Notes: generated from the letters alone by a model not told the origin. A stretch of 64,000 nt of DNA from a virus (IMGVR_UViG_3300050156_000193:1-64000); one strand, 5' to 3'. Positions 1-64,000 are shown, counted from the stretch's first letter. Numbers and translations are program-made.

Positions 1-127
1 CGGGTTCAACAACGGGTTCAACAACGGGTTCAACAACGGGTTCAACAACGGGTTCAACAACGGGTTCAACAACGGGTTCAACAACGGGTTCAACAACGGG
101 TTCAACAACGGGTTCAACAACGGGTTC
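1..127. repeat. 12-bp tandem repeat (CGGGTTCAACAA) x >=10.5, coding VVEP on the minus strand
   Basis: Perfect copies visible at 1-120 plus a partial copy. Confidence 0.97.
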
Positions 128-442
128 TGAAGTGGTGGTCACTACTTCTGCTGAAACTTCAGTCTCTGCAATTTGGGCTTGAAGTTGATCATAGGTCAAC
201 CCGTTTTCCAGGACAGACTCGTGGAACGTCGTGACGGGGATTTGAGGTTCCGGGACCACAATCGAGACCGGTTCGATACTTTCAACAATGTCGATCCAGC
301 CAGCAGCTAGAGCGCTATCGAAGATACCTCGCTCTAGGTCCAGGGGGTCAGCTTCTTTGCTTTGACCGGGAGGAATTTCAAAGAATCCGCCCTTAAATAC
401 AAGAGTAGATACCGGGGATTTGTTTAGGATGTGCTTAGGCAT
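1..442 (-). CDS. Hypothetical protein with C-terminal (VVEP)n repeat, truncated at window edge; absent from ORF track
   Basis: Manual translation from ATG at 442: MPKHILNKSPVSTLVFKGGFFEIPPGQ...TTTSEPVVEPVVEP; frame stays open to position 1. Confidence 0.8.
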   Translation of the reverse strand, partial: MPKHILNKSPVSTLVFKGGFFEIPPGQSKEADPLDLERGIFDSALAAGWIDIVESIEPVSIVVPEPQIPVTTFHESVLENGLTYDQLQAQIAETEVSAEVVTTTSEPVVEPVVEPVVEPVVEPVVEPVVEPVVEPVVEPVVEPVVEP

Positions 443-462
443 AAATGAGTGATGGTTGATGA

Positions 463-846
463 TTAGTAGTAAGTCGGGTATGAGTTTGAGTAGGACCCGT
501 AGTCGGAAGAACCTTGATTAGACAAAGCTTTATGGATCAATGCAGCAGAACCTACTCCTGCCACAGTTTTCATTCTAACCGAATTATCGGCTTTTGTCGA
601 GGCTTTGGCAGCTTGGGATAGCTTATCCGCAAAACGCTGCTGCTGGCTAGCCAACCCCGGATGCACGCCCTTGGCCATAGAAGCTGCATGGCCCATGGCG
701 TGAGCCTGGGTTCGAAGCTTAGACGAAGAAGATCCCAGGATCCTATCTGTGAACCTTGAAACGTGATCAATCGCTTTAGCCGGGTGGCGAAGAACTGGGT
801 CGGAAGACCTTAGCGCACGTTGAAGATAGGCTTGAAAAGAAGGCAT
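463..846 (-). CDS. Small hypothetical protein, probably virion-associated (Ala/Gly/Lys-rich)
   Basis: 127 aa ORF; composition resembles the head-module proteins. Confidence 0.6.
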   Translation of the reverse strand: MPSFQAYLQRALRSSDPVLRHPAKAIDHVSRFTDRILGSSSSKLRTQAHAMGHAASMAKGVHPGLASQQQRFADKLSQAAKASTKADNSVRMKTVAGVGSAALIHKALSNQGSSDYGSYSNSYPTYY

Positions 847-890
847 TGGTATGGTAGAATGAGTACTTCTCCATTTTAAACCAAGTTCAA

Positions 891-1805
891 ATGCCTATTT
901 CCGCAAAGATCATCGAAGACTCGGTCTCTGATCAAGGCGTTCGCCTAACTACGATGCAGCTAGTCTTTCCCAGATTTATCCTCAGCGAGTTCAACACGCA
1001 TCGGGCGTTTTCTCGGAATGCATCTTCCTCCCGTGCCATCCCCGTAACAAAGATGCTAGAGATGGTTTCAGCAGAGCCGGCAATGCCTATACACTGGGGG
1101 CAAAATCAAGCTGGAATGCAGGCTAAGTCAGAATTGACAGGGGACAAGGCTGAACTTGCAAAGCAGCTCTGGATCAATGCTGCTACCAATGCAGTAGAAG
1201 TAGCTAGGGACATGGAGGCGTTAGGTCTGCATAAGCAAGTATCTAATCGTATCCTGGAACCTTTCCAGCATATGCACGTTATTGTTACTTCTACAACGGC
1301 AGGCTTGGAGAACTTCTTTTCTTTGCGGGACCATGAGGACGCTCAGCCGGAGATCCAAGCTCTTGCCCAAGCTAAAAAAGCAGCTTTAGCAAATTCCACC
1401 CCGAAAGAACTCAAGCCTTTTGAATGGCACCTTCCTTACCTGACCCGGGAAGAAGTCACCAGTTTAACCCTGACGCAAGCACTTCAAGTGTCTGCTGCCC
1501 GTTGCTGTAGAGTGTCGTACTTGAAGCATGATGGAACCAATCCCTCTATTGATGAGGACTTGAAGCTCTACCACCGGCTTGCAGGATCCAGTCCCATTCA
1601 CGCTTCTCCTTTGGAACACCAGGCTACTCCTATTGAGAGAGGTTATGGAGTAAAGTGGAGGTCCCAGCCGTCCGGTCAAGGCCCCAGTAGGAATGCCGTA
1701 TGGGTAGAAGAGTCTAAGTTGACCGGGAACTTTCAAGGTTGGATTCAACATCGTAAACTCGTTGAATACGGCTTAGTTTCAAACCTAGGTGGAAACCTTG
1801 CATAA
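891..1805 (+). CDS. thyX: FAD-dependent thymidylate synthase (ThyX/Thy1), phage type
   Basis: RLTTMQL..PRFILSEFNTHRAFSRNASSSRAIP, SAARCCRVSY and HASPLEH motifs. Confidence 0.9.
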   Translation: MPISAKIIEDSVSDQGVRLTTMQLVFPRFILSEFNTHRAFSRNASSSRAIPVTKMLEMVSAEPAMPIHWGQNQAGMQAKSELTGDKAELAKQLWINAATNAVEVARDMEALGLHKQVSNRILEPFQHMHVIVTSTTAGLENFFSLRDHEDAQPEIQALAQAKKAALANSTPKELKPFEWHLPYLTREEVTSLTLTQALQVSAARCCRVSYLKHDGTNPSIDEDLKLYHRLAGSSPIHASPLEHQATPIERGYGVKWRSQPSGQGPSRNAVWVEESKLTGNFQGWIQHRKLVEYGLVSNLGGNLA

Positions 1806-1819
1806 ACCGCGTTTTTAGA

Positions 1820-1855
1820 TTCAACTAATTCAGGTTTCTTTGGTATAAGATTAGT
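1820..1855 (+). promoter_or_regulatory. Phage early-type promoter motif, copy 1
   Basis: TTCAAC-N18-TATAAG in TGGTATAAGATTAGT. Confidence 0.7.
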
Positions 1856-1911
1856 GTAAACAGGGTTTTCAAGACAAAGCCCTACACCGAATTCTCTTAA
1901 CAGGAAGCATC

Positions 1912-2451
1912 ATGGATATCCCTCTTGACAGTTACCTGAATGTACTCAAGCCAAAGCCTGTAGTGTATAAGACACCCCAGCAGATTTTTGATAAGGCACT
2001 CCAAGTTCTGTTCAATCAAAAGGGGCCTTGCATTCGAACAGAAGACTCCTCTGGCGAAATGTCACCGTCTACCTTCAATCTGTATAATCACCGGTCTCCT
2101 TTGCTAAGCATGGTGAGCATAGATCGTTTAAGGATCTTACAGCGCGGGATAGGATACGAGACTCTTCGGGATCTCACTGATCTGAAGTCAAAGATTTCAC
2201 CTTCTACAGATTCAACTTCCCCTCTTGTAAGGACCCTTACGGAGGTCCTCGCACTTGAAGGAGTAGGTCCTTTCGAGATTGCTCTCTTAGCAGACCTGGA
2301 AGAGCGGCATCTCCGCTGTGCCAAGACCTGTATTGATAACAACTGGATTGACCATCCCAGTTTGAAAATGAGTGCTGTGTACAACTCTTTCTCAGATGCT
2401 GCCTGGGACTGGGGTCTTCAACGGGGAGCCTTGAAGTTCTATAGCCCTTGA
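1912..2451 (+). CDS. Hypothetical protein
   Basis: 179 aa ORF with AGGAAG RBS, downstream of promoter motif. Confidence 0.7.
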   Translation: MDIPLDSYLNVLKPKPVVYKTPQQIFDKALQVLFNQKGPCIRTEDSSGEMSPSTFNLYNHRSPLLSMVSIDRLRILQRGIGYETLRDLTDLKSKISPSTDSTSPLVRTLTEVLALEGVGPFEIALLADLEERHLRCAKTCIDNNWIDHPSLKMSAVYNSFSDAAWDWGLQRGALKFYSP

Positions 2452-2564
2452 TGCAATTCGGTCCATAACAACTAGGCTACCAAAGCTTCTGCTCGCTCTC
2501 AAAACAAGGCGACTACAAGTCGCACAGCTCTTCAATCCATCAACACTTTTGCGGGGAAAACGCA

Positions 2565-3431
2565 ATGCTCAAATCTCTCTTATTTGCAGTAAGCACTGCT
2601 TTACTTTCGTGTACGGCTTTTGCCGCCAAGCACCCTATCCCTCCTACGCCGACGCCTCAGGTCTGCGACTGGAGTCACCCAGGAGCTGCACCCTACAAGG
2701 GGCAAGTCTCTGATGCAGTGAAAAGCTTCCAGTTTCCGGCCGACGTTCAAGCAAAGTTCTTGGAGAAGCTCAAGCAGCGTCCCAGCCAAGTTGCAGTGGC
2801 AGTGCAAATTTCGGAGAAAGGTATTTTTGACGCCCAAGGTCAGGAATACTCCAATCTTCGAGACATGCACTGGCGAGGCGGCTTGTGCGTAGGGCCGGTG
2901 ACCGGGCTTCAGAATTGGGGGGCTACTCGAAAAGAGCCTGGGCTGGTTTACTCAGTGGTCGGCAATGACGGTACTGAGTACTCGATCCTGGTCCCCAGTA
3001 TTTGCCACAATGTGGCCTTGATCTCCAAGGCATCGAAGGGTGCGCCTACCGGACCGTCTGGCCCTGGCCTGCGAACCCCTCCTGTGGTTATTATACTCCC
3101 CCCGGAAGGAGACACTCCTTTGATCCCCTCTGGTGGACCTGGATCTCCTCGGGATGGAAGCACTATTTACGTCGAACGGAGCGGGCCTTCTTACCCGACG
3201 GTTCCGGAGACTCCGGTAGAGCCGATGCCTCCGATTCATGCTTCGGTCCCTCCGAGCACGTATACCTGGATCAATCTGTCACAATGCCCGGGGTGCAGTA
3301 ACTCAGTGGGGACTATCCCTATCGGGTATTTCGAGCATTGTGCACCGATTCCTGAACCGGAGACTTGGGCGTTGATGTTGGCAGGGCTGGGTATCATAAC
3401 CTTCGTGAGTCGCCGCAAAAAGCCCCAATAA
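2565..3431 (+). CDS. Secreted PEP-CTERM sorting-domain protein, MHFG-family-like
   Basis: N-terminal signal peptide; CDWSHPGAAPY...LRDMHW...LVPSICHNV core; Pro-rich linker; C-terminal IPEPETWALMLAGLG..SRRKK. Confidence 0.85.
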   Translation: MLKSLLFAVSTALLSCTAFAAKHPIPPTPTPQVCDWSHPGAAPYKGQVSDAVKSFQFPADVQAKFLEKLKQRPSQVAVAVQISEKGIFDAQGQEYSNLRDMHWRGGLCVGPVTGLQNWGATRKEPGLVYSVVGNDGTEYSILVPSICHNVALISKASKGAPTGPSGPGLRTPPVVIILPPEGDTPLIPSGGPGSPRDGSTIYVERSGPSYPTVPETPVEPMPPIHASVPPSTYTWINLSQCPGCSNSVGTIPIGYFEHCAPIPEPETWALMLAGLGIITFVSRRKKPQ

Positions 3432-3449
3432 CTTCCCCCTTCCTTTCTC

Positions 3450-3474
3450 AAAAGCCTAGTTGAACTAGGCTTTT
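3450..3474. terminator. Intrinsic (bidirectional-type) terminator
   Basis: AAAAGCCTAG-TTGAA-CTAGGCTTTT. Confidence 0.8.
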
Positions 3475-3491
3475 CTTAACTGGAGATTTTT

Positions 3492-3698
3492 GTGAAAATC
3501 GAACAAACCCCCAAGTTTCAACCTATCACGATAACGCTGGAGACTGCCTCTGAGGCGGAAGTTCTCTGGGCGGTATCGGAGGCCCATGTCAAAAACCTGC
3601 GGAACAAAAGCACGGTTCTGACAGATGAAGAAGCCGGCCAGCATGCGTTCTGCATCAGTCTCGCCAACAAGTTTTCTGAACTTCAGCTTGGGGGGTGA
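3492..3698 (+). CDS. Hypothetical protein
   Basis: 68 aa ORF, GTG start, GGAG RBS. Confidence 0.6.
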   Translation: MKIEQTPKFQPITITLETASEAEVLWAVSEAHVKNLRNKSTVLTDEEAGQHAFCISLANKFSELQLGG

Positions 3699-3704
3699 GT
3701 AAAA

Positions 3705-4148
3705 ATGGCTGAAATCCAATCCCCAGTCGACGTCTTCCTCGGTGGAACCTGCAACGGATCCACTTGGCGGGACCAAGTCATTCCTGTCCTGGAAGAAAGG
3801 GGTTTTTCTTATTTCAATCCAGTAGTAGAAAACTGGACCCCTGAGTGCATGGAGATCGAAAAGTACCACCGGGAAACTGCAGGTACCATTCTTTATGTGC
3901 TTACGCCGAGAATGACCGGGTATTACTCTGTGGCAGAAGTTGTTGAAGATTCCAACAAGCGTCCTCAGAATACCAAGTTGGTTCTTGTTGAAAACGACGA
4001 AGGCGCTGAGTTCACCTCTCATCAACTCAAGTCATTGAAACAGGTCGCCGCTTTGGTTAAGAAAAATGGGGCTGAAGTTTTCCTTTCCTTTGATGAATTC
4101 CTCAACTACCTGCACAACCCCCTACAAGCCACGATTCTTGGTGTCTGA
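3705..4148 (+). CDS. Nucleoside 2-deoxyribosyltransferase-like protein
   Basis: VFLGGTCNGSTWRD...FNPVVENW...E...AE motif pattern. Confidence 0.75.
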   Translation: MAEIQSPVDVFLGGTCNGSTWRDQVIPVLEERGFSYFNPVVENWTPECMEIEKYHRETAGTILYVLTPRMTGYYSVAEVVEDSNKRPQNTKLVLVENDEGAEFTSHQLKSLKQVAALVKKNGAEVFLSFDEFLNYLHNPLQATILGV

Positions 4149-4305
4149 CGAAGACGGTCCCCTCCGGGCTTTCTTCGATAAGGACCAAGCTCAGGCTTGG
4201 CTTCTGCCTGGGATGACTCTCACGGTTCTACCCAGGCCCCCTCGAATCACCAAGCTTCAAAAAGAAGTTGAGCTTTCCCAACAAACAGGGGAAGCGACGT
4301 TTTAA
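4066..4305 (+). CDS. Hypothetical protein (start uncertain)
   Basis: ORF fills the gap in a same-strand operon. Confidence 0.45.
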   Translation: MGLKFSFPLMNSSTTCTTPYKPRFLVSDEDGPLRAFFDKDQAQAWLLPGMTLTVLPRPPRITKLQKEVELSQQTGEATF

Positions 4306-4354
4306 CTGACACCCCTCAGATTTCCCCCAACCCTTTACCTACTAAGGAAAAACC

Positions 4355-4669
4355 ATGCTTTTCGGTCTCATCCCCGCCCGCACTCCCGGTGCTGTTCGCA
4401 GCGCCTCCTACTGGGTCCATGACGAAGAAGAAATCATCGACCTCACCGTGGAACCTTCACTGTTCAAACAGTTGATTGGGTTTCGTTCAGAACACAAGTC
4501 GTTCTACATTCTGCGCTCCGCTGACTTTGGTCAAAACGCCAATGTCTGGATGCGTGGTTTTGGTCGAGTTGCTACCAGTGCAGAGCTGGATCAAATTGAA
4601 CAGGGCCTAGAGCTTGTTCTTCGGCGGGAAGCCAAGCTCTGGCCTCACGCTCAACTTGCTACGCTTTAA
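4355..4669 (+). CDS. Hypothetical protein
   Basis: 104 aa ORF with AAGGA RBS. Confidence 0.7.
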   Translation: MLFGLIPARTPGAVRSASYWVHDEEEIIDLTVEPSLFKQLIGFRSEHKSFYILRSADFGQNANVWMRGFGRVATSAELDQIEQGLELVLRREAKLWPHAQLATL

Positions 4670-4716
4670 GCCTCCTCAGTCCCTACCTCAACCCTTCTTT
4701 CTACAAGGAAATTTCC

Positions 4717-5316
4717 GTGTCTTCTCTCACCGACGCTTCCCTTTTCAAAGCCCCTGAACACTCCCTGGATCAACGGGCGTTTCACATTACCCACCTTCGG
4801 CCACCGTTGACCGGCCAGATTTATGGAGAAGGACCTTATCGGCTGGCAGGTCAAGGCGTTCAGCCTCGAGGCGGGGTGACGCTTGCGTTTATGATCAAGC
4901 CAATCTGCCTTGCCCCCTACGAGGAGCCGGGTTACCAGGTGAACTACGGGATCTCCGTCTGTAATCCTTCCGACCTTTACAACAAAAAGGAAGGAGCTGC
5001 TTTTGCTACGGCCAGGGCACTGCAGTCCCAGGTTTCAGCATATTCCTCCCCTTGGGATGGCTGCCAATTCCTGGGGACTGGGGCGTTCTGGATTCCGGAA
5101 ACGGCCCTTGAGATTCAAGGCATTCGGTACGTGCGAGGCCATTGGGAAGTCGATGGCCCGGCTCATCCCAACCATTTCTTGGTGGCAGGCTCCCTCTTCA
5201 ACCATGAGATGTTTCACCGGAAAGGTGACGTAGAGTTCCTGCGCAGCCAGCAAGGGGTCGTGGAAAGCTTGGACATTGCGCGCATGATTGTGGCGACGGC
5301 ACTGCTGGATAAATAA
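4717..5316 (+). CDS. Hypothetical protein
   Basis: 199 aa ORF with AAGGA RBS, GTG start. Confidence 0.65.
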   Translation: MSSLTDASLFKAPEHSLDQRAFHITHLRPPLTGQIYGEGPYRLAGQGVQPRGGVTLAFMIKPICLAPYEEPGYQVNYGISVCNPSDLYNKKEGAAFATARALQSQVSAYSSPWDGCQFLGTGAFWIPETALEIQGIRYVRGHWEVDGPAHPNHFLVAGSLFNHEMFHRKGDVEFLRSQQGVVESLDIARMIVATALLDK

Positions 5317-5334
5317 GCCCAGTAGATTAATCAG

Positions 5335-5365
5335 AAACAACCTAGCAGATACTAGGTTGTTTTTT
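5335..5365. terminator. Intrinsic terminator
   Basis: AAACAACCTAG-CAGATA-CTAGGTTGTTTTTT. Confidence 0.8.
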
Positions 5366-5381
5366 AATAGGACACAGGAAA

Positions 5382-5936
5382 ATGTCTAATCATATGTTCT
5401 TCACTTCAGATACTCATTTCGGTCACGCCAATATTATCAAATACTGTGACCGGCCGTTTTCATCGGTAGAAGAGATGGACGAGGTTTTGATTCAGAATTG
5501 GAATTCGGTTGTAAAGCCTGACGATACGGTTTATCACCTAGGAGATGTTGCTTTTTACAAGGCCAACGAAAAGTTCAATTCGGTGATTAATAGGTTGAAT
5601 GGGTATAAGCTTCTGGTTATGGGTAATCACGATAATCCGGTTCAGACCTCTCACTCTCCCTTCTACCAGATTGATTTCAGAGTCCTGGAAATAACCAGGG
5701 ATCGAGTATTAGTAACCTGCTCTCATTTCCCCCACCTAAGCTGGGCAGGCTCTCATCGAGGCGCCTTTAACCTGCATGGCCACATGCATTCCAAGACCCC
5801 AATCTCCGACAAGACGGCTCGGCGTTATGATGTCGGGGTGGACGCCAACAACTATACCCCCGTAGCCTGGGAAGACATCAAAGCTGCCCTGGATAAAATT
5901 CCCAGCCCAAAAAGCAAACGTGCTCGAGAAGATTGA
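5382..5936 (+). CDS. Calcineurin-like metallophosphoesterase
   Basis: SDTHFGH, LGDV, GNHD, HGHMH and DVGVD motifs. Confidence 0.9.
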   Translation: MSNHMFFTSDTHFGHANIIKYCDRPFSSVEEMDEVLIQNWNSVVKPDDTVYHLGDVAFYKANEKFNSVINRLNGYKLLVMGNHDNPVQTSHSPFYQIDFRVLEITRDRVLVTCSHFPHLSWAGSHRGAFNLHGHMHSKTPISDKTARRYDVGVDANNYTPVAWEDIKAALDKIPSPKSKRARED

Positions 5937-5953
5937 GCCGGCCTCAACCCCCA

Positions 5954-5989
5954 TTCCCAAAATTTGTAATTTCTTGGTACAAGAATAGT
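5954..5989 (+). promoter_or_regulatory. Early-type promoter motif, copy 2 (variant)
   Basis: TTCCCA-N18-TACAAG in TTGGTACAAGAATAGT. Confidence 0.55.
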
Positions 5990-6004
5990 AGAAAGGGCAT
6001 TTCT

Positions 6005-6454
6005 ATGTCAAAGACTCACCGAAGAGCTTCGGCTCGAGGATCTCAACTAGGATTGGATCTAGGCCCAGTCCCGAATTCTGCAGAAAAGCAAAAGTGCTTG
6101 GATGCAGTAGAAAAGACTCGGCAAAGCTTGGCTCAGCAAGAAGAAGAACTTGGGCGAGCTTTGTGCTACCGAAAAGAGCTTTCACAAGAAGAGTCTGAGC
6201 TTCGCTATAGCTGGCAAATTGGAGCGTGGCAAGGGCATCCTGATGCACAGGCCATTGCCGCTCTCTTGACCCAACCTGGCGTTAAAGGTTTTTACCGGGA
6301 CTTGGCGGCTCACCTCACCCGTTTCGGAATCTTAGTAGAAGTTGGTCAACTACTACCTCTCAGCGGAGACGGACTGGCCAAAGGTTTCATCGGTAGAGCC
6401 TGGCAGCGAAAGTTGTATGTAGAATTCCCACTTGACAGTTTTCCAATTTCTTAA
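6005..6454 (+). CDS. Hypothetical protein (start revised to ATG 6005)
   Basis: MSKTHRRAS start lies just after the promoter motif and GAAAGGG RBS. Confidence 0.6.
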   Translation: MSKTHRRASARGSQLGLDLGPVPNSAEKQKCLDAVEKTRQSLAQQEEELGRALCYRKELSQEESELRYSWQIGAWQGHPDAQAIAALLTQPGVKGFYRDLAAHLTRFGILVEVGQLLPLSGDGLAKGFIGRAWQRKLYVEFPLDSFPIS

Positions 6455-6502
6455 TTTCCCAGCCTAGACAGGCTTTTCTCTACTTCTCTAAAGGAACTCA
6501 AA

Positions 6503-8581
6503 ATGGACTTCGGATCAATCAAAGCAGCTGTCGCTGCTAAATTCACTACTTTGGCTAAGGGTCAGCTTTACCGTTCATCGGTGAGCAAAGACGACCTCTG
6601 GACACATTACTTGGCCAGTTTCCCGGAAGGGTCCAACCCCCTTTTCAAAGAACGCTCAGAGCACGATTGTAATTGCTGTAAGTCGTTCATCCGCGCCGTA
6701 GGGGACGTTGTCGCCATTGTGGATGGGGAACTTACCAGCATCTGGGATGTCAAGCTTACAAGGGATGAGCCTGAGTACCAGGCAGTAGCAGATGCAATGT
6801 CAGCCCTGGTTAAAGCCCATCCCATCAAGGATCAGTTTCTGCATTACGAAGCTACGGCAGGTCAAGACAAGTCCTTTCAGCAAGCAGTGGACGGGGTGAA
6901 AACCTGGCGGCACTTCTTCGTCAACATCCCCGCAAAGTATGCCCCTAAGGCGGATACAATTGCAACGACGCTGAGCCAGAAGCGAAGTTCCTACGATGTT
7001 CTGGTACGCAGCCTGAACGAAATCTCCCTGGATGCAGTGGATACCGTCCTGGAACTGATTGCAAACGGGTCTCTCTACCGAGGGGAGGAACATAAGTTTG
7101 CCGTGACTGAGTTTCGGAAACTGAAGATTAAGTCTGAGGCTTCCGGAGAGGCAGGCACTCATTTGCTTGCTTGGCAGAATCTGGACAAACCAGAGTCTGT
7201 GCTGAGAATCCGGAACTCTTCGATTGGAACGCTGCTGACTGCCGTTTCTGAAGGGAAAGACCTGGAAGTAGCTGTCAAGTCCTTTGAGGCTATGGTTGCC
7301 CCGTCCAACTACAAGCGACCCACTGCTTTGGTAACCAAGGGGATGATCGAGAAGGCAAAGCAAACTATCGAAGAAATGAGGCTAACCTCTGCACTTCAAC
7401 GCCGGTACGCAGTTCTGCCAGACATCACGATCAATAACGTACTGTTTGCAGATCGAAGTGCAAAAGCAGTGCTGACAGGGGACGTCTTCGATGAGCTGAC
7501 ATCTTCAGTGGCTACGATACCTAAGAGCTTGGATAAGGTAGAAGAGGTTCCTATTAGTAAGTTCGTGTCAGACATTCTACCATTGGCTACCTCAATTGAA
7601 GTGATGGTGGAGAATCGCCACACTTCAAACTTTGTCAGCCTGATTGCCCCTACTGATCCCTCGGCAAACCAACTGTTTAAATGGGGGAATGGATTTTCCT
7701 GGTCCTACGCAGGAGAAGTGGCAGACTCTCTTCGGGAAAAGGTAAGGGCTGCAGGGGGTCGAGTGGATGGGGTCTTGCGATTCTCTCACAGTTGGAATCA
7801 TGTAGGTCGAAACGCCAGCCTGATGGATCTTCATGTGTTTACCCCCACTTCAACCGGGCTCACTCATAAAGATGGGTGTCACGATGGCTACCCAACCGGG
7901 AGTCGAGTAGGTTGGAATAGCCGCACCAATAGCGTGTACAAGGGGGTGCAAGATGTGGACTACACTGATGCAGCACCTGAAGGGTATGTCCCAGTAGAAA
8001 ACATTACCTTCCCTGATATGAAATTCATGAAGGAAGGTGCTTACATTTTCAAAATTCACAACTGGGCGCTGCGTCAACCAACTAATTCCGGGTTCAAAGC
8101 AGAGATTGAATTTGAAGGTCAGGTTTTCGAGTATGATTTTCCTCGCCCCTTGAAGCACAAGGAGTGGGTTACCGTTGCCGTTGCAACTTTGAAGAACGGC
8201 AAGTTTACCATTGAGCACAAGATCCCTGTAGGCCAAACCTCTCGTCAAGTTTGGGGAATCCCGACCCAGACTTTCCGCAAGGTAAACGCCGTGATGATGT
8301 CTCCGAATTTCTGGGATGACCAGGTAGGGATTGGCAACAAGCATTTCTTCTTCATGTTGGAGGGCTGTGCTAATGAGTCTCAGGCTCGGGGGTTCTACAA
8401 CGAATTCCTTAAGTCCGAGTTGGATCCTCATCGCAAGGTGATGGAAATGGTAGGCTCTAAGCTGAAAACAGCTCCTGCGGCTGAGCAGCTGAGCGGAATC
8501 GGGTTCTCTTCTACTCAACCGAATACCCTTCTTTGCCGGGTTAAAGGCAAATTTACACGCACCATCAAAGTCGTGTTCTAA
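6503..8581 (+). CDS. Large phage hypothetical protein (HDCNCC motif; C-terminal YfaP/DUF2135-like segment)
   Basis: 692 aa ORF with AAGGA RBS; MDLHV...DVDY segment; family recalled from other lytic phages, unverified. Confidence 0.65.
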   Translation: MDFGSIKAAVAAKFTTLAKGQLYRSSVSKDDLWTHYLASFPEGSNPLFKERSEHDCNCCKSFIRAVGDVVAIVDGELTSIWDVKLTRDEPEYQAVADAMSALVKAHPIKDQFLHYEATAGQDKSFQQAVDGVKTWRHFFVNIPAKYAPKADTIATTLSQKRSSYDVLVRSLNEISLDAVDTVLELIANGSLYRGEEHKFAVTEFRKLKIKSEASGEAGTHLLAWQNLDKPESVLRIRNSSIGTLLTAVSEGKDLEVAVKSFEAMVAPSNYKRPTALVTKGMIEKAKQTIEEMRLTSALQRRYAVLPDITINNVLFADRSAKAVLTGDVFDELTSSVATIPKSLDKVEEVPISKFVSDILPLATSIEVMVENRHTSNFVSLIAPTDPSANQLFKWGNGFSWSYAGEVADSLREKVRAAGGRVDGVLRFSHSWNHVGRNASLMDLHVFTPTSTGLTHKDGCHDGYPTGSRVGWNSRTNSVYKGVQDVDYTDAAPEGYVPVENITFPDMKFMKEGAYIFKIHNWALRQPTNSGFKAEIEFEGQVFEYDFPRPLKHKEWVTVAVATLKNGKFTIEHKIPVGQTSRQVWGIPTQTFRKVNAVMMSPNFWDDQVGIGNKHFFFMLEGCANESQARGFYNEFLKSELDPHRKVMEMVGSKLKTAPAAEQLSGIGFSSTQPNTLLCRVKGKFTRTIKVVF

Positions 8582-8601
8582 TCTTTCTACAAGGAAAAAC
8601 C

Positions 8602-9018
8602 ATGTCACAAGACCTGTTTCAAGTCGCATCGCGCAAGAAGTTTCGTTTCGAGTCCCCCAAGGGCGCAATCTCGACCGAAGACCTGTGGGACCTCCCGCTG
8701 ACCTCTAATACGGGCCGGGCCAATCTCGATGAGATTGCTCAAGGCCTGTACAAGGCGGTGCGGGCCAGTGCTGAGACGACTTCGTTTGTTACTCCGACGA
8801 CGGCGGCATCTGCTGCTGCGGCAGAGTTGTCGGACAAGTTGGAAATTGTTAAAGCTGTGATTACAGTTCGGATTGCGGAACGTGACGCCGCTTCTGCAGC
8901 TCAGGCTCGCAAGGAAGAGCGGCAGAAGATTCTGGAACTGATTGCTGAAAAGAAGGAAGGCCAGTTGGCTAACTTGAGCCTGGAAGACCTTGAAGCTCGC
9001 CTGGCTTCGATTGCGTAA
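8602..9018 (+). CDS. Phage hypothetical protein, partner of the 692 aa ORF
   Basis: ASRKKFRF.S.KG.ISTEDLWDLPL motif, coiled-coil C-terminus. Confidence 0.7.
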   Translation: MSQDLFQVASRKKFRFESPKGAISTEDLWDLPLTSNTGRANLDEIAQGLYKAVRASAETTSFVTPTTAASAAAAELSDKLEIVKAVITVRIAERDAASAAQARKEERQKILELIAEKKEGQLANLSLEDLEARLASIA

Positions 9019-9026
9019 TGCCAATT

Positions 9027-9057
9027 AAAAAACCCAGCTTTGAGCTGGGTTTTTTTT
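9027..9057. terminator. Bidirectional intrinsic terminator between convergent genes
   Basis: AAAAAACCCAGC-TTTGA-GCTGGGTTTTTTTT. Confidence 0.85.
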
Positions 9058-9080
9058 AGACAAAAAGAGTTTACAACTGC

Positions 9081-9461
9081 TTAAGCTGCAGCCCGCTTCA
9101 GAAGATAATGCTGCTGGTACATCTGCCCGATAATGTCATACAGCGTTGATTGCAGAATCTTGTTTGGGCAATGATTATCCGCAATGTTACGCAAGGCATC
9201 AATGATTGTAGCTGAGTATTCAACTGGGTTTTCACTATGCAAACTGTGAACTAACTCCGGAGTTTCAGATAGGACAGCGACTTCTGAGAGAGGGTCTCCG
9301 GTAGCTTGTTCTGCAAGCCGATCCCCTGCCTCAGTTAAGAAAGAGTAATAGCTATTCAAAGCTAGATGAGTCGTGTAGCTTTGGGTTCTCAGGTGAAGGA
9401 TATGCATCCAATCGCCTGCGTCTAGTAGGATTGCAATAGCAATTTGTAATGGATCCGGCAT
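9081..9461 (-). CDS. Ferritin-like/Dps-like protein (DUF5856-like)
   Basis: HILHLRTQSYTTHLALNSYY...DRLAEQ four-helix-bundle metal ligands. Confidence 0.7.
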   Translation of the reverse strand: MPDPLQIAIAILLDAGDWMHILHLRTQSYTTHLALNSYYSFLTEAGDRLAEQATGDPLSEVAVLSETPELVHSLHSENPVEYSATIIDALRNIADNHCPNKILQSTLYDIIGQMYQQHYLLKRAAA

Positions 9462-9516
9462 GCCAAGATTTTAGCATAGCGGGATCGAAGTCAACAGTGA
9501 AATTAGGAATTTCAAA

Positions 9517-10278
9517 ATGCTTAGAACCATTTCCAAGTCATCTAATAAGAAACTAGGCCCTTGCGCCTCGACCTATCGTTCCGGGAACGAGAGCGTTTAC
9601 GCAACTTGTCCGACAACCTGCCAACTCAAGCCAAGTTCTGAACAAGGTTCAGGTCTTATCAATCAAGAATATTTAGATGTGGTGGTCCATGCTGTACCTA
9701 AAGAAGGCCGGAGTTGGACCTACTCTCACTTCAACTACACACTCTTGCCAATCACCGTTCCCGGCCAGACTTGTATCAACGTTTCGGCTGACACGGTAGC
9801 CGAGGCAGTAGAATCCATCCGGGCGGGGTACCCTACAGTGGTGGTGGTGCCTAAAAGCTACGATGCTAAGGTAGACAGAGTGTCTATTCCGAACGGGGAA
9901 GTCCGAATGGTTCGATGCCCTGCAGAATATCAGGATCAGACAACCTGCTATAATTGTGGGTCTGGGAGTCCACTTTGTGCTAGGCATGAACGGGATTACG
10001 TGATCAAGTTCACCGCCCATGGGAACCAGGCTAAGAAGATTCTTATGCGGGTTGAAGGTCAGACCTCTGACACTGGAGGCTGCTACGGAAATAGCGGGCC
10101 TGTAAGGCTTCAATGGGAGAAGACTAGGGGGGTAGGTGCTGTTGGGGTAGCAGGGGGGGCTCTAGCGGGTCCTGAGGATTCTCAAAGGCCAAGCGATGCA
10201 GAGCAGTTGGCTAGGTTCGTAGAAGGGCTGCCGGAGGGGACGTTGTTGAGGCATCATGTGGTGGGAGATTTGGGGTGA
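9517..10278 (+). CDS. Cys-rich phage protein (GP88/DUF7227-like)
   Basis: TCPTTC, CPAE, CYNCG..PLC, FTAHG, GCYG and RHHVVGD motifs. Confidence 0.55.
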   Translation: MLRTISKSSNKKLGPCASTYRSGNESVYATCPTTCQLKPSSEQGSGLINQEYLDVVVHAVPKEGRSWTYSHFNYTLLPITVPGQTCINVSADTVAEAVESIRAGYPTVVVVPKSYDAKVDRVSIPNGEVRMVRCPAEYQDQTTCYNCGSGSPLCARHERDYVIKFTAHGNQAKKILMRVEGQTSDTGGCYGNSGPVRLQWEKTRGVGAVGVAGGALAGPEDSQRPSDAEQLARFVEGLPEGTLLRHHVVGDLG

Positions 10279-10282
10279 GTAG

Positions 10283-10318
10283 TTCAATAAAACTCTCAGG
10301 TGCTGGTATAAGATGGGT
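10283..10318 (+). promoter_or_regulatory. Early-type promoter motif, copy 3
   Basis: TTCAAT-N18-TATAAG (CTGGTATAAGAT). Confidence 0.65.
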
Positions 10319-10365
10319 AACTGTTCTAGATGGTAGTTGTATTTAATTTTTTAAAAGGTCAATAG

Positions 10366-12276
10366 ATGGGCGGAAAACGGAGAACACAAGAGTCTTTTCT
10401 TGCTGAGTTGGAGCAAAAGTTTCCAGGTGTATACAACACCAGCAAGGTTAAGTACGTTAACACGGAGACTCCTGTAGAGCTTATTTGTACTGCAAGAGGA
10501 CATGAGTTAAAGCTCACCGCTGAGGGGATCTTTGGCAAGCGTAGTTACGGGTGCAAGGCCTGTAAGATGCAAAGTGTCTGGGAGGCTAAGAAAGTCTCCA
10601 CCGATACTATGGCAGGTAGATTTTTAGAGGCCCATGGAACTCAGTATGGCTACGACTGGAGTACTTACAAAAGTCCCCAGGACGAAGTCAAGATCACCTG
10701 CCCAGTGCACGGTGAATTTTGGCAAGTTGCGGCTGTACACGCAAAAGGGTGTCATTGCCCAAAGTGCTCTACTAAGGAGCGATCTGAGGCGTCGATTCCT
10801 ACTTACGGCAAGTTCATCCAAGAATTACACGAAGTTCACGGCAAAGATAAATTCACCCCAGAAGAAGGGACTTACTCAAAGTACACGTCTTCGATGAACT
10901 TGCTATGCAATCAATGTAATACGATATTCTCTATCCAACCTACAGTCTTACTTTCTTCTGAGAGAAAAGGGTGCCCTGACTGTAATCGAGAGCGTGGATG
11001 GGTAGAGATGAAAGTAACTCAAGAAGAGGTGCTTGAAAGATTTGCACGGCAGCATGGGGATACCTATGACTATGATATGACCGGATATGAAACTTTAGAT
11101 TCTCCCATCAAGGTGTACTGCAAGGTGGATAAGGAATGGTTCATCCAGCAGGCAAAGGTTCATGCAAAAGGGCACGGGTGTCCTAAATGTGGGGGTAGGG
11201 CTTCTTCTACCGCTAGAACGGAATCTAAAGAAGGGGCTGAAATTAGATCTAAGGCAATTCATGGGGATAAATATGAGTACCTTGAAAAAATAGGAACAGG
11301 TCCTTATGCAAAGTGGAACTTGATCTGTGAGGTGCATGGACCTTTTACTCAAAGAGTTCAGGACCATTTACGGGGAGCTGGTTGTAGCAAGTGTCCCCAT
11401 CCTATCTCTAAGGGGGAGAAGGAGTTGACAGACTTTTTATCGGGGCTGGGGATAGCAGTACGTCCTCAATTTAACACGCCTAGCGGAAGATCTGTAGATA
11501 TTTACTTGCCGGAATCAAATTTAGCCATAGAGTTCAACGGATTATTCTACCATTCCAATGGTATAGGTAAATTGGGAAGTACTATGGGTAGAAGAGCGTC
11601 TCCCAGTTGGCACTTGCAAAAAACTCTGGATTGTCTTAAAGATGGAATCAGGTTGATTCATATATATGAAGATGAGTGGATGTTTCATAGAGAGAAAGTG
11701 ATCAATCTGATTACAGGGGTCCTAGGAGAGACTTCTGAGAAGATAGGGGCTAGGAAATGCTACGTAAAACCTCTCTCATGGGGAGAGGCTTCTCCCTTCA
11801 TAGAAAAGTATCATTTGCAAGGGGCAGGATCCCCTTGCAAGTGGATCAAGGGTCTTTTCTTCGGAGATACTCTAGTAGGGGTTATGGCATTTAAGAGCCA
11901 GGGAGAAGGGGCGGTAGAGTTGGTACGATTTGTCACTACAGGGAGAGTTCAAGGAGGATTCTCTAAGCTGTTATCTGCATTTAGAAGAGACCCTGATTTT
12001 CAATTTACTAAGATCATATCTTTCTCCGATACCAGGTGGTCACAGGGGGATGTATACGAAAAGAATGGTTTTCATTTAGAATGTGAAATTAGACCCGACT
12101 ACTACTACGTAAGGGGAAGGCGTCGGTTCCATAAACAGGGATTCAGAAGGGAGGATTTAGAAAAGATGTTGGAAAACTACAATTCAGAACTATCAGAAGT
12201 TGAGAACTGCTATAATCACAACATCTTTCAAATCTGGGATTGTGGTAAGAAAAAATGGGTCTTGGACCTGGTATAA
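10366..12276 (+). CDS. Hef-like homing endonuclease 1 (Zn-ribbon repeats + Vsr/PD-(D/E)xK nuclease + GNAT-like C-terminal domain)
   Basis: Repeated CPVHGEF...H..G..CPKC modules; VDIYLPESNLAIEFNGLFYH; HIYEDEW; FSDTRWS; IWDCG. Confidence 0.8.
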   Translation: MGGKRRTQESFLAELEQKFPGVYNTSKVKYVNTETPVELICTARGHELKLTAEGIFGKRSYGCKACKMQSVWEAKKVSTDTMAGRFLEAHGTQYGYDWSTYKSPQDEVKITCPVHGEFWQVAAVHAKGCHCPKCSTKERSEASIPTYGKFIQELHEVHGKDKFTPEEGTYSKYTSSMNLLCNQCNTIFSIQPTVLLSSERKGCPDCNRERGWVEMKVTQEEVLERFARQHGDTYDYDMTGYETLDSPIKVYCKVDKEWFIQQAKVHAKGHGCPKCGGRASSTARTESKEGAEIRSKAIHGDKYEYLEKIGTGPYAKWNLICEVHGPFTQRVQDHLRGAGCSKCPHPISKGEKELTDFLSGLGIAVRPQFNTPSGRSVDIYLPESNLAIEFNGLFYHSNGIGKLGSTMGRRASPSWHLQKTLDCLKDGIRLIHIYEDEWMFHREKVINLITGVLGETSEKIGARKCYVKPLSWGEASPFIEKYHLQGAGSPCKWIKGLFFGDTLVGVMAFKSQGEGAVELVRFVTTGRVQGGFSKLLSAFRRDPDFQFTKIISFSDTRWSQGDVYEKNGFHLECEIRPDYYYVRGRRRFHKQGFRREDLEKMLENYNSELSEVENCYNHNIFQIWDCGKKKWVLDLV

Positions 12277-12314
12277 TTAATCCGGCCCCACTCTAGGGCC
12301 TACTTGATAAAGAC

Positions 12315-14012
12315 ATGGAAATTCAAAAGAGAAATCTGGAACTAGAAGCCGAAGTGGCCTTGGAGTTAGAGGCTGTTCACGGCAAACGATTTGTCTATGA
12401 TCTAAATGGTATTCAGAATAGGGTTTCAACAATCCCTATTATTTGCCCTGAACATGGACTATTTCAGCAAACAATCTATAGACATTTGACGAGCAAACAT
12501 GGCTGCCCTAAGTGTTCTCGAATTTCAGCTGTTGAAAATACAAGCAAAGGGTTTCCTTACTTTCAAGAAAAGATAGAAGGAAGATACCCGGGAGAATTCG
12601 ATTTCTCTAACCCAGAGTACACAAAGGCAAGTGAGAGGTTTTTCCTAACACACATTCCGTGTGGGACAAGAGCCTCTTATTTGTATGAGGTTTTGATACG
12701 AAAGGACTCGGTAAGCTGCAGAGTCTGTACGCCTAGAGGTACCAAGGCGATTTCTCAGGATGATTGTGAGAAGCGCTTCAGACAGGTTCATGGGGAAACC
12801 TATGATTATGACTTCAGTACCTATAAGAACGCCACTACGAAAATGTCCATGATATGCAGGGAACATGGGGTGTTTGAGCAGACCCCAATGTCTCATTGGA
12901 ATGGACATGGGTGTCAGAAGTGTGGGGTAGAGAAGATGGTAGATGAGAATAGATTGCCCCGTCATGTACTGCAGGAGCGTGCATACTCTCGGTGGGGGGA
13001 TGCTTTTGAGTATGACTGGGAGTCTTTTATCACAACCAACCACAAAATGAGGATATTCTGCAAGAAAAATGATCACGGTTGGTTTACTCAATCAGCAGGA
13101 GATCATCTGGCCGGTCATGGATGTAGAAAATGCGTGTCTGCACAATCCACACCTGAAACTGAAATACTTGAGTTTATTGCATCAAGAGGATTAGAAGCAA
13201 TCCATGGGTACCGAATGCAAAACAATAAAGAGATAGACATATACCTCCCTTCTCTGAGACTTGGAATAGAATATGATGGCCTGTATTACCACTCTAGCGC
13301 ATTTAACAAAGATAAGAACTACCACTTAAAGAAGACGTTAGATGCGGCAAAAGAGGGGATTAGGGTTATTCACATATTTGAAGATGAGTGGGTCTATTCC
13401 AGAAGTAAAGTAGAATCCATTCTATCCATGAACTTAAAGATCTATTCGGGTCAAAAGATTTTTGCGAGGAATACAAGTGTAGTAGGGGTGCCTTGGAGTG
13501 AAGCTAAGGCGTTCTTAGAGGAGTTCCACTTACAGGGGGCAGGGGCTGCAGCTACTTGTGTAGGTCTTATCTCTCAAGGTCAAGTAGTAGCAGTGATGGG
13601 GTTTAGAAATACTGGGATCCCTTGTGAAGTTGAGCTTATTAGGTTTGTGTCTAGGGGGCAAATTGTTGGGGGGTTTTCTAAGCTCTTGAGAGCCTACCTA
13701 AAAGATCAAGAAAGTAAAGGTACTGCTTTAAGCAGAGTTGTGTCTTTCTCAGACACTAGGTGGTCTCTGGGGGACGTCTACGAAAAGAACGGGTTTCAAG
13801 TAGAGTATGAAATACCCCCAGACTACATGTATACCCGAGGTATGCGTAGGTTTCATAAAAGAGGGTTTCAGCATCAATATTTGAAAGCCAAGTTTGATAA
13901 AGGGGAACTCCCATTCTATGATCCGGAAGAGACTGAGCTGGTAAATTGTGAGAAAAACCACTACTACCAGATCTGGGATTGTGGTAAGAAAAAATGGGTT
14001 CTAGATCTGTGA
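12315..14012 (+). CDS. Hef-like homing endonuclease 2 (paralog)
   Basis: Same architecture: IDIYLPSLRLGIEYDGLYYH; HIFEDEW; FSDTRWS; IWDCGKKKWVLDL. Confidence 0.8.
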   Translation: MEIQKRNLELEAEVALELEAVHGKRFVYDLNGIQNRVSTIPIICPEHGLFQQTIYRHLTSKHGCPKCSRISAVENTSKGFPYFQEKIEGRYPGEFDFSNPEYTKASERFFLTHIPCGTRASYLYEVLIRKDSVSCRVCTPRGTKAISQDDCEKRFRQVHGETYDYDFSTYKNATTKMSMICREHGVFEQTPMSHWNGHGCQKCGVEKMVDENRLPRHVLQERAYSRWGDAFEYDWESFITTNHKMRIFCKKNDHGWFTQSAGDHLAGHGCRKCVSAQSTPETEILEFIASRGLEAIHGYRMQNNKEIDIYLPSLRLGIEYDGLYYHSSAFNKDKNYHLKKTLDAAKEGIRVIHIFEDEWVYSRSKVESILSMNLKIYSGQKIFARNTSVVGVPWSEAKAFLEEFHLQGAGAAATCVGLISQGQVVAVMGFRNTGIPCEVELIRFVSRGQIVGGFSKLLRAYLKDQESKGTALSRVVSFSDTRWSLGDVYEKNGFQVEYEIPPDYMYTRGMRRFHKRGFQHQYLKAKFDKGELPFYDPEETELVNCEKNHYYQIWDCGKKKWVLDL

Positions 14013-14015
14013 AAG

Positions 14016-14042
14016 AAAAAGCCTGGCTATCCCAGGCTTTTT
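14016..14042. terminator. Bidirectional terminator between Hef2 and the capsid gene
   Basis: AAAAAGCCTGG-CTATC-CCAGGCTTTTT. Confidence 0.85.
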
Positions 14043-14076
14043 AGAAAAGGCAGAGAATAACTCTGCTTTTTTTAGC

Positions 14077-14967
14077 TTAGAACGTGCAACGAACCACGGC
14101 GTTGACGTTACCAAGGCCCACACCAATCGATTCGTATACCGACCACTCCAGCATTTCCTTCTCAGCCTTGAGGAACACAGTCGCTTCTTGGAGCGAATAT
14201 GCTTGACCCAAATACTGCGGGGGAGCAAACACCAGCATTTCGTTATCAGCAAGAATGTCATTCTTGTTGGTAGTGATGATGTTGTATCCGAACGGTGAAG
14301 TCAGTGAAGCTTCACCCATCCACAGGCTGGAAGCAGCAGGGCTACCAACGTCGGTTGAGGGGAATGCCAGCAGATCCGAGTACAGGCTTTGGGTCATCAG
14401 CACGCAACCGACAGGTAGTTGCTTTTGAATCAGCTTCTTGACACCAGCCAGGAAGTTAGCCTTGGAGAATCCACCAGAGATGGCGTAGTCATTGCTTTGA
14501 GCAGCAGTGATCGTACGGATGTTGCCGTAGAAACCCACGTCTTCTTGCTTTTGGATATCCTTGATCGAATTCTCTTGCAGCACCGTGCGGATATCCGTCC
14601 GGTAAGTTAAAAGTTCGAACTTACTTTTTCTAAAATCGGCTGATGCTAATTTTTGGAACGTCACGGGGTAGCGAGGAGTAGTCCAGTACCGAATTTCGCT
14701 ACGGCCCAGGAAGGGTAAAGTAGCTGCAATCGAATCGGGTTCTTTCTCACAAATAACCGTAGGCTCTTCTGTTAGCTGACGATCTAGTTCAGCCGCAGTA
14801 ATCGGTTGGAAAGGCAAGACCTTACGAGTAAAGCCATCCTCACGAAGCTTTTGGCGAACAAAAGCCGACATGGCAACGCCAGCTTCCTTAGTCATACCCG
14901 AATCAACCTTGTCCAGGAAAGACTGGTTCAGGTATTGAACGTTGACAGTTTCAGTGTTATAACTCAT
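14077..14967 (-). CDS. Major capsid protein (HK97-like fold)
   Basis: 296 aa; VRQKLREDGF.RK, KFEL...R.D, KDIQKQEDVGF pattern; last gene of the protease-scaffold-cement operon. Confidence 0.7.
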   Translation of the reverse strand: MSYNTETVNVQYLNQSFLDKVDSGMTKEAGVAMSAFVRQKLREDGFTRKVLPFQPITAAELDRQLTEEPTVICEKEPDSIAATLPFLGRSEIRYWTTPRYPVTFQKLASADFRKSKFELLTYRTDIRTVLQENSIKDIQKQEDVGFYGNIRTITAAQSNDYAISGGFSKANFLAGVKKLIQKQLPVGCVLMTQSLYSDLLAFPSTDVGSPAASSLWMGEASLTSPFGYNIITTNKNDILADNEMLVFAPPQYLGQAYSLQEATVFLKAEKEMLEWSVYESIGVGLGNVNAVVRCTF

Positions 14968-14985
14968 TTTTAGTATGCTCCTGGA

Positions 14986-15432
14986 TTAGTTGAACTTGAC
15001 GATGATCGAGGCATCATTCACAGCGGAGTTGGCAATCACGTCCAGGACCACGCCAACGATAGGATCAGTACCGAAAGTACCTAGGGCCAGATAGTTCAGA
15101 CCTGTACCATCCTTTTGAATGGTCACGTAGGCACCGGGAGTAAACGTCACAGCGCTTGGCAGATTCTTGATCTGAGCGATGAAGTTCCCCCACAGAACCA
15201 CAGCCTTACCGGTTGCAGCACCTGAGCCGGAGTCGCCGTTACCTTGAATCACTAGACCAGCATTGCCAGCCTTAGAAGTGGTAGCCTTATCAACAGTGTT
15301 GTCAGCTTGCTTAACAACCCAGTCACCGTTCACCAGAGTTACGCCAGACTTAATGGTTTCAACGCGGTCCAGCGATCCATCGAGCGGCCATCCCCGGATT
15401 ATATTTACGTTTTTACCTGCATCCATTTTCAT
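14986..15432 (-). CDS. Capsid cement/decoration protein
   Basis: 148 aa, beta- and Gly-rich; G.WV...A...G.V pattern; immediately upstream of the capsid gene. Confidence 0.55.
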   Translation of the reverse strand: MKMDAGKNVNIIRGWPLDGSLDRVETIKSGVTLVNGDWVVKQADNTVDKATTSKAGNAGLVIQGNGDSGSGAATGKAVVLWGNFIAQIKNLPSAVTFTPGAYVTIQKDGTGLNYLALGTFGTDPIVGVVLDVIANSAVNDASIIVKFN

Positions 15433-15626
15433 ATCGAAATATCCTTAATAGGTTAGTTTTGGAAGTAAGTTGATTTATAAAAGAGAATCAACTTACGAAT
15501 CTTAGTAGATGACTATATTTTAGTCGAGAAATTAAAAACAAAGCATGAAAAGCTAAATCTAAGATTTAAGAGTAGTTTTTTCATAGAAAAAGCCCCTTTC
15601 GGGGCCTAGTTACTTCTTAGAAGAGA

Positions 15627-16235
15627 TCAGCTCAGAATAAACGCTGTAAAAGGATCCATACTGTCCCTAGCTGCGCCTGCAGACTTCCCCATCTTCCAAG
15701 GCTGTTCACTTGCGCTGGCAACCTTGGTTAACGTCGAATCCGGAAGCGCCATAAGAGCTTGAAGGTCAGCAGCCGTGAAGTCTCCGCTCTGGGCCAACTT
15801 GGAGATTTGATCAGGCATTTCTACCGGGGCGTTCTCCAATGCTGACTCTAGGCTAGCAACCTTTTCAAGAAGTTCTTGAATCTCTGCTTTGGCTTGTTCC
15901 AGCTGGGAAGCTTGCTTTTCCAGCTCGGTTACTTCACTGGCAACCTTCGTCAAGAAGTTAGCTAAAACCTCTTCATCAGTAGGTTGAGCTTTGAATTCGG
16001 CAAGGTCAGAAATCTTAATACCTGCAACCTTGATCATCGCCAAGGCTGAATCGTAGTCGATACCCTGGGACACCAAGCCGGACGCAGCTTCCTTTTCCAT
16101 CAAGCTTTGAGCAACCTCGATTCGAGCTTGGTTTTCATCTAGACCAGCTTGCTTTAGCATTTGCACAGCGGTGTATTCCATTGATTGACTGAGAATACTC
16201 TCAGCCTTTTTTAGTAAAGTCGTTGAAGTTTTCAC
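15627..16235 (-). CDS. Head/scaffold-like protein with multiple KxA motifs
   Basis: KKAE, KQAG, KEAA, KVAS, KQAS; shares a QGIDYDSA module with the 637 aa protein. Confidence 0.6.
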   Translation of the reverse strand: MKTSTTLLKKAESILSQSMEYTAVQMLKQAGLDENQARIEVAQSLMEKEAASGLVSQGIDYDSALAMIKVAGIKISDLAEFKAQPTDEEVLANFLTKVASEVTELEKQASQLEQAKAEIQELLEKVASLESALENAPVEMPDQISKLAQSGDFTAADLQALMALPDSTLTKVASASEQPWKMGKSAGAARDSMDPFTAFILS

Positions 16236-16601
16236 TTAGTTGGCTCCGTGTTTGTCGATAGCTTTGTTAATTTTCACCGCTGCAAAATCCCCGAGAAGAC
16301 CTAGTCCCCCACCGATTAAAGCGGCCTTTGTGGTAGGGGATGACTTGATTCCCTGGAGAATCCCCTTGGCTTTCCCAAGTAGGCCTAGGCTAGGTCTAGC
16401 GGCGTGAGCTATTGTGCTCACTGCTCCTGACCCTACCTTTTGAGCCACACTCTTTACTCCAGGATTCATCACCTTATGAGTTAAGGCACTAGTACCCATC
16501 CCGATGGCCCCGATAACTCCGGTTTGAGCTAGCTCTTTCTTGGAGTCATCAGAGAGAATTCTTGCCACTTTTTCAAGGTATCGGTTTGCCATTTTATCCA
16601 A
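16236..16601 (-). CDS. Small putative internal head protein with NRYLEKVA N-terminal motif
   Basis: Gly-rich hydrophobic helices; likely ATG start at 16592. Confidence 0.6.
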   Translation of the reverse strand: MDKMANRYLEKVARILSDDSKKELAQTGVIGAIGMGTSALTHKVMNPGVKSVAQKVGSGAVSTIAHAARPSLGLLGKAKGILQGIKSSPTTKAALIGGGLGLLGDFAAVKINKAIDKHGAN

Positions 16602-16690
16602 GTAACGAAATAGGTTTTCAGGAACAGGTCGAAGTCGGTGATCATATAGGTAAGGAGGTTAGAGAAAGGGCTTTTTAAGCCCCCCTCTGC

Positions 16691-18604
16691 TTAGCCTCCA
16701 AACAGCTCCTGAGACTTGGCATTCACCAATTCCACAGCTTGGTCAAAGTCAACGCCCAGGTCCATCAGACCAGCAACGGCAGCTTGCTTTTGTTGGCCAA
16801 GAGCCTTATTAGCAGCATACCCAGCACCTGCACCAATAGCAAGCTTCTTACCTAGACCCATGCCTGGCTTAGCCAGCTTAGCGACACCAGCGGCTGCAGG
16901 GGTGGTCAGTGCACGGCCTGTAAGCTTTTGTCCAGCGTTGAGAACTTCGCCGATCAGGGCAGCCTTCTTTTCATTTCGAGCGTAGCGTTCGTTGGCTTGG
17001 TTTTTAAGGGACTCCACGACTCCGTGGCCCAGGCCAAGTGTCCCCCCTAATAAATTACCCCCGGTAACTGCAGCACTATGGCTAATTCTCCCTCTTGAGA
17101 GAAGTGATAATCCACCCCCTGTCATCCCTCCCACCAGTGCCCCTCCCAAGGATTCGGCAACACCTCTGCCGGTAGCGCGAAGGCTCCCTACGACATTTTC
17201 TTTAGCCCTCCGCCCAATACCGGAGTTCTCTCCGCCGGTCTTATCATCAATATGCCGATTCATCCCTGCAGGAGAAAATATCCCCCTAGCCACATCTGAG
17301 GCCCCAGCGCTAGCCTTCTTCACCAGCTCCACGGCATCTTCATAATCCATACCCTGCTCAACCAAGCCAGTCACATAAGCAACCTTGACCTGATTAGGCA
17401 CAGCATGGTCTTCAACCATACCTTCCTTATCAGCAATACCAGATACATTCACCTGATCCCCGCCAGCAGCACCTTGAGCCAGAGCATCTTGAATGATGGC
17501 ATCAAACACTTCATTCATAGTACCGGTAGGCCGCAGGCCGTCAGAGGTAGGCATAGGCTTGATAACGGCATCACTCTCGGCCACAATTTGGGCGTTAGCG
17601 ACTTGAGCCTTATTCGGCACAGCGCCAGGGGCAATACCAGTGGAGGAAGTGAGGTCTTCGGCAGAAGCTTGCTTGACCATTTCCACGGCAGAATCAAAGT
17701 CCACGCCACCTTCAATCAAAGTCTGCAGATAAGCGGCCTTTGTCAGAGTAGCGTCTTCTTCCGCAATCTCAGCTTCAGCTTGCTTCACCATCTCCACCGC
17801 TTGATCAAAGTCAATACCTTGTTCGATCAGGCTAGCCATGGCAGCAGCCTTTTCCATCTCATCGGCAATCTCAGCTTCAGCTTGCTTCACCAGTTCCACG
17901 GCATCGCCAAAGTCTACGCCTTGAGCAACCAGATGCGCAACTGCAGCAGCCTTTTCCACGCCAACTTGATTAGGAACGGCATGGTCTTCGACGTTACCTT
18001 CCTTATCGGCAATACCTGTCTCGTTCACCTGATCCACACCAGCGGCACCTTGAGCCAGAGCGTCTTGAATGATAGCGTCAAACACTTCATTCAGCGTACC
18101 AGTGGGGCGTAGGCCATCCGAAGTAGGCATAGGCTTCACCACAGCATCAGTCTCAGCGACCATTTGGGCATTAGCAACTTGGGCCTTATTAGGCACGGCG
18201 CCTGGAGCGATACCATTCGAAGAAGTGAGGTCTTCGGTGGAAGCCTTCTTCAGAAGAGCTTGGGCCAGGGCTTGTCCGGCAGTAGAGGCTTGCTTATTCA
18301 TAGGGGTTTCAGGGGTGTTGAGTTGTAGAGCTGCAATCTTTTCAAAGACTTCACGGGCCAGGGCGGCGCCAGCTTCCGATGCTGACTTCTCTTGGCCCTT
18401 CTCCTTATCTTCGTCGTCTTCCTTGGGTGACTTTTCTCCGTCTTCGTCGTCGCCCTTCTTTTCCTTATCTTCAGACTCCTTTTCCTTCAGGAAAGCAGGC
18501 TTACCCTTTTCCTTGTCGTCTGATTCGTCCTTTTCTGCCTCGGCAGCCGACTTTTCCAGATTACCTTGAAGTTCGGCCAGGAGCTTGTCTAGGGTGAGAT
18601 CCAT
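16691..18604 (-). CDS. Scaffold/internal head protein with internal duplications
   Basis: Acidic and Lys-rich N-terminus, five G.DF..AV..VK.A modules, 94-aa duplication; lies between protease and capsid genes. Confidence 0.6.
   Translation of the reverse strand: MDLTLDKLLAELQGNLEKSAAEAEKDESDDKEKGKPAFLKEKESEDKEKKGDDEDGEKSPKEDDEDKEKGQEKSASEAGAALAREVFEKIAALQLNTPETPMNKQASTAGQALAQALLKKASTEDLTSSNGIAPGAVPNKAQVANAQMVAETDAVVKPMPTSDGLRPTGTLNEVFDAIIQDALAQGAAGVDQVNETGIADKEGNVEDHAVPNQVGVEKAAAVAHLVAQGVDFGDAVELVKQAEAEIADEMEKAAAMASLIEQGIDFDQAVEMVKQAEAEIAEEDATLTKAAYLQTLIEGGVDFDSAVEMVKQASAEDLTSSTGIAPGAVPNKAQVANAQIVAESDAVIKPMPTSDGLRPTGTMNEVFDAIIQDALAQGAAGGDQVNVSGIADKEGMVEDHAVPNQVKVAYVTGLVEQGMDYEDAVELVKKASAGASDVARGIFSPAGMNRHIDDKTGGENSGIGRRAKENVVGSLRATGRGVAESLGGALVGGMTGGGLSLLSRGRISHSAAVTGGNLLGGTLGLGHGVVESLKNQANERYARNEKKAALIGEVLNAGQKLTGRALTTPAAAGVAKLAKPGMGLGKKLAIGAGAGYAANKALGQQKQAAVAGLMDLGVDFDQAVELVNAKSQELFGG
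17387..18244 (-). repeat. 282-bp imperfect intragenic duplication (17963-18244 and 17387-17668)
   Basis: ASTEDLTSSNGIAPGAVPNK...HAVPNQV versus ASAEDLTSSTGIAPGAVPNK...HAVPNQV. Confidence 0.9.
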
Positions 18605-18673
18605 GTAATATATCCTATTTAGTTAATGGGTTGTGATTGACTATCGTGTATTTACTGCACTAACTTTGAATTA

Positions 18674-20239
18674 TCAAAGTCCTTTTAAGTTGTTGAGAAG
18701 GGAAGCTTTGACAAGTTCTTGAACTGAAATCGCTTCTTGTGCAGATTTGACTAATACTATTTTAACAGGTGCTCTCTGATTATTCAAGGAATTTCTAGAA
18801 GCCAGTAAAGCTTGCTGTTCTTGCATCTTACTCTCTATCATCCGGGAGAGCAGCCACTTAGCAGCTACAGCAGCTCCTCCGATCATAAACAAAGTCTTTA
18901 ACAAGCCTGGAGACTGGGAATCATGAGTCTCCTTTAGGGATCTATACGCCAAACGGCTATCCGGAACAACCTGTGGGCCATTGCCGATAAACCCCATGTT
19001 ACCCCAAGGCATAGCATCTTCTGGATGAGGGAAGAGCACTGAAGGTGCAGCAAGTTGACCTCGACCTTCTTCCACCGATCTCTGCATAACCATTTCCGGG
19101 AACAGGGACGCTGATTTGACGAACGGGGTTAAAACATGGACCAATGAAAGCTTTGCTGCATTGACACTGGCAGAAGCTTCTTTCGCCATCATCATGTCAG
19201 GTACCGGGAGCTGTGAAGAGTCCTCTTGTAAAAGTCCTTGAACCAAATGCTCAATACCTTCTACGGATTGACCGGTCAGCTTCTGGCCTATATACTTGGC
19301 AAAAAACCCAACTGAGGGGGAGATACCTAACTCTGCCAGCGCATGGATAACGTGGTGAATATCAAACTGAACCAATAGGTCTAAAACGTCGTCTTTCGGG
19401 TCTTTTACCTTAGCTAAAATAGAGGATAGAGTAGGAGAAGAGGACACGATAGACCCTTCCACCTCTTTCACCAGTTCGCTGAGCTTCTTCATCTCCGCAG
19501 CCTTTTCCTGAAGGCCTTGTAGGAATGCAGACTCAGCAGAGCCTAAGAGCCCACCATGCATAAAAGCTTGGTCACTGGCAACCTTTTGTAGAACGCTGCT
19601 TGTGACATCTGCGGGGCGAAACACTATGGACATATCGAAGAAGCGCAACGGCCCGTCATTAATGGCCATCGTCTTCTTTCCGTCAGCGTGGATCTTACCT
19701 AGTTCATCCCGGAGGTGGACGCAATACTCTCCTCGGGACCTGGCTTGGTTTCCACAGATCGAACAGGTGTCATAGGGGGTATGACAGGCCATAGAGGTTG
19801 AGGGAAACTCCCCCCGCTCAATCTTTTCGACAACGTCAGCACCCTTCTTCTTATCAATCCAGGCGATAATTTCGACCCGATGCATTCTGTCATTGTAGAT
19901 AGAGAAGATTACCTGCCCAATTGCAATCTCAGGATTCTTATTAATGTGATGCTTGAAGATGTGAGCGGGAGAGGTGGCAAAGCTCTCATGATAAATCTTG
20001 AGGTTTTCCTCGGGGAAATAGTCTGCATTACGGTTAGCTCCGTAGTATTCACCTGCACCCATCGCCAGGATATGTACGTAGATCTTGGAAGGATCTGGAC
20101 TGATCTTTTCAGCGTACTGAGATATTCTGGAATCTGCGGCAGCAGACTTTACCATACCCTTGGCGTGATCGAAGTCTATGATCTGAATTACCGGCTCTTC
20201 GTGGAAGAAGGTTGGGTCGATATCAATGAGTTTTAACAT
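18674..20239 (-). CDS. Putative prohead (capsid maturation) protease with Zn-finger
   Basis: GANRNADYF, FKHH, TSMACH..YD.CSICGN...YCVH, FFDMSIVFRPAD; position upstream of the scaffold gene. Confidence 0.65.
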   Translation of the reverse strand: MLKLIDIDPTFFHEEPVIQIIDFDHAKGMVKSAAADSRISQYAEKISPDPSKIYVHILAMGAGEYYGANRNADYFPEENLKIYHESFATSPAHIFKHHINKNPEIAIGQVIFSIYNDRMHRVEIIAWIDKKKGADVVEKIERGEFPSTSMACHTPYDTCSICGNQARSRGEYCVHLRDELGKIHADGKKTMAINDGPLRFFDMSIVFRPADVTSSVLQKVASDQAFMHGGLLGSAESAFLQGLQEKAAEMKKLSELVKEVEGSIVSSSPTLSSILAKVKDPKDDVLDLLVQFDIHHVIHALAELGISPSVGFFAKYIGQKLTGQSVEGIEHLVQGLLQEDSSQLPVPDMMMAKEASASVNAAKLSLVHVLTPFVKSASLFPEMVMQRSVEEGRGQLAAPSVLFPHPEDAMPWGNMGFIGNGPQVVPDSRLAYRSLKETHDSQSPGLLKTLFMIGGAAVAAKWLLSRMIESKMQEQQALLASRNSLNNQRAPVKIVLVKSAQEAISVQELVKASLLNNLKGL

Positions 20240-20265
20240 AAGAGCCGGGGAGGAGTCGGTGTTAT

Positions 20266-20592
20266 TTACTTCTTTTTCGGAGTAACTACAGCAGTAGATT
20301 GTGGAGCTACTGGTAGTTTCTTTAACGAGTTATGAATAGAGTTCAAAGCCTTAAGAGACTTTTGTTGAAGCTCTAACTGACTCATATTAGCGTCGTTTCT
20401 AGCCTTGTTTGTCCGGTAATTGGACACCCCTAGGGCAAAAGAAGTCGCACCCATTCCTAGGCCAACCTTAGAATGAAAGGGGGTCAATCTGATTCCCGTA
20501 GCAACAGATTGGCCTGCTTCCCCGAGCTTCTTGGCCGTAACTCCTCCCGCCTTACTAGCGTTGGATATGACCTTTTTCAGTATAGGGTTCAA
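20266..20592 (-). CDS. Small putative virion protein
   Basis: TTG start with GGAGGAG RBS; Gly-rich hydrophobic helix. Confidence 0.6.
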   Translation of the reverse strand: MNPILKKVISNASKAGGVTAKKLGEAGQSVATGIRLTPFHSKVGLGMGATSFALGVSNYRTNKARNDANMSQLELQQKSLKALNSIHNSLKKLPVAPQSTAVVTPKKK

Positions 20593-20604
20593 AGCTCCTC
20601 CTGT

Positions 20605-21117
20605 TTAAACGTAAGACTTCGGAGAGAACATAGAGTTCTTGCGAGAATCAATCACTCGGCTTTCCAGCTCAGCTAGAGTCTTTACCGTCATAGGATCGAT
20701 ACCTTCCCCATGCACTGCATTGGCTAGGATAGAGCTGAGCAGATTAGGATCTGCTGCAACGTGAGGTGCAAACTTAAAAATGGTTTCCCCGTAGGAGCGA
20801 ATCTTTGCAGAGTCAGCTTGACCTAGTAAAGGGTTGGTAGAAGTGACATGGCGGAGAGCTTCTTCGTACTTTGCACGAAGATTAGCAGTTCCAGCTGCAT
20901 TGAGAGCTGAGGAGACTCCGTGAATTCCCAGGCCTAAAGCTAGACCGGTAACTCCGGTGGCAACAGCTTTGCCTGCATGACCAATTAGAAACTCCCCGAG
21001 GCCTGTAAGATTGACAGCCTCTTTCACAAAGCCCTCTACAAATTCTTGGGCTAAGTTACCATCCCCTGCAAATTTTTCCAGGCCGATTTCGTAGATTTCT
21101 TGAGTAGTTTGATCCAT
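20605..21117 (-). CDS. Putative virion protein (start revised to ATG 21117)
   Basis: MDQTTQEIYEIGLEKFAG...VKEAV; Gly-zipper helix. Confidence 0.6.
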   Translation of the reverse strand: MDQTTQEIYEIGLEKFAGDGNLAQEFVEGFVKEAVNLTGLGEFLIGHAGKAVATGVTGLALGLGIHGVSSALNAAGTANLRAKYEEALRHVTSTNPLLGQADSAKIRSYGETIFKFAPHVAADPNLLSSILANAVHGEGIDPMTVKTLAELESRVIDSRKNSMFSPKSYV

Positions 21118-21176
21118 GATATAGTATTTAGTATATAGGTGTGAGAGATATTTTGCAACCCTGGAGTAGATTAGGA

Positions 21177-22328
21177 TTAACCTTGAAGAGCTTCCCAAAC
21201 GCTGCCTGAGCGATCCTTTGCAGGGTCTACTTGGGGCTTAAACATAGAAGCGTCCATAGCCGCACCTCCCGCCGCCATGCCTGCTGCGGTAATGGATAGC
21301 GCCTTCTTTGAAGGAGTAATAGTGGGAATACCCAAGTCCTTACCCTTAGTGGTGTTTGCCGCCCAGTTTTGAATCTTAGCGCCGCCTACTTTAAGAGGAG
21401 CCTTTACTGCCCCAGCTAAACCTTTACCGATCATCTTAATACCGGACCCGGCCAACGAAGCAGTGCCTCCAATAGCTTTACCGACACCAGAGCCTATTCC
21501 CTTGGCGACAGTCCCGGCAAGGGCTCCTAAGAAAGCTTCTTTTTGCATTTCCTCAGCCTGCTTTTGCAGACCGGAACGCTTTTGAAGCTCAGCTTGAATT
21601 TCTTCTGCCAAGATCAACTTATCGGACAGCTCTTCTGCGGCCTTTAGGAATTCGGGTTTACGGAAAGATGCCGATTTCGTCATTTCTCCTACAAAGTCTA
21701 AGCTTTCCCTAGGGGTTCCATAAACCAGGCAGCTTACCTTCTTGAAATGAGCAGGGTCTAAAATTGCACAGGAGAGCTTCTCTAGGCCTAAAGGATCAGC
21801 CTTCACCTCAGAGGCAAGCTTGACCAATTGCTGAGCTAGAACTAGGCCTTCTGCTTGTAAGAACTCAACTCGACGCGCATTGGCGTGAGCTTCCTTAATG
21901 AAGAACGCTTGAAGGGCCTGCTTTTCCATAAGAGGGAAAGAGTACTGAAGAGAAGCTTCTGCTTCAACTTCCTGGGTTGCCAATGCGCCGGCTCGTTTTT
22001 CAGACCAAGTTTGATTAGACTCTTCCATAAGAGAGGCTGACTTTACTTGCTGAGGGACATCGAAGGCTTCTGGGATCGAAGCCATCTTGAGAATTTGACC
22101 ATACTCAGCCAGGGGGAATTCCGAAGTACGGTCCCCAGTAACCTCTATGCTTTTAAGGTAGGTTAGGGTATTGGTAGCTTCGACAGCTCTACGCAACTGC
22201 TCAGGGTTCAGGTCTTTCTCCGAAGCCATCTTGGCCAAACCTTGGTTCAAGGAAATGCCTGAGTTTAGAAAGTCGCTTGTGCATTTAACAGCGATTTCTT
22301 GGAGATCGGAAACAGAGATACTGGCCAT
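21177..22328 (-). CDS. Putative virion protein, very KxA-rich
   Basis: More than 10 KxA motifs; Gly/Ala-rich C-terminus. Confidence 0.65.
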   Translation of the reverse strand: MASISVSDLQEIAVKCTSDFLNSGISLNQGLAKMASEKDLNPEQLRRAVEATNTLTYLKSIEVTGDRTSEFPLAEYGQILKMASIPEAFDVPQQVKSASLMEESNQTWSEKRAGALATQEVEAEASLQYSFPLMEKQALQAFFIKEAHANARRVEFLQAEGLVLAQQLVKLASEVKADPLGLEKLSCAILDPAHFKKVSCLVYGTPRESLDFVGEMTKSASFRKPEFLKAAEELSDKLILAEEIQAELQKRSGLQKQAEEMQKEAFLGALAGTVAKGIGSGVGKAIGGTASLAGSGIKMIGKGLAGAVKAPLKVGGAKIQNWAANTTKGKDLGIPTITPSKKALSITAAGMAAGGAAMDASMFKPQVDPAKDRSGSVWEALQG

Positions 22329-22351
22329 GGTTTGATTTTAAGTTTGAAAGA

Positions 22352-22528
22352 TCAATTCTTGTTACGGATGAGCTTTTTAAGCTCATGTCCTACAGAATAC
22401 GCCCCTAGAAGCCCAGCCCCAGTAAGAGCAACGCCCTTTCCAAAACGAGATTTCCCCGAAGCAGTAGAAAGATAGTCTTTCAAGTGAGACTTACTAAATA
22501 ACGCGCTCCGCGCTTCATATGAGTTAAT
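22352..22528 (-). CDS. Small unannotated ORF (58 aa) with ATT start overlapping the upstream stop (TAATT)
   Basis: INSYEARSALFSKSHLKDYLSTASGKSRFGKGVALTGAGLLGAYSVGHELKKLIRNKN; fills the gap in the operon. Confidence 0.45.
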   Translation of the reverse strand: MNSYEARSALFSKSHLKDYLSTASGKSRFGKGVALTGAGLLGAYSVGHELKKLIRNKN

Positions 22529-23157
22529 TACAAGGCATCAAAGCCCTTGAATTCAGGATTGATTGACATGAGCGCCAGCTCGATGTCCTTTCTAGCAGCA
22601 TCAGAGTCCATAACCCAGGCCTTGAGAAGACGTGCCAAGTCCATACTAAGCTTTGTCCATTTCGTAGCCTCTTTACTCCCCTCAGAAGCATTGCCTGAGA
22701 ATAGAGCCTCTTTGCTCTTAAACACTGAAAGAGTGAATAGCTCTTGTAATCCCTCTACCGGATTTAGATTAATAGTCTTACCCAGCCTCCATGCAATGAA
22801 GTCCAAACCTTGGCTTAAAGCCCAGATCTTCATACCCCTGATACTCTCTGATTCCTCCTCTTCAATAAGCTCTAAGAAACTCAGCTTATCAAACTGAGAA
22901 ATATCGAAGAAGATACTTCGGTAATTGTCTAAGACTGGAACTGGGATTTCTATAATAGAGGCAATCTTAGCAAGGTCAGTGCTTGCAATCAAGCAAGCCT
23001 CGACATAACCTCGTTTAATATCGGATTTGAAAATACCCAGAGACTTTTGATAAAGCTCGGTAACTTGAGAGTCGCCCGCAAGGATAGAGTCTACTAAGGT
23101 ATCTTTACCAGTAGACTTGTTCTTGATTAGAACGTATCGGGCATACACTTCGGGCAC
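22528..23157 (-). CDS. Hypothetical helical protein (possibly terminase small subunit; weak)
   Basis: 209 aa ORF in the structural block; HTH-like N-terminal half followed by helices. Confidence 0.45.
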   Translation of the reverse strand: MPEVYARYVLIKNKSTGKDTLVDSILAGDSQVTELYQKSLGIFKSDIKRGYVEACLIASTDLAKIASIIEIPVPVLDNYRSIFFDISQFDKLSFLELIEEEESESIRGMKIWALSQGLDFIAWRLGKTINLNPVEGLQELFTLSVFKSKEALFSGNASEGSKEATKWTKLSMDLARLLKAWVMDSDAARKDIELALMSINPEFKGFDAL

Positions 23158-23233
23158 GGGAGGCTTTGCTGAATTAGAGGGGGGGCCTCTATGAGCAGAT
23201 CTTAAACGAGTTTATTCAACAGCTTAGCGGATG

Positions 23234-25150
23234 TCAACCGTTGGTCTGTCCAGAGACGGTTTTCGGATCATACCCCTTATTCATGATGACGGTAGTCTTC
23301 AGCTTGGAAACACAGTCTCCAAGCATTTTATACACGTTCTTGATTTGGGCGATAATAGCAAAAACCGATTCTGAATCCATACCTTTAGACATTTGGTCTA
23401 ACTTTACTCGAGTCAAGAAAAGGGTTCTACCCAGCTTGTCAACAGCCATGTCCAACTCAGGGAGGTACTCTTCAATATGCTCCCAGAGATCTGGTACTTG
23501 TAGGAGCTGGGCAATAACGGTAGCTTCTAGGACTTGACTGTCATTCAAACCAGCTGCATCTTGCAAGTTAGAGGCGAAGTTATTGCTTAGCGCACCATTA
23601 GGAGCAACCTTGTCAACTCTAGGAGCGACTGCACCATATTGAGGAATAGTGGCCGGGGCAAAGTCAGTACTGGCCGCTTCCGCAGACTTTGACAGGAAAA
23701 CCTTGAGAAGCTTGAACTCTTCAGCCTGCTTCAAGAAGCTACCTGCATCGGTCGGATCCAAGTGCTCCTCTTCCACCAGAACCTTCAATGCCGAGGGGAA
23801 TCCTCCAAGAGTCTTTCCGTTGGCAGAGAACTCGACGCCATCATGACGTAGATTGAGTTCAGCACCTAGGTATTGAGAGGCTACCAATTCCTTACCTAAA
23901 AGAGCATCATTAACGCTTCGCTCAACCTCGGAGTCAACAGATTGAGTCAAGGTAACAACGATGGCATTGTAGGGTACAAACAACGTGTCCCCAATAACAT
24001 CCACTTCTTTGGTATAGTTTCTGTAACCTGAAATCTTACCGATACGCTCTGCACAAACTTGGATATCAACACCTGATTGAGTCAGAGTTACAGAATTTGC
24101 AGTGAACGGGCCTAGGGCTTCTCCGGCTGAGGTGAACAGGATGAATTCTTCCCCCCGAGCCAAGTCTCGCAGAAGCTTTGGAGGGTTAACTTCAAAGATA
24201 TCAGTCAGGACCTTTTGAGTATCCAAAGGATCTCCGTTGGTCACCAGGTTTCCTCTTGCGTAAGTCCCGTCCATGAATAGACTGACAATGCTTCTATTCC
24301 CAACCGGATTTAGTCGGTGGTATTTCGGGAGATATGCAGGCTTGCTCTGACCATTCTTGAATGCAATAGTGAAGTCCCTGCCCCCATCTGACATCGGGTT
24401 CACCTCTGTGAACTTGCCAGATTGATTGAAGGGTTGATAGGTGACTGCAATTCTCGAGAAGGGATTGGCCCCGGTAATGACATATCCGTCTTGTGCAAAG
24501 GCTGCAGACATGACAGCATCACCTAAGCTCTGAACAGCACGAGGAGAGGTGATAACCGAAACGTCGTTAACTCGATTGATAACCGGCCCAGTTGCACCTG
24601 AGTTAATAGGCTTTCCCTGAGCTTGGGCGTTCAGGACCGAGAAGATAGCCTTGAGGCCAAACATCTTGTCAAGCTTGGAGTATAGGCTTTGTTCAGCAGC
24701 AATCTTCTCAAAGGTAAACTGCTTTACCGCTTCCGGCAGGATAGACAGGAACTCCGTCAGTCTACTGGTGGATGCATAGACAAACTTCCCAGTTCGAGGA
24801 GGATTAATCATTGCCGACACATCGGGGTTTGTCGGAACGGTATCTGGGATCTTCTTCGACTTACCCGCAGTGGCAGAGACTGATGAGACGATCTGAGAGA
24901 TCGTAGCATTCGTCAGAGGTCTAAACTGAGCCTCTGTTTCAAAAAAAGCAGAGTCAACAGGGAAGACCGTGTCCCCCTTGGCCACTACTGGGATGTACAC
25001 AATTCCTAACCCAGCTCTTAGGATAAAGATACCCGCCTTTACCCCATCTTCTCCTAGGTCTTGAGTAATCTCTGAAAAGTTCAGAATCAGAGGTCCAAGT
25101 TCCGGAGCAGTCTGAAGAAACTTAGCTAGAGCAATGTCGGAAAATTCCAT
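23234..25150 (-). CDS. Large putative virion structural protein
   Basis: 638 aa ORF in the head module with KxA motifs. Confidence 0.6.
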   Translation of the reverse strand: MEFSDIALAKFLQTAPELGPLILNFSEITQDLGEDGVKAGIFILRAGLGIVYIPVVAKGDTVFPVDSAFFETEAQFRPLTNATISQIVSSVSATAGKSKKIPDTVPTNPDVSAMINPPRTGKFVYASTSRLTEFLSILPEAVKQFTFEKIAAEQSLYSKLDKMFGLKAIFSVLNAQAQGKPINSGATGPVINRVNDVSVITSPRAVQSLGDAVMSAAFAQDGYVITGANPFSRIAVTYQPFNQSGKFTEVNPMSDGGRDFTIAFKNGQSKPAYLPKYHRLNPVGNRSIVSLFMDGTYARGNLVTNGDPLDTQKVLTDIFEVNPPKLLRDLARGEEFILFTSAGEALGPFTANSVTLTQSGVDIQVCAERIGKISGYRNYTKEVDVIGDTLFVPYNAIVVTLTQSVDSEVERSVNDALLGKELVASQYLGAELNLRHDGVEFSANGKTLGGFPSALKVLVEEEHLDPTDAGSFLKQAEEFKLLKVFLSKSAEAASTDFAPATIPQYGAVAPRVDKVAPNGALSNNFASNLQDAAGLNDSQVLEATVIAQLLQVPDLWEHIEEYLPELDMAVDKLGRTLFLTRVKLDQMSKGMDSESVFAIIAQIKNVYKMLGDCVSKLKTTVIMNKGYDPKTVSGQTNG

Positions 25151-25219
25151 GATGAGATTATAGAGGATTAGGAAATAAGAATCTATCCTATTTTAGATAG
25201 AAAGCCTAAAATGCTGCGT

Positions 25220-26023
25220 TTAACAGCAGCAGCCAGGGGCAGAGACTTTGCCCAGGCCAGGGTCAGGATTGCTTGGTCCGGAAGAAGACGCTACTTGAAT
25301 AGTAGAGTCTCGGATTGCAGGAGAGCTTCCATTTGCAGTTTTGTAAATAGCACCCCCTACTATGCTTGAGGCATAGGCCTCAGGAGTCATGCCGTTTCTA
25401 TCTGACTTACCCAACCCTAGATAGGCGGCAATAGCTGCTGTGATTTTCGAAGGAAAGGCTCGGTTATAAGAGTCTCCATTCACCCGGTACGCACCATTTT
25501 TGAAAGATACTGCTCGATACTTTCCTTCGAGGATAACCAAACCTGCCAAGATTGCCTTGTGCATGTTTGCCTCTCCTAAGACATGACCTAGAAGATCTTG
25601 ACCTGGTGCAACACAGAGCTGAGGTGCAAGGTCTGGTCTCAGTCTTTCAATCTCACAGCTCCCGGAGGGAGATCCTCCTTTGATGAAGTTCCAACCCATC
25701 ACCTGCATTAACCCCACCCCATATAGCCCTTTATTGACGTTATCAATCGCAGTAGCGCTTCCAGAGGAGAAGATGCTTTTGATTGCAGAGCTATTCAGGA
25801 AATGAAACCCTCCAGTCCCAGGAGTTGAAGCTACCTTAGGACCTATGGCGTTGGCGTTATGAGTACTCTCTAATCGGATTTGTGCATTGATGATATTTAC
25901 AATATCCTGCTCCTGACCCAGAGTGCCAGCAAAGTAAGTCTCTACGTGAGACTTAATGATATCCTTGACTTTAGGGATTCTAGAAGCGTCATACCCAATC
26001 TTAGGGGCAGTTCCGATAGTCAT
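25220..26023 (-). CDS. Lytic transglycosylase / lysozyme-fold protein (likely virion-associated)
   Basis: Catalytic LEST.N.NA and GLMQVMG motifs; coupled to the RNAP beta-prime C-terminal gene (TGATG). Confidence 0.7.
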   Translation of the reverse strand: MTIGTAPKIGYDASRIPKVKDIIKSHVETYFAGTLGQEQDIVNIINAQIRLESTHNANAIGPKVASTPGTGGFHFLNSSAIKSIFSSGSATAIDNVNKGLYGVGLMQVMGWNFIKGGSPSGSCEIERLRPDLAPQLCVAPGQDLLGHVLGEANMHKAILAGLVILEGKYRAVSFKNGAYRVNGDSYNRAFPSKITAAIAAYLGLGKSDRNGMTPEAYASSIVGGAIYKTANGSSPAIRDSTIQVASSSGPSNPDPGLGKVSAPGCCC

Positions 26024-27849
26024 CAGTACTTTCCTTCTTGACCTTCTCCAAACTCATTACCAAACATGTAGCTGGTAATAGGGTCTGTGCTATGAACATG
26101 GCTCTCTGAGTGAGTTGCAGCACTCTCTTTCAAGGAATCGCGCAGGCGCGAAAAGCTAAGTTTCGAAACCCAGTCTTTATCTAGCATCTTGGCAGTCTGC
26201 AGCCCGGGAACGATAGGCTTAACCTTAAGTCCTGTAGACGAGATCGGCACCATTTTAACCCCCAAGTCCTTTAGATCTTGAATATGGTTCCCATCTAAGA
26301 GCGTACCTGGGACCAGAGCCCCCACCCCCTTGGACAAAATGCTGCCCTCTGCATGATTGACCCCAACTTCCTTGGAGCCTTTATCTAGGTATTTACGGAT
26401 GGTATTGATCTCTACCTTATCCCCGGGAAGGAGCCCGGTTGCACCAGGGTGTTCGACTTCGACGTACTTGAGAAGATTCTTAGAGATGATTTCAAAATGC
26501 CTAGGGTCCAAACCTCCTCCATAGATATTACGGAGTTCGTTTGATATATACTCTCGCCCTGCACCAATGCCTCGAATACTCACTAGCTTTCTAGGATTTA
26601 CTGTTCCAGTAGATAACTGATCCCCCATTCTAATAGTATCACCAGGTTTTACGGAGACCCTTTGCTCGATAGGGACAAAGTGAGACTTTTCATTGATAAA
26701 AACCACAGAGTCTCCTAGCGGAGTTTTCTTAACATCGGTAACTTTACCGTTGATAGATGCAATAGTAGCTTCATCTTTGAAGTTATCAGATGGGTTATTC
26801 AGCAAGTTTGCAGCCTGCTCGTAAGCATTCCCCTTGCGCTCCCCCACGGTAGCCTTGTGCTTTGTACTCAGCATGCTTTGAGTCAGGACTTCAGACACTG
26901 ACTGTGCTGCAATAACTCCTACGTTGGTTCCGATTTCAGGTAGATGCCCGGAAGCCATTAGACCGAAGCAATGCTGACACACCCCTTCTTTTGCCTCGCA
27001 AGTCATTGCGCTTCTGACTTTTAGCTTCTTCTTCCCTGCATGAGAAGCATCTCTGATAGCAGCTTCGTCTACCAAGTGATTAGTGTCGGCAGAGTATCGA
27101 CCAAGAAGACTCTTAGTATCGGTTACGTCTACGAAAATACCATTATGAGTCCCGCAATCTTGAACGGTAATAACTTCATGGAATACCGTAGGGGAAAGCT
27201 TTTTGAACAAAGCTCCGGGCAAGGCAGTACTCAGTTGGCTCATCACAGTAGATCCTCGACCCATGTAGCTAAGAGCTATGTGTTCCGCAGGGCGCATGCC
27301 TTCCGCAAAACTCCGCTCAATCACTACTGGAATTAGCTCCCCCTTAACGTTCAAAGACATTAGGGGGGTAGAGGTTCCACTAGCCAACTGGGCAGGGTTT
27401 CCTCGGGCACCGGTCTTTGCCATCTTGGCAGCAGTAGAGTTCTTTGATAGGAGGTAATCTAGGTTCTGTTTTTCGATCTTCTTGTTATAGCCCCCGGTAA
27501 GCTCTGCCAGTTCTTGGTTCTTAACGGGCTTAGTTCTATCTGACATCATGATACGTTGTACCTTGGTGTCGTATTCCCTGATAATGGCTTGGCGCTCATC
27601 ACTATCATTGATATAGTCAGATAGGGGGGTAGACGCCCCAATCTCAGTTGCAGTATTGAAGAATAGACGCCCTAAGTCATTGATATGGTGAACCGCATTT
27701 GGGCCACCGTTTTTCAATAGGTTGTTGACCACCTTAGAGACGCCTGCTTTGTCCAAAGGGTTGTGGATATCAAAAGCTTTCTTAGAAGCTTCTGTAGGCA
27801 TTGAATGCTTTAGAAGTAGGGCGCCTGCAGTAGTAATCTTATCGGACAT
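26023..27849 (-). CDS. rpoC: Phage multisubunit RNA polymerase, beta-prime C-terminal part
   Basis: GARGN, SFAEG, DCGT, VRS..TC...GVC..CFG, VGVIAAQSVSE.LTQ, HFEII..NLL. Confidence 0.9.
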   Translation of the reverse strand: MSDKITTAGALLLKHSMPTEASKKAFDIHNPLDKAGVSKVVNNLLKNGGPNAVHHINDLGRLFFNTATEIGASTPLSDYINDSDERQAIIREYDTKVQRIMMSDRTKPVKNQELAELTGGYNKKIEKQNLDYLLSKNSTAAKMAKTGARGNPAQLASGTSTPLMSLNVKGELIPVVIERSFAEGMRPAEHIALSYMGRGSTVMSQLSTALPGALFKKLSPTVFHEVITVQDCGTHNGIFVDVTDTKSLLGRYSADTNHLVDEAAIRDASHAGKKKLKVRSAMTCEAKEGVCQHCFGLMASGHLPEIGTNVGVIAAQSVSEVLTQSMLSTKHKATVGERKGNAYEQAANLLNNPSDNFKDEATIASINGKVTDVKKTPLGDSVVFINEKSHFVPIEQRVSVKPGDTIRMGDQLSTGTVNPRKLVSIRGIGAGREYISNELRNIYGGGLDPRHFEIISKNLLKYVEVEHPGATGLLPGDKVEINTIRKYLDKGSKEVGVNHAEGSILSKGVGALVPGTLLDGNHIQDLKDLGVKMVPISSTGLKVKPIVPGLQTAKMLDKDWVSKLSFSRLRDSLKESAATHSESHVHSTDPITSYMFGNEFGEGQEGKY

Positions 27850-27941
27850 GGGTCTATTTTATCCGATTTAGAAGAATGCGTCTACTTGATAAAGCAGCTA
27901 CCTAAGGTTGGTAACGGTTTGCTTTCAGCCCTAGTTGTAAA

Positions 27942-27976
27942 TTCCCAAATCTGCCGTTTCTTGGTATAAGAATAGT
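27942..27976 (+). promoter_or_regulatory. Early-type promoter motif, copy 4
   Basis: TAGTTGTAAA-TTCCCA-N17-TATAAGAATAGT. Confidence 0.7.
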
Positions 27977-28002
27977 ACCGAAACCTAGTTCATAGACCGA
28001 AA

Positions 28003-29652
28003 GTGACCATGTCGACCCCTACTCCACTTAATATCCCCCCTTTGGTTATTATAGCTCGGGAGCCAATCCTTCTTGAACCAATACCCCCCACCCTGGTTCG
28101 AATCAACCCTACTTCTGAACTTGCTTCCATCCCGGTACCTACCTCCCCTCCAGTCTCTATAGAGGCTCCCCCTGAAGTGCCCGCCTCCCTGGCAGAGATC
28201 CCAGAATTAGTCCCTAAGGTAAATGCACCTAGGCTCAAAACTAAAAAAGCCGTGCCTGCACCCGTAGAAATTACTACTGCAACTGAGGAAGTAGGAGAGG
28301 CTCTTACTTACCCAGTAAAAACCCCGTTCCAACGGGCTATCCGGAGACTTGGTAACTCCTCTTCATATAAGAAAGCCATTTCCCCTGTCTTTGCGGATAT
28401 TCGTAGTAAAAAGGAGTACCTGACTATAACTCAGTTTGATCCTCTATCAACGGAGTTTCAGGAATCCTTTAACACTGCCTGGGATGCTGATAAACGATCC
28501 CGCACTCAAGCTTTCGGGGACCCGAAACAGCTCGCAGGCTTTTATCGCCGAGGCGGGGGTACCCTCTCCTCTCCTAATGGAGTACCAAGGAATTTCCCTG
28601 CTTTGCCAAATCAGAAAGGCACTAGAGAGTACCCTCTGGATTTGTCCCTAATAACTGATCAAAACCCAATTTCTCATTTCCAGGAAGCCCTTTGGGTAGA
28701 TGTTCCAAGTAAGTGTACTGAGGCTCAGGTTGTAGAATTGGCAATACTCAAAGTAACAGGGTCTCCTGGCCAAGGAAACGACGTAGATCTCTCAAGCCTA
28801 CTGGTCAATATATACTCTGCAGGAGAAGGGATCTGTGCAATCACCTTCTTCAAAATTGCGCACGCAGAGGGGAGAACTTACGCAGCCATGAGACCCGTGT
28901 CCCTTCATACAGTATGGGTTCTACCGTACTACGAAGATTCGGGGTTGACCACAGAACCCTTCTTTTTGAACGGAGGGATAGTCTTCGCGTACAAGACCTT
29001 AGCGTTTCGGGAGCTGGGTCTCAAGCTAAACCTAGACGGGACAGTTCAAGCAGTCGTCCCAGACCTTGTGAATACTGGTCAGTTAAAACTAACTGACGTG
29101 CGTAAAAATCCTCGAAGGATGACTCTACCGATGTTTCCAGATGTCGTAGCGAGCGCCTCCGGGGCCAGGGCTTCTTCTATAAACCGATGGTATGGAGAAA
29201 TGGCTTTTAGTAGTGAGTACTTTCCTTTCTACGTAACAGGGGCAACTGTCTCTCCTGATCATATCTATTCCTCCGGTCAGGTGAGACGATATCCTCTTCA
29301 GCCTAGCAGGTTGGGGGTGTTTACCCCGCCCACCACGTCTATGAGGCTACAGTACGCTCTTTGGCATAAATGCATTGTCCAAGGAGGGGGGAAACATACG
29401 GAGTATAGTGTGTATGTGAGCGGTTTTACGAAAAGACAAGCTTTTCTTAAAGCCATGACTCCCTGTCTTTTGGACTTCATGCCTGAACGGCAAGAGGTCT
29501 GGAAAGAGATCCAGAGCAGGAAAACTCTCAGTCAATTCAATGCTGAACGGATAAAGCTGAATCTACCCCTGATTACGAGAGTAGATCAATTGCAAACAGA
29601 AGCTCAGCGATTGAACTTCTTATCTATTGACCGGACATCTCTACCCGGTTAA
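28003..29652 (+). CDS. Hypothetical protein with Pro-rich N-terminus
   Basis: 549 aa ORF directly after the promoter motif. Confidence 0.7.
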   Translation: MTMSTPTPLNIPPLVIIAREPILLEPIPPTLVRINPTSELASIPVPTSPPVSIEAPPEVPASLAEIPELVPKVNAPRLKTKKAVPAPVEITTATEEVGEALTYPVKTPFQRAIRRLGNSSSYKKAISPVFADIRSKKEYLTITQFDPLSTEFQESFNTAWDADKRSRTQAFGDPKQLAGFYRRGGGTLSSPNGVPRNFPALPNQKGTREYPLDLSLITDQNPISHFQEALWVDVPSKCTEAQVVELAILKVTGSPGQGNDVDLSSLLVNIYSAGEGICAITFFKIAHAEGRTYAAMRPVSLHTVWVLPYYEDSGLTTEPFFLNGGIVFAYKTLAFRELGLKLNLDGTVQAVVPDLVNTGQLKLTDVRKNPRRMTLPMFPDVVASASGARASSINRWYGEMAFSSEYFPFYVTGATVSPDHIYSSGQVRRYPLQPSRLGVFTPPTTSMRLQYALWHKCIVQGGGKHTEYSVYVSGFTKRQAFLKAMTPCLLDFMPERQEVWKEIQSRKTLSQFNAERIKLNLPLITRVDQLQTEAQRLNFLSIDRTSLPG

Positions 29653-29692
29653 AATCCAAGAAGAAACCAGGTTAAAATCCAAGAAGAAACCA
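29647..29692. repeat. 23-bp perfect tandem duplication GGTTAAAATCCAAGAAGAAACCA
   Basis: 29647-29669 and 29670-29692. Confidence 0.95.
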
Positions 29693-29713
29693 GGTTCTAA
29701 ACCTGGTTTTTTT
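29687..29713. terminator. Intrinsic terminator
   Basis: AAACCAGG-TTCTAAA-CCTGGTTTTTTT. Confidence 0.75.
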
Positions 29714-29737
29714 AGATTAATCGACCCCCGACCTTCC

Positions 29738-30712
29738 ATGCCTAATCCGTATCTTCTCAAAATTGCTGAAGCCTTTTTCCATACGACGGGGGAGGACAGC
29801 CTTAGGCGCATCTTATCTAGTGGAAAAATTAAAACACTCTCACATGTGGCGAGAGAAAACCCCGAAGAGCCTATTTCAGTGGAGGTAGGGCTCCTCCCTT
29901 TTAGAAGAGAGGTACTACCTGCGGCAAAGGCTGTAGAGGTCATGTCCGCCAGGAAAATAACAGATAAAGTATTTTTAACGCGAGGAAAATACTTACCTAC
30001 ATATGGGGAATACGTTATAAAAAAAGAGCTAACCCTCCCTATTAAAAGGGTATCTTTAAACTCCATTCCAGAAGAATTTATATCAAGTAGGGTACTATCT
30101 ACTAATACTAATAGCGAGATCTTTGTACCTGAATCCAAAGTTTCGACTTTTCAACAAGAATACCCCAGCTTGAAGGTATATTCGAATAAGAACATCCCTG
30201 CATTTTCTCTGCTTGATCGGGTCAAGAACTACCCGACCAAAGTAAAAGATGTATTGTTTGCGAAAGCAGCCGAGCTTAACGTCAAGCGCATCTCAAACAA
30301 CGCCCTTCTAGCAGGAAGTCAAGGCTTAGGTATTAATGTTGATGCCTCTGATCTGGATGTCTTTATCCCCTACAAGTCTAAATACCAATTTGAAAAAAAT
30401 ATAGAAAGATTACTTTCTCAGTATCCAGGTTTAAAGCCTGGAGAATTCTCGAAAAATAAAGAATCCAAAAGAGTGTTATCTGGCAGCATTGACGGGGTGG
30501 ACGTAGATCTGGCGGTAGCATACGGGCAAAAAGCCCAAGCGTTTAAAAATGCTTTTCTAAAAGCTAAAGACGCACTATCGGAACAGGAGAAGGCAGAGAT
30601 CATTAAAAAGAAAACAGAGCTAAAAAATTCATGGGTATTCCCGGAAACTAGGTATAAAATGTACAAAAATCAAGTTGCAGAAAACTTAGGCCTTAAACAA
30701 ACCTACTTCTAA
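29738..30712 (+). CDS. Two-domain protein: putative ADP-ribosyltransferase-like N-terminal domain + Pol-beta-type nucleotidyltransferase (start revised)
   Basis: MPNPYLLKIA tag; FHTT..SL..IL.SG and VFLT; AGSQGLG....SDLDV plus DVDL. Confidence 0.55.
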   Translation: MPNPYLLKIAEAFFHTTGEDSLRRILSSGKIKTLSHVARENPEEPISVEVGLLPFRREVLPAAKAVEVMSARKITDKVFLTRGKYLPTYGEYVIKKELTLPIKRVSLNSIPEEFISSRVLSTNTNSEIFVPESKVSTFQQEYPSLKVYSNKNIPAFSLLDRVKNYPTKVKDVLFAKAAELNVKRISNNALLAGSQGLGINVDASDLDVFIPYKSKYQFEKNIERLLSQYPGLKPGEFSKNKESKRVLSGSIDGVDVDLAVAYGQKAQAFKNAFLKAKDALSEQEKAEIIKKKTELKNSWVFPETRYKMYKNQVAENLGLKQTYF

Positions 30713-32217
30713 TGAACCCCTATATTCTCAAAATTGCCAAGCAAATTCTCAAAGATACGGAAAAGGTCCCTGAAAAAAGGGGGGTCTCCGGCAAAGGGCC
30801 TCTTCGTCCGAACCAGGAAGAAGCCTTGTCTAAGCTAGATAAGAGCCATGGGCTACTACTACACCACAGCACTGGTAGTGGGAAGACCGTAACCTTTCTA
30901 ACTGCTGCCCAACGAGCTTTGGAAAAGGATAAGACTGGCCGGGCATTGCTAGTAGCCCCTGCAAGCTTAGTTTCTAACATTGATAAAGAGTTGGATAAGC
31001 ATGGCATCAAATTGGATAGAAGTCGGTTAGATGTTATGTCTTACGAAAAGGCAGTGAATCGTTCAGAAGAACTAAAGAAAAATAAGTATGCAATTGCCAT
31101 CCTTGATGAAGCTCAGAAAGTTCGAAATAGTGACACAAAACGCACTCAGATACTGGGGGATATTGTTTCCAAGGCAGACAACCGAGTTTTGGCAACTGCT
31201 ACCGCAAACTACAACCATGTTGCTGACCTAGCACCTATTATGAATATGGTGGCAGGTCATGAAGTTTTGCCAAAAGACAAGAGAGCGTTTGAAAAGAGGT
31301 TCACTCAGACTTCTAAGAAACCTCAAGGTATCCTTGATAGGATTCTTCGCAAACCCCAAGAAGAGGAAACTTCTTTAAAGGGGCAGAAAGAGCTGGGCAA
31401 GCTTTTTAAAGAGCACGTCCATTACTATGATGCTAGTGAAGATAAGAGCGTTCAGGACAAATTTCCCAAGACTACTGAAAAGACCATTGAAGTAGATATG
31501 TCCCCGGAACAGAAGCGGATGTACTCTTATATGGAAGGTCAACTCCCCTCTCTTCTGAAAATGAAAGTCCGCCACGGAATGCCTCTGGACAAACAAGAAA
31601 AGGCTCAGTTGAACTCTTTCTCTGCCGGTGTTAGACAGGTGTCAAATTCTCATCGTCACCTCTCCCAAACTCCAGACAAGGTCGCATATACTCCAAAAAT
31701 TGAAGCTGCGGTGAAAAGCCTTAAAGAGCGTGCAGGAAGCGATAAGAACTTCAGGGGATTGGTGTATTCTAACTACCTAGACGCCGGGGTGTATGAGTAT
31801 GCGAAGAAGTTAAAAGAAGAAGGTATTTCTCATCATATCTACACCGGGGGGCTTTCTAAGTCGGAGAAAGACGCCATGGTTAAAGACTACAATGAGGGTA
31901 AGGTAAAAGCCTTGCTAATCTCTTCTTCAGGTGCAGAAGGGTTGGATCTAAAAGGAACTAAGCTAACTCAAGTCCTAGACCCCCACTTTAACCCAAGTAA
32001 GATCAAGCAGGTAATCGGCCGTGGATCTAGATATGAAAGCCATGCTCACTTGCCTGAAAATGAGAGGACTCATGAAGTAGAGCACTACCTTTCTACTTTG
32101 CCTAAAAACCTGATGGGTAAGGCTCCGATGAGCATCGATAAATACCTGCATGAGAACTCTGGGGAAAAGCAGGTGATGTTTGATCAGTTAAAAGAAGTGA
32201 TGAAAAAGAGTAACTAG
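30712..32217 (+). CDS. SNF2/SF2 helicase with NPYILKIA N-terminal tag
   Basis: HSTGSGKT, DEAQ, TAT, GAEGLDL, QVIGRGSR. Confidence 0.85.
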   Translation: MNPYILKIAKQILKDTEKVPEKRGVSGKGPLRPNQEEALSKLDKSHGLLLHHSTGSGKTVTFLTAAQRALEKDKTGRALLVAPASLVSNIDKELDKHGIKLDRSRLDVMSYEKAVNRSEELKKNKYAIAILDEAQKVRNSDTKRTQILGDIVSKADNRVLATATANYNHVADLAPIMNMVAGHEVLPKDKRAFEKRFTQTSKKPQGILDRILRKPQEEETSLKGQKELGKLFKEHVHYYDASEDKSVQDKFPKTTEKTIEVDMSPEQKRMYSYMEGQLPSLLKMKVRHGMPLDKQEKAQLNSFSAGVRQVSNSHRHLSQTPDKVAYTPKIEAAVKSLKERAGSDKNFRGLVYSNYLDAGVYEYAKKLKEEGISHHIYTGGLSKSEKDAMVKDYNEGKVKALLISSSGAEGLDLKGTKLTQVLDPHFNPSKIKQVIGRGSRYESHAHLPENERTHEVEHYLSTLPKNLMGKAPMSIDKYLHENSGEKQVMFDQLKEVMKKSN

Positions 32218-32369
32218 TGCAATTTCTTAATTTAATCCTGAAAGATACGACGATTACGATAACAGTCTTTTGTGTCCTCATAGCAACAATTCTAGTGTTC
32301 TTCCAAGACTGAATCTAAAGCGTCACCCCCTAGGCGCTTTTTTTTAGTTAGATATGAGTTAGTTGTAAA

Positions 32370-32398
32370 TTCAACATTTTGCAAGAACGTGGTATAAG
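32370..32398 (+). promoter_or_regulatory. Early-type promoter motif, copy 5
   Basis: TTAGTTGTAAATTCAAC-N17-TATAAG; 40 bp nearly identical to the copy at 58298. Confidence 0.75.
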
Positions 32399-32457
32399 GG
32401 GGTTGTAAATAGAATCCTTTCTATTTAGCCGAGTTTCCCCCAACTGAAAGGCTCTTA

Positions 32458-33729
32458 ATGACCACGTTTTTCGCTCAGTCCGGTTCCACTTTTTCAATTC
32501 AGAACGACCTGAACTCTGTTATTCACGACAAACTTCCTGCTGGAAATTACGCCGTAAAACAAAATCCTATGACAGGTGCTTTTTATTTAGAAAGCACTGA
32601 GAACTTTGAAGCCCCCGGCAAGATTTATGGGGACCCAATTCGTTACGCCAATCGCATTCTGAACACATTTCAGGATAAAAATAAGAGCTTAGGCACTCTC
32701 CTGGCAGGAGAGAAGGGTTCTGGGAAAAGCATGCTGTGCAGGGAAATCTGTCGACTTGGGTATGCATTGGAGTACCCAACCTTGATTATCACCAGCCCAA
32801 TGCGAGGGGATGGATTCTTTCAATTTCTGCATGCCATCTCTCAGCCCACCATCGTTTTCTTCGATGAGTTTGAGAAGGTCTACGACCGAGACGAGCAGCA
32901 GGGTTTGCTGACCTTGCTGGATGGAGTGTTCCCTTCCAAGAAGCTTTGGCTCTTGACCTGCAACGATAAGTGGCGGCTGGATTCTCACATGCGGAATCGA
33001 CCTGGCCGAATTCACTATATGATCGAATTCCAAGGCTTAGATATGGCATTCATCAAAGAGTACTGCGAAGATCGCCTGGACGACAAAACCCAGATCGACG
33101 GGGTCCTTTCCGCCTTGAGCATTTTCCATACAGTAAACTTCGATACCTTACAGGCACTAGTATCGGAAATGAATTTGTACAAAGAATCTGCTTTGGATTC
33201 TCTTGAGCTGCTTAACGCACGCCCGGATAGTGACGATAAGAACGCTTATTCAGTCAGCTTGGTGCATCAGGCTACCGGCATTACTTGGGGGGATGCCCCT
33301 GGTCAGGGCGAGGGGAAGTCCTTTTCTATGGACGGTAGTAGGATTGACAAATCGCCTTTGCATTTGCAAAATCACTTCGTCCAGTTCTATAATGTAGATC
33401 TGGACGATTTGGCGAAAGCAGGGAAAACCTTCGAACAAGTTAAAGAGTTGGCTGCAAGTTGTGGGCTATTGACTGAACAGCTTTTGGAAAGTGAGGGGCT
33501 TTTCTATAAGCTGCAATCTGGTGTGAAGCTGACTGACGAAGAGGAAGATCTGAAGTACCTTAAAGCATTCCGAAATAAGAGTATCAGCCTTAGCAGTAAA
33601 GACCTCCTTGGCGCTGACCTTGAAGCTGGGGTGTTTGAATTCAAAGCCGATCCAGGGTTTGTTATCAAGGTAAAGCGCAACGTCTCCCCAGGCCTTTCTA
33701 TTCGGGAAGCAATGGGTCTGCTGGTCTAA
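32458..33729 (+). CDS. AAA+ ATPase
   Basis: Walker A GEKGSGKS, Walker B FFDEFEK, sensor TCN, RPGR. Confidence 0.9.
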   Translation: MTTFFAQSGSTFSIQNDLNSVIHDKLPAGNYAVKQNPMTGAFYLESTENFEAPGKIYGDPIRYANRILNTFQDKNKSLGTLLAGEKGSGKSMLCREICRLGYALEYPTLIITSPMRGDGFFQFLHAISQPTIVFFDEFEKVYDRDEQQGLLTLLDGVFPSKKLWLLTCNDKWRLDSHMRNRPGRIHYMIEFQGLDMAFIKEYCEDRLDDKTQIDGVLSALSIFHTVNFDTLQALVSEMNLYKESALDSLELLNARPDSDDKNAYSVSLVHQATGITWGDAPGQGEGKSFSMDGSRIDKSPLHLQNHFVQFYNVDLDDLAKAGKTFEQVKELAASCGLLTEQLLESEGLFYKLQSGVKLTDEEEDLKYLKAFRNKSISLSSKDLLGADLEAGVFEFKADPGFVIKVKRNVSPGLSIREAMGLLV

Positions 33730-33732
33730 AAA

Positions 33733-33957
33733 ATGACCCTCTCCCGTGTTCGAAAAACCGGGGCAGGGTATTTCTGGGCCGAGGAGGAGAAGGCTCTACT
33801 GACTTCTATTTATAGAACTGGTGGAAGCTTTTCTCTTTCTCGTGCGGTAGAAGCCCTGGCTCCTAAAAGCAGAAGTACCATTGCAGCTCAAGCCAGTCGC
33901 TTGAAGTTGACCGTTCCCAGGCCCAGGAAGACCCTTTCAACCGACGACAAGGATTAG
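33733..33957 (+). CDS. Small Myb/SANT-like HTH protein
   Basis: WAEEEKALL...RSRSTI..QASRL pattern. Confidence 0.45.
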   Translation: MTLSRVRKTGAGYFWAEEEKALLTSIYRTGGSFSLSRAVEALAPKSRSTIAAQASRLKLTVPRPRKTLSTDDKD

Positions 33958-33959
33958 AA

Positions 33960-34223
33960 ATGCTAGCAAATAAAGAAGTCTCAGCTTCGATCTCAGAAGC
34001 ACTTGATGCCTTAGAGGATAGTCTAGGTAGCAACTCGGAGTTTGACGTTGTGGTGATATTTTTGCCCAAAACCATTCGACAAAACGACTCTGACCTCAGA
34101 GAGATCTTAGAAGAAGACCCCCCGCTTCTGGTCTACACCGACAGTGCTCGACTAGAGGAAGCGGAAATGGCTATCAAATCAGAAGCCTATTATCTACACC
34201 AAGAACACGTCCTAGTGGGTTAA
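33960..34223 (+). CDS. Hypothetical acidic protein
   Basis: 87 aa ORF in operon. Confidence 0.55.
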   Translation: MLANKEVSASISEALDALEDSLGSNSEFDVVVIFLPKTIRQNDSDLREILEEDPPLLVYTDSARLEEAEMAIKSEAYYLHQEHVLVG

Positions 34224-34224
34224 C

Positions 34225-34254
34225 AAAAAAACCTAGTCCCCACTAGGTTTTTTT
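34225..34254. terminator. Bidirectional terminator
   Basis: AAAAAAACCTAG-TCCCCA-CTAGGTTTTTTT between convergent genes. Confidence 0.85.
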
Positions 34255-34257
34255 AGC

Positions 34258-35400
34258 TTATCCAATAGTAATAGGAGTGTTCACTTTAATCGCCCCGGAC
34301 TTTAGCGCAGCCAAAGCTTCTTCTTCGGTCTTGAAATGAACCTGTTTTTGCTCATGATCAGGCTCTGTTAAATGCATAGACCCTAGAATAGCTTCATGTC
34401 CAGGGGCTACCAGACTGTTCCCTAAGCCCTTTCGGAAGTCATAGATATGAGACTCTGGTAAGAGCTTCTTCCTAGCTTCGACAATAGCCTCATCCGAAAT
34501 AGGAACATGAACCGTTAACGCATCCCCGTCGTAGTCTCCTGCAAATAGACTCAAGTGAAGAGGGCTTATCCCTAGAGTCTTCCCCGGAATAGGCTTTGGG
34601 TAAGCTGCTGTTACGTTAGACAACATCAAAGTAGGGGCACGGTTTAACAAAATAGGGATTTGCTTGATCAACTTATTATAGCTAGCCTGTGCAGCAGTAG
34701 TCCTGGCAGTAACAGCCTTCTTTGCTTCCGGGTAGGTGTATCCGTTTTTGACCAAGTCTCTAATAATGTGGTACTCGTACATGGTCCATATCATTTCGCT
34801 AGGTACTGCAGCTTCGTTAAAACCTAGATTAGGCTCAGCATAGATTGTAGCTCGACCTGAAAAGTCCTGCTTCTTGGATAGGATCTTGCTTTGAAAGAAG
34901 CCGGTCTTAGGCCCCCCTTCTCCTCCAATCTGTTTCAAGAAACCCTTCAGTCCTTCCCCGCGAGATGAACCCTTGATGGCCTCTCCTACCCCAAAGATAG
35001 CCTTGGCCCCGTTATAGAGATCTCTACGCTCTCCTGCAAGCATGTCATCCCCGAAGAATTCCTTAGCTTCACCGAGCTTGGAATTCACAAGCATATGATC
35101 CTGGTAAAGCTTATTAGCGTCCGGATATTTGATTCTATTCCCGGCCTGTTGAATAGGGGGCCTACAAATCGGGGGAATTACCGGCATATGGTTAATAATG
35201 AAAGACTCTTCCGGCTTAGTCCCAGAGCTATCTAACGCAGCCAAGTACTTGATCTGCTTCACCATATCGTCACGTTTAGCTGCGCTCTTAACTTCGTGAA
35301 TATCCTTCTTCAGCGCCCCCAGCTGTTCCTTAATGTTTACAGCGGAGAGCATATCGTGAAATGCTTGACCTCCAGTAATGATAGAATCTTCGTTTTCCAT
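34258..35400 (-). CDS. rpoC: Phage RNA polymerase, beta-prime central (catalytic) part
   Basis: PVIPP..RP, ILSKKQDFSGR, LLNRAPTL, catalytic AGDYDGD...VHVP. Confidence 0.9.
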   Translation of the reverse strand: MENEDSIITGGQAFHDMLSAVNIKEQLGALKKDIHEVKSAAKRDDMVKQIKYLAALDSSGTKPEESFIINHMPVIPPICRPPIQQAGNRIKYPDANKLYQDHMLVNSKLGEAKEFFGDDMLAGERRDLYNGAKAIFGVGEAIKGSSRGEGLKGFLKQIGGEGGPKTGFFQSKILSKKQDFSGRATIYAEPNLGFNEAAVPSEMIWTMYEYHIIRDLVKNGYTYPEAKKAVTARTTAAQASYNKLIKQIPILLNRAPTLMLSNVTAAYPKPIPGKTLGISPLHLSLFAGDYDGDALTVHVPISDEAIVEARKKLLPESHIYDFRKGLGNSLVAPGHEAILGSMHLTEPDHEQKQVHFKTEEEALAALKSGAIKVNTPITIG

Positions 35401-35437
35401 GGTTCAATTTTAGATAGAAGGGGCCAGAGCCCCTGGG

Positions 35438-38400
35438 TCAATCTTCTTTTTCAGCTTCAACTTCGTCTTCGATCACAGGCCTTGCTTTAAGAGAGTTCAC
35501 TTGGATGGAGCGTAGCTTTTTCCCAGATTCGATATCATGCAAATGAAAGGTGTCCCCTTGCTTCTTAACCCCGATCTTTCCGTAAGCAATCCCTTCGAAT
35601 TCCTTAGTAGATAAACCGAGAATAGACTTGATAGGTCTTTCCATCAAAGGATTGGCAATAGGCTCACTCAGAGAGTAATGCCCCCATTTGTTACCTCTCA
35701 TGCCTCCTAGGATGGCAGGGTCAAACAGGCCTCCCTTTTCCGGCTCCAAGTTCTTTGCGGAAATCATAGAGGGCTCCTTAACCTCGCCATTAGACATAGA
35801 CAGAATATCCTTATCCGTCAAGGGGGACGCCGTCAAGGTTCCATTACTGAGCGTAGTTTTAATCCCTGCAGCGGTCAAGTAATTGATGAACTTTTGAGTT
35901 GCAAAAGTAACCTTAGGCTTTGGCAAAGGTTGACCTGTCAAGAACTTATCCCAGTACTCAGGGCTATTTTCACTCTTAGTGGTGGCAATTTCTTTCAAGT
36001 TCTTTCGGGCATTCGATCCCATCAGGCCTAGCATTTCCATATAACCAACGCTCTTAGACCCCTCTTCTCCACCCTTACTAGGTTGACCGTTAGCATCGTA
36101 GCTTCCTGTATTTCTAGCAGACCAGTTCTGGTCCGAGGTCTTGTAGAGTTTCAGGAAATACTGAGGACCGTTCAGGACTTTGCCTAACACTTTTTGAGTG
36201 GTAGGGTCTACCAGTTCTTCTGAGTCTTGAAGACCGTGGGCTTCCAGTTCCTTTTTTAGCCCGACAACGTTAGAAGCCTTGCTGAAGTTGTGGATTAAGT
36301 AAGGAGTTCCAGTTTTCTTAGCAATCTTTGCAGCAGCAGTTTCCATAAGCTGACCAAGATTCACTCGAGAAGTTACTGATGCAGGATTCAGTAGGATATC
36401 AACCGGCTTACCCTCACCTTTAAGGTAAGGCATTTCATGGTCTTCCAGGATCAGGGATACGATCCCCTTATTGCCGTGAAGGCCGGTCAGCTTGTCCCCA
36501 ACCTCTAGGTGCTTCACAGACCTGATGATAAAACGAACCTGACGGCTTGCTGTATGAGCGTCCACCACCTCTCCGTTTTCTTCATGGTTCCAGGGCTCCA
36601 TAACAAGCCTATAAGGGGTCACCAAGGTCTTATGGAGTCTGCCTAGCATCTTATCCTCAGGAGTCGGCTCCTTGTGTTCTAAGACGGCATATACAGGGTC
36701 CCCATGCTTAAGGATTGCACCCTGCTTAGCAAAGCCTCGATCATCTAAGTTATCAAGCTGCTCGCGGGTGATCTTACCTGGGAAATATCTAGCAATCAGA
36801 GACTTCTTAGGCACAGACATTTCGTTGATTTCGTAGTCAACCTTATAAGCATGGTGACTGGACAAACTCTGAGCTGCGCTTCTGCTAATAACCAATCCGT
36901 CCTCGTGGTTATAACCCTTCCACGGAATGTAAGCTGCATGAAGGTTTCTACCTAAAGCCAAGGTACCGTCTTTAGTGTAGTTACTATCAAACAGGACTGT
37001 TCCAGGCTTAACTCGATCTCCAACTTTCACCAAAGGCTTTTCGTCATCGTGAAAGCCCTTCATATTGAAAGGTAGATTCTTGACAGCTTGGATTGTTTCC
37101 TTTTTACCATCCGGGGTTTGAATAACGACCTTCAATCCGTCCACGGCAGTAATAACCCCCTCCACCGGAGAAGTCGTCCCTACTACGGCTGCAAGCTGTT
37201 TGGCAAAAGAAACCCCATGTTCATTCACTGTTTGAACCAGAGGAGCTTCTCTGTTTACCAAGCTCAATGCTTGGGGGATAGCTTTGCCAGCCATGGTCAA
37301 GCGCCCTGGGTGGTTACTATTCAGGAATGGGACCAGATTAGTGGTCACCGTATACATGTCAGTAGTATCTGCTAACCAATAGTCGATGTCTTTTGCAGGA
37401 CACTTCCCAAGTTCTCCATGTATTTGAGCCTGAACCTCCTTCATTCCATCTTGGTGGGGGAATCCGATGTTCTTTGTCATCATCTCATGGACGCTGAGGA
37501 AATGGTACTTACCAGAGTTATCCTTTACTCGTGAGTAAAGGTTCCCCTCCTCGTCTCTACGTGCAGTCACCGTGAATCGCTGGTCGATACCCGCATGACC
37601 GCTTTCCGGAGTACGGCTAGGGTCAATAATGCCTAAGTGGGACGGGTCAATGTCTCGGGCAGACATCGGTACTCCTCTGTCAGAGGCAATACCCCCCTCT
37701 CCTGCACCCAGTACCGTTACCTTAGCGACGTTTTCAACTGACTCGATAGGGTTGGTTTCTGACGGAGTAGAGACTAGATTACTATCCATCAAGTAATTAG
37801 AGAAGAACTTGTTGAAGGGCTTAGGAACCATACTCCCTTTTAGCTTAGGCTTCAAAGGGTCCATTCGGTCCAATTCACGGACTACTCTACCCTTCACTAG
37901 CTTAACGACCTGATGTTCCTTGGCAAACCGAGTCTTTAAAAAGTCTGGGAGGTTCTGTACTCTCTTGAACTGTAGAGAGTCCCGATTGTCTTCTTGACGT
38001 TTACCAGAGTGAGTATCGACGAGGTTCTTCAAGGAAAGGAGGATGGCGTCGTGATTGACTCCAACCAGAGCCTTACCTAAGGTTGACTGAGTTGTTTGCG
38101 GGTGCAGAGAAGACTCCTCTAGGGACTTCTTTAGTTGCATCGCCATCCCTTCCGGGGAAGCATTTGCTTCTTGCTTAGAAGTGGAAACCATTCTGTGATA
38201 AATATCACTCAAGTACTTGTTTTCTTTACCTTTGACAAAAGCCAGATTATCATTCCACACTTCAGGAGGGACGTAGTTACTAACTTCTTTCGGCCCAATA
38301 CCAAAGACCTTTGTTAATAGCGGGGCTGCAGGAATTTTTGAGCTACCAACTTCTAGGTAAAAGATCCCGGTTTGCGGCTCCAAGGTTAGAGAAAAGCTGC

Positions 38401-38842
38401 GGCCAGTACCCGTGTTAAAGTGGCTCTCCAGCTCCCCAGTGTCCCGAAAGCGGGTGTATACGCCTGGGCGAAGTTGAAGCTGATTTGCAACCGAGTAGTT
38501 GTTCCCCTTGTAGACAAGGGTATGCTTCCCAGTTAAATGAAAAGAGTCCATCAACGTAAAGTCTTGATGGGTATCCAGGACCTTACCGGTGAGCTTATCC
38601 ACTAACTTTAGGTCTGCTTTGATAGGGTAGGTGAGGCTGCGACTCTCCAGGATCGCCTTCTTCTCATCCCCATGTCCAATAGGGTTTCTCTCAGCCCGCA
38701 CATTATCGATCTCTAGGCGAAACTGTTTCCCCTCAATCGGGAATTGATTCTTCAGCCCATGAATCAGAGCGGAGTCGACTCTTTCACTGACTTCATCAGG
38801 AGATGAAAAGATCCGCGTTAGGCTTTCAGCTGAGGTAGGCAT
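35438..38842 (-). CDS. rpoB: Phage RNA polymerase beta subunit fused to the beta-prime N-terminus
   Basis: LALGRN..PWKGYNHED, GDKLTGLHGNKG, NP.SV.SRVNLGQ, GPQYFLKL; C-terminal SPL...I...S.GEV..P...GLFD...WGH is beta-prime region A. Confidence 0.9.
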   Translation of the reverse strand: MPTSAESLTRIFSSPDEVSERVDSALIHGLKNQFPIEGKQFRLEIDNVRAERNPIGHGDEKKAILESRSLTYPIKADLKLVDKLTGKVLDTHQDFTLMDSFHLTGKHTLVYKGNNYSVANQLQLRPGVYTRFRDTGELESHFNTGTGRSFSLTLEPQTGIFYLEVGSSKIPAAPLLTKVFGIGPKEVSNYVPPEVWNDNLAFVKGKENKYLSDIYHRMVSTSKQEANASPEGMAMQLKKSLEESSLHPQTTQSTLGKALVGVNHDAILLSLKNLVDTHSGKRQEDNRDSLQFKRVQNLPDFLKTRFAKEHQVVKLVKGRVVRELDRMDPLKPKLKGSMVPKPFNKFFSNYLMDSNLVSTPSETNPIESVENVAKVTVLGAGEGGIASDRGVPMSARDIDPSHLGIIDPSRTPESGHAGIDQRFTVTARRDEEGNLYSRVKDNSGKYHFLSVHEMMTKNIGFPHQDGMKEVQAQIHGELGKCPAKDIDYWLADTTDMYTVTTNLVPFLNSNHPGRLTMAGKAIPQALSLVNREAPLVQTVNEHGVSFAKQLAAVVGTTSPVEGVITAVDGLKVVIQTPDGKKETIQAVKNLPFNMKGFHDDEKPLVKVGDRVKPGTVLFDSNYTKDGTLALGRNLHAAYIPWKGYNHEDGLVISRSAAQSLSSHHAYKVDYEINEMSVPKKSLIARYFPGKITREQLDNLDDRGFAKQGAILKHGDPVYAVLEHKEPTPEDKMLGRLHKTLVTPYRLVMEPWNHEENGEVVDAHTASRQVRFIIRSVKHLEVGDKLTGLHGNKGIVSLILEDHEMPYLKGEGKPVDILLNPASVTSRVNLGQLMETAAAKIAKKTGTPYLIHNFSKASNVVGLKKELEAHGLQDSEELVDPTTQKVLGKVLNGPQYFLKLYKTSDQNWSARNTGSYDANGQPSKGGEEGSKSVGYMEMLGLMGSNARKNLKEIATTKSENSPEYWDKFLTGQPLPKPKVTFATQKFINYLTAAGIKTTLSNGTLTASPLTDKDILSMSNGEVKEPSMISAKNLEPEKGGLFDPAILGGMRGNKWGHYSLSEPIANPLMERPIKSILGLSTKEFEGIAYGKIGVKKQGDTFHLHDIESGKKLRSIQVNSLKARPVIEDEVEAEKED

Positions 38843-39159
38843 TACTCCGTCTCCTCCATATACTGAATCAAGATCATGAGTTTCTCCATGAAGATAAACT
38901 CCTTTTTACTAAGCACGAATGTCCCTTGGTTACGAATAGCCCGAGTCTCAATCAGCTCCAGCTCTGTAATATCGGAGGGATTGTCCATATCCAATTTCTG
39001 ATATCGAATACGGTAGTTATCCATTGACTTCTCAGTCTTACGCTTTCCCGCCAGGATATCTGGAAGAGCGGCAGGGTCGTTAAAAACAGTGCCCTTTTCA
39101 GGCTTAGCATCCAAGTTAGCAAGCGAAGAGAGTGACGGTGAGTTTAAAGAAGTAGCCAT
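38842..39159 (-). CDS. Hypothetical protein coupled to rpoB (TAATG)
   Basis: 105 aa ORF. Confidence 0.65.
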   Translation of the reverse strand: MATSLNSPSLSSLANLDAKPEKGTVFNDPAALPDILAGKRKTEKSMDNYRIRYQKLDMDNPSDITELELIETRAIRNQGTFVLSKKEFIFMEKLMILIQYMEETE

Positions 39160-39201
39160 TGAGGTTTTTTCAAAAATAGTAGTTGGCAGACGCGCTTGTG
39201 C

Positions 39202-41019
39202 TTACATTGCCGGTGCAGCGCTTTGATCGGGCGGGGCACCACCCACTTCAGTAGTCCCAGCCTCCCCTATATTAGGGGGAGGGGTCGTGCTTTGAGCCAA
39301 AGCCTGCTGCTGCATTTCTGATTGTACTTGATGAGTCTGATTTGTGCGACCTTCTTCTACAAGTTTCGAGACCATCAGCCACTTGGCGTAGTCCTGAACC
39401 TGCAACTGATTGAGCACAGTCCGGGTAGTAGTAGGGTCTGCATTGATCAGCTGTTCAGCAATTTGCTGACATTCAGTCAAAGCGGACTGGTAAGAGTCAT
39501 CCTTGGTGTTTTGCTTAGCAATGGCCAGGCCCTCAAGGTATTTAGCTTGCTCAACCGTAAATTGGATTCTGACGTCAGACTGAGCCTTCATCTTTGCATC
39601 CTTTTCGATTCGAACAAGCTCGTCTTCGTAAGACCTGCCTAGGGACTCATATATAGTGGTCATAGACACATTCCCTCCCTGAGCGAGGTTCATTAAGACG
39701 CTCTTCAGGGCATCGTCATCAGTCAGCTGGAATGGGGTTAGTCCGATTTCACAGGGCTCCCAAGCCTGATACGCTGCAACCTTGGTGGTAATCCAATCCA
39801 GCAGCTCCTGGATTTGACCCACATAACTGCTAAGCGTATTTTTTAGCATACGCAAGCCGACAGTAGAGCTGGTCCAATTAGTAGAACCTGAGAGAAGCTC
39901 TCGACTGACCCCTAAGCTAAGCAGAAGCGATTCTTCTGCCTGGGCAATTTCTTGGTTAACCAGTAAGGTTTTCCCTTCCCCGCTGATAGCTTGATACCCT
40001 ACTGGGAGAGGGGCAATGAGGACATGGTTATTGTCTTGCTTATGCTTAACCATCGCCTCTTCCATTTTGGAGACGAAGTTTCGCATAGAGATAGCAGTGA
40101 CCGGGTCAGAGTTCCCAGACTGGGCTTGAGGGAAGAGGACTCGCATCGGTGCCATGAAGTCCGTAGCGATGCTTTCGTTGGCCTTCCGAAGCGTGGCTTG
40201 GTAAAACACTAAGTTATAGTGACTGATCAGTGGGGGAATTGACACTCCGTTAACTGAAAAGCCTAGGTCTACGTTTCTGAGATGGAAGACATAGTCATCC
40301 TCAAATTGAAAGTCTTTCTGATCTTTGATCGCCTCGATAAACTCCCAAGGAATAGAGTCGATGAGGAGTCTATCCCCTGCCAAAACTCTACGCTTGATAT
40401 CGTTAGGGACCTTGTAGTAGTACTGACTCTTACCTGTGATCGGGTTATGGTTGACGGTAATGTTCAGAGGGTCCCAAACGATCAAGTTCATGTCGTTCAG
40501 ATTCGTAGACTTCGTGTCGTTACGAATGAACGTACCTGAACCTCCGCACTTCGGGCAAGTTCCGCTCAGATTAAAGTCTCGATACTTTAGGAAATTGGCG
40601 GAGTTTGCACCATAGGCAGAAGCACAGTGAGGACAGGTGTAGGTCCGTGTAACTGGAAAGTGGATGCTGATAAACACATTCCCAATCGTGAAGTACTGGA
40701 AACCGATGTCGTGAAGAGCTGACTTGAGTCGAAAGCTCTTAGTCAACCGCTTATACCGATCTACTGTAGAAGGGTCGGTTGCAGAGTAGGTAAACTCGGT
40801 GATCGGGTAGGTAGCTAGCTTCCGTAAGACCTCTGTCGTTACAGGGCTGTGTAGGGTGATAAATCTTACCCAGCGAATGACATCGTTCAAGTTTCTAGGT
40901 AGAAACTGGTTACTGATCGAGAAAAAAGGGTTTCTAGTTTGAGCTTGGTTGGTAGCCCCGATGTTGGATTGCTGCCCTCCAAAACCTGGAGTTAGAGGTG
41001 GGTAATAGGTAGAGGTCAT
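39202..41019 (-). CDS. Putative portal protein with Zn-ribbon insertion
   Basis: 605 aa; WDP..I, FHLR, helical clip/crown-like regions; CPHC...CPKC; precedes the head/RNAP block. Confidence 0.6.
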   Translation of the reverse strand: MTSTYYPPLTPGFGGQQSNIGATNQAQTRNPFFSISNQFLPRNLNDVIRWVRFITLHSPVTTEVLRKLATYPITEFTYSATDPSTVDRYKRLTKSFRLKSALHDIGFQYFTIGNVFISIHFPVTRTYTCPHCASAYGANSANFLKYRDFNLSGTCPKCGGSGTFIRNDTKSTNLNDMNLIVWDPLNITVNHNPITGKSQYYYKVPNDIKRRVLAGDRLLIDSIPWEFIEAIKDQKDFQFEDDYVFHLRNVDLGFSVNGVSIPPLISHYNLVFYQATLRKANESIATDFMAPMRVLFPQAQSGNSDPVTAISMRNFVSKMEEAMVKHKQDNNHVLIAPLPVGYQAISGEGKTLLVNQEIAQAEESLLLSLGVSRELLSGSTNWTSSTVGLRMLKNTLSSYVGQIQELLDWITTKVAAYQAWEPCEIGLTPFQLTDDDALKSVLMNLAQGGNVSMTTIYESLGRSYEDELVRIEKDAKMKAQSDVRIQFTVEQAKYLEGLAIAKQNTKDDSYQSALTECQQIAEQLINADPTTTRTVLNQLQVQDYAKWLMVSKLVEEGRTNQTHQVQSEMQQQALAQSTTPPPNIGEAGTTEVGGAPPDQSAAPAM

Positions 41020-41286
41020 TCGAGTCTAGGGGGAGGTGGAAGGATTGAATCTAAGATCAAAAGGTTTGGCTTGAAGAATTGTACTACGATTTTAGAGAAA
41101 CTCAAAGCTCAACTTAAAATATCTAGGACTTGAAAAGTCGAAGACTGATCGAAGTTCATGTGCAGAAGATGCCGGCCCGCTTCGGATTTCAATCCCCGTT
41201 GAGCTAGGATCGAACTTTGTTTAGAGCTTTGGATTTTCTACCCCCACATTTTCCAGTAAACACTCCAGAATCCCCAGAACCCAAAA

Positions 41287-42504
41287 ATGAGTTACAAAAA
41301 CATTGCCACCCTTACCTCTGCCCAGCAAGCTGCTGGGGTGACCGGCGTAGCTGGGGTGAAGTCTGACGGAAGTCTTATCGGACCTTCTGGAGCCCCGGTG
41401 TCAGCGGGCGGGATAAAGCGCGCCGAACTATCAACCGTGCGCGCTGCAGGCAACAGTTACGACGCAGGCGCGGGCGCAAGCACCACTACTAAGCGGTACA
41501 CCTCGCTCGTGGCAGCGTCCAAGGGTTGGACAGAAATCAACATTGCGACGGGCGGCTCAACCATTGCCGGATGGATGGACGCTCAAGTCGGAAGCGCCGT
41601 GGTGTTGGCTGGTGATAACTGGACGTTCAGCGGTTCGCTCAACGACCTGTGCAGATGCGGGCCGAGCCCGCTCAAACTGAAGCAGTTTGAGTCCTGCCTT
41701 TACGCATTGCTGTCGTTTTGCGCGATTCCTGACACCAAAAAGGTGTTCCCTGCGACCAATTCAGGTTCTTCGCAGCTAAACACAGCCCAAGTGACTTACA
41801 CGCCTGGATCTGCTCAATGGCCCCTGATTTCGACAATTTTCGCGGGCAAGGCCGCCTATTCACGAATGTTCGTCTACAGCGCGACGAATGGAGCAACGGC
41901 CACTGCCACAGTCACGGGCGATACCGTGATGTTCTGGTATGGGCAGGTAATCAACACCGCCTCCTATTACCTAGTCAGCGTTGACGGTGTGACTTACGGA
42001 AACGGGAAACTTGGCACGCAGCCGGTGGCTGATACATCCAAAGATGATGGCGGCTGGATGATGGCGTGCCAGCGAATCGGCGGGCTTTCGAATGGGCCAC
42101 ACACAGTGACTGTCACCGTAGTAGGGAGCACAAACGTGGTACTCGGGTGCTTTGCTGGATACGACTCCAAGAGCCTCATCGGTGCAAACGTGTACTGCGG
42201 CAACATCGTCCCGCTGACTGCAGCAGGCTGGACCGCGAACGTGGGCAAGAACGCTGCAGCTGCTGCAGTCACAGACGGCCAGTCATCTTGGCTGTATGAA
42301 TCGACCGCATGCGGGCAGTGGAACAACGTGATTGCCAGTGTGTGCAACAGGCTCAAGTCCGAGGGGCTGAACGTCAACTTGGTGGACGTTGCGTCTGTGG
42401 TGAACATCCTCGGCGCTGATGCTGACAACATCCACCTGGCCGACCCACAACACTGGCAATTCGCACAGCAAGTGCTCCGCGTCATCAATATGATCACGGT
42501 CTGA
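41287..42504 (+). CDS. SGNH/GDSL-hydrolase-domain protein (putative tail spike / receptor-binding esterase)
   Basis: AGNSY block I, GGSTI block II, NDL block III, DNIH block V; GC-richer than flanks. Confidence 0.65.
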   Translation: MSYKNIATLTSAQQAAGVTGVAGVKSDGSLIGPSGAPVSAGGIKRAELSTVRAAGNSYDAGAGASTTTKRYTSLVAASKGWTEINIATGGSTIAGWMDAQVGSAVVLAGDNWTFSGSLNDLCRCGPSPLKLKQFESCLYALLSFCAIPDTKKVFPATNSGSSQLNTAQVTYTPGSAQWPLISTIFAGKAAYSRMFVYSATNGATATATVTGDTVMFWYGQVINTASYYLVSVDGVTYGNGKLGTQPVADTSKDDGGWMMACQRIGGLSNGPHTVTVTVVGSTNVVLGCFAGYDSKSLIGANVYCGNIVPLTAAGWTANVGKNAAAAAVTDGQSSWLYESTACGQWNNVIASVCNRLKSEGLNVNLVDVASVVNILGADADNIHLADPQHWQFAQQVLRVINMITV

Positions 42505-42603
42505 TTTCAACCCCCTGCCGGTGGGGATTGGGTTTTGAAAGATGCGCCACCTGTGCGCCAGTGAGGAATGAGGTGGGGGATTGAGTTTTATTGTTTAGAC
42601 GGG

Positions 42604-42630
42604 GACCTCGAAAGAGGTCTTTGTTTTTTT
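42604..42630 (+). terminator. Intrinsic terminator
   Basis: GACCTC-GAAA-GAGGTC followed by a T tract. Confidence 0.75.
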
Positions 42631-42666
42631 AGCTCGTCTTAGCCCCAACTAGGATATAATCCTACT

Positions 42667-43833
42667 ATGCTCTCCAACCCTGCTCGACCAGATCCTAACA
42701 AAGATGAAGGTACAGTTCTCCAAGTAGACGCCGTTCGTTGTCTTTGCAAAGTTAGAACCTTGAAAGGTCAAGTCCTAAGCCCTGTAAGTTGGACGACCTC
42801 TTTTGGGGGGTCTACTCGAGGTTCTGATCGAAGTACCCCTCACGTAGGAGATCGCGTTTTCCTAGACTTTGGGTTAGGGTACCCCGTCATCACAGGGTTT
42901 CTCCCCAAGCTGCAACTCGCAGACGGAGCTACTCCTTTAAGTATCAATTCAGGAGATGAATTGGTCGATACGGGTAGCTACAGCCCCAACGGATCCTCTA
43001 CTAAAGGAGATCAGAACCGACCCTTAGATACCCTTCTAGGAGATAGGCTCTTCTCTTCAATAGGTGGAGCGTTCCTAGGTTTACTACGAGGTGGCTCAGT
43101 AGTATTGCGCTCTTCCAGAGTTTCCGAGATCTTCTTGTCAAAGTTCGATAGCCTAGTCAGGGTAGTGTCCCGGAACTGGGAGCATTACACTGACGTAAGC
43201 TCGGAAATCATCCGAAATTACAAGGGTAGAGTCTATCAATACTCCGGGTATGCTAGCACCTACCTTAAATCCAAGATCGAAGACTATAACCTACATTTCT
43301 ATTACGGAGATGTGAAAGCTGCAGAAGCTGTTAAAACCAACATCCACTCCGGTCTAACTCCTCCTGCCCAGGACAGCATTATCTATAAAGAGCAGATCAC
43401 CGACGCCCCTCCCGGGTCTGCTACTAGAGAGCTAATGCACAGAACCTTGAACCTTTCCGGGAATGAAGAAGTTTGGATTTTCAACGGTTCTCATTTTACC
43501 AGGGTAATAAGTACCGCAGAAGAACTTCGTTTAACTTGGAATGACCAAAATATACTCTCTATCACAGAGACAAGTATCCATGCTTTTCACAAGGATGGGT
43601 CAGATCTGATCTTAGATTCTGCTGGGGTTAGAGCTTCGTTTAAAGATGGGTTAGTGAAGATAGAAGATGGGAAAACCTCAGTGAAGTACGGGGCTAGTAG
43701 TATAGAACTTACCACGTCCGGAATCACTGGTACTTCTGGATCAGGGGCGTACCAAGTAACCCCGACCCAAACCACGATTTCAAATAGTGGGCATCAGGTG
43801 ACAGTAGGCCCTGGTGGGGTTAATATTAGCTAG
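42667..43833 (+). CDS. Baseplate spike / gpV(gp5)-like protein
   Basis: N-terminal OB-fold pattern (G.V..VD...C.V...P.VGDRV) and C-terminal beta-strand repeats. Confidence 0.65.
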   Translation: MLSNPARPDPNKDEGTVLQVDAVRCLCKVRTLKGQVLSPVSWTTSFGGSTRGSDRSTPHVGDRVFLDFGLGYPVITGFLPKLQLADGATPLSINSGDELVDTGSYSPNGSSTKGDQNRPLDTLLGDRLFSSIGGAFLGLLRGGSVVLRSSRVSEIFLSKFDSLVRVVSRNWEHYTDVSSEIIRNYKGRVYQYSGYASTYLKSKIEDYNLHFYYGDVKAAEAVKTNIHSGLTPPAQDSIIYKEQITDAPPGSATRELMHRTLNLSGNEEVWIFNGSHFTRVISTAEELRLTWNDQNILSITETSIHAFHKDGSDLILDSAGVRASFKDGLVKIEDGKTSVKYGASSIELTTSGITGTSGSGAYQVTPTQTTISNSGHQVTVGPGGVNIS

Positions 43834-43870
43834 GCTTAGGGGTCGGGGTTGATTCGAGGGTAGTTGTAAA

Positions 43871-43906
43871 TTCAATATTCACTGTATTTCTTGGTATAAG
43901 AATAGT
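43871..43906 (+). promoter_or_regulatory. Early-type promoter motif, copy 6
   Basis: TAGTTGTAAA-TTCAAT-N18-TATAAGAATAGT. Confidence 0.75.
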
Positions 43907-43954
43907 ACAGAAGGAGACACCCCTTTCCACTTCTGAACCCCCAATATAGGAGCC

Positions 43955-44170
43955 TTGATGACAACCCCATTAAACATTCTCCCCGGCATGAACTCGGTGT
44001 GGTGCCCCTCCGCCAAGGGCGGCCCGGTGTGCAGGGTCATATGTATCGCCAATGAGGGCAGTATGGAAGAAGATTTCCCGGTGACTGTGGTGTACAGTGA
44101 CTTGGAAGATTTCCTCACCCGGTCGCAACCCCTTCGGGACTGGGTTAAAAACATGATTGAAATCGTGTAG
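43955..44170 (+). CDS. Hypothetical protein
   Basis: 71 aa ORF, AGGAG RBS. Confidence 0.6.
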   Translation: MMTTPLNILPGMNSVWCPSAKGGPVCRVICIANEGSMEEDFPVTVVYSDLEDFLTRSQPLRDWVKNMIEIV

Positions 44171-44224
44171 TAAGTAAACCCCTTAGGTGCCTAATACCCG
44201 GCACCTACTAAACCGGAGACTTCC

Positions 44225-44566
44225 ATGTCTGACCAATCTGTTCCCAGCTCTGATGACCTTTCACGTAACGTAGAAGATCTTCTCCGTGACGTGGAGAAGT
44301 TGCAAGGAAACAAGGCTGAAGCCTCTTACACGCAATCCCACCGGGTGTCTGACGATGAGGATGAAGTTGTTCACATCGAGATCAAGATTCAAGGGAATGA
44401 GGCTGCTGCGGCCCCGTCCTTGAATTCACTGATTGGAAGCGTTCGCCTAGGTAAGGATATCGTCCTTCCCATCGTTGGTTTCATCGCTGCCACCGCAGGT
44501 TTCTGCTTTGTGACAAACTACGCAGCCAAGAGTGGTGAGCTTCTTGGCAGCAAAATGTTTAAGTAG
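44225..44566 (+). CDS. Small C-terminally anchored membrane protein
   Basis: Acidic N-terminus; TM IVLPIVGFIAATAGFCFV. Confidence 0.65.
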   Translation: MSDQSVPSSDDLSRNVEDLLRDVEKLQGNKAEASYTQSHRVSDDEDEVVHIEIKIQGNEAAAAPSLNSLIGSVRLGKDIVLPIVGFIAATAGFCFVTNYAAKSGELLGSKMFK

Positions 44567-44647
44567 GCCGCCGTAACCCTTCCGCCTGCATCTGAGAAGC
44601 CTCCCTGTCCCCCGCCAATTCGGCAAACTTTCTTCAAAGGAAATTCC

Positions 44648-44947
44648 ATGTCTACGACTCAAACCCAAGACCAAACCCAAGACCAAACCCAAGACCAAAC
44701 CCAAGACCAAACCCAAGACCAAACCCAAGACCAAACCCAAGACCAAACCCAAGACCAAACCCAAGCCCCCAAGATCCGCTCGGAGGAAGTCCAAATCTCT
44801 CCTCCCGCCTGGAGCGAGCGTCACCCCGCCCTGGCCTCCGTCCTGGCGGTGAGTTCGTTCGTAGCTGGGGTAGCCTTGATGGGCCTGGCTGCAGGATTCT
44901 CTGCTAAGGCAGGTGAAAATCTGGCCAATCGCCACTTTGGTGGCTAA
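44648..44947 (+). CDS. Small C-terminally anchored membrane protein with (QTQD)n repeat
   Basis: AAGGA RBS; TM LAVSSFVAGVALMGLAAG. Confidence 0.7.
   Translation: MSTTQTQDQTQDQTQDQTQDQTQDQTQDQTQDQTQDQTQAPKIRSEEVQISPPAWSERHPALASVLAVSSFVAGVALMGLAAGFSAKAGENLANRHFGG
44660..44766. repeat. 12-bp tandem repeat (CAAACCCAAGAC) x8 plus one imperfect copy
   Basis: Direct reading; encodes QTQD. Confidence 0.97.
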
Positions 44948-44996
44948 GATTTGGACTTGGGGGTAATTCCCCAAGTCTCTTTCCTGGAGATTTTCC

Positions 44997-45200
44997 ATGC
45001 AATACTTCGGATTCGGATTCATCATTATATGGGTCCGAGCCCTCATCGGTTGGGTTCTGAACCTCAATCACCTCTTTACTGCCGCGACCTCAGGTGGCAC
45101 GTTGGCAAACCTTGGCGCCATCGTAATTCTTCAAATCTTCGGCGTCTTGGTCGCCCCAGTCGGGGCAGTGCTGGGATGGATCCAGGCCTTCACAGGTTGA
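44997..45200 (+). CDS. Small two-TM membrane protein
   Basis: Hydrophobic 67 aa; GWVLN...APVGAVLGW. Confidence 0.65.
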   Translation: MQYFGFGFIIIWVRALIGWVLNLNHLFTAATSGGTLANLGAIVILQIFGVLVAPVGAVLGWIQAFTG

Positions 45201-45259
45201 CCTGGCCGATCTCTCAGCCTCCCTCCCTCTCAATTCACTCTTTTCTCAAAGGAACTCTC

Positions 45260-45484
45260 ATGTCTGACGCTCAATTCACCCGAGCTGCCCAATCCACCGC
45301 TCAAACCGCTGCTTCGGCCGCAAACCCGACCCCGCTGGTGATGCAAACTGGCGTGGTCCTGGGCGCCTTCCTGGCTACCACTCTTCTGGCCGGCTTCATC
45401 GGCTATAAGATGGGCGTCAAGGACGGGGCTGCCTCTGCAGCTGACGCCCAGTTGTCCGATGTCCCAGTCACCGAAGCTGCCTAA
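45260..45484 (+). CDS. Small membrane protein (start revised to ATG 45260)
   Basis: AAGGA RBS; TM GVVLGAFLATTLLAGFIGY. Confidence 0.65.
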   Translation: MSDAQFTRAAQSTAQTAASAANPTPLVMQTGVVLGAFLATTLLAGFIGYKMGVKDGAASAADAQLSDVPVTEAA

Positions 45485-45560
45485 TCAGGCCAGAGTCGGG
45501 ATTCTTGCAGGGGTCACCAGCCGACCCCTGCCCCCGTGGCTCATCTCTCAGGTTATTAAC

Positions 45561-45809
45561 ATGCAGCAAGACTTTCCCGACAATTTGGCACAGGCTGGTT
45601 TCAACGGTATCAACGTCCAGTTCACCTTGACAGAGGAGGAACGGGAAAAGATGATCAATCACTGTATTAAGATGCAGGAGCTGACAGAGAAACGAGAGAT
45701 GATCGGTATCGTATCTTCAGTTGCCTCCGTTGCTTTGACCATCGTCGGTATCGTTGCCATCGGGTTCTCCATTTCTGCTGGTGCAAAGCATGAAATCGGT
45801 CAGTTCTAA
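45561..45809 (+). CDS. Small C-terminally anchored membrane protein (start uncertain)
   Basis: TM IVSSVASVALTIVGIVAIGF. Confidence 0.55.
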   Translation: MQQDFPDNLAQAGFNGINVQFTLTEEEREKMINHCIKMQELTEKREMIGIVSSVASVALTIVGIVAIGFSISAGAKHEIGQF

Positions 45810-45894
45810 AGAACTGAATTGAAAAGACAAGCTAAGTTCAGCCTGTCTTTTTTTGGTTAAACCAAAGTAAATACTGAAATTAAGAGATTTTTAA

Positions 45895-46917
45895 ATGGGT
45901 GGAAATGCACTTTCATTGCCGTCCGTCAGGCTTTGTGCCGACGTCTATTTCAAGGTAGAAGACAGCTGTGTACAAAGTCTTCGTAAAGCTTTTCCAGACT
46001 GCAGAGTAGAGCCTATCTTGGCCTACCGGGAAAAGAGGAGCTTTGGGGACTTGGATATTCTGGTCTCAAGAGAAGGATTTGATCCTGTAGCAGCTTCAAG
46101 CGCTTTTTCCCAACCTTCTCACTTTGAAACAGTTAGAAATGGGCCAGTGACTTCCTATGGTATCCGAGTAGGTCCTGAGCCTTTCGGAATCTTCCAAGTC
46201 GACATCATCACAGCCCCTGCAGACCAGTTTGAAGCAGCGTTGAACTATTTCAATTACAACGACTTGGGTAATCTTCTAGGTAGAATTGCTCACTCAATGG
46301 GTGGGCTGAAGCTGGGTCATGATGGGCTCACTTACCCAGTCCGTGCAGGGGACGGTAATCACGTCCTCGGAATCATTCCTATCTACACGGATTATTCCAA
46401 GATCATCCCCCTGATTGGACTAGACTACTCAAGGTTCCAAGCCGGGTTTGATAGCTTAGAACAGATCTTTGAATTTGTAGCAAGCAGCACTTACTTCAAT
46501 TCAGATATCTATCTACTGCATAATCGGAATGCCACAGGTCGTATCAGAGATAAGAAGAGAAAGACTTATATGGACTTCTTAACTTGGCTGGAGAGGCGTC
46601 CCAATCTTTCCAAGAAAGACGAAGTCCGACCTTCCCGGTCTGATTGGCTGGCGAAGTTCAAGCAAGAAATCCCAGGATTCGAATCTAAATACGAGGAAAT
46701 CATGGAAGAACGCCGTTTAAACGAAGCCTTAAAACTGAAATTCAACGGGAATCTGATCTCAGAATGGACGGAGTTAGAAGGCAAACCTCTTGGTCAGTTC
46801 ATGGCAGCATTCAATGCTCTTTTCGCTTCCAAGCAAGACATGCGAAGTTGCCTGCTAAGCTGTAGTCCTGAAAAGATCAAGCAGACAGTCCTTGATTTCC
46901 ACTCCGTTTTCAAGTAG
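45895..46917 (+). CDS. Pol-beta-superfamily nucleotidyltransferase-like phage protein
   Basis: MGGNAL N-terminus, FGDLDILV, FQVDII. Confidence 0.65.
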   Translation: MGGNALSLPSVRLCADVYFKVEDSCVQSLRKAFPDCRVEPILAYREKRSFGDLDILVSREGFDPVAASSAFSQPSHFETVRNGPVTSYGIRVGPEPFGIFQVDIITAPADQFEAALNYFNYNDLGNLLGRIAHSMGGLKLGHDGLTYPVRAGDGNHVLGIIPIYTDYSKIIPLIGLDYSRFQAGFDSLEQIFEFVASSTYFNSDIYLLHNRNATGRIRDKKRKTYMDFLTWLERRPNLSKKDEVRPSRSDWLAKFKQEIPGFESKYEEIMEERRLNEALKLKFNGNLISEWTELEGKPLGQFMAAFNALFASKQDMRSCLLSCSPEKIKQTVLDFHSVFK

Positions 46918-46926
46918 AATTTACCC

Positions 46927-47265
46927 ATGCCGATCCTAGATTTAACTTTGACCAACCCTTCTGTAAAAGCCTTTATGGAGGGGCATTCCGACATCCCTCC
47001 CGTAGGGGAGCTTCTGTGGATCCATTCCCACTTTATGGAAGACAACTTCCTATCCGAAATCGAAGTCATGGTAGCCATGGCGGAGCAGGTCATCCTGGAA
47101 AACCCTAAAAAGAAGGGGATAGCCGCAAAGCTGGTATCTTTGGCGGAGAAGTTTGCAACTCAAATCGGCACGATAAATGAGCAGACTGCACCAGAGATAC
47201 TCATGACTTTAAGAGAGATTTTTCGAGTATGCACAAGGATTCTTCATGTTGTTAATAAAAGTTAA
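46927..47265 (+). CDS. Hypothetical protein
   Basis: 112 aa ORF in operon. Confidence 0.55.
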   Translation: MPILDLTLTNPSVKAFMEGHSDIPPVGELLWIHSHFMEDNFLSEIEVMVAMAEQVILENPKKKGIAAKLVSLAEKFATQIGTINEQTAPEILMTLREIFRVCTRILHVVNKS

Positions 47266-47767
47266 GCAGACTGGTGATACGGTTCGTCTGAATTGCTGGG
47301 TATGGCTGGCCGGTGCCTTAGGGTTTTCAAAAAGCCTTAACCTAGCTTATCACAGCGAAAAGTACAACTTCTCCTTCTCCTCCTTTTCTCAGTATTGGGA
47401 GGAGATTGGGAAGAGGGAGGCTTTGGCAGAAGTCATTGCTTCCAACTTGGAAATCAAAGGGATCTCTACTTCAGAGATGATCTCTTTGGCTGCAAGGTAC
47501 TCTTTTGGCCGTCGCCCAGGAGTAGTCCTGTTTAACATTGACCTCTCCTCGGTAGGTAGAATCAAGGATAGGCTCCCAGGTGCAAACATCACGCCTTTCC
47601 TGCAAAGCTTCGTGATGATCCCTGCTAAGAATCGAGAGCATGCTCTGAAAATACTAGGTAGAATCCCGGAAACTCTAGCAGAAGGTATTGCTATTGATGA
47701 TGGGTTTATCATTGATACGAACCGGTCAGAGTCTTTCAAAGCTTCGGGACAAGAGGGTTTGCTGTGA
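47246..47767 (+). CDS. Hypothetical protein
   Basis: 173 aa ORF in operon. Confidence 0.6.
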   Translation: MLLIKVKQTGDTVRLNCWVWLAGALGFSKSLNLAYHSEKYNFSFSSFSQYWEEIGKREALAEVIASNLEIKGISTSEMISLAARYSFGRRPGVVLFNIDLSSVGRIKDRLPGANITPFLQSFVMIPAKNREHALKILGRIPETLAEGIAIDDGFIIDTNRSESFKASGQEGLL

Positions 47768-48072
47768 AAGGGTACGTGTACTCAGATCTAGACGATAACC
47801 TCTTCGTCCTCCTTGCAAGCTACATTGATGAGGTTGACCCTGGGTACTGGAGTCGCAACCATGCTTCCATCAATTCGGTTTGGAAGTTTGATACCGAAGA
47901 TGATGAGGTAATGACTCGGCTTCTGGCAAGTATCAGTCGACATGAGTTTCCTCAACATAAAGTCCTACTGTTGTGCTCTGCTATGAACTTCGACTTAGCA
48001 GCTTTCATTGATAGGGTCCGAGCTAGATCCCAGCCAAACAACCCTATCCCCGTTGAACCCGATGGTGAATAG
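47764..48072 (+). CDS. Hypothetical protein
   Basis: 102 aa ORF, GTGA overlap with the previous gene. Confidence 0.6.
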   Translation: MKGYVYSDLDDNLFVLLASYIDEVDPGYWSRNHASINSVWKFDTEDDEVMTRLLASISRHEFPQHKVLLLCSAMNFDLAAFIDRVRARSQPNNPIPVEPDGE

Positions 48073-48080
48073 CTGAACCA

Positions 48081-49850
48081 ATGCGTATTGCTTTTACTCA
48101 AGATAGAGCTAATTTGGTACTGATCGAGGAGGGTATTGATGACTACAAGTCAATCTCCGGCTTCCCTGCATTTACCAAGATTGGGGTTAGTACAACAATC
48201 CCTGCAATTCTCCCCGTTGCCTACAACGTTGTAAACCGGGTTTTAGCATCGTTTAAGAAGGTAAGGGTGGATCCTGAGGTCCAAGCTTGGCTAAGTCAGG
48301 ACTTTAAGTTGAAGCCTCTACCGGAGAGTTTCAATTTCCATACAAGCCCAAAGGACTTTCAAGAGATCTCTTTGCGGTTCCTATACACCCTGGGAAGTGC
48401 AGGGCTGCTACTGGATCCTGGAATGGGGAAGTCCAAGGTAGTCCTAGACTACATCCATTTAATGGGGTTTCAAAAGGTTGCCATCGTATGTCCCAAGGCA
48501 CTGCTGTTCGTCTGGGAAGATGAGATTGCCAAGCATCGCCCTGAACTGAACTTTTACACCTTGAAGAGTACTGACTGGGATCAGGAAAAGGCGGGAGTAC
48601 TAGCTGCTCAGGTGGTAATCCTCAACTATAACAAAGCCGTTACTTTGAAGCATCGCCTCAAGGAGGTAGCTTTTGAGTTCCTCCATGTAGACGAGTTCCT
48701 AATCAAGGCACACTCTACCCAACGAACCTTGGCAATCACGGAGTGGTCAAAGAAGGTACCCTTTAGGTGTGGAGGTTCCGGCACTTTGATTAATAACACC
48801 CCCCTGGACGCCTTTGCCCCTATTCGGTATCTTCAGCCTGCATTGGTAGGTGGGAACTTCCATAACTTTGAGAATCGGTACACGGTCAAGAAAGAGTCTA
48901 AGGATAGAACTACGGGGAAGTCCCGGAAGATCATTGTGAACTTCAAAGGTCAGAACGAAGTTCGATCTATGCTTGAGAGTTGCTGTATCGTGATGACTAA
49001 AGAGCATTGGTTAAAGCTGCCGGAGAAGCACTTTCACGATATCTACGTTCAAATGGGAGAGGAACAGAAAGCTGCATATTACCAGCTTGCCCATAACTAC
49101 TATTTGAACATAGCAAGTAAGGACGTTGTTGTAGACAACCCGCTGGTGATGCTCTCTAAGCTGTATCAGATCTCGAACGGGTTTTTGTATCTGAGTGAAG
49201 AGTCAGAGGGCGATGCACTTTCTTGGTTACTTCCGGTATCAGAAGAGTCTGGGGTAAAACCTGCTAAGAAGAAGCCTGGGAAAAGAGAGATCCATTTCTT
49301 CCCAGACAACCCAAAGATCTCCTCATTACGTAAGTTGCTTACCGAGACGATTCCAAGTAGAAAGGCACTTATTTGGTTTAACCTTGAGGGGGAGTATCTC
49401 CTCATTAAGGATCTACTGGATGAGCTAGGCAGGCCATTTCTTACCATTAGAGGGGGAGAGAAGGACGTCGGAGGGAAGGTTCGGGAGTTTAATAAGAACC
49501 CTGAGATCCCTTGGCTACTATGCCAGTCAAAGTCTGTGAACTATGGGATTACTGTGATGGGGTCTAGGGTAGAGGACCTTGAAGCTGAGGGGTTAACCGT
49601 TTTACCTGATGTGGACACCTCAGTCTACACAGAGGTCTTCTTCAGTCTTAATTTCAGCTTGGAGGTATTCTTGCAACAACAAGATAGAATCCACAGATTG
49701 GGACAAGAGCATGACTGTGATTACTACCGCCTATTTACCAATAGTCCAGTTGAGATGAAGATCCGGCAAGCGATCTCTGATAAGATGTCGATCAAGGAAG
49801 AGATGCTGGTGGATGTGGCGGAAACTGTGCTGAAAAGCAAAATTCTATGA
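48081..49850 (+). CDS. SNF2-family helicase
   Basis: LDPGMGKS, VDEF, SGTLINN, KL.QISNGF, QQQDRIHRLGQ. Confidence 0.85.
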   Translation: MRIAFTQDRANLVLIEEGIDDYKSISGFPAFTKIGVSTTIPAILPVAYNVVNRVLASFKKVRVDPEVQAWLSQDFKLKPLPESFNFHTSPKDFQEISLRFLYTLGSAGLLLDPGMGKSKVVLDYIHLMGFQKVAIVCPKALLFVWEDEIAKHRPELNFYTLKSTDWDQEKAGVLAAQVVILNYNKAVTLKHRLKEVAFEFLHVDEFLIKAHSTQRTLAITEWSKKVPFRCGGSGTLINNTPLDAFAPIRYLQPALVGGNFHNFENRYTVKKESKDRTTGKSRKIIVNFKGQNEVRSMLESCCIVMTKEHWLKLPEKHFHDIYVQMGEEQKAAYYQLAHNYYLNIASKDVVVDNPLVMLSKLYQISNGFLYLSEESEGDALSWLLPVSEESGVKPAKKKPGKREIHFFPDNPKISSLRKLLTETIPSRKALIWFNLEGEYLLIKDLLDELGRPFLTIRGGEKDVGGKVREFNKNPEIPWLLCQSKSVNYGITVMGSRVEDLEAEGLTVLPDVDTSVYTEVFFSLNFSLEVFLQQQDRIHRLGQEHDCDYYRLFTNSPVEMKIRQAISDKMSIKEEMLVDVAETVLKSKIL

Positions 49851-49886
49851 TTCAATAATTGGATTGAAACTTGGTATAAGAATAGT
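49851..49886 (+). promoter_or_regulatory. Early-type promoter motif, copy 7
   Basis: TTCAAT-N18-TATAAGAATAGT. Confidence 0.75.
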
Positions 49887-49908
49887 AGAAACAACTAAAG
49901 GATATCCA

Positions 49909-50166
49909 ATGAATGCGACTCTTAGTCTCAATCATTACTTGGTGGAGATTGTTCTAGATCCTCTCGTTTGTCTTTTTCCAAATAGGGAAAAGCACGTCTG
50001 TTATGAAGAGGTCTTATCTGAGAATATGGGCGATGCCAAGAAGCGGGCATACGAGCAATTCAGACGTAGATGTGAATATGAACCCGCCATGCATCAGAAG
50101 ATGGCATCTAGAAAGTTGATCTACTATTTCTGCAAAGCAGGAGAAGCCGTTTGCTTGGACGACTAA
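49909..50166 (+). CDS. Hypothetical protein (start revised to ATG 49909)
   Basis: AAGGA RBS downstream of the promoter motif. Confidence 0.6.
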   Translation: MNATLSLNHYLVEIVLDPLVCLFPNREKHVCYEEVLSENMGDAKKRAYEQFRRRCEYEPAMHQKMASRKLIYYFCKAGEAVCLDD

Positions 50167-50167
50167 C

Positions 50168-50395
50168 ATGTCCACCACCGTTCTTTCATATCTATCATCT
50201 CTCCGCCCAGCCATTCCGTTCTCCGTTGAACCCCCCTGCACCTTAATGAGTGGTGGCGAATTAAAACGTCACCTCCAACAAGGCGGTGTTTTGATCAATG
50301 GTGAAAAGTGCCTGCCGCAAGAACCTCTCGATTTCCCAGTGTTTTCACTGGTATTTTTCCCTAAGTCTAAAACTCGACGTTGTACGTTGGTTTGA
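50168..50395 (+). CDS. Stand-alone S4-like RNA-binding protein
   Basis: SGGELKRHLQQGGVLINGEK resembles the S4 motif S.SEARRLI.QGGV.ING. Confidence 0.6.
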   Translation: MSTTVLSYLSSLRPAIPFSVEPPCTLMSGGELKRHLQQGGVLINGEKCLPQEPLDFPVFSLVFFPKSKTRRCTLV

Positions 50396-50429
50396 GACTC
50401 TTCTCCCCTCTCTCCTTAAAGGAACCCTC

Positions 50430-51173
50430 ATGCCCCCGCTTCAACTCCCAGTCACCCCTCAAGCCCGCCGAGCCCGAATCGAAGCTCTGGCGAAGTTCGG
50501 CATCGCTGCCGCAGTGATTATCGGGGTTGCCCCGTTCGTATTCCTGCTCGTCAAGGGGGTTGTCGGACTGGCGATCTCTGCAGCAGTAGGGTTTACCGCC
50601 ATCCAGTTTGCGCCGGTCTTTGCCATGAAAATCGCCAACTGGAAACTGAAAGCTATTAAAGTAGAAGCTTCTCAAAATCCAATCGAAACATTGGAGAATT
50701 TACTGATAGAACGTAAAGCTGCGCTGACTGCTGCGAAGCAAAACCTTGCTCAGATCATGGCTCAAATTGACAGCTTCATTGAGAAAGCTGAAGGGTTTGT
50801 CCGAAAGCAACCTCAGACTGCGGAGAAATGGCAAGAACGAATCCAGAAAGCCAGGACTATGCGCGCCAGCAAAGCTCGGGCTTTGGAACAGGCAGGTCAA
50901 GCAGTTCAGCAGTTCGAAAAAGAGGTCGACGTTGCCCGAGTGGAATGGGACCTTGTTCTGGCTGAGCAAGCTATGAACAAGTCCTTGAATATCATGAGCG
51001 GCGACCCTATGGACCTGCTAAAAGAACGTACCGCCATTGACTCTGTGCGGGGCCAAATGAACGCTGCATTTGCTAGCCTGGACGTCGAGCTTTTGCTCGA
51101 AGATCAGAGCCAAGATGGAATCTTTGTTCCCCTGTCTACTCAAAAACCTGAACTCTTGGAGCGCGTGTCGTGA
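50430..51173 (+). CDS. Two-TM coiled-coil protein, PspA/IM30-like (start revised)
   Basis: AAGGA RBS; two hydrophobic helices followed by NPIETLE..L.E....L..AK..LA coiled coil. Confidence 0.5.
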   Translation: MPPLQLPVTPQARRARIEALAKFGIAAAVIIGVAPFVFLLVKGVVGLAISAAVGFTAIQFAPVFAMKIANWKLKAIKVEASQNPIETLENLLIERKAALTAAKQNLAQIMAQIDSFIEKAEGFVRKQPQTAEKWQERIQKARTMRASKARALEQAGQAVQQFEKEVDVARVEWDLVLAEQAMNKSLNIMSGDPMDLLKERTAIDSVRGQMNAAFASLDVELLLEDQSQDGIFVPLSTQKPELLERVS

Positions 51174-51349
51174 AGTTTCGAATCCTTGCAACCTTTCTCC
51201 TGGCTGTTGTGCTGGCCGGGCTTTACCTGGCCTCTGATTCCGGTCAAAGCCAGGGTCAAGATTTAAGCTCTTCTGCTCAGCCGATGGACTCTGTCAGCCC
51301 GAGCCAAAGTGCAAATGACGCTGCACTCCGGTCGTTGAAGATTGATTGA
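51170..51349 (+). CDS. Small exported/membrane protein; absent from ORF track
   Basis: GTG start overlapping the previous stop: MKFRILATFLLAVVLAGLYLASDSGQ...LRSLKID. Confidence 0.6.
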   Translation: MKFRILATFLLAVVLAGLYLASDSGQSQGQDLSSSAQPMDSVSPSQSANDAALRSLKID

Positions 51350-51414
51350 ATTCAGTTCTTCCATCCGTTTCACCTTCCACCCCCTACTCTCTACTCTCTA
51401 CTGGAGATTTTCAA

Positions 51415-52341
51415 ATGAAACGTTGTTTTGCATTCCTATTTGCCCTGGCGTTCTCGCTGAGCGCCTTTTCTCAACAATTGGTAGTGTCTACGGGTGCTCC
51501 CAGTGGAACCTACTCAAAGATGTTCAAAGAGCTTTCGGCAGAGTGTACTCCAGTGATGAGCGTGCCTTTGATCGAAAAGAACTCCGGAGGGTCGGTGGAT
51601 AACATCGACAAAATCCTGGCCAACGAAGTCAATGCCGGTATTGTCCAAACAGACGTCTTGTTCTTCCGGGCGAAGACTGATGATTTAAGCCGGGTTAAGA
51701 CTTTGGTAACTTTGTTTCCGGAAGAAGTTCATATTCTTGCCCTGTCTGCCAACCGTAAGGAGGGGGGCGTGATGGGTATGGGTGCCAAAGAAATCTCGGT
51801 GAATACTCTGTCTGATTTGAATGGTCGCAAGGTCGGGTCTTGGGGCGGCAGCTTTGTTACTGCCCAGGTGGTCCGGCTGCAATCCGAAGTTGCGTTCTCC
51901 ACAGTTGAATTCCCAGACCAAAAGTCTGCTTTAGCAGCCTTGACCGCTGGCCAAGTAGATGCTATTCTTGCAGTAGGAGGTGCCCCTTTGGACTGGGTAA
52001 AGTCTCTGTCTCGTGCATACAAGCTGGTAGATATCCGGGAAGCCTTCGTAGGTAAGCTGAAAGGCATCTACAAGCCTGCCAAAGTCAGCTACCCTAACCT
52101 GGGCCAGTCTGGCGTGTCGACGGTCTCTACGGACTCTATTCTTGTCACCCGCGAGTATAAGACTCCTCGGTTTGTGGAATCTCTGAGTGCACTGCGTTCT
52201 TGCTTCCGGACGAATATCGAGGACCTCCAAGAGAAGCCCGGCAACCATGCCAAGTGGATGCTGGTGGATCCTAATACAGTGCCGAAGTGGCCTGCATACG
52301 TCTTGCCGGAAACTTCGGTAGGTACGAGTAAGAAGAAGTAA
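51415..52341 (+). CDS. TAXI-family TRAP solute-binding protein-like (start revised)
   Basis: Signal peptide; STGAPSGTY, GSVDNI, GIVQTD, LFPEEVHI, L.DLNGRKVG. Confidence 0.8.
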   Translation: MKRCFAFLFALAFSLSAFSQQLVVSTGAPSGTYSKMFKELSAECTPVMSVPLIEKNSGGSVDNIDKILANEVNAGIVQTDVLFFRAKTDDLSRVKTLVTLFPEEVHILALSANRKEGGVMGMGAKEISVNTLSDLNGRKVGSWGGSFVTAQVVRLQSEVAFSTVEFPDQKSALAALTAGQVDAILAVGGAPLDWVKSLSRAYKLVDIREAFVGKLKGIYKPAKVSYPNLGQSGVSTVSTDSILVTREYKTPRFVESLSALRSCFRTNIEDLQEKPGNHAKWMLVDPNTVPKWPAYVLPETSVGTSKKK

Positions 52342-52353
52342 AGAGCTAAATCT

Positions 52354-52381
52354 GGGAGGGGCTTCGGCCTCTCTCTTCTTT
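52354..52381 (+). terminator. Intrinsic terminator after the TAXI gene
   Basis: GGGAGGGGC-TTCG-GCCTCTCTC followed by a T-rich tract. Confidence 0.65.
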
Positions 52382-52392
52382 GAAAGATCCCC

Positions 52393-52655
52393 GTCAATAA
52401 CCCTGGGTTAAAACCCAGGGCTTGTGAAGAACTAAGCTAACCACTTAGTTTCAACAAGACTAAACAATTGACTAGACTACGGGACTGGTTGACTCCAGAG
52501 CCCAAACTAGCTAACTAGGCATGGTAGCCTAAAGCATGTAGAGAATGTCACGCTAGTTCTCTTCCACTGTGTTAGTGAGTGTCGAAGCGTAATAATCACA
52601 AGTGCTAAGATTGAGATTTATTTCAGTTGACCCCTTGACTTACCGTTAGGAATTC
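52393..52655 (+). ncRNA. omegaRNA scaffold of IsrB
   Basis: About 260 nt non-coding stretch from the left-end hairpin to the ATG, with TTGACTAGAC and GTCGAAG motifs typical of IscB/IsrB omegaRNAs. Confidence 0.7.
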
Positions 52656-53705
52656 ATGACTGTTTATGTTTTTGTAGTAAATGCTGAAGGGGTACCTCTG
52701 ATGCCCACCAGCCCATCTAGGGCAAGGCGTTGGATAAAGTCCGGAAAAGCTACTGCCTTTTTTCGGAAGGGGGTCTTTTGTGTTCGTCTTAATGTTGAAC
52801 CTAGTGACTCTAAGACTCAAGAGATTGTAGTAGGGATCGACCCTGGTTCTAAAAAAGAGGCCTTTACCATCAAGTCTGAGGCCCATACTTTTCTTAGTAT
52901 CCAGACTGATGCTGTGACTTGGGTTAAAGATAAAATAGAGACCCGACGAAACATGCGAAGAACTCGTAGGACTAGAAAAACCCCCTATCGAAAATGCCGC
53001 TGGAATAGAACTAAAAAGTACACACTAGACAACCCACGCCTTTCCCCTAGTACAAGAGCCCGTTGGGGTTTAAAGATTAGGATTTCAACGTGGATTAAGT
53101 CCTTCTGTCCAGTGTCGTGTTTTGTAGTAGAAGACATTAAGGCTAGAACAAGGCCGGGTACACACCGGGGGGCTAGACATTGGAATTGTAACTTCAGCCC
53201 CTTAGAAGTCGGAAAGCATTGGTTCTACAGAAGCTTACGAAAGCTTGCTAGAGTTGAAACTCAAGAGGGACATGAGACCTACGAGATGAGAAGATCTGCT
53301 GGCTTGAGTAAATCTAGCCAAAAGCTTTCCAATAACTTCAACGCTCACTGTGTAGACTCTTGGGTTTTGGCAAACTGGTGGGTAGGTGGGGGAATCAAGC
53401 CTGAGAACTTTTGGCGGATCATTTTGAAGCCTGCTCAGTTTTTCAGGCGGCAGCTTCATACGCTTCAACCCGCCAAAGGGGGCTTGCGTAGGAATTATGG
53501 TTCCACTAGAAGCCTCGGGTTTAAACGGATGAGTTTAGTTACTCATCCTAAATTTGGACTGGTTACGATTGGTGGCACTTCTAACGGAAGGGTTTCTCTT
53601 CATGATATTTCTAGAAACAAAAGGCTTGCTCAAAATGCGAAAATAGAAGACATTAGTTTTCTGTCGTTCTTACCTTGGTCCTATTTCTACTTAGATGCTG
53701 AATAG
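52656..53705 (+). CDS. isrB: IsrB RNA-guided nickase (PLMP + split RuvC, no HNH)
   Basis: PLMP; RuvC-I GIDPGSK; Arg-rich bridge helix RRNMRRTRR; RuvC-II VVED; RuvC-III HCVD; 349 aa; no HNH insert. Confidence 0.85.
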   Translation: MTVYVFVVNAEGVPLMPTSPSRARRWIKSGKATAFFRKGVFCVRLNVEPSDSKTQEIVVGIDPGSKKEAFTIKSEAHTFLSIQTDAVTWVKDKIETRRNMRRTRRTRKTPYRKCRWNRTKKYTLDNPRLSPSTRARWGLKIRISTWIKSFCPVSCFVVEDIKARTRPGTHRGARHWNCNFSPLEVGKHWFYRSLRKLARVETQEGHETYEMRRSAGLSKSSQKLSNNFNAHCVDSWVLANWWVGGGIKPENFWRIILKPAQFFRRQLHTLQPAKGGLRRNYGSTRSLGFKRMSLVTHPKFGLVTIGGTSNGRVSLHDISRNKRLAQNAKIEDISFLSFLPWSYFYLDAE

Positions 53706-53768
53706 AAATAGGTTTAATCTGCTCCCTGGACTAAAGTCCAGGGTTTCACGCGCTTTGCGCTTATTTTG

Positions 53769-53939
53769 ATGAACAACAAGCTCCTAATCATAATCGCCTT
53801 TGTTGCTGGCATCGTAGGGGGCTTTACTAGTATCGCGCTGAACACGTACCTGGTAGAGCCCAATCCCTTCCTAATGCCGAAAACCTCAAAGCTTCCATTA
53901 ATGAGTCCGACTCCTGCATCAGGGAAGTCGACTCATTGA
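53769..53939 (+). CDS. Small membrane protein starting at the element junction
   Basis: MNNKLLIIIAFVAGIVGGFTSIAL...; manual translation. Confidence 0.5.
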   Translation: MNNKLLIIIAFVAGIVGGFTSIALNTYLVEPNPFLMPKTSKLPLMSPTPASGKSTH

Positions 53940-53966
53940 AAGCCCATCTGGGCTTTTTAATTTAAC

Positions 53967-54380
53967 TTGGAAAATCAAATGGATACTGGAAAAACTGGTA
54001 GATATTGGTACTGTGTAACCTCTTACGGGGCTGCGACGCTTTGTGTGGATGAGGATAACGCCCATCAAGTTGCCAGGGACTGCGACATACGTTGGCCTCA
54101 AAACGGTCCGCACCAAGTGGTGCAGCTGGTTGATGTCAAAGATCTTGACGCTTTAGAAGCCAGGGCAACTGACGCAGAGGCTGAGCGCGATAACTTGCGT
54201 GCAAAAATGGATGAGCTGTACGCACAGAAGCCTGTCGGATTTGTGGTAAGCCTTGATTGGAAAGGTAGGGAATCAGAAACAATCCTGAAAATCACGCGGG
54301 AACGGCAGGCAGGGTACGGGTTTATCCAGCCGCTATACACACCCCTCCCGACGGCGGGCACTGCTACATGTTTGAAGTAG
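53967..54380 (+). CDS. Hypothetical protein
   Basis: 137 aa ORF with a short coiled coil. Confidence 0.6.
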   Translation: MENQMDTGKTGRYWYCVTSYGAATLCVDEDNAHQVARDCDIRWPQNGPHQVVQLVDVKDLDALEARATDAEAERDNLRAKMDELYAQKPVGFVVSLDWKGRESETILKITRERQAGYGFIQPLYTPLPTAGTATCLK

Positions 54381-54534
54381 CCCCGACAGGGGTACACACA
54401 GGATGGGTGGCGAAGACGCCTACGACCAGAGGCCAACGCATGCGTGACGCGGGCTACACACGTAGACTAAGCGCCAAGAGCCTGCCGAGCGATGAGTGAA
54501 TTAACCTGCCCGCTACGCACGGGCCACAGGGGTA

Positions 54535-54696
54535 ATGATGAACAACTTTGGTGACGAATACCCAAACTCCGGCAGCTCCAAACTGAATACGCCGGTCGAC
54601 TGGTCGGTTGTATTGGCAGCATTGGCGCTTGTCAGCCTTATATTGCTGGCGGTGTGGGGCGGGTTTACCTTGGTCCTATTTCTATCTAGATGCTAA
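54535..54696 (+). CDS. Small membrane peptide running into the second right-end copy
   Basis: MMNNFGDEYP...VVLAALALVSLILLAVWGGFTLVLFLSRC; manual translation. Confidence 0.4.
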   Translation: MMNNFGDEYPNSGSSKLNTPVDWSVVLAALALVSLILLAVWGGFTLVLFLSRC

Positions 54697-54763
54697 GTAG
54701 AAATAGGTTTAATCTGCTCCCTGGACTAAAGTCCTGGGTTTCACGCGCTTTGCGCTTATTTTG

Positions 54764-55009
54764 ATGAAGCCGTTCAAATGCCCCACGTGTAGTAGCCATT
54801 ACTTTGGCCCGCTCTACGACGGGAAAGAGCACGTTGGGCGCTATTGTAAAGGGTGGCCCAGAGGGCACGACCGCAGTTATATTGAATGCCCTGGAAAGTA
54901 CGAAGAACTCTTTGAGTTCACAAACCTTGTAATCACTAAGAGATTTAACAATGACCCTCAACACCATCACCTTGCAACAAATCCAAACCGCATACGCCGA
55001 ACTGGGTGA
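54764..55009 (+). CDS. Small Cys-containing protein starting at the second right-end junction
   Basis: MKPFKCPTC...YC...ECP. Confidence 0.5.
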   Translation: MKPFKCPTCSSHYFGPLYDGKEHVGRYCKGWPRGHDRSYIECPGKYEELFEFTNLVITKRFNNDPQHHHLATNPNRIRRTG

Positions 55010-55406
55010 AATGATCGAGAAGTTCAAGGCCCAGGCCAGTACGCTGTTGAGCCTGCCGGCGGCAACCATTGAGCTGCGGCCAGGCGAGCGCTATGCCGGC
55101 CTGATCTTGGGTACTGACGGCAAGCCCAGCCATCACCTGATCCTGCTGCCCGGCGAGGCTGAAGACGTGAACTGGAAGAGCGCCCTGGCCTGGGCAGAGA
55201 AGGCCGGCGGCGAGCTGCCATCGCGCAATGAACAAGCCCTTCTCTTCGCCAACCTGAAGAGCGAGTTCAAGGGCGACTGGTACTGGTCTGGTGAGCAGTA
55301 CTCCGAGTCCTCTACCTTCGGTCAGAACTTCTACGACGGCAGCCAGTACTACGGCTACAAGAGCGCTGAGGCCCGCGAGCGGGCTATACGACGTGTTTTC
55401 CTGTGA
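54951..55406 (+). CDS. DUF1566 (Lcl, C-type-lectin-fold) protein
   Basis: NW..A.AWA...GG.LPSR.E..LL, YWS, F..G.Q, RA.RR. Confidence 0.8.
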   Translation: MTLNTITLQQIQTAYAELGEMIEKFKAQASTLLSLPAATIELRPGERYAGLILGTDGKPSHHLILLPGEAEDVNWKSALAWAEKAGGELPSRNEQALLFANLKSEFKGDWYWSGEQYSESSTFGQNFYDGSQYYGYKSAEARERAIRRVFL

Positions 55407-55415
55407 GGATGTCGA

Positions 55416-55619
55416 ATGCCAAATATTGACCAAATAAAGCTGACCGTTCTCACCATGGCAGTGCTATTATCTGGATGCCCGCAGACGGATATTGATGTTG
55501 TCGAAAAGTTCTGCGGCGAGCCGATCAGTAAAGTTCAAAGGTTCGATAGTAGTATGCCTCTTAGCGTCTATGCGACATGCTCAGACGGTAAAAAAGTGAG
55601 TTTTAGAAAATCGTTTTAA
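55416..55619 (+). CDS. Small lipoprotein
   Basis: Lipobox LLSGC. Confidence 0.6.
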   Translation: MPNIDQIKLTVLTMAVLLSGCPQTDIDVVEKFCGEPISKVQRFDSSMPLSVYATCSDGKKVSFRKSF

Positions 55620-55621
55620 GA

Positions 55622-55852
55622 GTGCCGACAATGACAGCCGACTCCTCCCACGAAAAGGTCCCCGTGACTATTGCCGTTGCAGTCAGTGAATCAGGCTTAG
55701 TGCGAGTTGCTGTCGCCAATACGCATTGGATTCAACAGGAACGGGAACATACTAAGATGCTGGAAGAAATTCGCGGCGACAAACAACTATGGTCGTTGAA
55801 GTACATCAATACGACCGTACCCTACCCGATAAGCAAGGAAGATCAACTGTGA
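55622..55852 (+). CDS. Hypothetical protein
   Basis: 76 aa ORF. Confidence 0.45.
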   Translation: MPTMTADSSHEKVPVTIAVAVSESGLVRVAVANTHWIQQEREHTKMLEEIRGDKQLWSLKYINTTVPYPISKEDQL

Positions 55853-56172
55853 CTACTGATATACTTTCCGTTCCCCGGTCAGAACTTCAGGCGCTACGAG
55901 AAGCCTTGAACAATCTTATTTCCTGCCGCGAAGAACCCCTTTGCCCAGCAGTGGAAATAGGACAAGACGCAGTTCTTTTAATAGATGAACTCTTGGTGCG
56001 AGAGGACTTGCCTGAGCGCAAGCTTTTCGAACAATGGTACGAAAGTAACGCCTTGCCTGCCGAATCGGACTGGTTTAGGCTAGAGGTGGATGGCGATTAT
56101 TTCCACTCTGACACTGCTGCCGCTTGGGAAGGCTGGTCGGCCAGATCTAATCTTTGTTTAGGAAACTTCTAA
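55789..56172 (+). CDS. Hypothetical protein (start uncertain)
   Basis: FEQW...Y....AAWEGW pattern. Confidence 0.5.
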   Translation: MVVEVHQYDRTLPDKQGRSTVTTDILSVPRSELQALREALNNLISCREEPLCPAVEIGQDAVLLIDELLVREDLPERKLFEQWYESNALPAESDWFRLEVDGDYFHSDTAAAWEGWSARSNLCLGNF

Positions 56173-56507
56173 TCATGACTCAAACCCAGCAACCCTCATT
56201 AATTCATGACTGCCCTGAATGTGGCAATGGTTACTTGGCAATTCGCACCGATATCCACAAAGATAAACGGGAATTCGTCTATTGTGATATCTGCGGTGCC
56301 CTGGCCAGTCGAAATCTCTGGCAAAAAGCCTCAGTCGTCTCAGGATATGTAGACGGCATCAATGTCCAAGCCTTGTCCAAAGCTTTACTCAAACTTGGCT
56401 GCGCTTCAGGTGGTCAAGAAGAGGTGGCTGCTAAGCTGAGTGATCACATCAACCGGCTTATCCGAGCTGTTGAAGATCTGAACTTTCAACCAGGATCTCA
56501 ACCGTGA
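56154..56507 (+). CDS. Lar-like Zn-ribbon protein
   Basis: CPECG...FVYCDICGA. Confidence 0.5.
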   Translation: MFRKLLIMTQTQQPSLIHDCPECGNGYLAIRTDIHKDKREFVYCDICGALASRNLWQKASVVSGYVDGINVQALSKALLKLGCASGGQEEVAAKLSDHINRLIRAVEDLNFQPGSQP

Positions 56508-56657
56508 ATGGACTTTTCGAATTACTGCTACTGGGCCTGTGGGTGGCGGGAATCGTCCTCGCTTCTGGTGGGTGGACACTCTTAGCTATAGCCTTCCCAT
56601 TCTATAGTTTCTACCTAGTCGTAGAAAAGCTCTTAACCTTGATGGGTTGGGTTTAAG

Positions 56658-56867
56658 ATGAAATGTCTTTCCGATCTGGCCTCAGAAGACTTAGATAAAG
56701 CCTTCCGGGCACTCCAAGCTTTTCGAAAATCCCAGCAACAACCCGCAGTCCCCCTAGGCGTTTGCCCGGATTGTAAGGGTGCCGGATTCCTAGGTGGGCA
56801 GTTCACTTGCGGGGAAATCCCTTGTGAACTTTGTGCTGGTCGTGGTACACTTGCACAAAACCCATAA
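56658..56867 (+). CDS. Small protein with DnaJ-type CxxCxGxG motifs
   Basis: CPDCKGAG...CELCAGRG. Confidence 0.55.
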   Translation: MKCLSDLASEDLDKAFRALQAFRKSQQQPAVPLGVCPDCKGAGFLGGQFTCGEIPCELCAGRGTLAQNP

Positions 56868-56868
56868 A

Positions 56869-57711
56869 ATGCCCAAGTTCCTACGAATCACCTCCGATCT
56901 GCACTTCGAGTTCAGAGCGAAGTTCAACACCCCGTACTTCGCCAGCGATACTAGCAAGGCCTGCGCAAAGCTCATCCCCCCTGACGAAAAGGACAAGGAT
57001 TCGATCTTAGTTTTAGCAGGGGACACTACTTGTTACAAGGATCAGTTTCAAATCTTGCTCCCCATCCTTGCTGAAAGATTTGAGCAAGTCGTCGTTATTC
57101 CGGGGAACCATGAACATTACGGTTCCTCTTTAGATAACTGGGAAAGCTGGCAAGAACAAGTTAGCATCCCGGGAATCACCATTGTTTCTTGTAGGGAAGC
57201 ATTGACAATTCCTCTGACTGAAAAAGTCAACCTAATAGCTGCCACTCTTTGGACCAGCTGTGAAAGAGTTCCTCTATTTTCAGGGTTTAATGACTTTAAC
57301 CAAATCCGGGACCATTCTGTAGAAAGATGTGTTGACCTTTTCAACCATGCATCTTCTGAGATTGAGAAGTTGTTGATTGAAAACGGAAGGAATGGGGTAA
57401 CTTCCTTGGTTGCAACTCATCACCTACCTTCGTTTAGTCTTTGTGACCCTAGGTACACCCCTAGCCTTCTAGACGGGTTCTATGCTTCCAACTTAAACCA
57501 CCTGCTTTCTGGCGAAAATGCGCCTAAGCTTTGGGTTCACGGGCATAGTCATGCAATCCAAGATTGCAGGCTGGGGGATAGCTGGATTCTTTGTAACCCC
57601 AGCGGGTACCCCAATGAGCTGAAATACAAGAAAGGTAGACATAAGGTTTTCTGGGATATCGAACTTGGCGAAGTTTGGCAACCAAAAGACTTGACTTCTG
57701 CCATAGACTAA
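56869..57711 (+). CDS. Calcineurin-like metallophosphoesterase (start revised to ATG 56869)
   Basis: SDLHFE, LAGD, PGNHEHY, THH, HGHSH, NPSGY. Confidence 0.9.
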   Translation: MPKFLRITSDLHFEFRAKFNTPYFASDTSKACAKLIPPDEKDKDSILVLAGDTTCYKDQFQILLPILAERFEQVVVIPGNHEHYGSSLDNWESWQEQVSIPGITIVSCREALTIPLTEKVNLIAATLWTSCERVPLFSGFNDFNQIRDHSVERCVDLFNHASSEIEKLLIENGRNGVTSLVATHHLPSFSLCDPRYTPSLLDGFYASNLNHLLSGENAPKLWVHGHSHAIQDCRLGDSWILCNPSGYPNELKYKKGRHKVFWDIELGEVWQPKDLTSAID

Positions 57712-57719
57712 GCTATAAT
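57691..57719 (+). promoter_or_regulatory. Canonical sigma70 promoter for the tRNA operon
   Basis: TTGACT-N17-TATAAT, ending 9 nt before tRNA-Gly. Confidence 0.8.
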
Positions 57720-57728
57720 AACGTCTTC

Positions 57729-57804
57729 GCGGTCATAACTCAATTGGTAGAGTACCTGCCTTCCAAGCAGGATGTTGTCGGTTCGAGCCCGACTGGCCGC
57801 TCCA
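57729..57804 (+). tRNA. trnG: tRNA-Gly(TCC)
   Basis: Full cloverleaf, CT-TCC-AA loop, CCA end. Confidence 0.95.
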
Positions 57805-57805
57805 T

Positions 57806-57890
57806 CCACAAGTGGCGAAATTGGTAGACGCACCAGGTTTAGGTCCTGATGTCGAAAGACGTGAGAGTTCGAGTCTCTCCTTGTGGACCA
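57806..57890 (+). tRNA. trnL: tRNA-Leu(TAG)
   Basis: Long variable arm, TT-TAG-GT loop, CCA end. Confidence 0.92.
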
Positions 57891-57897
57891 GTATTTC

Positions 57898-57987
57898 GGA
57901 AGAGTAGCCAAGTGGTTTACGGCAGCAGTCTTGAAAACTGCCGGGGTGGAAACACCTCCGTGGGTTCGAATCCCACCTCTTCCTCCA
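57898..57987 (+). tRNA. trnS: tRNA-Ser(TGA)
   Basis: Long variable arm, CT-TGA-AA loop, CCA end. Confidence 0.93.
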
Positions 57988-57997
57988 CCTCCTCCTA

Positions 57998-58073
<76 letters not shown>

Positions 58074-58109
58074 CCTCCCCACCTCCTAGATCTAGGACCG
58101 GAACCTCCC

Positions 58110-58301
58110 GTGAATCCCCTCATCACAAAGTCCGACATTCGGAAAATCCAGTTCCAAGTTTTCCTACTTTTCTGTACGCTACTATTAGGCCTGTACAGTA
58201 CAGAACCTACCGTGCGGCATATCTGTTTCGGCGCAACTGGCTGGTTTTTTTCAATGGCCAGCTATGCTCTGCATAGTCTAAAAGATCGCATCCCTAATTA
58301 G
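58110..58301 (+). CDS. Small membrane protein
   Basis: 63 aa hydrophobic ORF. Confidence 0.45.
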   Translation: MNPLITKSDIRKIQFQVFLLFCTLLLGLYSTEPTVRHICFGATGWFFSMASYALHSLKDRIPN

Positions 58302-58308
58302 TTGTAAA

Positions 58309-58337
58309 TTCAACATTTTGCAAAAACGTGGTATAAG
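58309..58337 (+). promoter_or_regulatory. Early-type promoter motif, copy 8
   Basis: TTAGTTGTAAATTCAAC-N17-TATAAG. Confidence 0.75.
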
Positions 58338-58420
58338 AGAATTGTAAAGAGGATTTATATTCTCATTACATCCACTTCTTAAGCCTGCAGGCTTTCCCCA
58401 TCGCGCAAAGGAAACGCAAC

Positions 58421-59248
58421 ATGTCCAATTTCAATTCCAACAAGATCCTGAACCGTATGTTCCGCCGTATCCACGGCCTGGTCTGGGACCTGTCCACTGG
58501 TAGCATCGGTGTCAAGACTGAGTCTGGCATTGTCAGCCTGACCCAGGACCTCTCGGATTCCGCTGAAGGTGAAGCTCCTACCATCGTGTATGGCACCAGC
58601 ATCAATCCCTTCGACGGATTCGGTACCCCGATCCCTGCATTTGCCACTCAGACCGCCCAGGAAAATGTCAAGGACGGTGACCTGATCGTGGGTGACAAGA
58701 ACATCATCGGCTGGGTCATTGGCCGCACCGCTTCTGCCTTCAAGGTGCTGGACCACAACGGCAACACCAAGACCTACACCCCTCCGAAGGTTGCCATCAT
58801 GAACACTCAAGGTGTTCTGGTGGTGCAGAACCTGATGAACCTGGCTGGCGGCCAGGCTGGTCTCGGTGGTCTGGCAGGAGGTTTGATGCCCCTGCTGATG
58901 CTGGGTGGGAGTGAAGACAAGCTGGAGAAGATTCTCCCCATCCTTCTGATGCAGCAATCGATGGCTCCAGCTACTGCAGGTGCCGCCCCCGCTGCTAACC
59001 CGATGGTAGCCATGATGCCTCTGATGCTGATGAAGCAGCTCTCCGGGGAAAAGGGTGGCAAGAGCGACATCGACCCGATGATGTTGATGGCCATGTCCGG
59101 TGGTCTGGGCGGCGGTGCAGGTGGCATGAACCCGATGATGATGCTTGCCCTGCTGGGTGAAGGTGGTCTGGACGGTGTGCTGGGTGGCAGCGCCTCCCCC
59201 ACCCCTCTGCCGGCCCCGGGTATCCCCCCGCTGCAACGTCTGCGGTAA
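58421..59248 (+). CDS. Hypothetical protein with Met/Gly/Pro-rich low-complexity C-terminal half
   Basis: AAGGA RBS; repeated (N/D)PMM(M)L motifs. Confidence 0.75.
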   Translation: MSNFNSNKILNRMFRRIHGLVWDLSTGSIGVKTESGIVSLTQDLSDSAEGEAPTIVYGTSINPFDGFGTPIPAFATQTAQENVKDGDLIVGDKNIIGWVIGRTASAFKVLDHNGNTKTYTPPKVAIMNTQGVLVVQNLMNLAGGQAGLGGLAGGLMPLLMLGGSEDKLEKILPILLMQQSMAPATAGAAPAANPMVAMMPLMLMKQLSGEKGGKSDIDPMMLMAMSGGLGGGAGGMNPMMMLALLGEGGLDGVLGGSASPTPLPAPGIPPLQRLR

Positions 59249-59255
59249 CTCAAAC

Positions 59256-59282
59256 AAAAACCAGGCTTGTCCTGGTTTTTTT
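59256..59282. terminator. Intrinsic terminator
   Basis: AAAAACCAGG-CTTGT-CCTGGTTTTTTT. Confidence 0.85.
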
Positions 59283-59298
59283 AGCCAACTTTACACCG

Positions 59299-59334
59299 TT
59301 CAACAATATGCTTGAATTGTGGTATAAGATTAGT
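59299..59334 (+). promoter_or_regulatory. Early-type promoter motif, copy 9
   Basis: TTCAAC-N18-TATAAGATTAGT. Confidence 0.75.
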
Positions 59335-59393
59335 GTAGACAGAAAAGTCTAAAATAATCAACCACTTAACTAAAATAAAGGACTCTTAGCGTT

Positions 59394-59990
59394 TTGTTCA
59401 CCAAATCTTTTACCCCTAACTTCTCCAGATTCTTCTGCCCTTTTCGAAACTTTCGAGCTTTGCTGGTAGGCGTCCTTGTCTTATTGGCTTGCCCGTTACT
59501 GACAATCGGACAAGATCAAATCCCAGCCCCTTCTCAAAGCACTCGCAGCACCTACCAAGTTACTTCTGAGTTCATAGAGTACTTGTCAGACAGGTACGGC
59601 AGGCCAGCCCACGAAGTCTCTTTTATCGTCAAAGAGGTGCTGAAAGTGGCTAAAGACGTAGAAGAAGCTGCGACGATCCTTGGGATCATCTCAGTAGAGT
59701 CTGCGTTTAACCCTAAAGCTCGGTCTCAAGGGAACGTCGGGTTAATGCAGGTGAATGCTTCGGTCCATGGGGGCCAGGGATTAGCCGATCCAAAGAAGAA
59801 CATAGAAAAGGGTGCAGGGATACTTCGAGAGTATCATGCAGGGAACCTTGAGTACACCTTGGCCTCTTACAACCAAGGTCCGGGAAACGCAAAGAGAATT
59901 TGTGCTTCTAAGACTAAGTGTAAAACTAAGTACGTACAGAAGGTACTGGAGAAACGTAAAGAATTCTTGCCTTTCCTGGCTTCCCTTTGA
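59394..59990 (+). CDS. Lytic transglycosylase (SLT) with N-terminal hydrophobic anchor
   Basis: VESAFNP.A, GLMQV, ASYNQG. Confidence 0.85.
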   Translation: MFTKSFTPNFSRFFCPFRNFRALLVGVLVLLACPLLTIGQDQIPAPSQSTRSTYQVTSEFIEYLSDRYGRPAHEVSFIVKEVLKVAKDVEEAATILGIISVESAFNPKARSQGNVGLMQVNASVHGGQGLADPKKNIEKGAGILREYHAGNLEYTLASYNQGPGNAKRICASKTKCKTKYVQKVLEKRKEFLPFLASL

Positions 59991-60186
59991 AGGACGACCA
60001 TGCAGCCTACTATCATTGTACCGCCCCTCTCTTCTGCAAGCATAGACGTCTTTCGACGCTTGCTCGAAGATTCCAGCTACGCTTCAACTTTCACTTCTGT
60101 GGAAAACTACCGCTTGAATCTTCTCAAGCTTCTTAATCTTCTACTGGAGGATTCCGGTTCAACGACCCCCTAACCTAGGAGCTACC

Positions 60187-60345
60187 ATGCTCTCTTTCAT
60201 ATTCGTCGTGCTGTGCGCCGGCATAGCTGTCCTAAGCCTGTTGGCACTGTGTCTTATTCTATTCATGAAAGTCTACACGGCCGGTAACTCTGCCTTGGGC
60301 GACTTTATCTGTGGTAGTGGGGATCGGCAGGGGGACAACAAGTGA
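60187..60345 (+). CDS. Small single-TM protein; absent from ORF track
   Basis: MLSFIFVVLCAGIAVLSLLALCLILFMKVY... Confidence 0.5.
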   Translation: MLSFIFVVLCAGIAVLSLLALCLILFMKVYTAGNSALGDFICGSGDRQGDNK

Positions 60346-60719
60346 CTCTACATCTCGGAAGCCAAGCACTTGTTACTGATCAGGATCCTTCCCCGAGCTT
60401 TGACGCCCCTCTTCAAGGCTCTACCCGAGCCTATACCCATGTACTGGGTTTTGGAGACCAGGTCTCCTACGTCGTAGTCAAAGATGAGATTGTGTACTGC
60501 GTAGACTTGATAGATAATGAGGTCTCAATCGCCCCTGCTATCAAAGCTTTTGAAGTGCCTCAGTTTGTCCAGAAAGGGTCCTGGATAGAGATTCCTGTCC
60601 CGGATGGAACCGAAGCGTTGATCTTGAAGTCCAACCCTTCACAACCCACTCTAGGCACCAATCCGGGTGTCCTCAAGAATGTCACAGAAGCCAAACACAA
60701 GTCCAGAAAATGGCCCTGA
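60342..60719 (+). CDS. Hypothetical protein
   Basis: 125 aa ORF, GTGA overlap. Confidence 0.55.
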   Translation: MTLHLGSQALVTDQDPSPSFDAPLQGSTRAYTHVLGFGDQVSYVVVKDEIVYCVDLIDNEVSIAPAIKAFEVPQFVQKGSWIEIPVPDGTEALILKSNPSQPTLGTNPGVLKNVTEAKHKSRKWP

Positions 60720-60951
60720 TTTAAATCAGGCAAATCCACCTCCGCCCCCACCTCCACCTTCCCCTCCTGAAGTTCTCCGGTCTGCACTCCTCAGCCTTCA
60801 ACACGCAGCCCTCTTGTCCAGGAATCCAAACATCGACCCTCGCCGGGTCGTTGCTGTTTATCAAGTTACCGAAGAAGAGGCTCGAAAGCTAGACTTGGCT
60901 TGTCTACAGCACCAACTTCCAAAGTTCCCCTGGGAACCCCCACTTTCCTGA
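60667..60951 (+). CDS. Hypothetical Pro-rich protein (start uncertain)
   Basis: ORF fills the operon gap. Confidence 0.4.
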   Translation: MSSRMSQKPNTSPENGPDLNQANPPPPPPPPSPPEVLRSALLSLQHAALLSRNPNIDPRRVVAVYQVTEEEARKLDLACLQHQLPKFPWEPPLS

Positions 60952-60960
60952 AAGACTACC

Positions 60961-61503
60961 ATGCAAGATTTGATTTTCAAAGCCTCCAAGTCCCTAGTTA
61001 CCTACCCAGAGGAAGACCTGAATGATATCGACTCTCTGGTAGCTAAAACCCTGGTTAGCAGCTCAGCTTCTTTGACCGCTCTGAGTCAGGCGGGGATCCA
61101 ACTTCGTGGTAAAAAGGTAACTGTCAAGAAGCAGGAGGAGCTTGGCCGGCTAATCAGCAAGATTCTCTATGAGGCCTGTATCCTGATTTCCCTTCTGGAT
61201 ATTGACCCAGAAGGGTTTTCTGTAGGCAACCTAACCGAGCTGTCGGACCAGTTCTATGAGGAGTACCAGCAAGACAGCGTCATGTGTAGCATGAGCACTC
61301 ACCGCAGCTACATCTACATCATGGACGTCTACTTCTGCAGCCCTCAAGACCTAGAAGACGACCCTCCTGGTGATTTTGAAAACATCGAAGAAGCCTTGGC
61401 TTTCATCTTTGCTTCATGTATCATCCTGTGTGAACGCTTTGATCTGGATCTGGAGAATATCATCTGGAATGCCGGATTGATCAATCAACCGGAAGCGGAA
61501 TAG
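60961..61503 (+). CDS. Hypothetical acidic helical protein (possibly MazG-like fold; weak)
   Basis: 180 aa; EELG..., EEALA..F...I.LC..FDLDLE. Confidence 0.55.
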   Translation: MQDLIFKASKSLVTYPEEDLNDIDSLVAKTLVSSSASLTALSQAGIQLRGKKVTVKKQEELGRLISKILYEACILISLLDIDPEGFSVGNLTELSDQFYEEYQQDSVMCSMSTHRSYIYIMDVYFCSPQDLEDDPPGDFENIEEALAFIFASCIILCERFDLDLENIIWNAGLINQPEAE

Positions 61504-61518
61504 ATACTGCGTTTTCAT

Positions 61519-61553
61519 TTCCGTTTTCTGCAGAAACGTGGTATAAGAATAGT
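61519..61553 (+). promoter_or_regulatory. Early-type promoter motif, copy 10
   Basis: TTCCGT-N17-TATAAGAATAGT. Confidence 0.7.
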
Positions 61554-61625
61554 ACAGGCAGGTATTTCACTTGCACTAAGAACGGTAATCTCGCCGTTCT
61601 TTTTTTAATAAATACAAGGTTTTCC

Positions 61626-62069
61626 ATGGAAATAAAGATTAAGGCCCTAGTTCCTCACGCAGTCGCTCCTACCTATGCCACTTCTGGAAGCGGGGCGTTT
61701 GATCTCTATGCAACTTCAATGTATTCTCAAGTAGACTACAAAGACCCTGTTATCGTAAACACTGGGTTAGCTTTCGAGATCCCTCAAGATCACGTCATGC
61801 TGGTCTTTTCCCGTAGTGGTCATGGCTTCAAGGATGACGTCCGGCTTTCGAATTGCGTCGGAGTAATCGACTCTGATTATAGAGGGGAAGTAAAGGTGAA
61901 ACTCACTCGAGACGATAACGTCAATCATACCTCACCCTTTGCAGTCAAGGCGGGGGATCGAATTGCTCAGGCAATGATTATCAAAATAGACCAAGTGACT
62001 TTCACTTGGGTAGATGAACTGTCAAATACTGACCGAGACCTGTCCGGTTTTGGTAGCACGGGGGTCTGA
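61626..62069 (+). CDS. dut: Trimeric dUTPase
   Basis: SGAFDL, RSGHG, GVIDSDYRGE, GDRIAQ, GFGSTG. Confidence 0.95.
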   Translation: MEIKIKALVPHAVAPTYATSGSGAFDLYATSMYSQVDYKDPVIVNTGLAFEIPQDHVMLVFSRSGHGFKDDVRLSNCVGVIDSDYRGEVKVKLTRDDNVNHTSPFAVKAGDRIAQAMIIKIDQVTFTWVDELSNTDRDLSGFGSTGV

Positions 62070-62071
62070 CC

Positions 62072-62380
62072 ATGGGTGTACTGCTTTCAAGCCTTTCTCC
62101 TTCTGAGTTGGAGAGGTTGGCCTACATTAAGAATTGGCCAAATAAGGATCTACTCTTTGAGAGTGCCCTACGAGACTCTCGATGGGTACCTGAGCGGGTT
62201 GTGGAAGAAGACCTCTTGCACCAACTCAACAGCCATTACCAGGGCCAAATTGAGGTTTTGAAACAGCGGGTTTTGTTTCTAGCGACGGAGTCCGAAGTTC
62301 TCGGTAGCTATCAAAGAGAAACCACGTTTGTGGAGCAGCTTAAACCCGCTCCAGAGATCCTCTCCCGGAGGCAGAGTTGA
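62072..62380 (+). CDS. Hypothetical protein
   Basis: 102 aa ORF in operon. Confidence 0.55.
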   Translation: MGVLLSSLSPSELERLAYIKNWPNKDLLFESALRDSRWVPERVVEEDLLHQLNSHYQGQIEVLKQRVLFLATESEVLGSYQRETTFVEQLKPAPEILSRRQS

Positions 62381-64000
62381 CCGAACCTTTACCAATCCCA
62401 GAAGCTCAGCCTACTAACCAAGGCATCCTCCAGTACTTCCCCCTTCCTTCTGCTCGCAAAAGCCAAGAAGCCGTTATCAAGGAAATTGATAGAGTCTTCA
62501 AGGAAGGTAAGCGTATCGTTATCCTTGAAGCCCCTGTGGGTTCCGGTAAGAGTGCGATTGCTATGACTCATGCTCTAGCAGAGGGTGGGTTGATTGAAGG
62601 TGCCGGTGGGGCTCACCTCTTGACCCCTCGAAAAGGTCTTCAAGCACAGTACTATGAAGACTTTGGAAAGGATTTGGTCCTGATGAAGGGTCGGAGTTCT
62701 TACCCCTGCGTTTTTGATACCCCATACAAGCACTATACGCCTATCCTAGACGCTGTAGCGCAAGGTAGGGTACGTCACCCAGGGTGGAATGAACCTAACT
62801 GCGCAGAAGGGCCTTGTAAGGACAATCTAGAAGTTTACAAGATGTGTGTAGACGAGCGGCCTTGCCCGTACTCTCTTGCCATCAAAGTAGCTCAGGAAAG
62901 TCCCGTCATCGTCCACAACCTGCATTCCTTCATCTTCCAAACCAATTTTGGAGATAAGTTCCAACAACGCCCACTTCTGATCGTGGACGAGGCCCATGAA
63001 ATTGAAGGGATGGTCCGAGAGTTCATCACAAAGAAGGTTGTAGTCAGGACTCGGCTGTCTGATGCCGATATCCAAGCCCTTCAAGGTAATGAGGGGAAGT
63101 GTGCTCCGGTGAAAGCTTGGGTAGACTTTCTGCTTCAAGACAAGTTTGTGCCGGCAATCTCCGAGAGAGACTTGGCCTTAAAAGCTGCTGACCCAGAATA
63201 CGTCTCAGAACGAGATGAGTACCTGACTAAAGTATCTTCTCTGGAAGACAGGGACTACCTCTCTAAAGGCTTTTCAGTAGAAGTTTCTCCTACGTTTAAG
63301 CCGGGATCCCAAACTCCGTCTGGAGCAGTGCTCTCCTTCATCCCTCACTGGGTAGGCTCAGCAGTAGGAAGGCTTTTGCTTGATTACGGAGAGAAAGTCT
63401 TGCTCATGTCCGGCACTATCTACAATATGGAAACATATTGTAAAAACCTAGGAATCAATCTCAGTGATGCCCATATGATCAGGATTGGATCATCCTTCCC
63501 TAAGGAAAACCGTCCTATCTATGCCAAGCCGAAGTACCAGGTTAACACTTCTCATGCAACTTGGAATGAGAACTTCCCGGAGGTCATTGAAAAGATCCAA
63601 AGCATCATGGAGATTTTCAAAGATGCCAAGGGACTGATCCACGCTCCAAGCTATTCCGCAGCGGTGCAAATCACCAATGCTCTGAATAGTCCCAGAGTGG
63701 TTTCTCATGAAGCTGACGACTTCCAATCAAAGTTGGAGTCGTTTTATGAAGACCCTGAGCCCAAGGTTTTCGTGTCCCCTATCTGCCAACAAGGGGTTGA
63801 CTTCAAAGGGGACCGGGCAAGATTTCAGATTGCAGTCCGGGTACCTTACATGGGGATGGGGTCTAAGTTCGTAGAGGACAAGGTTAAGTCTGACTTCCCC
63901 TGGTACAACTACCAGGCCTTGGTAGTGTTTGGCCAAATCATTGGCCGAGTAAACCGTAGTGAGGACGATTACGGGGCGACCTTCCTTCTCGATGAGCGAT
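62377..64000 (+). CDS. DinG/Rad3-family (Fe-S) helicase, truncated at window end; absent from ORF track
   Basis: TTG start after GGAGG; EAPVGSGKS, Cys cluster (YPC..C..PC..C..CPY), VDEAH, MSGT, QGVDFKGD, QIIGRVNRSEDD. Confidence 0.9.
   Translation, partial: MTEPLPIPEAQPTNQGILQYFPLPSARKSQEAVIKEIDRVFKEGKRIVILEAPVGSGKSAIAMTHALAEGGLIEGAGGAHLLTPRKGLQAQYYEDFGKDLVLMKGRSSYPCVFDTPYKHYTPILDAVAQGRVRHPGWNEPNCAEGPCKDNLEVYKMCVDERPCPYSLAIKVAQESPVIVHNLHSFIFQTNFGDKFQQRPLLIVDEAHEIEGMVREFITKKVVVRTRLSDADIQALQGNEGKCAPVKAWVDFLLQDKFVPAISERDLALKAADPEYVSERDEYLTKVSSLEDRDYLSKGFSVEVSPTFKPGSQTPSGAVLSFIPHWVGSAVGRLLLDYGEKVLLMSGTIYNMETYCKNLGINLSDAHMIRIGSSFPKENRPIYAKPKYQVNTSHATWNENFPEVIEKIQSIMEIFKDAKGLIHAPSYSAAVQITNALNSPRVVSHEADDFQSKLESFYEDPEPKVFVSPICQQGVDFKGDRARFQIAVRVPYMGMGSKFVEDKVKSDFPWYNYQALVVFGQIIGRVNRSEDDYGATFLLDER

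Follow-up and report, generated by a model that had tools for sequence, protein, structure and literature searches.

Which enzyme is encoded by three RNA polymerase (RNAP) genes with non-standard subunit boundaries in a phage genome, how did these boundaries arise, and at what stage of infection would the enzyme act? The locus lies in a 64,000-nucleotide stretch of DNA (hereafter the window; IMGVR_UViG_3300050156_000193:1-64000) from an uncultured leaf-litter phage, the available contig of which represents 39% of the genome; a megablast search of the locus against phage records gave no match, and no RNA run was found to contain it. Comparison with bacterial and phage enzymes revealed several characteristic features: (i) three minus-strand genes, P0001, P0002, and P0003 (Table 1), encode one bacterial-type RNAP core, (ii) the chains correspond to beta::beta'(1-177), beta'(177-551), and beta'(555-end) in E. 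coli numbering, 2122 aa in total, with the cuts placed at beta' ~177 and ~551/555 by a MAFFT alignment with Salmonella beta', and (iii) the RNAP genes lie among the genes for the portal, the protease, and the major head protein, with a 6.4-kb block of plus-strand genes between the middle and C-terminal beta' genes. As judged from sequence comparison, the three-chain core is a derived fission variant of the Arash-like phage enzyme family, with a single fused beta-beta' chain of ~2060 aa as the predicted ancestor, and its layout is the most fragmented form known within this large, barely studied family. We assign a probability of about 0.75 to the overall reading, in which this fission variant would be assembled late, packed into the head with a sigma factor and an SNF2 helicase, and would transcribe from phage promoters after ejection.

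Table 1. Features of the RNAP locus (window coordinates unless marked as contig coordinates)
Feature	Position	Strand	Basis or remark
P0003, beta' C-terminal, 608 aa (E. coli beta' ~555-1380)	26023-27849	-	Pfam Rpb1_5 (PF04998), E 2.8e-16
TAAAAT-N6-ATG at P0003 start	27847..27861	-	leaderless-type promoter candidate
SNF2-family helicase	30712..32217	+	Arash gp217 homologue, 42% identity; within the 6.4-kb spacer
Perfect 13-nt inverted repeat, A and T runs either side	34225..34254	.	between P0002 end and convergent plus-strand module
P0002, beta' middle, 380 aa (E. coli beta' ~177-551)	34258-35400	-	Pfam Rpb1_2 (PF00623), E 2.4e-16
Cut-1 spacer, 37 nt	35401..35437	-	after P0001 TGA stop (35438-35440)
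TAAAAT in cut-1 spacer	35407-35412	-	sequence; exactly 6 nt ahead of P0002 ATG
Hairpin AGGGGC-TCTG-GCCCCT in cut-1 spacer	35419-35434	-	not statistically unusual (z -1.13)
P0001, beta::beta'N, 1134 aa	35438-38842	-	Pfam RNA_pol_Rpb2_6 (PF00562), E 2.5e-54
Beta' N-terminal moiety, P0001 residues 1011-1134 (E. coli beta' ~30-177)	35441..35812	-	alignment
Beta moiety, P0001 residues 1 to ~996	35855..38842	-	full-length beta
Conserved 105-aa ORF	38842..39159	-	conservation; between portal gene and beta gene
Sigma factor, Sigma70_r2 ORF	contig 64592-65578		profile search, 44.9 bits; ~600 bp past window end

The first-pass annotation, made from the sequence alone, had described a three-piece RNAP with beta fused to beta' region A, a separate gene for the central catalytic part of beta', and a C-terminal gene 6.4 kb away. 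All three ORFs are present on the minus strand with matching RNAP domains: P0001 contains all of beta and beta' ~1-177 by domain matches and alignment, P0002 carries the Rpb1_2 domain with the catalytic triad, and P0003 lies at the distant position with its Rpb1_5 match. In P0001, residues 69-996 match a 1104-aa cyanobacterial beta (E 4.9e-67, PDB phmmer), and the beta moiety keeps the aligned lysine motif HGNKG of the double-psi beta-barrel (DPBB) and a flap-tip-like helix. Residues 1008-1045 give a weak Pfam Rpb1_1 match, and residues 1011-1049 correspond to Taq beta' 16-54 (E. coli 30-66), after which the alignment skips the N-terminal Zn ribbon, which is removed by a 32-residue deletion common to the whole phage family. 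An acidic tail within a clade-specific loop terminates the protein; its rifampicin pocket carries the substitutions D516S, H526N, and S531T (E. coli numbering).

P0002 aligns to E. coli beta' 180-515 (E 2.2e-43, PDB search) and includes the clamp helices, the sigma-2 docking site; in its catalytic DPBB, the motif AGDYDGD, equivalent to NADFDGD, retains the three Asp. P0003 (PDB match, E 5e-40) contains the bridge helix and a trigger loop without the SI3 insertion, both diverged, the trigger-loop His being retained and the Arg933 equivalent being Ser. It also carries the second Zn site (C232, C284, C291, and C294, equivalent to E. coli C814, C888, C895, and C898); of six Cys in all, four belong to this site. 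Given the divergence of the bridge helix and trigger loop, activity is assumed here; the sigma docking regions, namely the beta' clamp helices and the beta flap tip, are alignable. The 267-aa ORF that follows P0003 looks SLT-like by eye (E-S, GLMQV), but Pfam and PDB searches returned nothing; its AlphaFold model has a pLDDT of 42.

The 105-aa ORF contains a GGAGGAG Shine-Dalgarno sequence, and its stop codon shares bases with the start of P0001 (TAATG); P0001 is thus predicted to be translationally coupled to it within the portal gene block. Equivalents occupy the same place in six related contigs (L004, L006-L010) and in two cultured phages (Arash gp205, D69_0260). The product, a candidate accessory factor, had no usable match in Pfam, PHROG, or Atlas, and Gp205 is not among the Arash virion proteins shown in the published table (PMC10585845). 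The inverted repeat downstream of P0002 looks like a bidirectional terminator.

The closest known enzymes are those of Salmonella phage Arash (OQ632216; RNAP gp206 and gp216, sigmas gp10 and gp196, helicase gp217) and of the Vibrio phages D69, D148, and D181; Arash has 52.6% identity over beta::beta'N, and D69 is likewise at about 52%. As in Arash and D69, beta and beta' are fused, the Zn ribbon is deleted, the active site reads xxDYDGD, the second cut is present, the gene order is portal-small ORF-beta, sigma and SNF2 partners are encoded, and no alpha or omega was found. Each of the two complete relatives, Arash and D69, contains one RNAP set and one beta' catalytic domain. The main difference is the first cut: beta::beta'(1-551) is one chain of 1525 aa in Arash and 1527 aa in D69, whereas here it is divided into chains of 1134 and 380 aa with separate expression signals. 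The SNF2 gene also differs, being translationally coupled to beta'-C in Arash and on the opposite strand within the 6.4-kb spacer here. The Arash genes were annotated simply as beta and beta', with no discussion of the fusion (PMC10585845), and our literature search on phage beta-beta' fusions found nothing relevant besides the papers cited here.

The second cut had been placed at the junction NTPITIG just before the TTxG motif, near but not at the cyanobacterial split, and this was correctly read. The junction (..NTPITIG / MSDKITTAG..) lies just ahead of TTVGR (E. coli 572-576). In cyanobacteria and plastids, the RpoC1 (gamma)/RpoC2 division likewise separates the catalytic domain of beta' from the half with the bridge helix and trigger loop; however, the phage cut precedes TTVGR (E. 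coli ~551-570), and the cyanobacterial one falls ~20-35 residues later (~585-595). The P0002 C-terminus corresponds to gamma ~556-560 of 624-626, and P0003 residue 32 to RpoC2 residue 14, so that P0003 starts ~18 residues before RpoC2 residue 1. The tree described below indicates that the phage cut arose independently of the cyanobacterial split, within the phage family.

RNAPs of the phiKZ/AR9 type lack alpha and omega, have beta' cut after the catalytic DPBB, are associated with an SNF2-type helicase, and include one enzyme packaged in the virion for early transcription (PMC7598289, PMC7824862). The first three features are shared with the present enzyme, and the fourth probably is as well. 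In contrast, the phiKZ type divides beta into two polypeptides, has paralogous virion and non-virion enzyme sets with very divergent sequences, and shows no recognisable sigma. The present beta is unbroken and continues into beta'-N, sigma-70-family genes are present, the matches to bacterial RNAP reach E 1e-40 to 1e-67, and the complete relatives have one RNAP set. The earlier view that the splits differ from phiKZ-like enzymes was overstated for the second cut, which falls in the same region after the DPBB (PMC7598289). Since this cut shares its inter-domain region with both the phiKZ/AR9 and the cyanobacterial cuts, there is no real difference in kind.

Profile searches for alpha (PF01000) and omega (PF01192), which scored all 14 control genomes, were empty for the contig and for the complete Arash and D69 genomes, in agreement with the first reading that neither is recognisable. 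That reading had also reported no sigma; this holds within the 64-kb window, where no sigma gene was found, and the suggested search of the rest of the genome, which covered the available contig, revealed the sigma gene just beyond the window end (Table 1) and no alpha. An alpha-like protein or a second RNAP set may lie outside the 39% of the genome that is covered. The SNF2 helicase is, by analogy, a probable RNAP partner, perhaps RapA-like.

Two sets of candidate expression signals were recognised. The pattern TAWAAT-N6-ATG occurs at 8 sites where 0.79 are expected; long ORFs, among them both free beta' genes, start at 6 of these sites, and virion genes bear the pattern too. In related contigs, TAAAAT-N6-ATG is found ahead of the beta'-C gene (L004) or of the middle gene (L005, L007). 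The late, structural context proposed earlier is borne out by this shared start signal and by the position of the free beta' genes among head genes. The pattern TTCAAY-N14/15-TGGTATAAG is present at 9 sites against 0.17 expected, all on the plus strand, and these sites are predicted sigma-70-like phage promoters.

The first-pass annotation had further proposed a virion-packaged RNAP for early transcription. Its packaging part draws support from homology to Arash (52.6% identity): by analogy with this one relative, the enzyme is probably carried inside the virus particle. In purified Arash virions, the fused beta Gp206 had the highest spectral count (3516 spectra and 100% coverage, versus 1333 spectra for the major capsid protein); the virion proteins listed further include Gp216 (beta'-C), sigma Gp10, and helicase Gp217, but not the second sigma, gp196 (PMC10585845). 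The chains would assemble following late expression and be packed into the head with a phage sigma and the SNF2 helicase, as in Arash; the enzyme would then be ejected with the DNA and begin transcription at the TTCAAY-N14/15-TGGTATAAG promoters, independently of host RNAP and probably insensitively to rifampicin.

Alternatively, the enzyme might be absent from the virion and be made late or continuously for middle or late transcription, host RNAP reading the early genes, possibly with a phage sigma. The TTCAAY-N14/15-TGGTATAAG sites do resemble ordinary sigma-70-type extended -10 promoters, usable by host core with a phage sigma; spectral counts scale with length, and Gp206 has 1525 aa; and the Arash authors themselves state that abundant proteins such as enzymes may carry over into virion preparations (PMC10585845). 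Against this stand the excess of Gp206 over the major capsid protein, the selective detection of beta'-C, one of two sigmas, and the helicase, the location of the RNAP genes inside the head module with a start signal shared with virion genes, and the lack of an obvious late role for a late-made enzyme if host RNAP works already. We consider such a non-virion enzyme unlikely.

An extension of the packaged-enzyme reading, tentative and on balance doubtful as a whole, is that one alpha-less core with two phage sigmas might sustain infection from start to finish independently of host RNAP. A sigma of the Arash gp10 type, carried in the virion, would direct the injected enzyme to the plus-strand TTCAAY-N14/15-TGGTATAAG promoters; a second, non-virion sigma of the gp196 type, encoded by the gene past the window end, would switch the core to TAWAAT-N6-ATG; and these sites would yield leaderless mRNAs encoding virion proteins and the beta' pieces of the enzyme itself.

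Both the beta::beta' fusion and the second cut are known family-wide, and by alignment the first cut alone is clade-specific. It falls where Thermus beta' carries its large insertion (P0002 residue 10 corresponds to Tth 457, Taq-delta 166) and is present in the six related IMG/VR contigs mentioned above, at 50-74% identity; across the junction, contigs of two further samples match with 0 differences and 0 gaps. This cut is genuine and kept within its clade, because the six related contigs share it, independent assemblies agree, and the middle gene has its own TAAAAT-N6-ATG. The arrangement varies: the two genes overlap by 4 nt in L008-L010, L004 provides the middle gene with a Shine-Dalgarno sequence, and in L005 this gene does not adjoin the beta gene. 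The window, where no Shine-Dalgarno sequence was found in the spacer before the P0002 ATG, has the leaderless-type signal instead, as do L005 and L007.

Ribosome bypass of the T4 gene-60 type would rebuild an Arash-like two-chain enzyme, with take-off at the GAU before the UGA stop, skipping of ~55 nt including the hairpin, and landing on a matching GAU. GAAGAT directly precedes the stop (GAAGAT|TGA), a second copy follows 52 nt further on in the frame of P0002, the predicted fold puts the take-off codon inside an extended stem, and the product would align with the Arash linker. However, a GAAGAT repeat is likely to arise by chance between two ends that are acidic and low in complexity; the hairpin is unexceptional; P0002 has its own ATG with TAAAAT-N6, a signal shared with five further long ORFs; and in relatives the genes are 1.3-1.9 kb apart or relocated, which makes separate chains the conserved state. 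Bypass is thus highly improbable. Rfam searches of the cut-1 spacers of L006 and L007 revealed neither an intron nor a ribozyme. The first cut is scarcely credible as an assembly or sequencing error or as recent pseudogenisation of a normally two-chain gene: stop and restart are only 37 nt apart in frames that differ by one base, but six other contigs carry the same cut at 50-74% identity, contigs of other samples are identical over the junction, and both pieces are conserved at full length.

The proposed alignment to RpoB/RpoC with a phylogeny gave both the subunit boundaries and the family placement. The tree was built from 51 rows under 1640 aa and 1425 columns by a quick LG+G4 search, with two bacterial outgroups on a long branch. 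One-chain forms are basal, with fully fused ORFs of 2062-2124 aa on 11 IMG/VR phage contigs; two-chain forms, a label read from protein ends alone for metagenomic proteins (as were the architectures of representatives such as P0034, P0058, and P0012), form one clade (SH-aLRT 100); and three-chain forms constitute one clade (98), sister to Arash, D69, and P0005 and nested within the two-chain forms. An AU test, with groups defined after tree inspection, rejects a two-chain clade without the three-chain forms (delta lnL 655, p 8e-66). The nesting therefore points to recent gene fission, and the order, given bacterial rooting, is from one chain to two, by the cut after the catalytic DPBB, and then to three, by the surface-loop cut at beta' ~177. 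The fusion and the second cut, non-standard boundaries in the first reading, are not special to this phage: cultured Arash and D69 have both, as do most of the 150 metagenomic representatives closest to it. Recent capture of host rpoBC was rejected on account of the long separate branch and the family-wide deletions.

The family probably corresponds to the metagenomic 'mReC' lineage (Weinheimer & Aylward 2020), the 'multi-subunit RNAP-encoding Caudovirales' known from uncultured tailed-phage contigs, including those of IMG/VR, whose beta and beta' homologues align readily with cellular ones and yet form their own deep clade (PMC7481178). Likewise, the contig encodes a portal, head protease, and major head protein of a tailed phage with Pfam-detectable beta and beta'. 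In our tree, the cellular sampling of which consisted of two bacterial outgroups, the phage RNAPs are separated from these (SH-aLRT 100). Compared by identifier, the IMG/VR relatives are absent from the mReC supplements, the filters of which (at least 800 aa, NADxDGD motif) would exclude the three-piece form with its 380-aa catalytic piece and AGDYDGD; mentions of crAssphage aside, we found no description of subunit layout, fusion, split, sigma, or virion in a term search of the full text (PMC7481178).

The cultured relatives Arash (Salmonella) and D69 (Vibrio) open this family to experiment. Direct joining of the beta C-terminus to the beta' N-terminus is compatible with activity in the rpoB-rpoC fusions that occur naturally in Helicobacter and Wolbachia and in beta::beta' tethers engineered in E. 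coli; these are full-size cellular enzymes with alpha2 and omega, whereas the phage enzyme is minimal (2122 aa) and re-cut at new sites. The alpha dimer is normally thought to be needed to bring bacterial beta and beta' together; the phage family does without alpha and omega and retains sigma, and the covalent beta-beta'N tether may stand in for the alpha-dimer scaffold. The enzyme raises the questions of how a ~240-kDa sigma-dependent RNAP would be packed and ejected and of a complete sigma-switching programme of the phage's own, and it would be a compact target for structural work. The natural series from one to two to three chains, with further independent cuts elsewhere, maps the tolerated breakage and the contacts sufficient for assembly.

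The bacterial-like RNA polymerase (RNAP) of the window is encoded by three minus-strand ORFs, and the subunit boundaries proposed for them in the first-pass annotation were confirmed by ORF calls and domain matches. Comparison with cellular subunits revealed the following features of these proteins: (i) P0001 combines beta (Pfam Rpb2_6, E 2.5e-54; phmmer against PDB, E 4.9e-67 across residues 69-996) with the start of beta', which occupies its final ~125 residues, where residues 1011-1049 align to Taq beta' 16-54 and E. coli beta' 30-66, the 32-residue Zn ribbon of beta' being skipped in the alignment, (ii) P0002 is the catalytic middle of beta', with a catalytic triad reading AGDYDGD, and (iii) P0003 contains the bridge helix, the trigger loop and the second Zn site with its four cysteines. 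The fusion of beta to beta', claimed earlier, is genuine. By alignment with Salmonella beta', the breaks fall at ~177 (cut 1, P0001/P0002) and ~551/555 (cut 2, P0002/P0003) in E. coli numbering. The site of cut 1 coincides with the large Thermus beta' insertion, and in the clade of three-ORF enzymes the cut falls within a clade-specific loop. Cut 2 lies immediately before TTVGR (572-576), whereas the cyanobacterial RpoC1/RpoC2 boundary is ~20-35 residues further downstream, in agreement with the initial description of this junction as near but not at the cyanobacterial split.

Positions of RNAP genes, associated ORFs, candidate expression signals and mobile elements (window coordinates unless stated)
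Feature	Position	Strand	Details
P0001	35438-38842	-	1134 aa, complete beta + beta' start
P0002	34258-35400	-	380 aa, matches E. coli beta' 180-515, E 2e-41 to 2e-43
P0003	26023-27849	-	608 aa, remainder of beta'
267-aa ORF	25220-26023	-	start overlaps beta'-C stop
Sigma70_r2 ORF	contig 64592-65578		44.9 bits six-frame, 41.7 bits as called 328-aa ORF
TAWAAT-N6-ATG at long ORFs	9461, 22328, 25150, 27849, 35400 (-); 42667 (+)
TTCAAY-N14/15-TGGTATAAG	1820, 10283, 32370, 43871, 49851, 58309, 59299; contig 64084, 65699	+
HEARO-like RNA, then 349-aa RRXRR/IsrB-like ORF	52393-53705	+	RNA 30.6 bits, below gathering score
HEARO-like RNA, then 342-aa RRXRR/IsrB-like ORF	L004 (related contig) 8600-9892		RNA 33 bits, below gathering score
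Group I intron in fused RNAP gene	L002 (Vibrio phage D181) 15533-15813		RF00028, 100.7 bits

The window is the initial 64 kb of a 72,449-bp IMG/VR viral contig with an estimated CheckV completeness of 39%, and several leaf-litter metagenomes hold near-identical sequence. The nearest cultured relatives, at ~52% protein identity, are Salmonella phage Arash (180.8 kb) and Vibrio phages D69, D148 and D181 (~187 kb). At cut 1, 37 nt separate the TGA stop of P0001 from the out-of-frame ATG of P0002, whereas in Arash the same site is read through with a short variable linker. An artefact or a pseudogene is ruled out as the origin of this break, since six related IMG/VR contigs (L004, L006-L010) are cut at the identical alignment position and Logan contigs assembled from two other samples run across the junction with 0 differences and 0 gaps. 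The spacer itself varies: it is a 4-nt overlap in L008-L010, a 1.35-kb insert followed by a Shine-Dalgarno sequence in L004, and ~1.7-1.9 kb of other ORFs in L006 and L007, while in the related contig L005 the middle gene is wholly detached from beta.

A phmmer search with P0002 against 1.84 billion representatives yielded 1176 matches at E<1e-30. The best 150 of these are phage-like proteins, mostly fusions of beta with the N-terminal and middle parts of beta', terminating at cut 2 (~1450-1520 aa; inserts in some), together with ~25 complete beta::beta' fusions (~2000-2080 aa) and a few stand-alone middle pieces. On 11 IMG/VR viral contigs, the complete fusion was found as one ORF of 2062-2124 aa. 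The phylogeny proposed earlier was built from the beta-to-middle region after removal of fragments and rows longer than 1640 aa (51 rows, 1425 columns; IQ-TREE quick, LG+G4), with only two bacteria, Salmonella and Enterococcus, as outgroups. In this tree, one-chain forms make up the basal grade and all two-chain forms belong to one clade (SH-aLRT 100), within which the six three-chain genomes form a single clade (98), sister to Arash, D69 and the protein P0005. By an AU test, a two-chain clade without the three-chain forms is rejected (delta lnL 655, p 8e-66). Because of this nesting and rejection, the three-piece enzyme is a recent fission of a two-piece enzyme, which had in turn arisen from a one-chain form; this direction rests on the outgroup rooting.

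In a tree of the middle region only (113 rows), the middle-only protein P0058 (383 aa) and the middle+C protein P0034 (977 aa) branch elsewhere, yet both begin at the site of cut 1. Thus, as judged from protein starts, beta' appears to have been cut at ~177 more than once. Further layouts, some of them maybe gene-calling fragments, are seen in P0012, P0070, P0059, P0138, P0034 and P0091; they include beta'(N+middle) unfused to beta, middle+C fusions, and proteins whose start lies within the final ~60 residues of beta and which run on through beta'.

Breakage of phage RNAP genes through mobile-element traffic has been proposed (PMC7598289). A group I intron with a homing endonuclease breaks up the beta part of the gene in D181 and D148; the gene is spliced and not truly split. 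The D181 record annotates it as two separate hypothetical proteins. In L004, the closest relative of the window, an RRXRR/IsrB-like element occupies exactly the cut-1 spacer, and its ORF is 65% identical to that of the similar element elsewhere in the window. Both the intron and the HEARO/IsrB-like insert fit the published idea. The cut-1 inserts of the three-chain clade look secondary, since they vary among sister genomes and are absent in L008-L010.

Profile searches for alpha and omega scored in 14 of 14 control genomes and found nothing in the contig or the complete genomes of Arash and D69, which upholds the reported absence of these subunits. Only one beta' catalytic domain, and thus one RNAP set, is present in each of the two complete genomes. 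The window likewise lacks sigma, as first stated; however, extension of the search to the rest of the contig identified a Sigma70_r2 ORF just past the window end, 42% identical to Arash gp196, and again no alpha. Within the 72 kb of this 39% complete contig, the Arash virion sigma, gp10, had no homologue. The beta' clamp helices (P0002) and the beta flap tip (P0001) are alignable. Substitutions in the rifampicin pocket of beta (Q513S, D516S, H526N, S531T) predict an enzyme insensitive to rifampicin.

The RNAP genes are surrounded by portal, protease and major head genes and have a start signal in common with virion genes, as expected from the structural context and late-type signals noted earlier. 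Translation of P0001 is coupled (GGAGGAG..TAATG) to that of a conserved 105-aa ORF downstream of the portal gene. No Shine-Dalgarno sequence was found at the P0002 or P0003 starts, and both have TAAAAT exactly 6 nt upstream of ATG. The TAWAAT-N6-ATG pattern occurs at 8 sites in the window versus 0.79 expected, and 6 of them are at the start codons of long ORFs without Shine-Dalgarno sequences, including a homologue of the Arash virion protein gp218. Among the relatives, L005 and L007 have this signal ahead of the middle gene, and L004 has it ahead of the beta'-C gene. The spacing of TAWAAT to ATG suits a -10 element from which transcription would begin at the A of ATG, giving candidate leaderless mRNAs. 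The P0002 unit is closed by an inverted repeat, perfect over 13 nt and flanked by A and T runs (34225-34254). A second motif, TTCAAY-N14/15-TGGTATAAG, has nine copies, all on the plus strand (0.17 expected in shuffles), with non-structural genes downstream; it resembles a sigma-70-type promoter, specific to the phage, in which the -10 element is extended.

In Arash virions, the fused beta protein Gp206 ranked first in number of spectra (3516), and the counts for beta'-C Gp216, the SNF2 helicase Gp217 and sigma Gp10 were 1210, 1148 and 467 (PMC10585845); a homologue of gp217 is encoded in the window (30712-32217). By analogy, and together with the head-gene surroundings and the shared start signal, these data indirectly suggest that the RNAP of the window is packaged in the virion. 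The Arash paper lists the RNAP proteins and does not comment on their layout (PMC10585845). Weinheimer & Aylward 2020 (PMC7481178) defined mReC, a clade of phages whose beta and beta' are bacterial-like; in a term search of that paper, terms for fusion, splits, sigma and virions are absent or concern crAssphage only. The phiKZ/AR9-type enzymes, as presented in jumbo-phage RNAP reviews, differ in working without sigma and in having a split beta. What is new from the window is the three-chain form and its derived position.

The 267-aa ORF follows beta'-C in all six three-chain genomes examined (window, L004, L006-L009). Its E-S pair is invariant, a PGC motif lies at its C-terminus and, by eye only, it looks lysozyme- or SLT-like; it had no database match, and its AlphaFold model was poor. 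The middle and C-terminal RNAP genes are separated by 6.4 kb that form a slot for variable cargo (28003-34223, plus strand). In the window this slot contains the SNF2 helicase and an AAA ATPase, along with a DUF4269 nucleotidyltransferase-like ORF, a 549-aa ORF and two small ORFs; in relatives it contains unrelated genes or is just ~1 kb long. Cysteine is scarce in the RNAP (6 in 2122 aa, 0.28%, versus 1.21% in 23 other ORFs) and missing from the helicase, the 361-aa DUF4269 protein (29627-30712) and a 637-aa head-module protein (16691-18604). Four tRNA genes stand in tandem at 57729-58070 on the plus strand.
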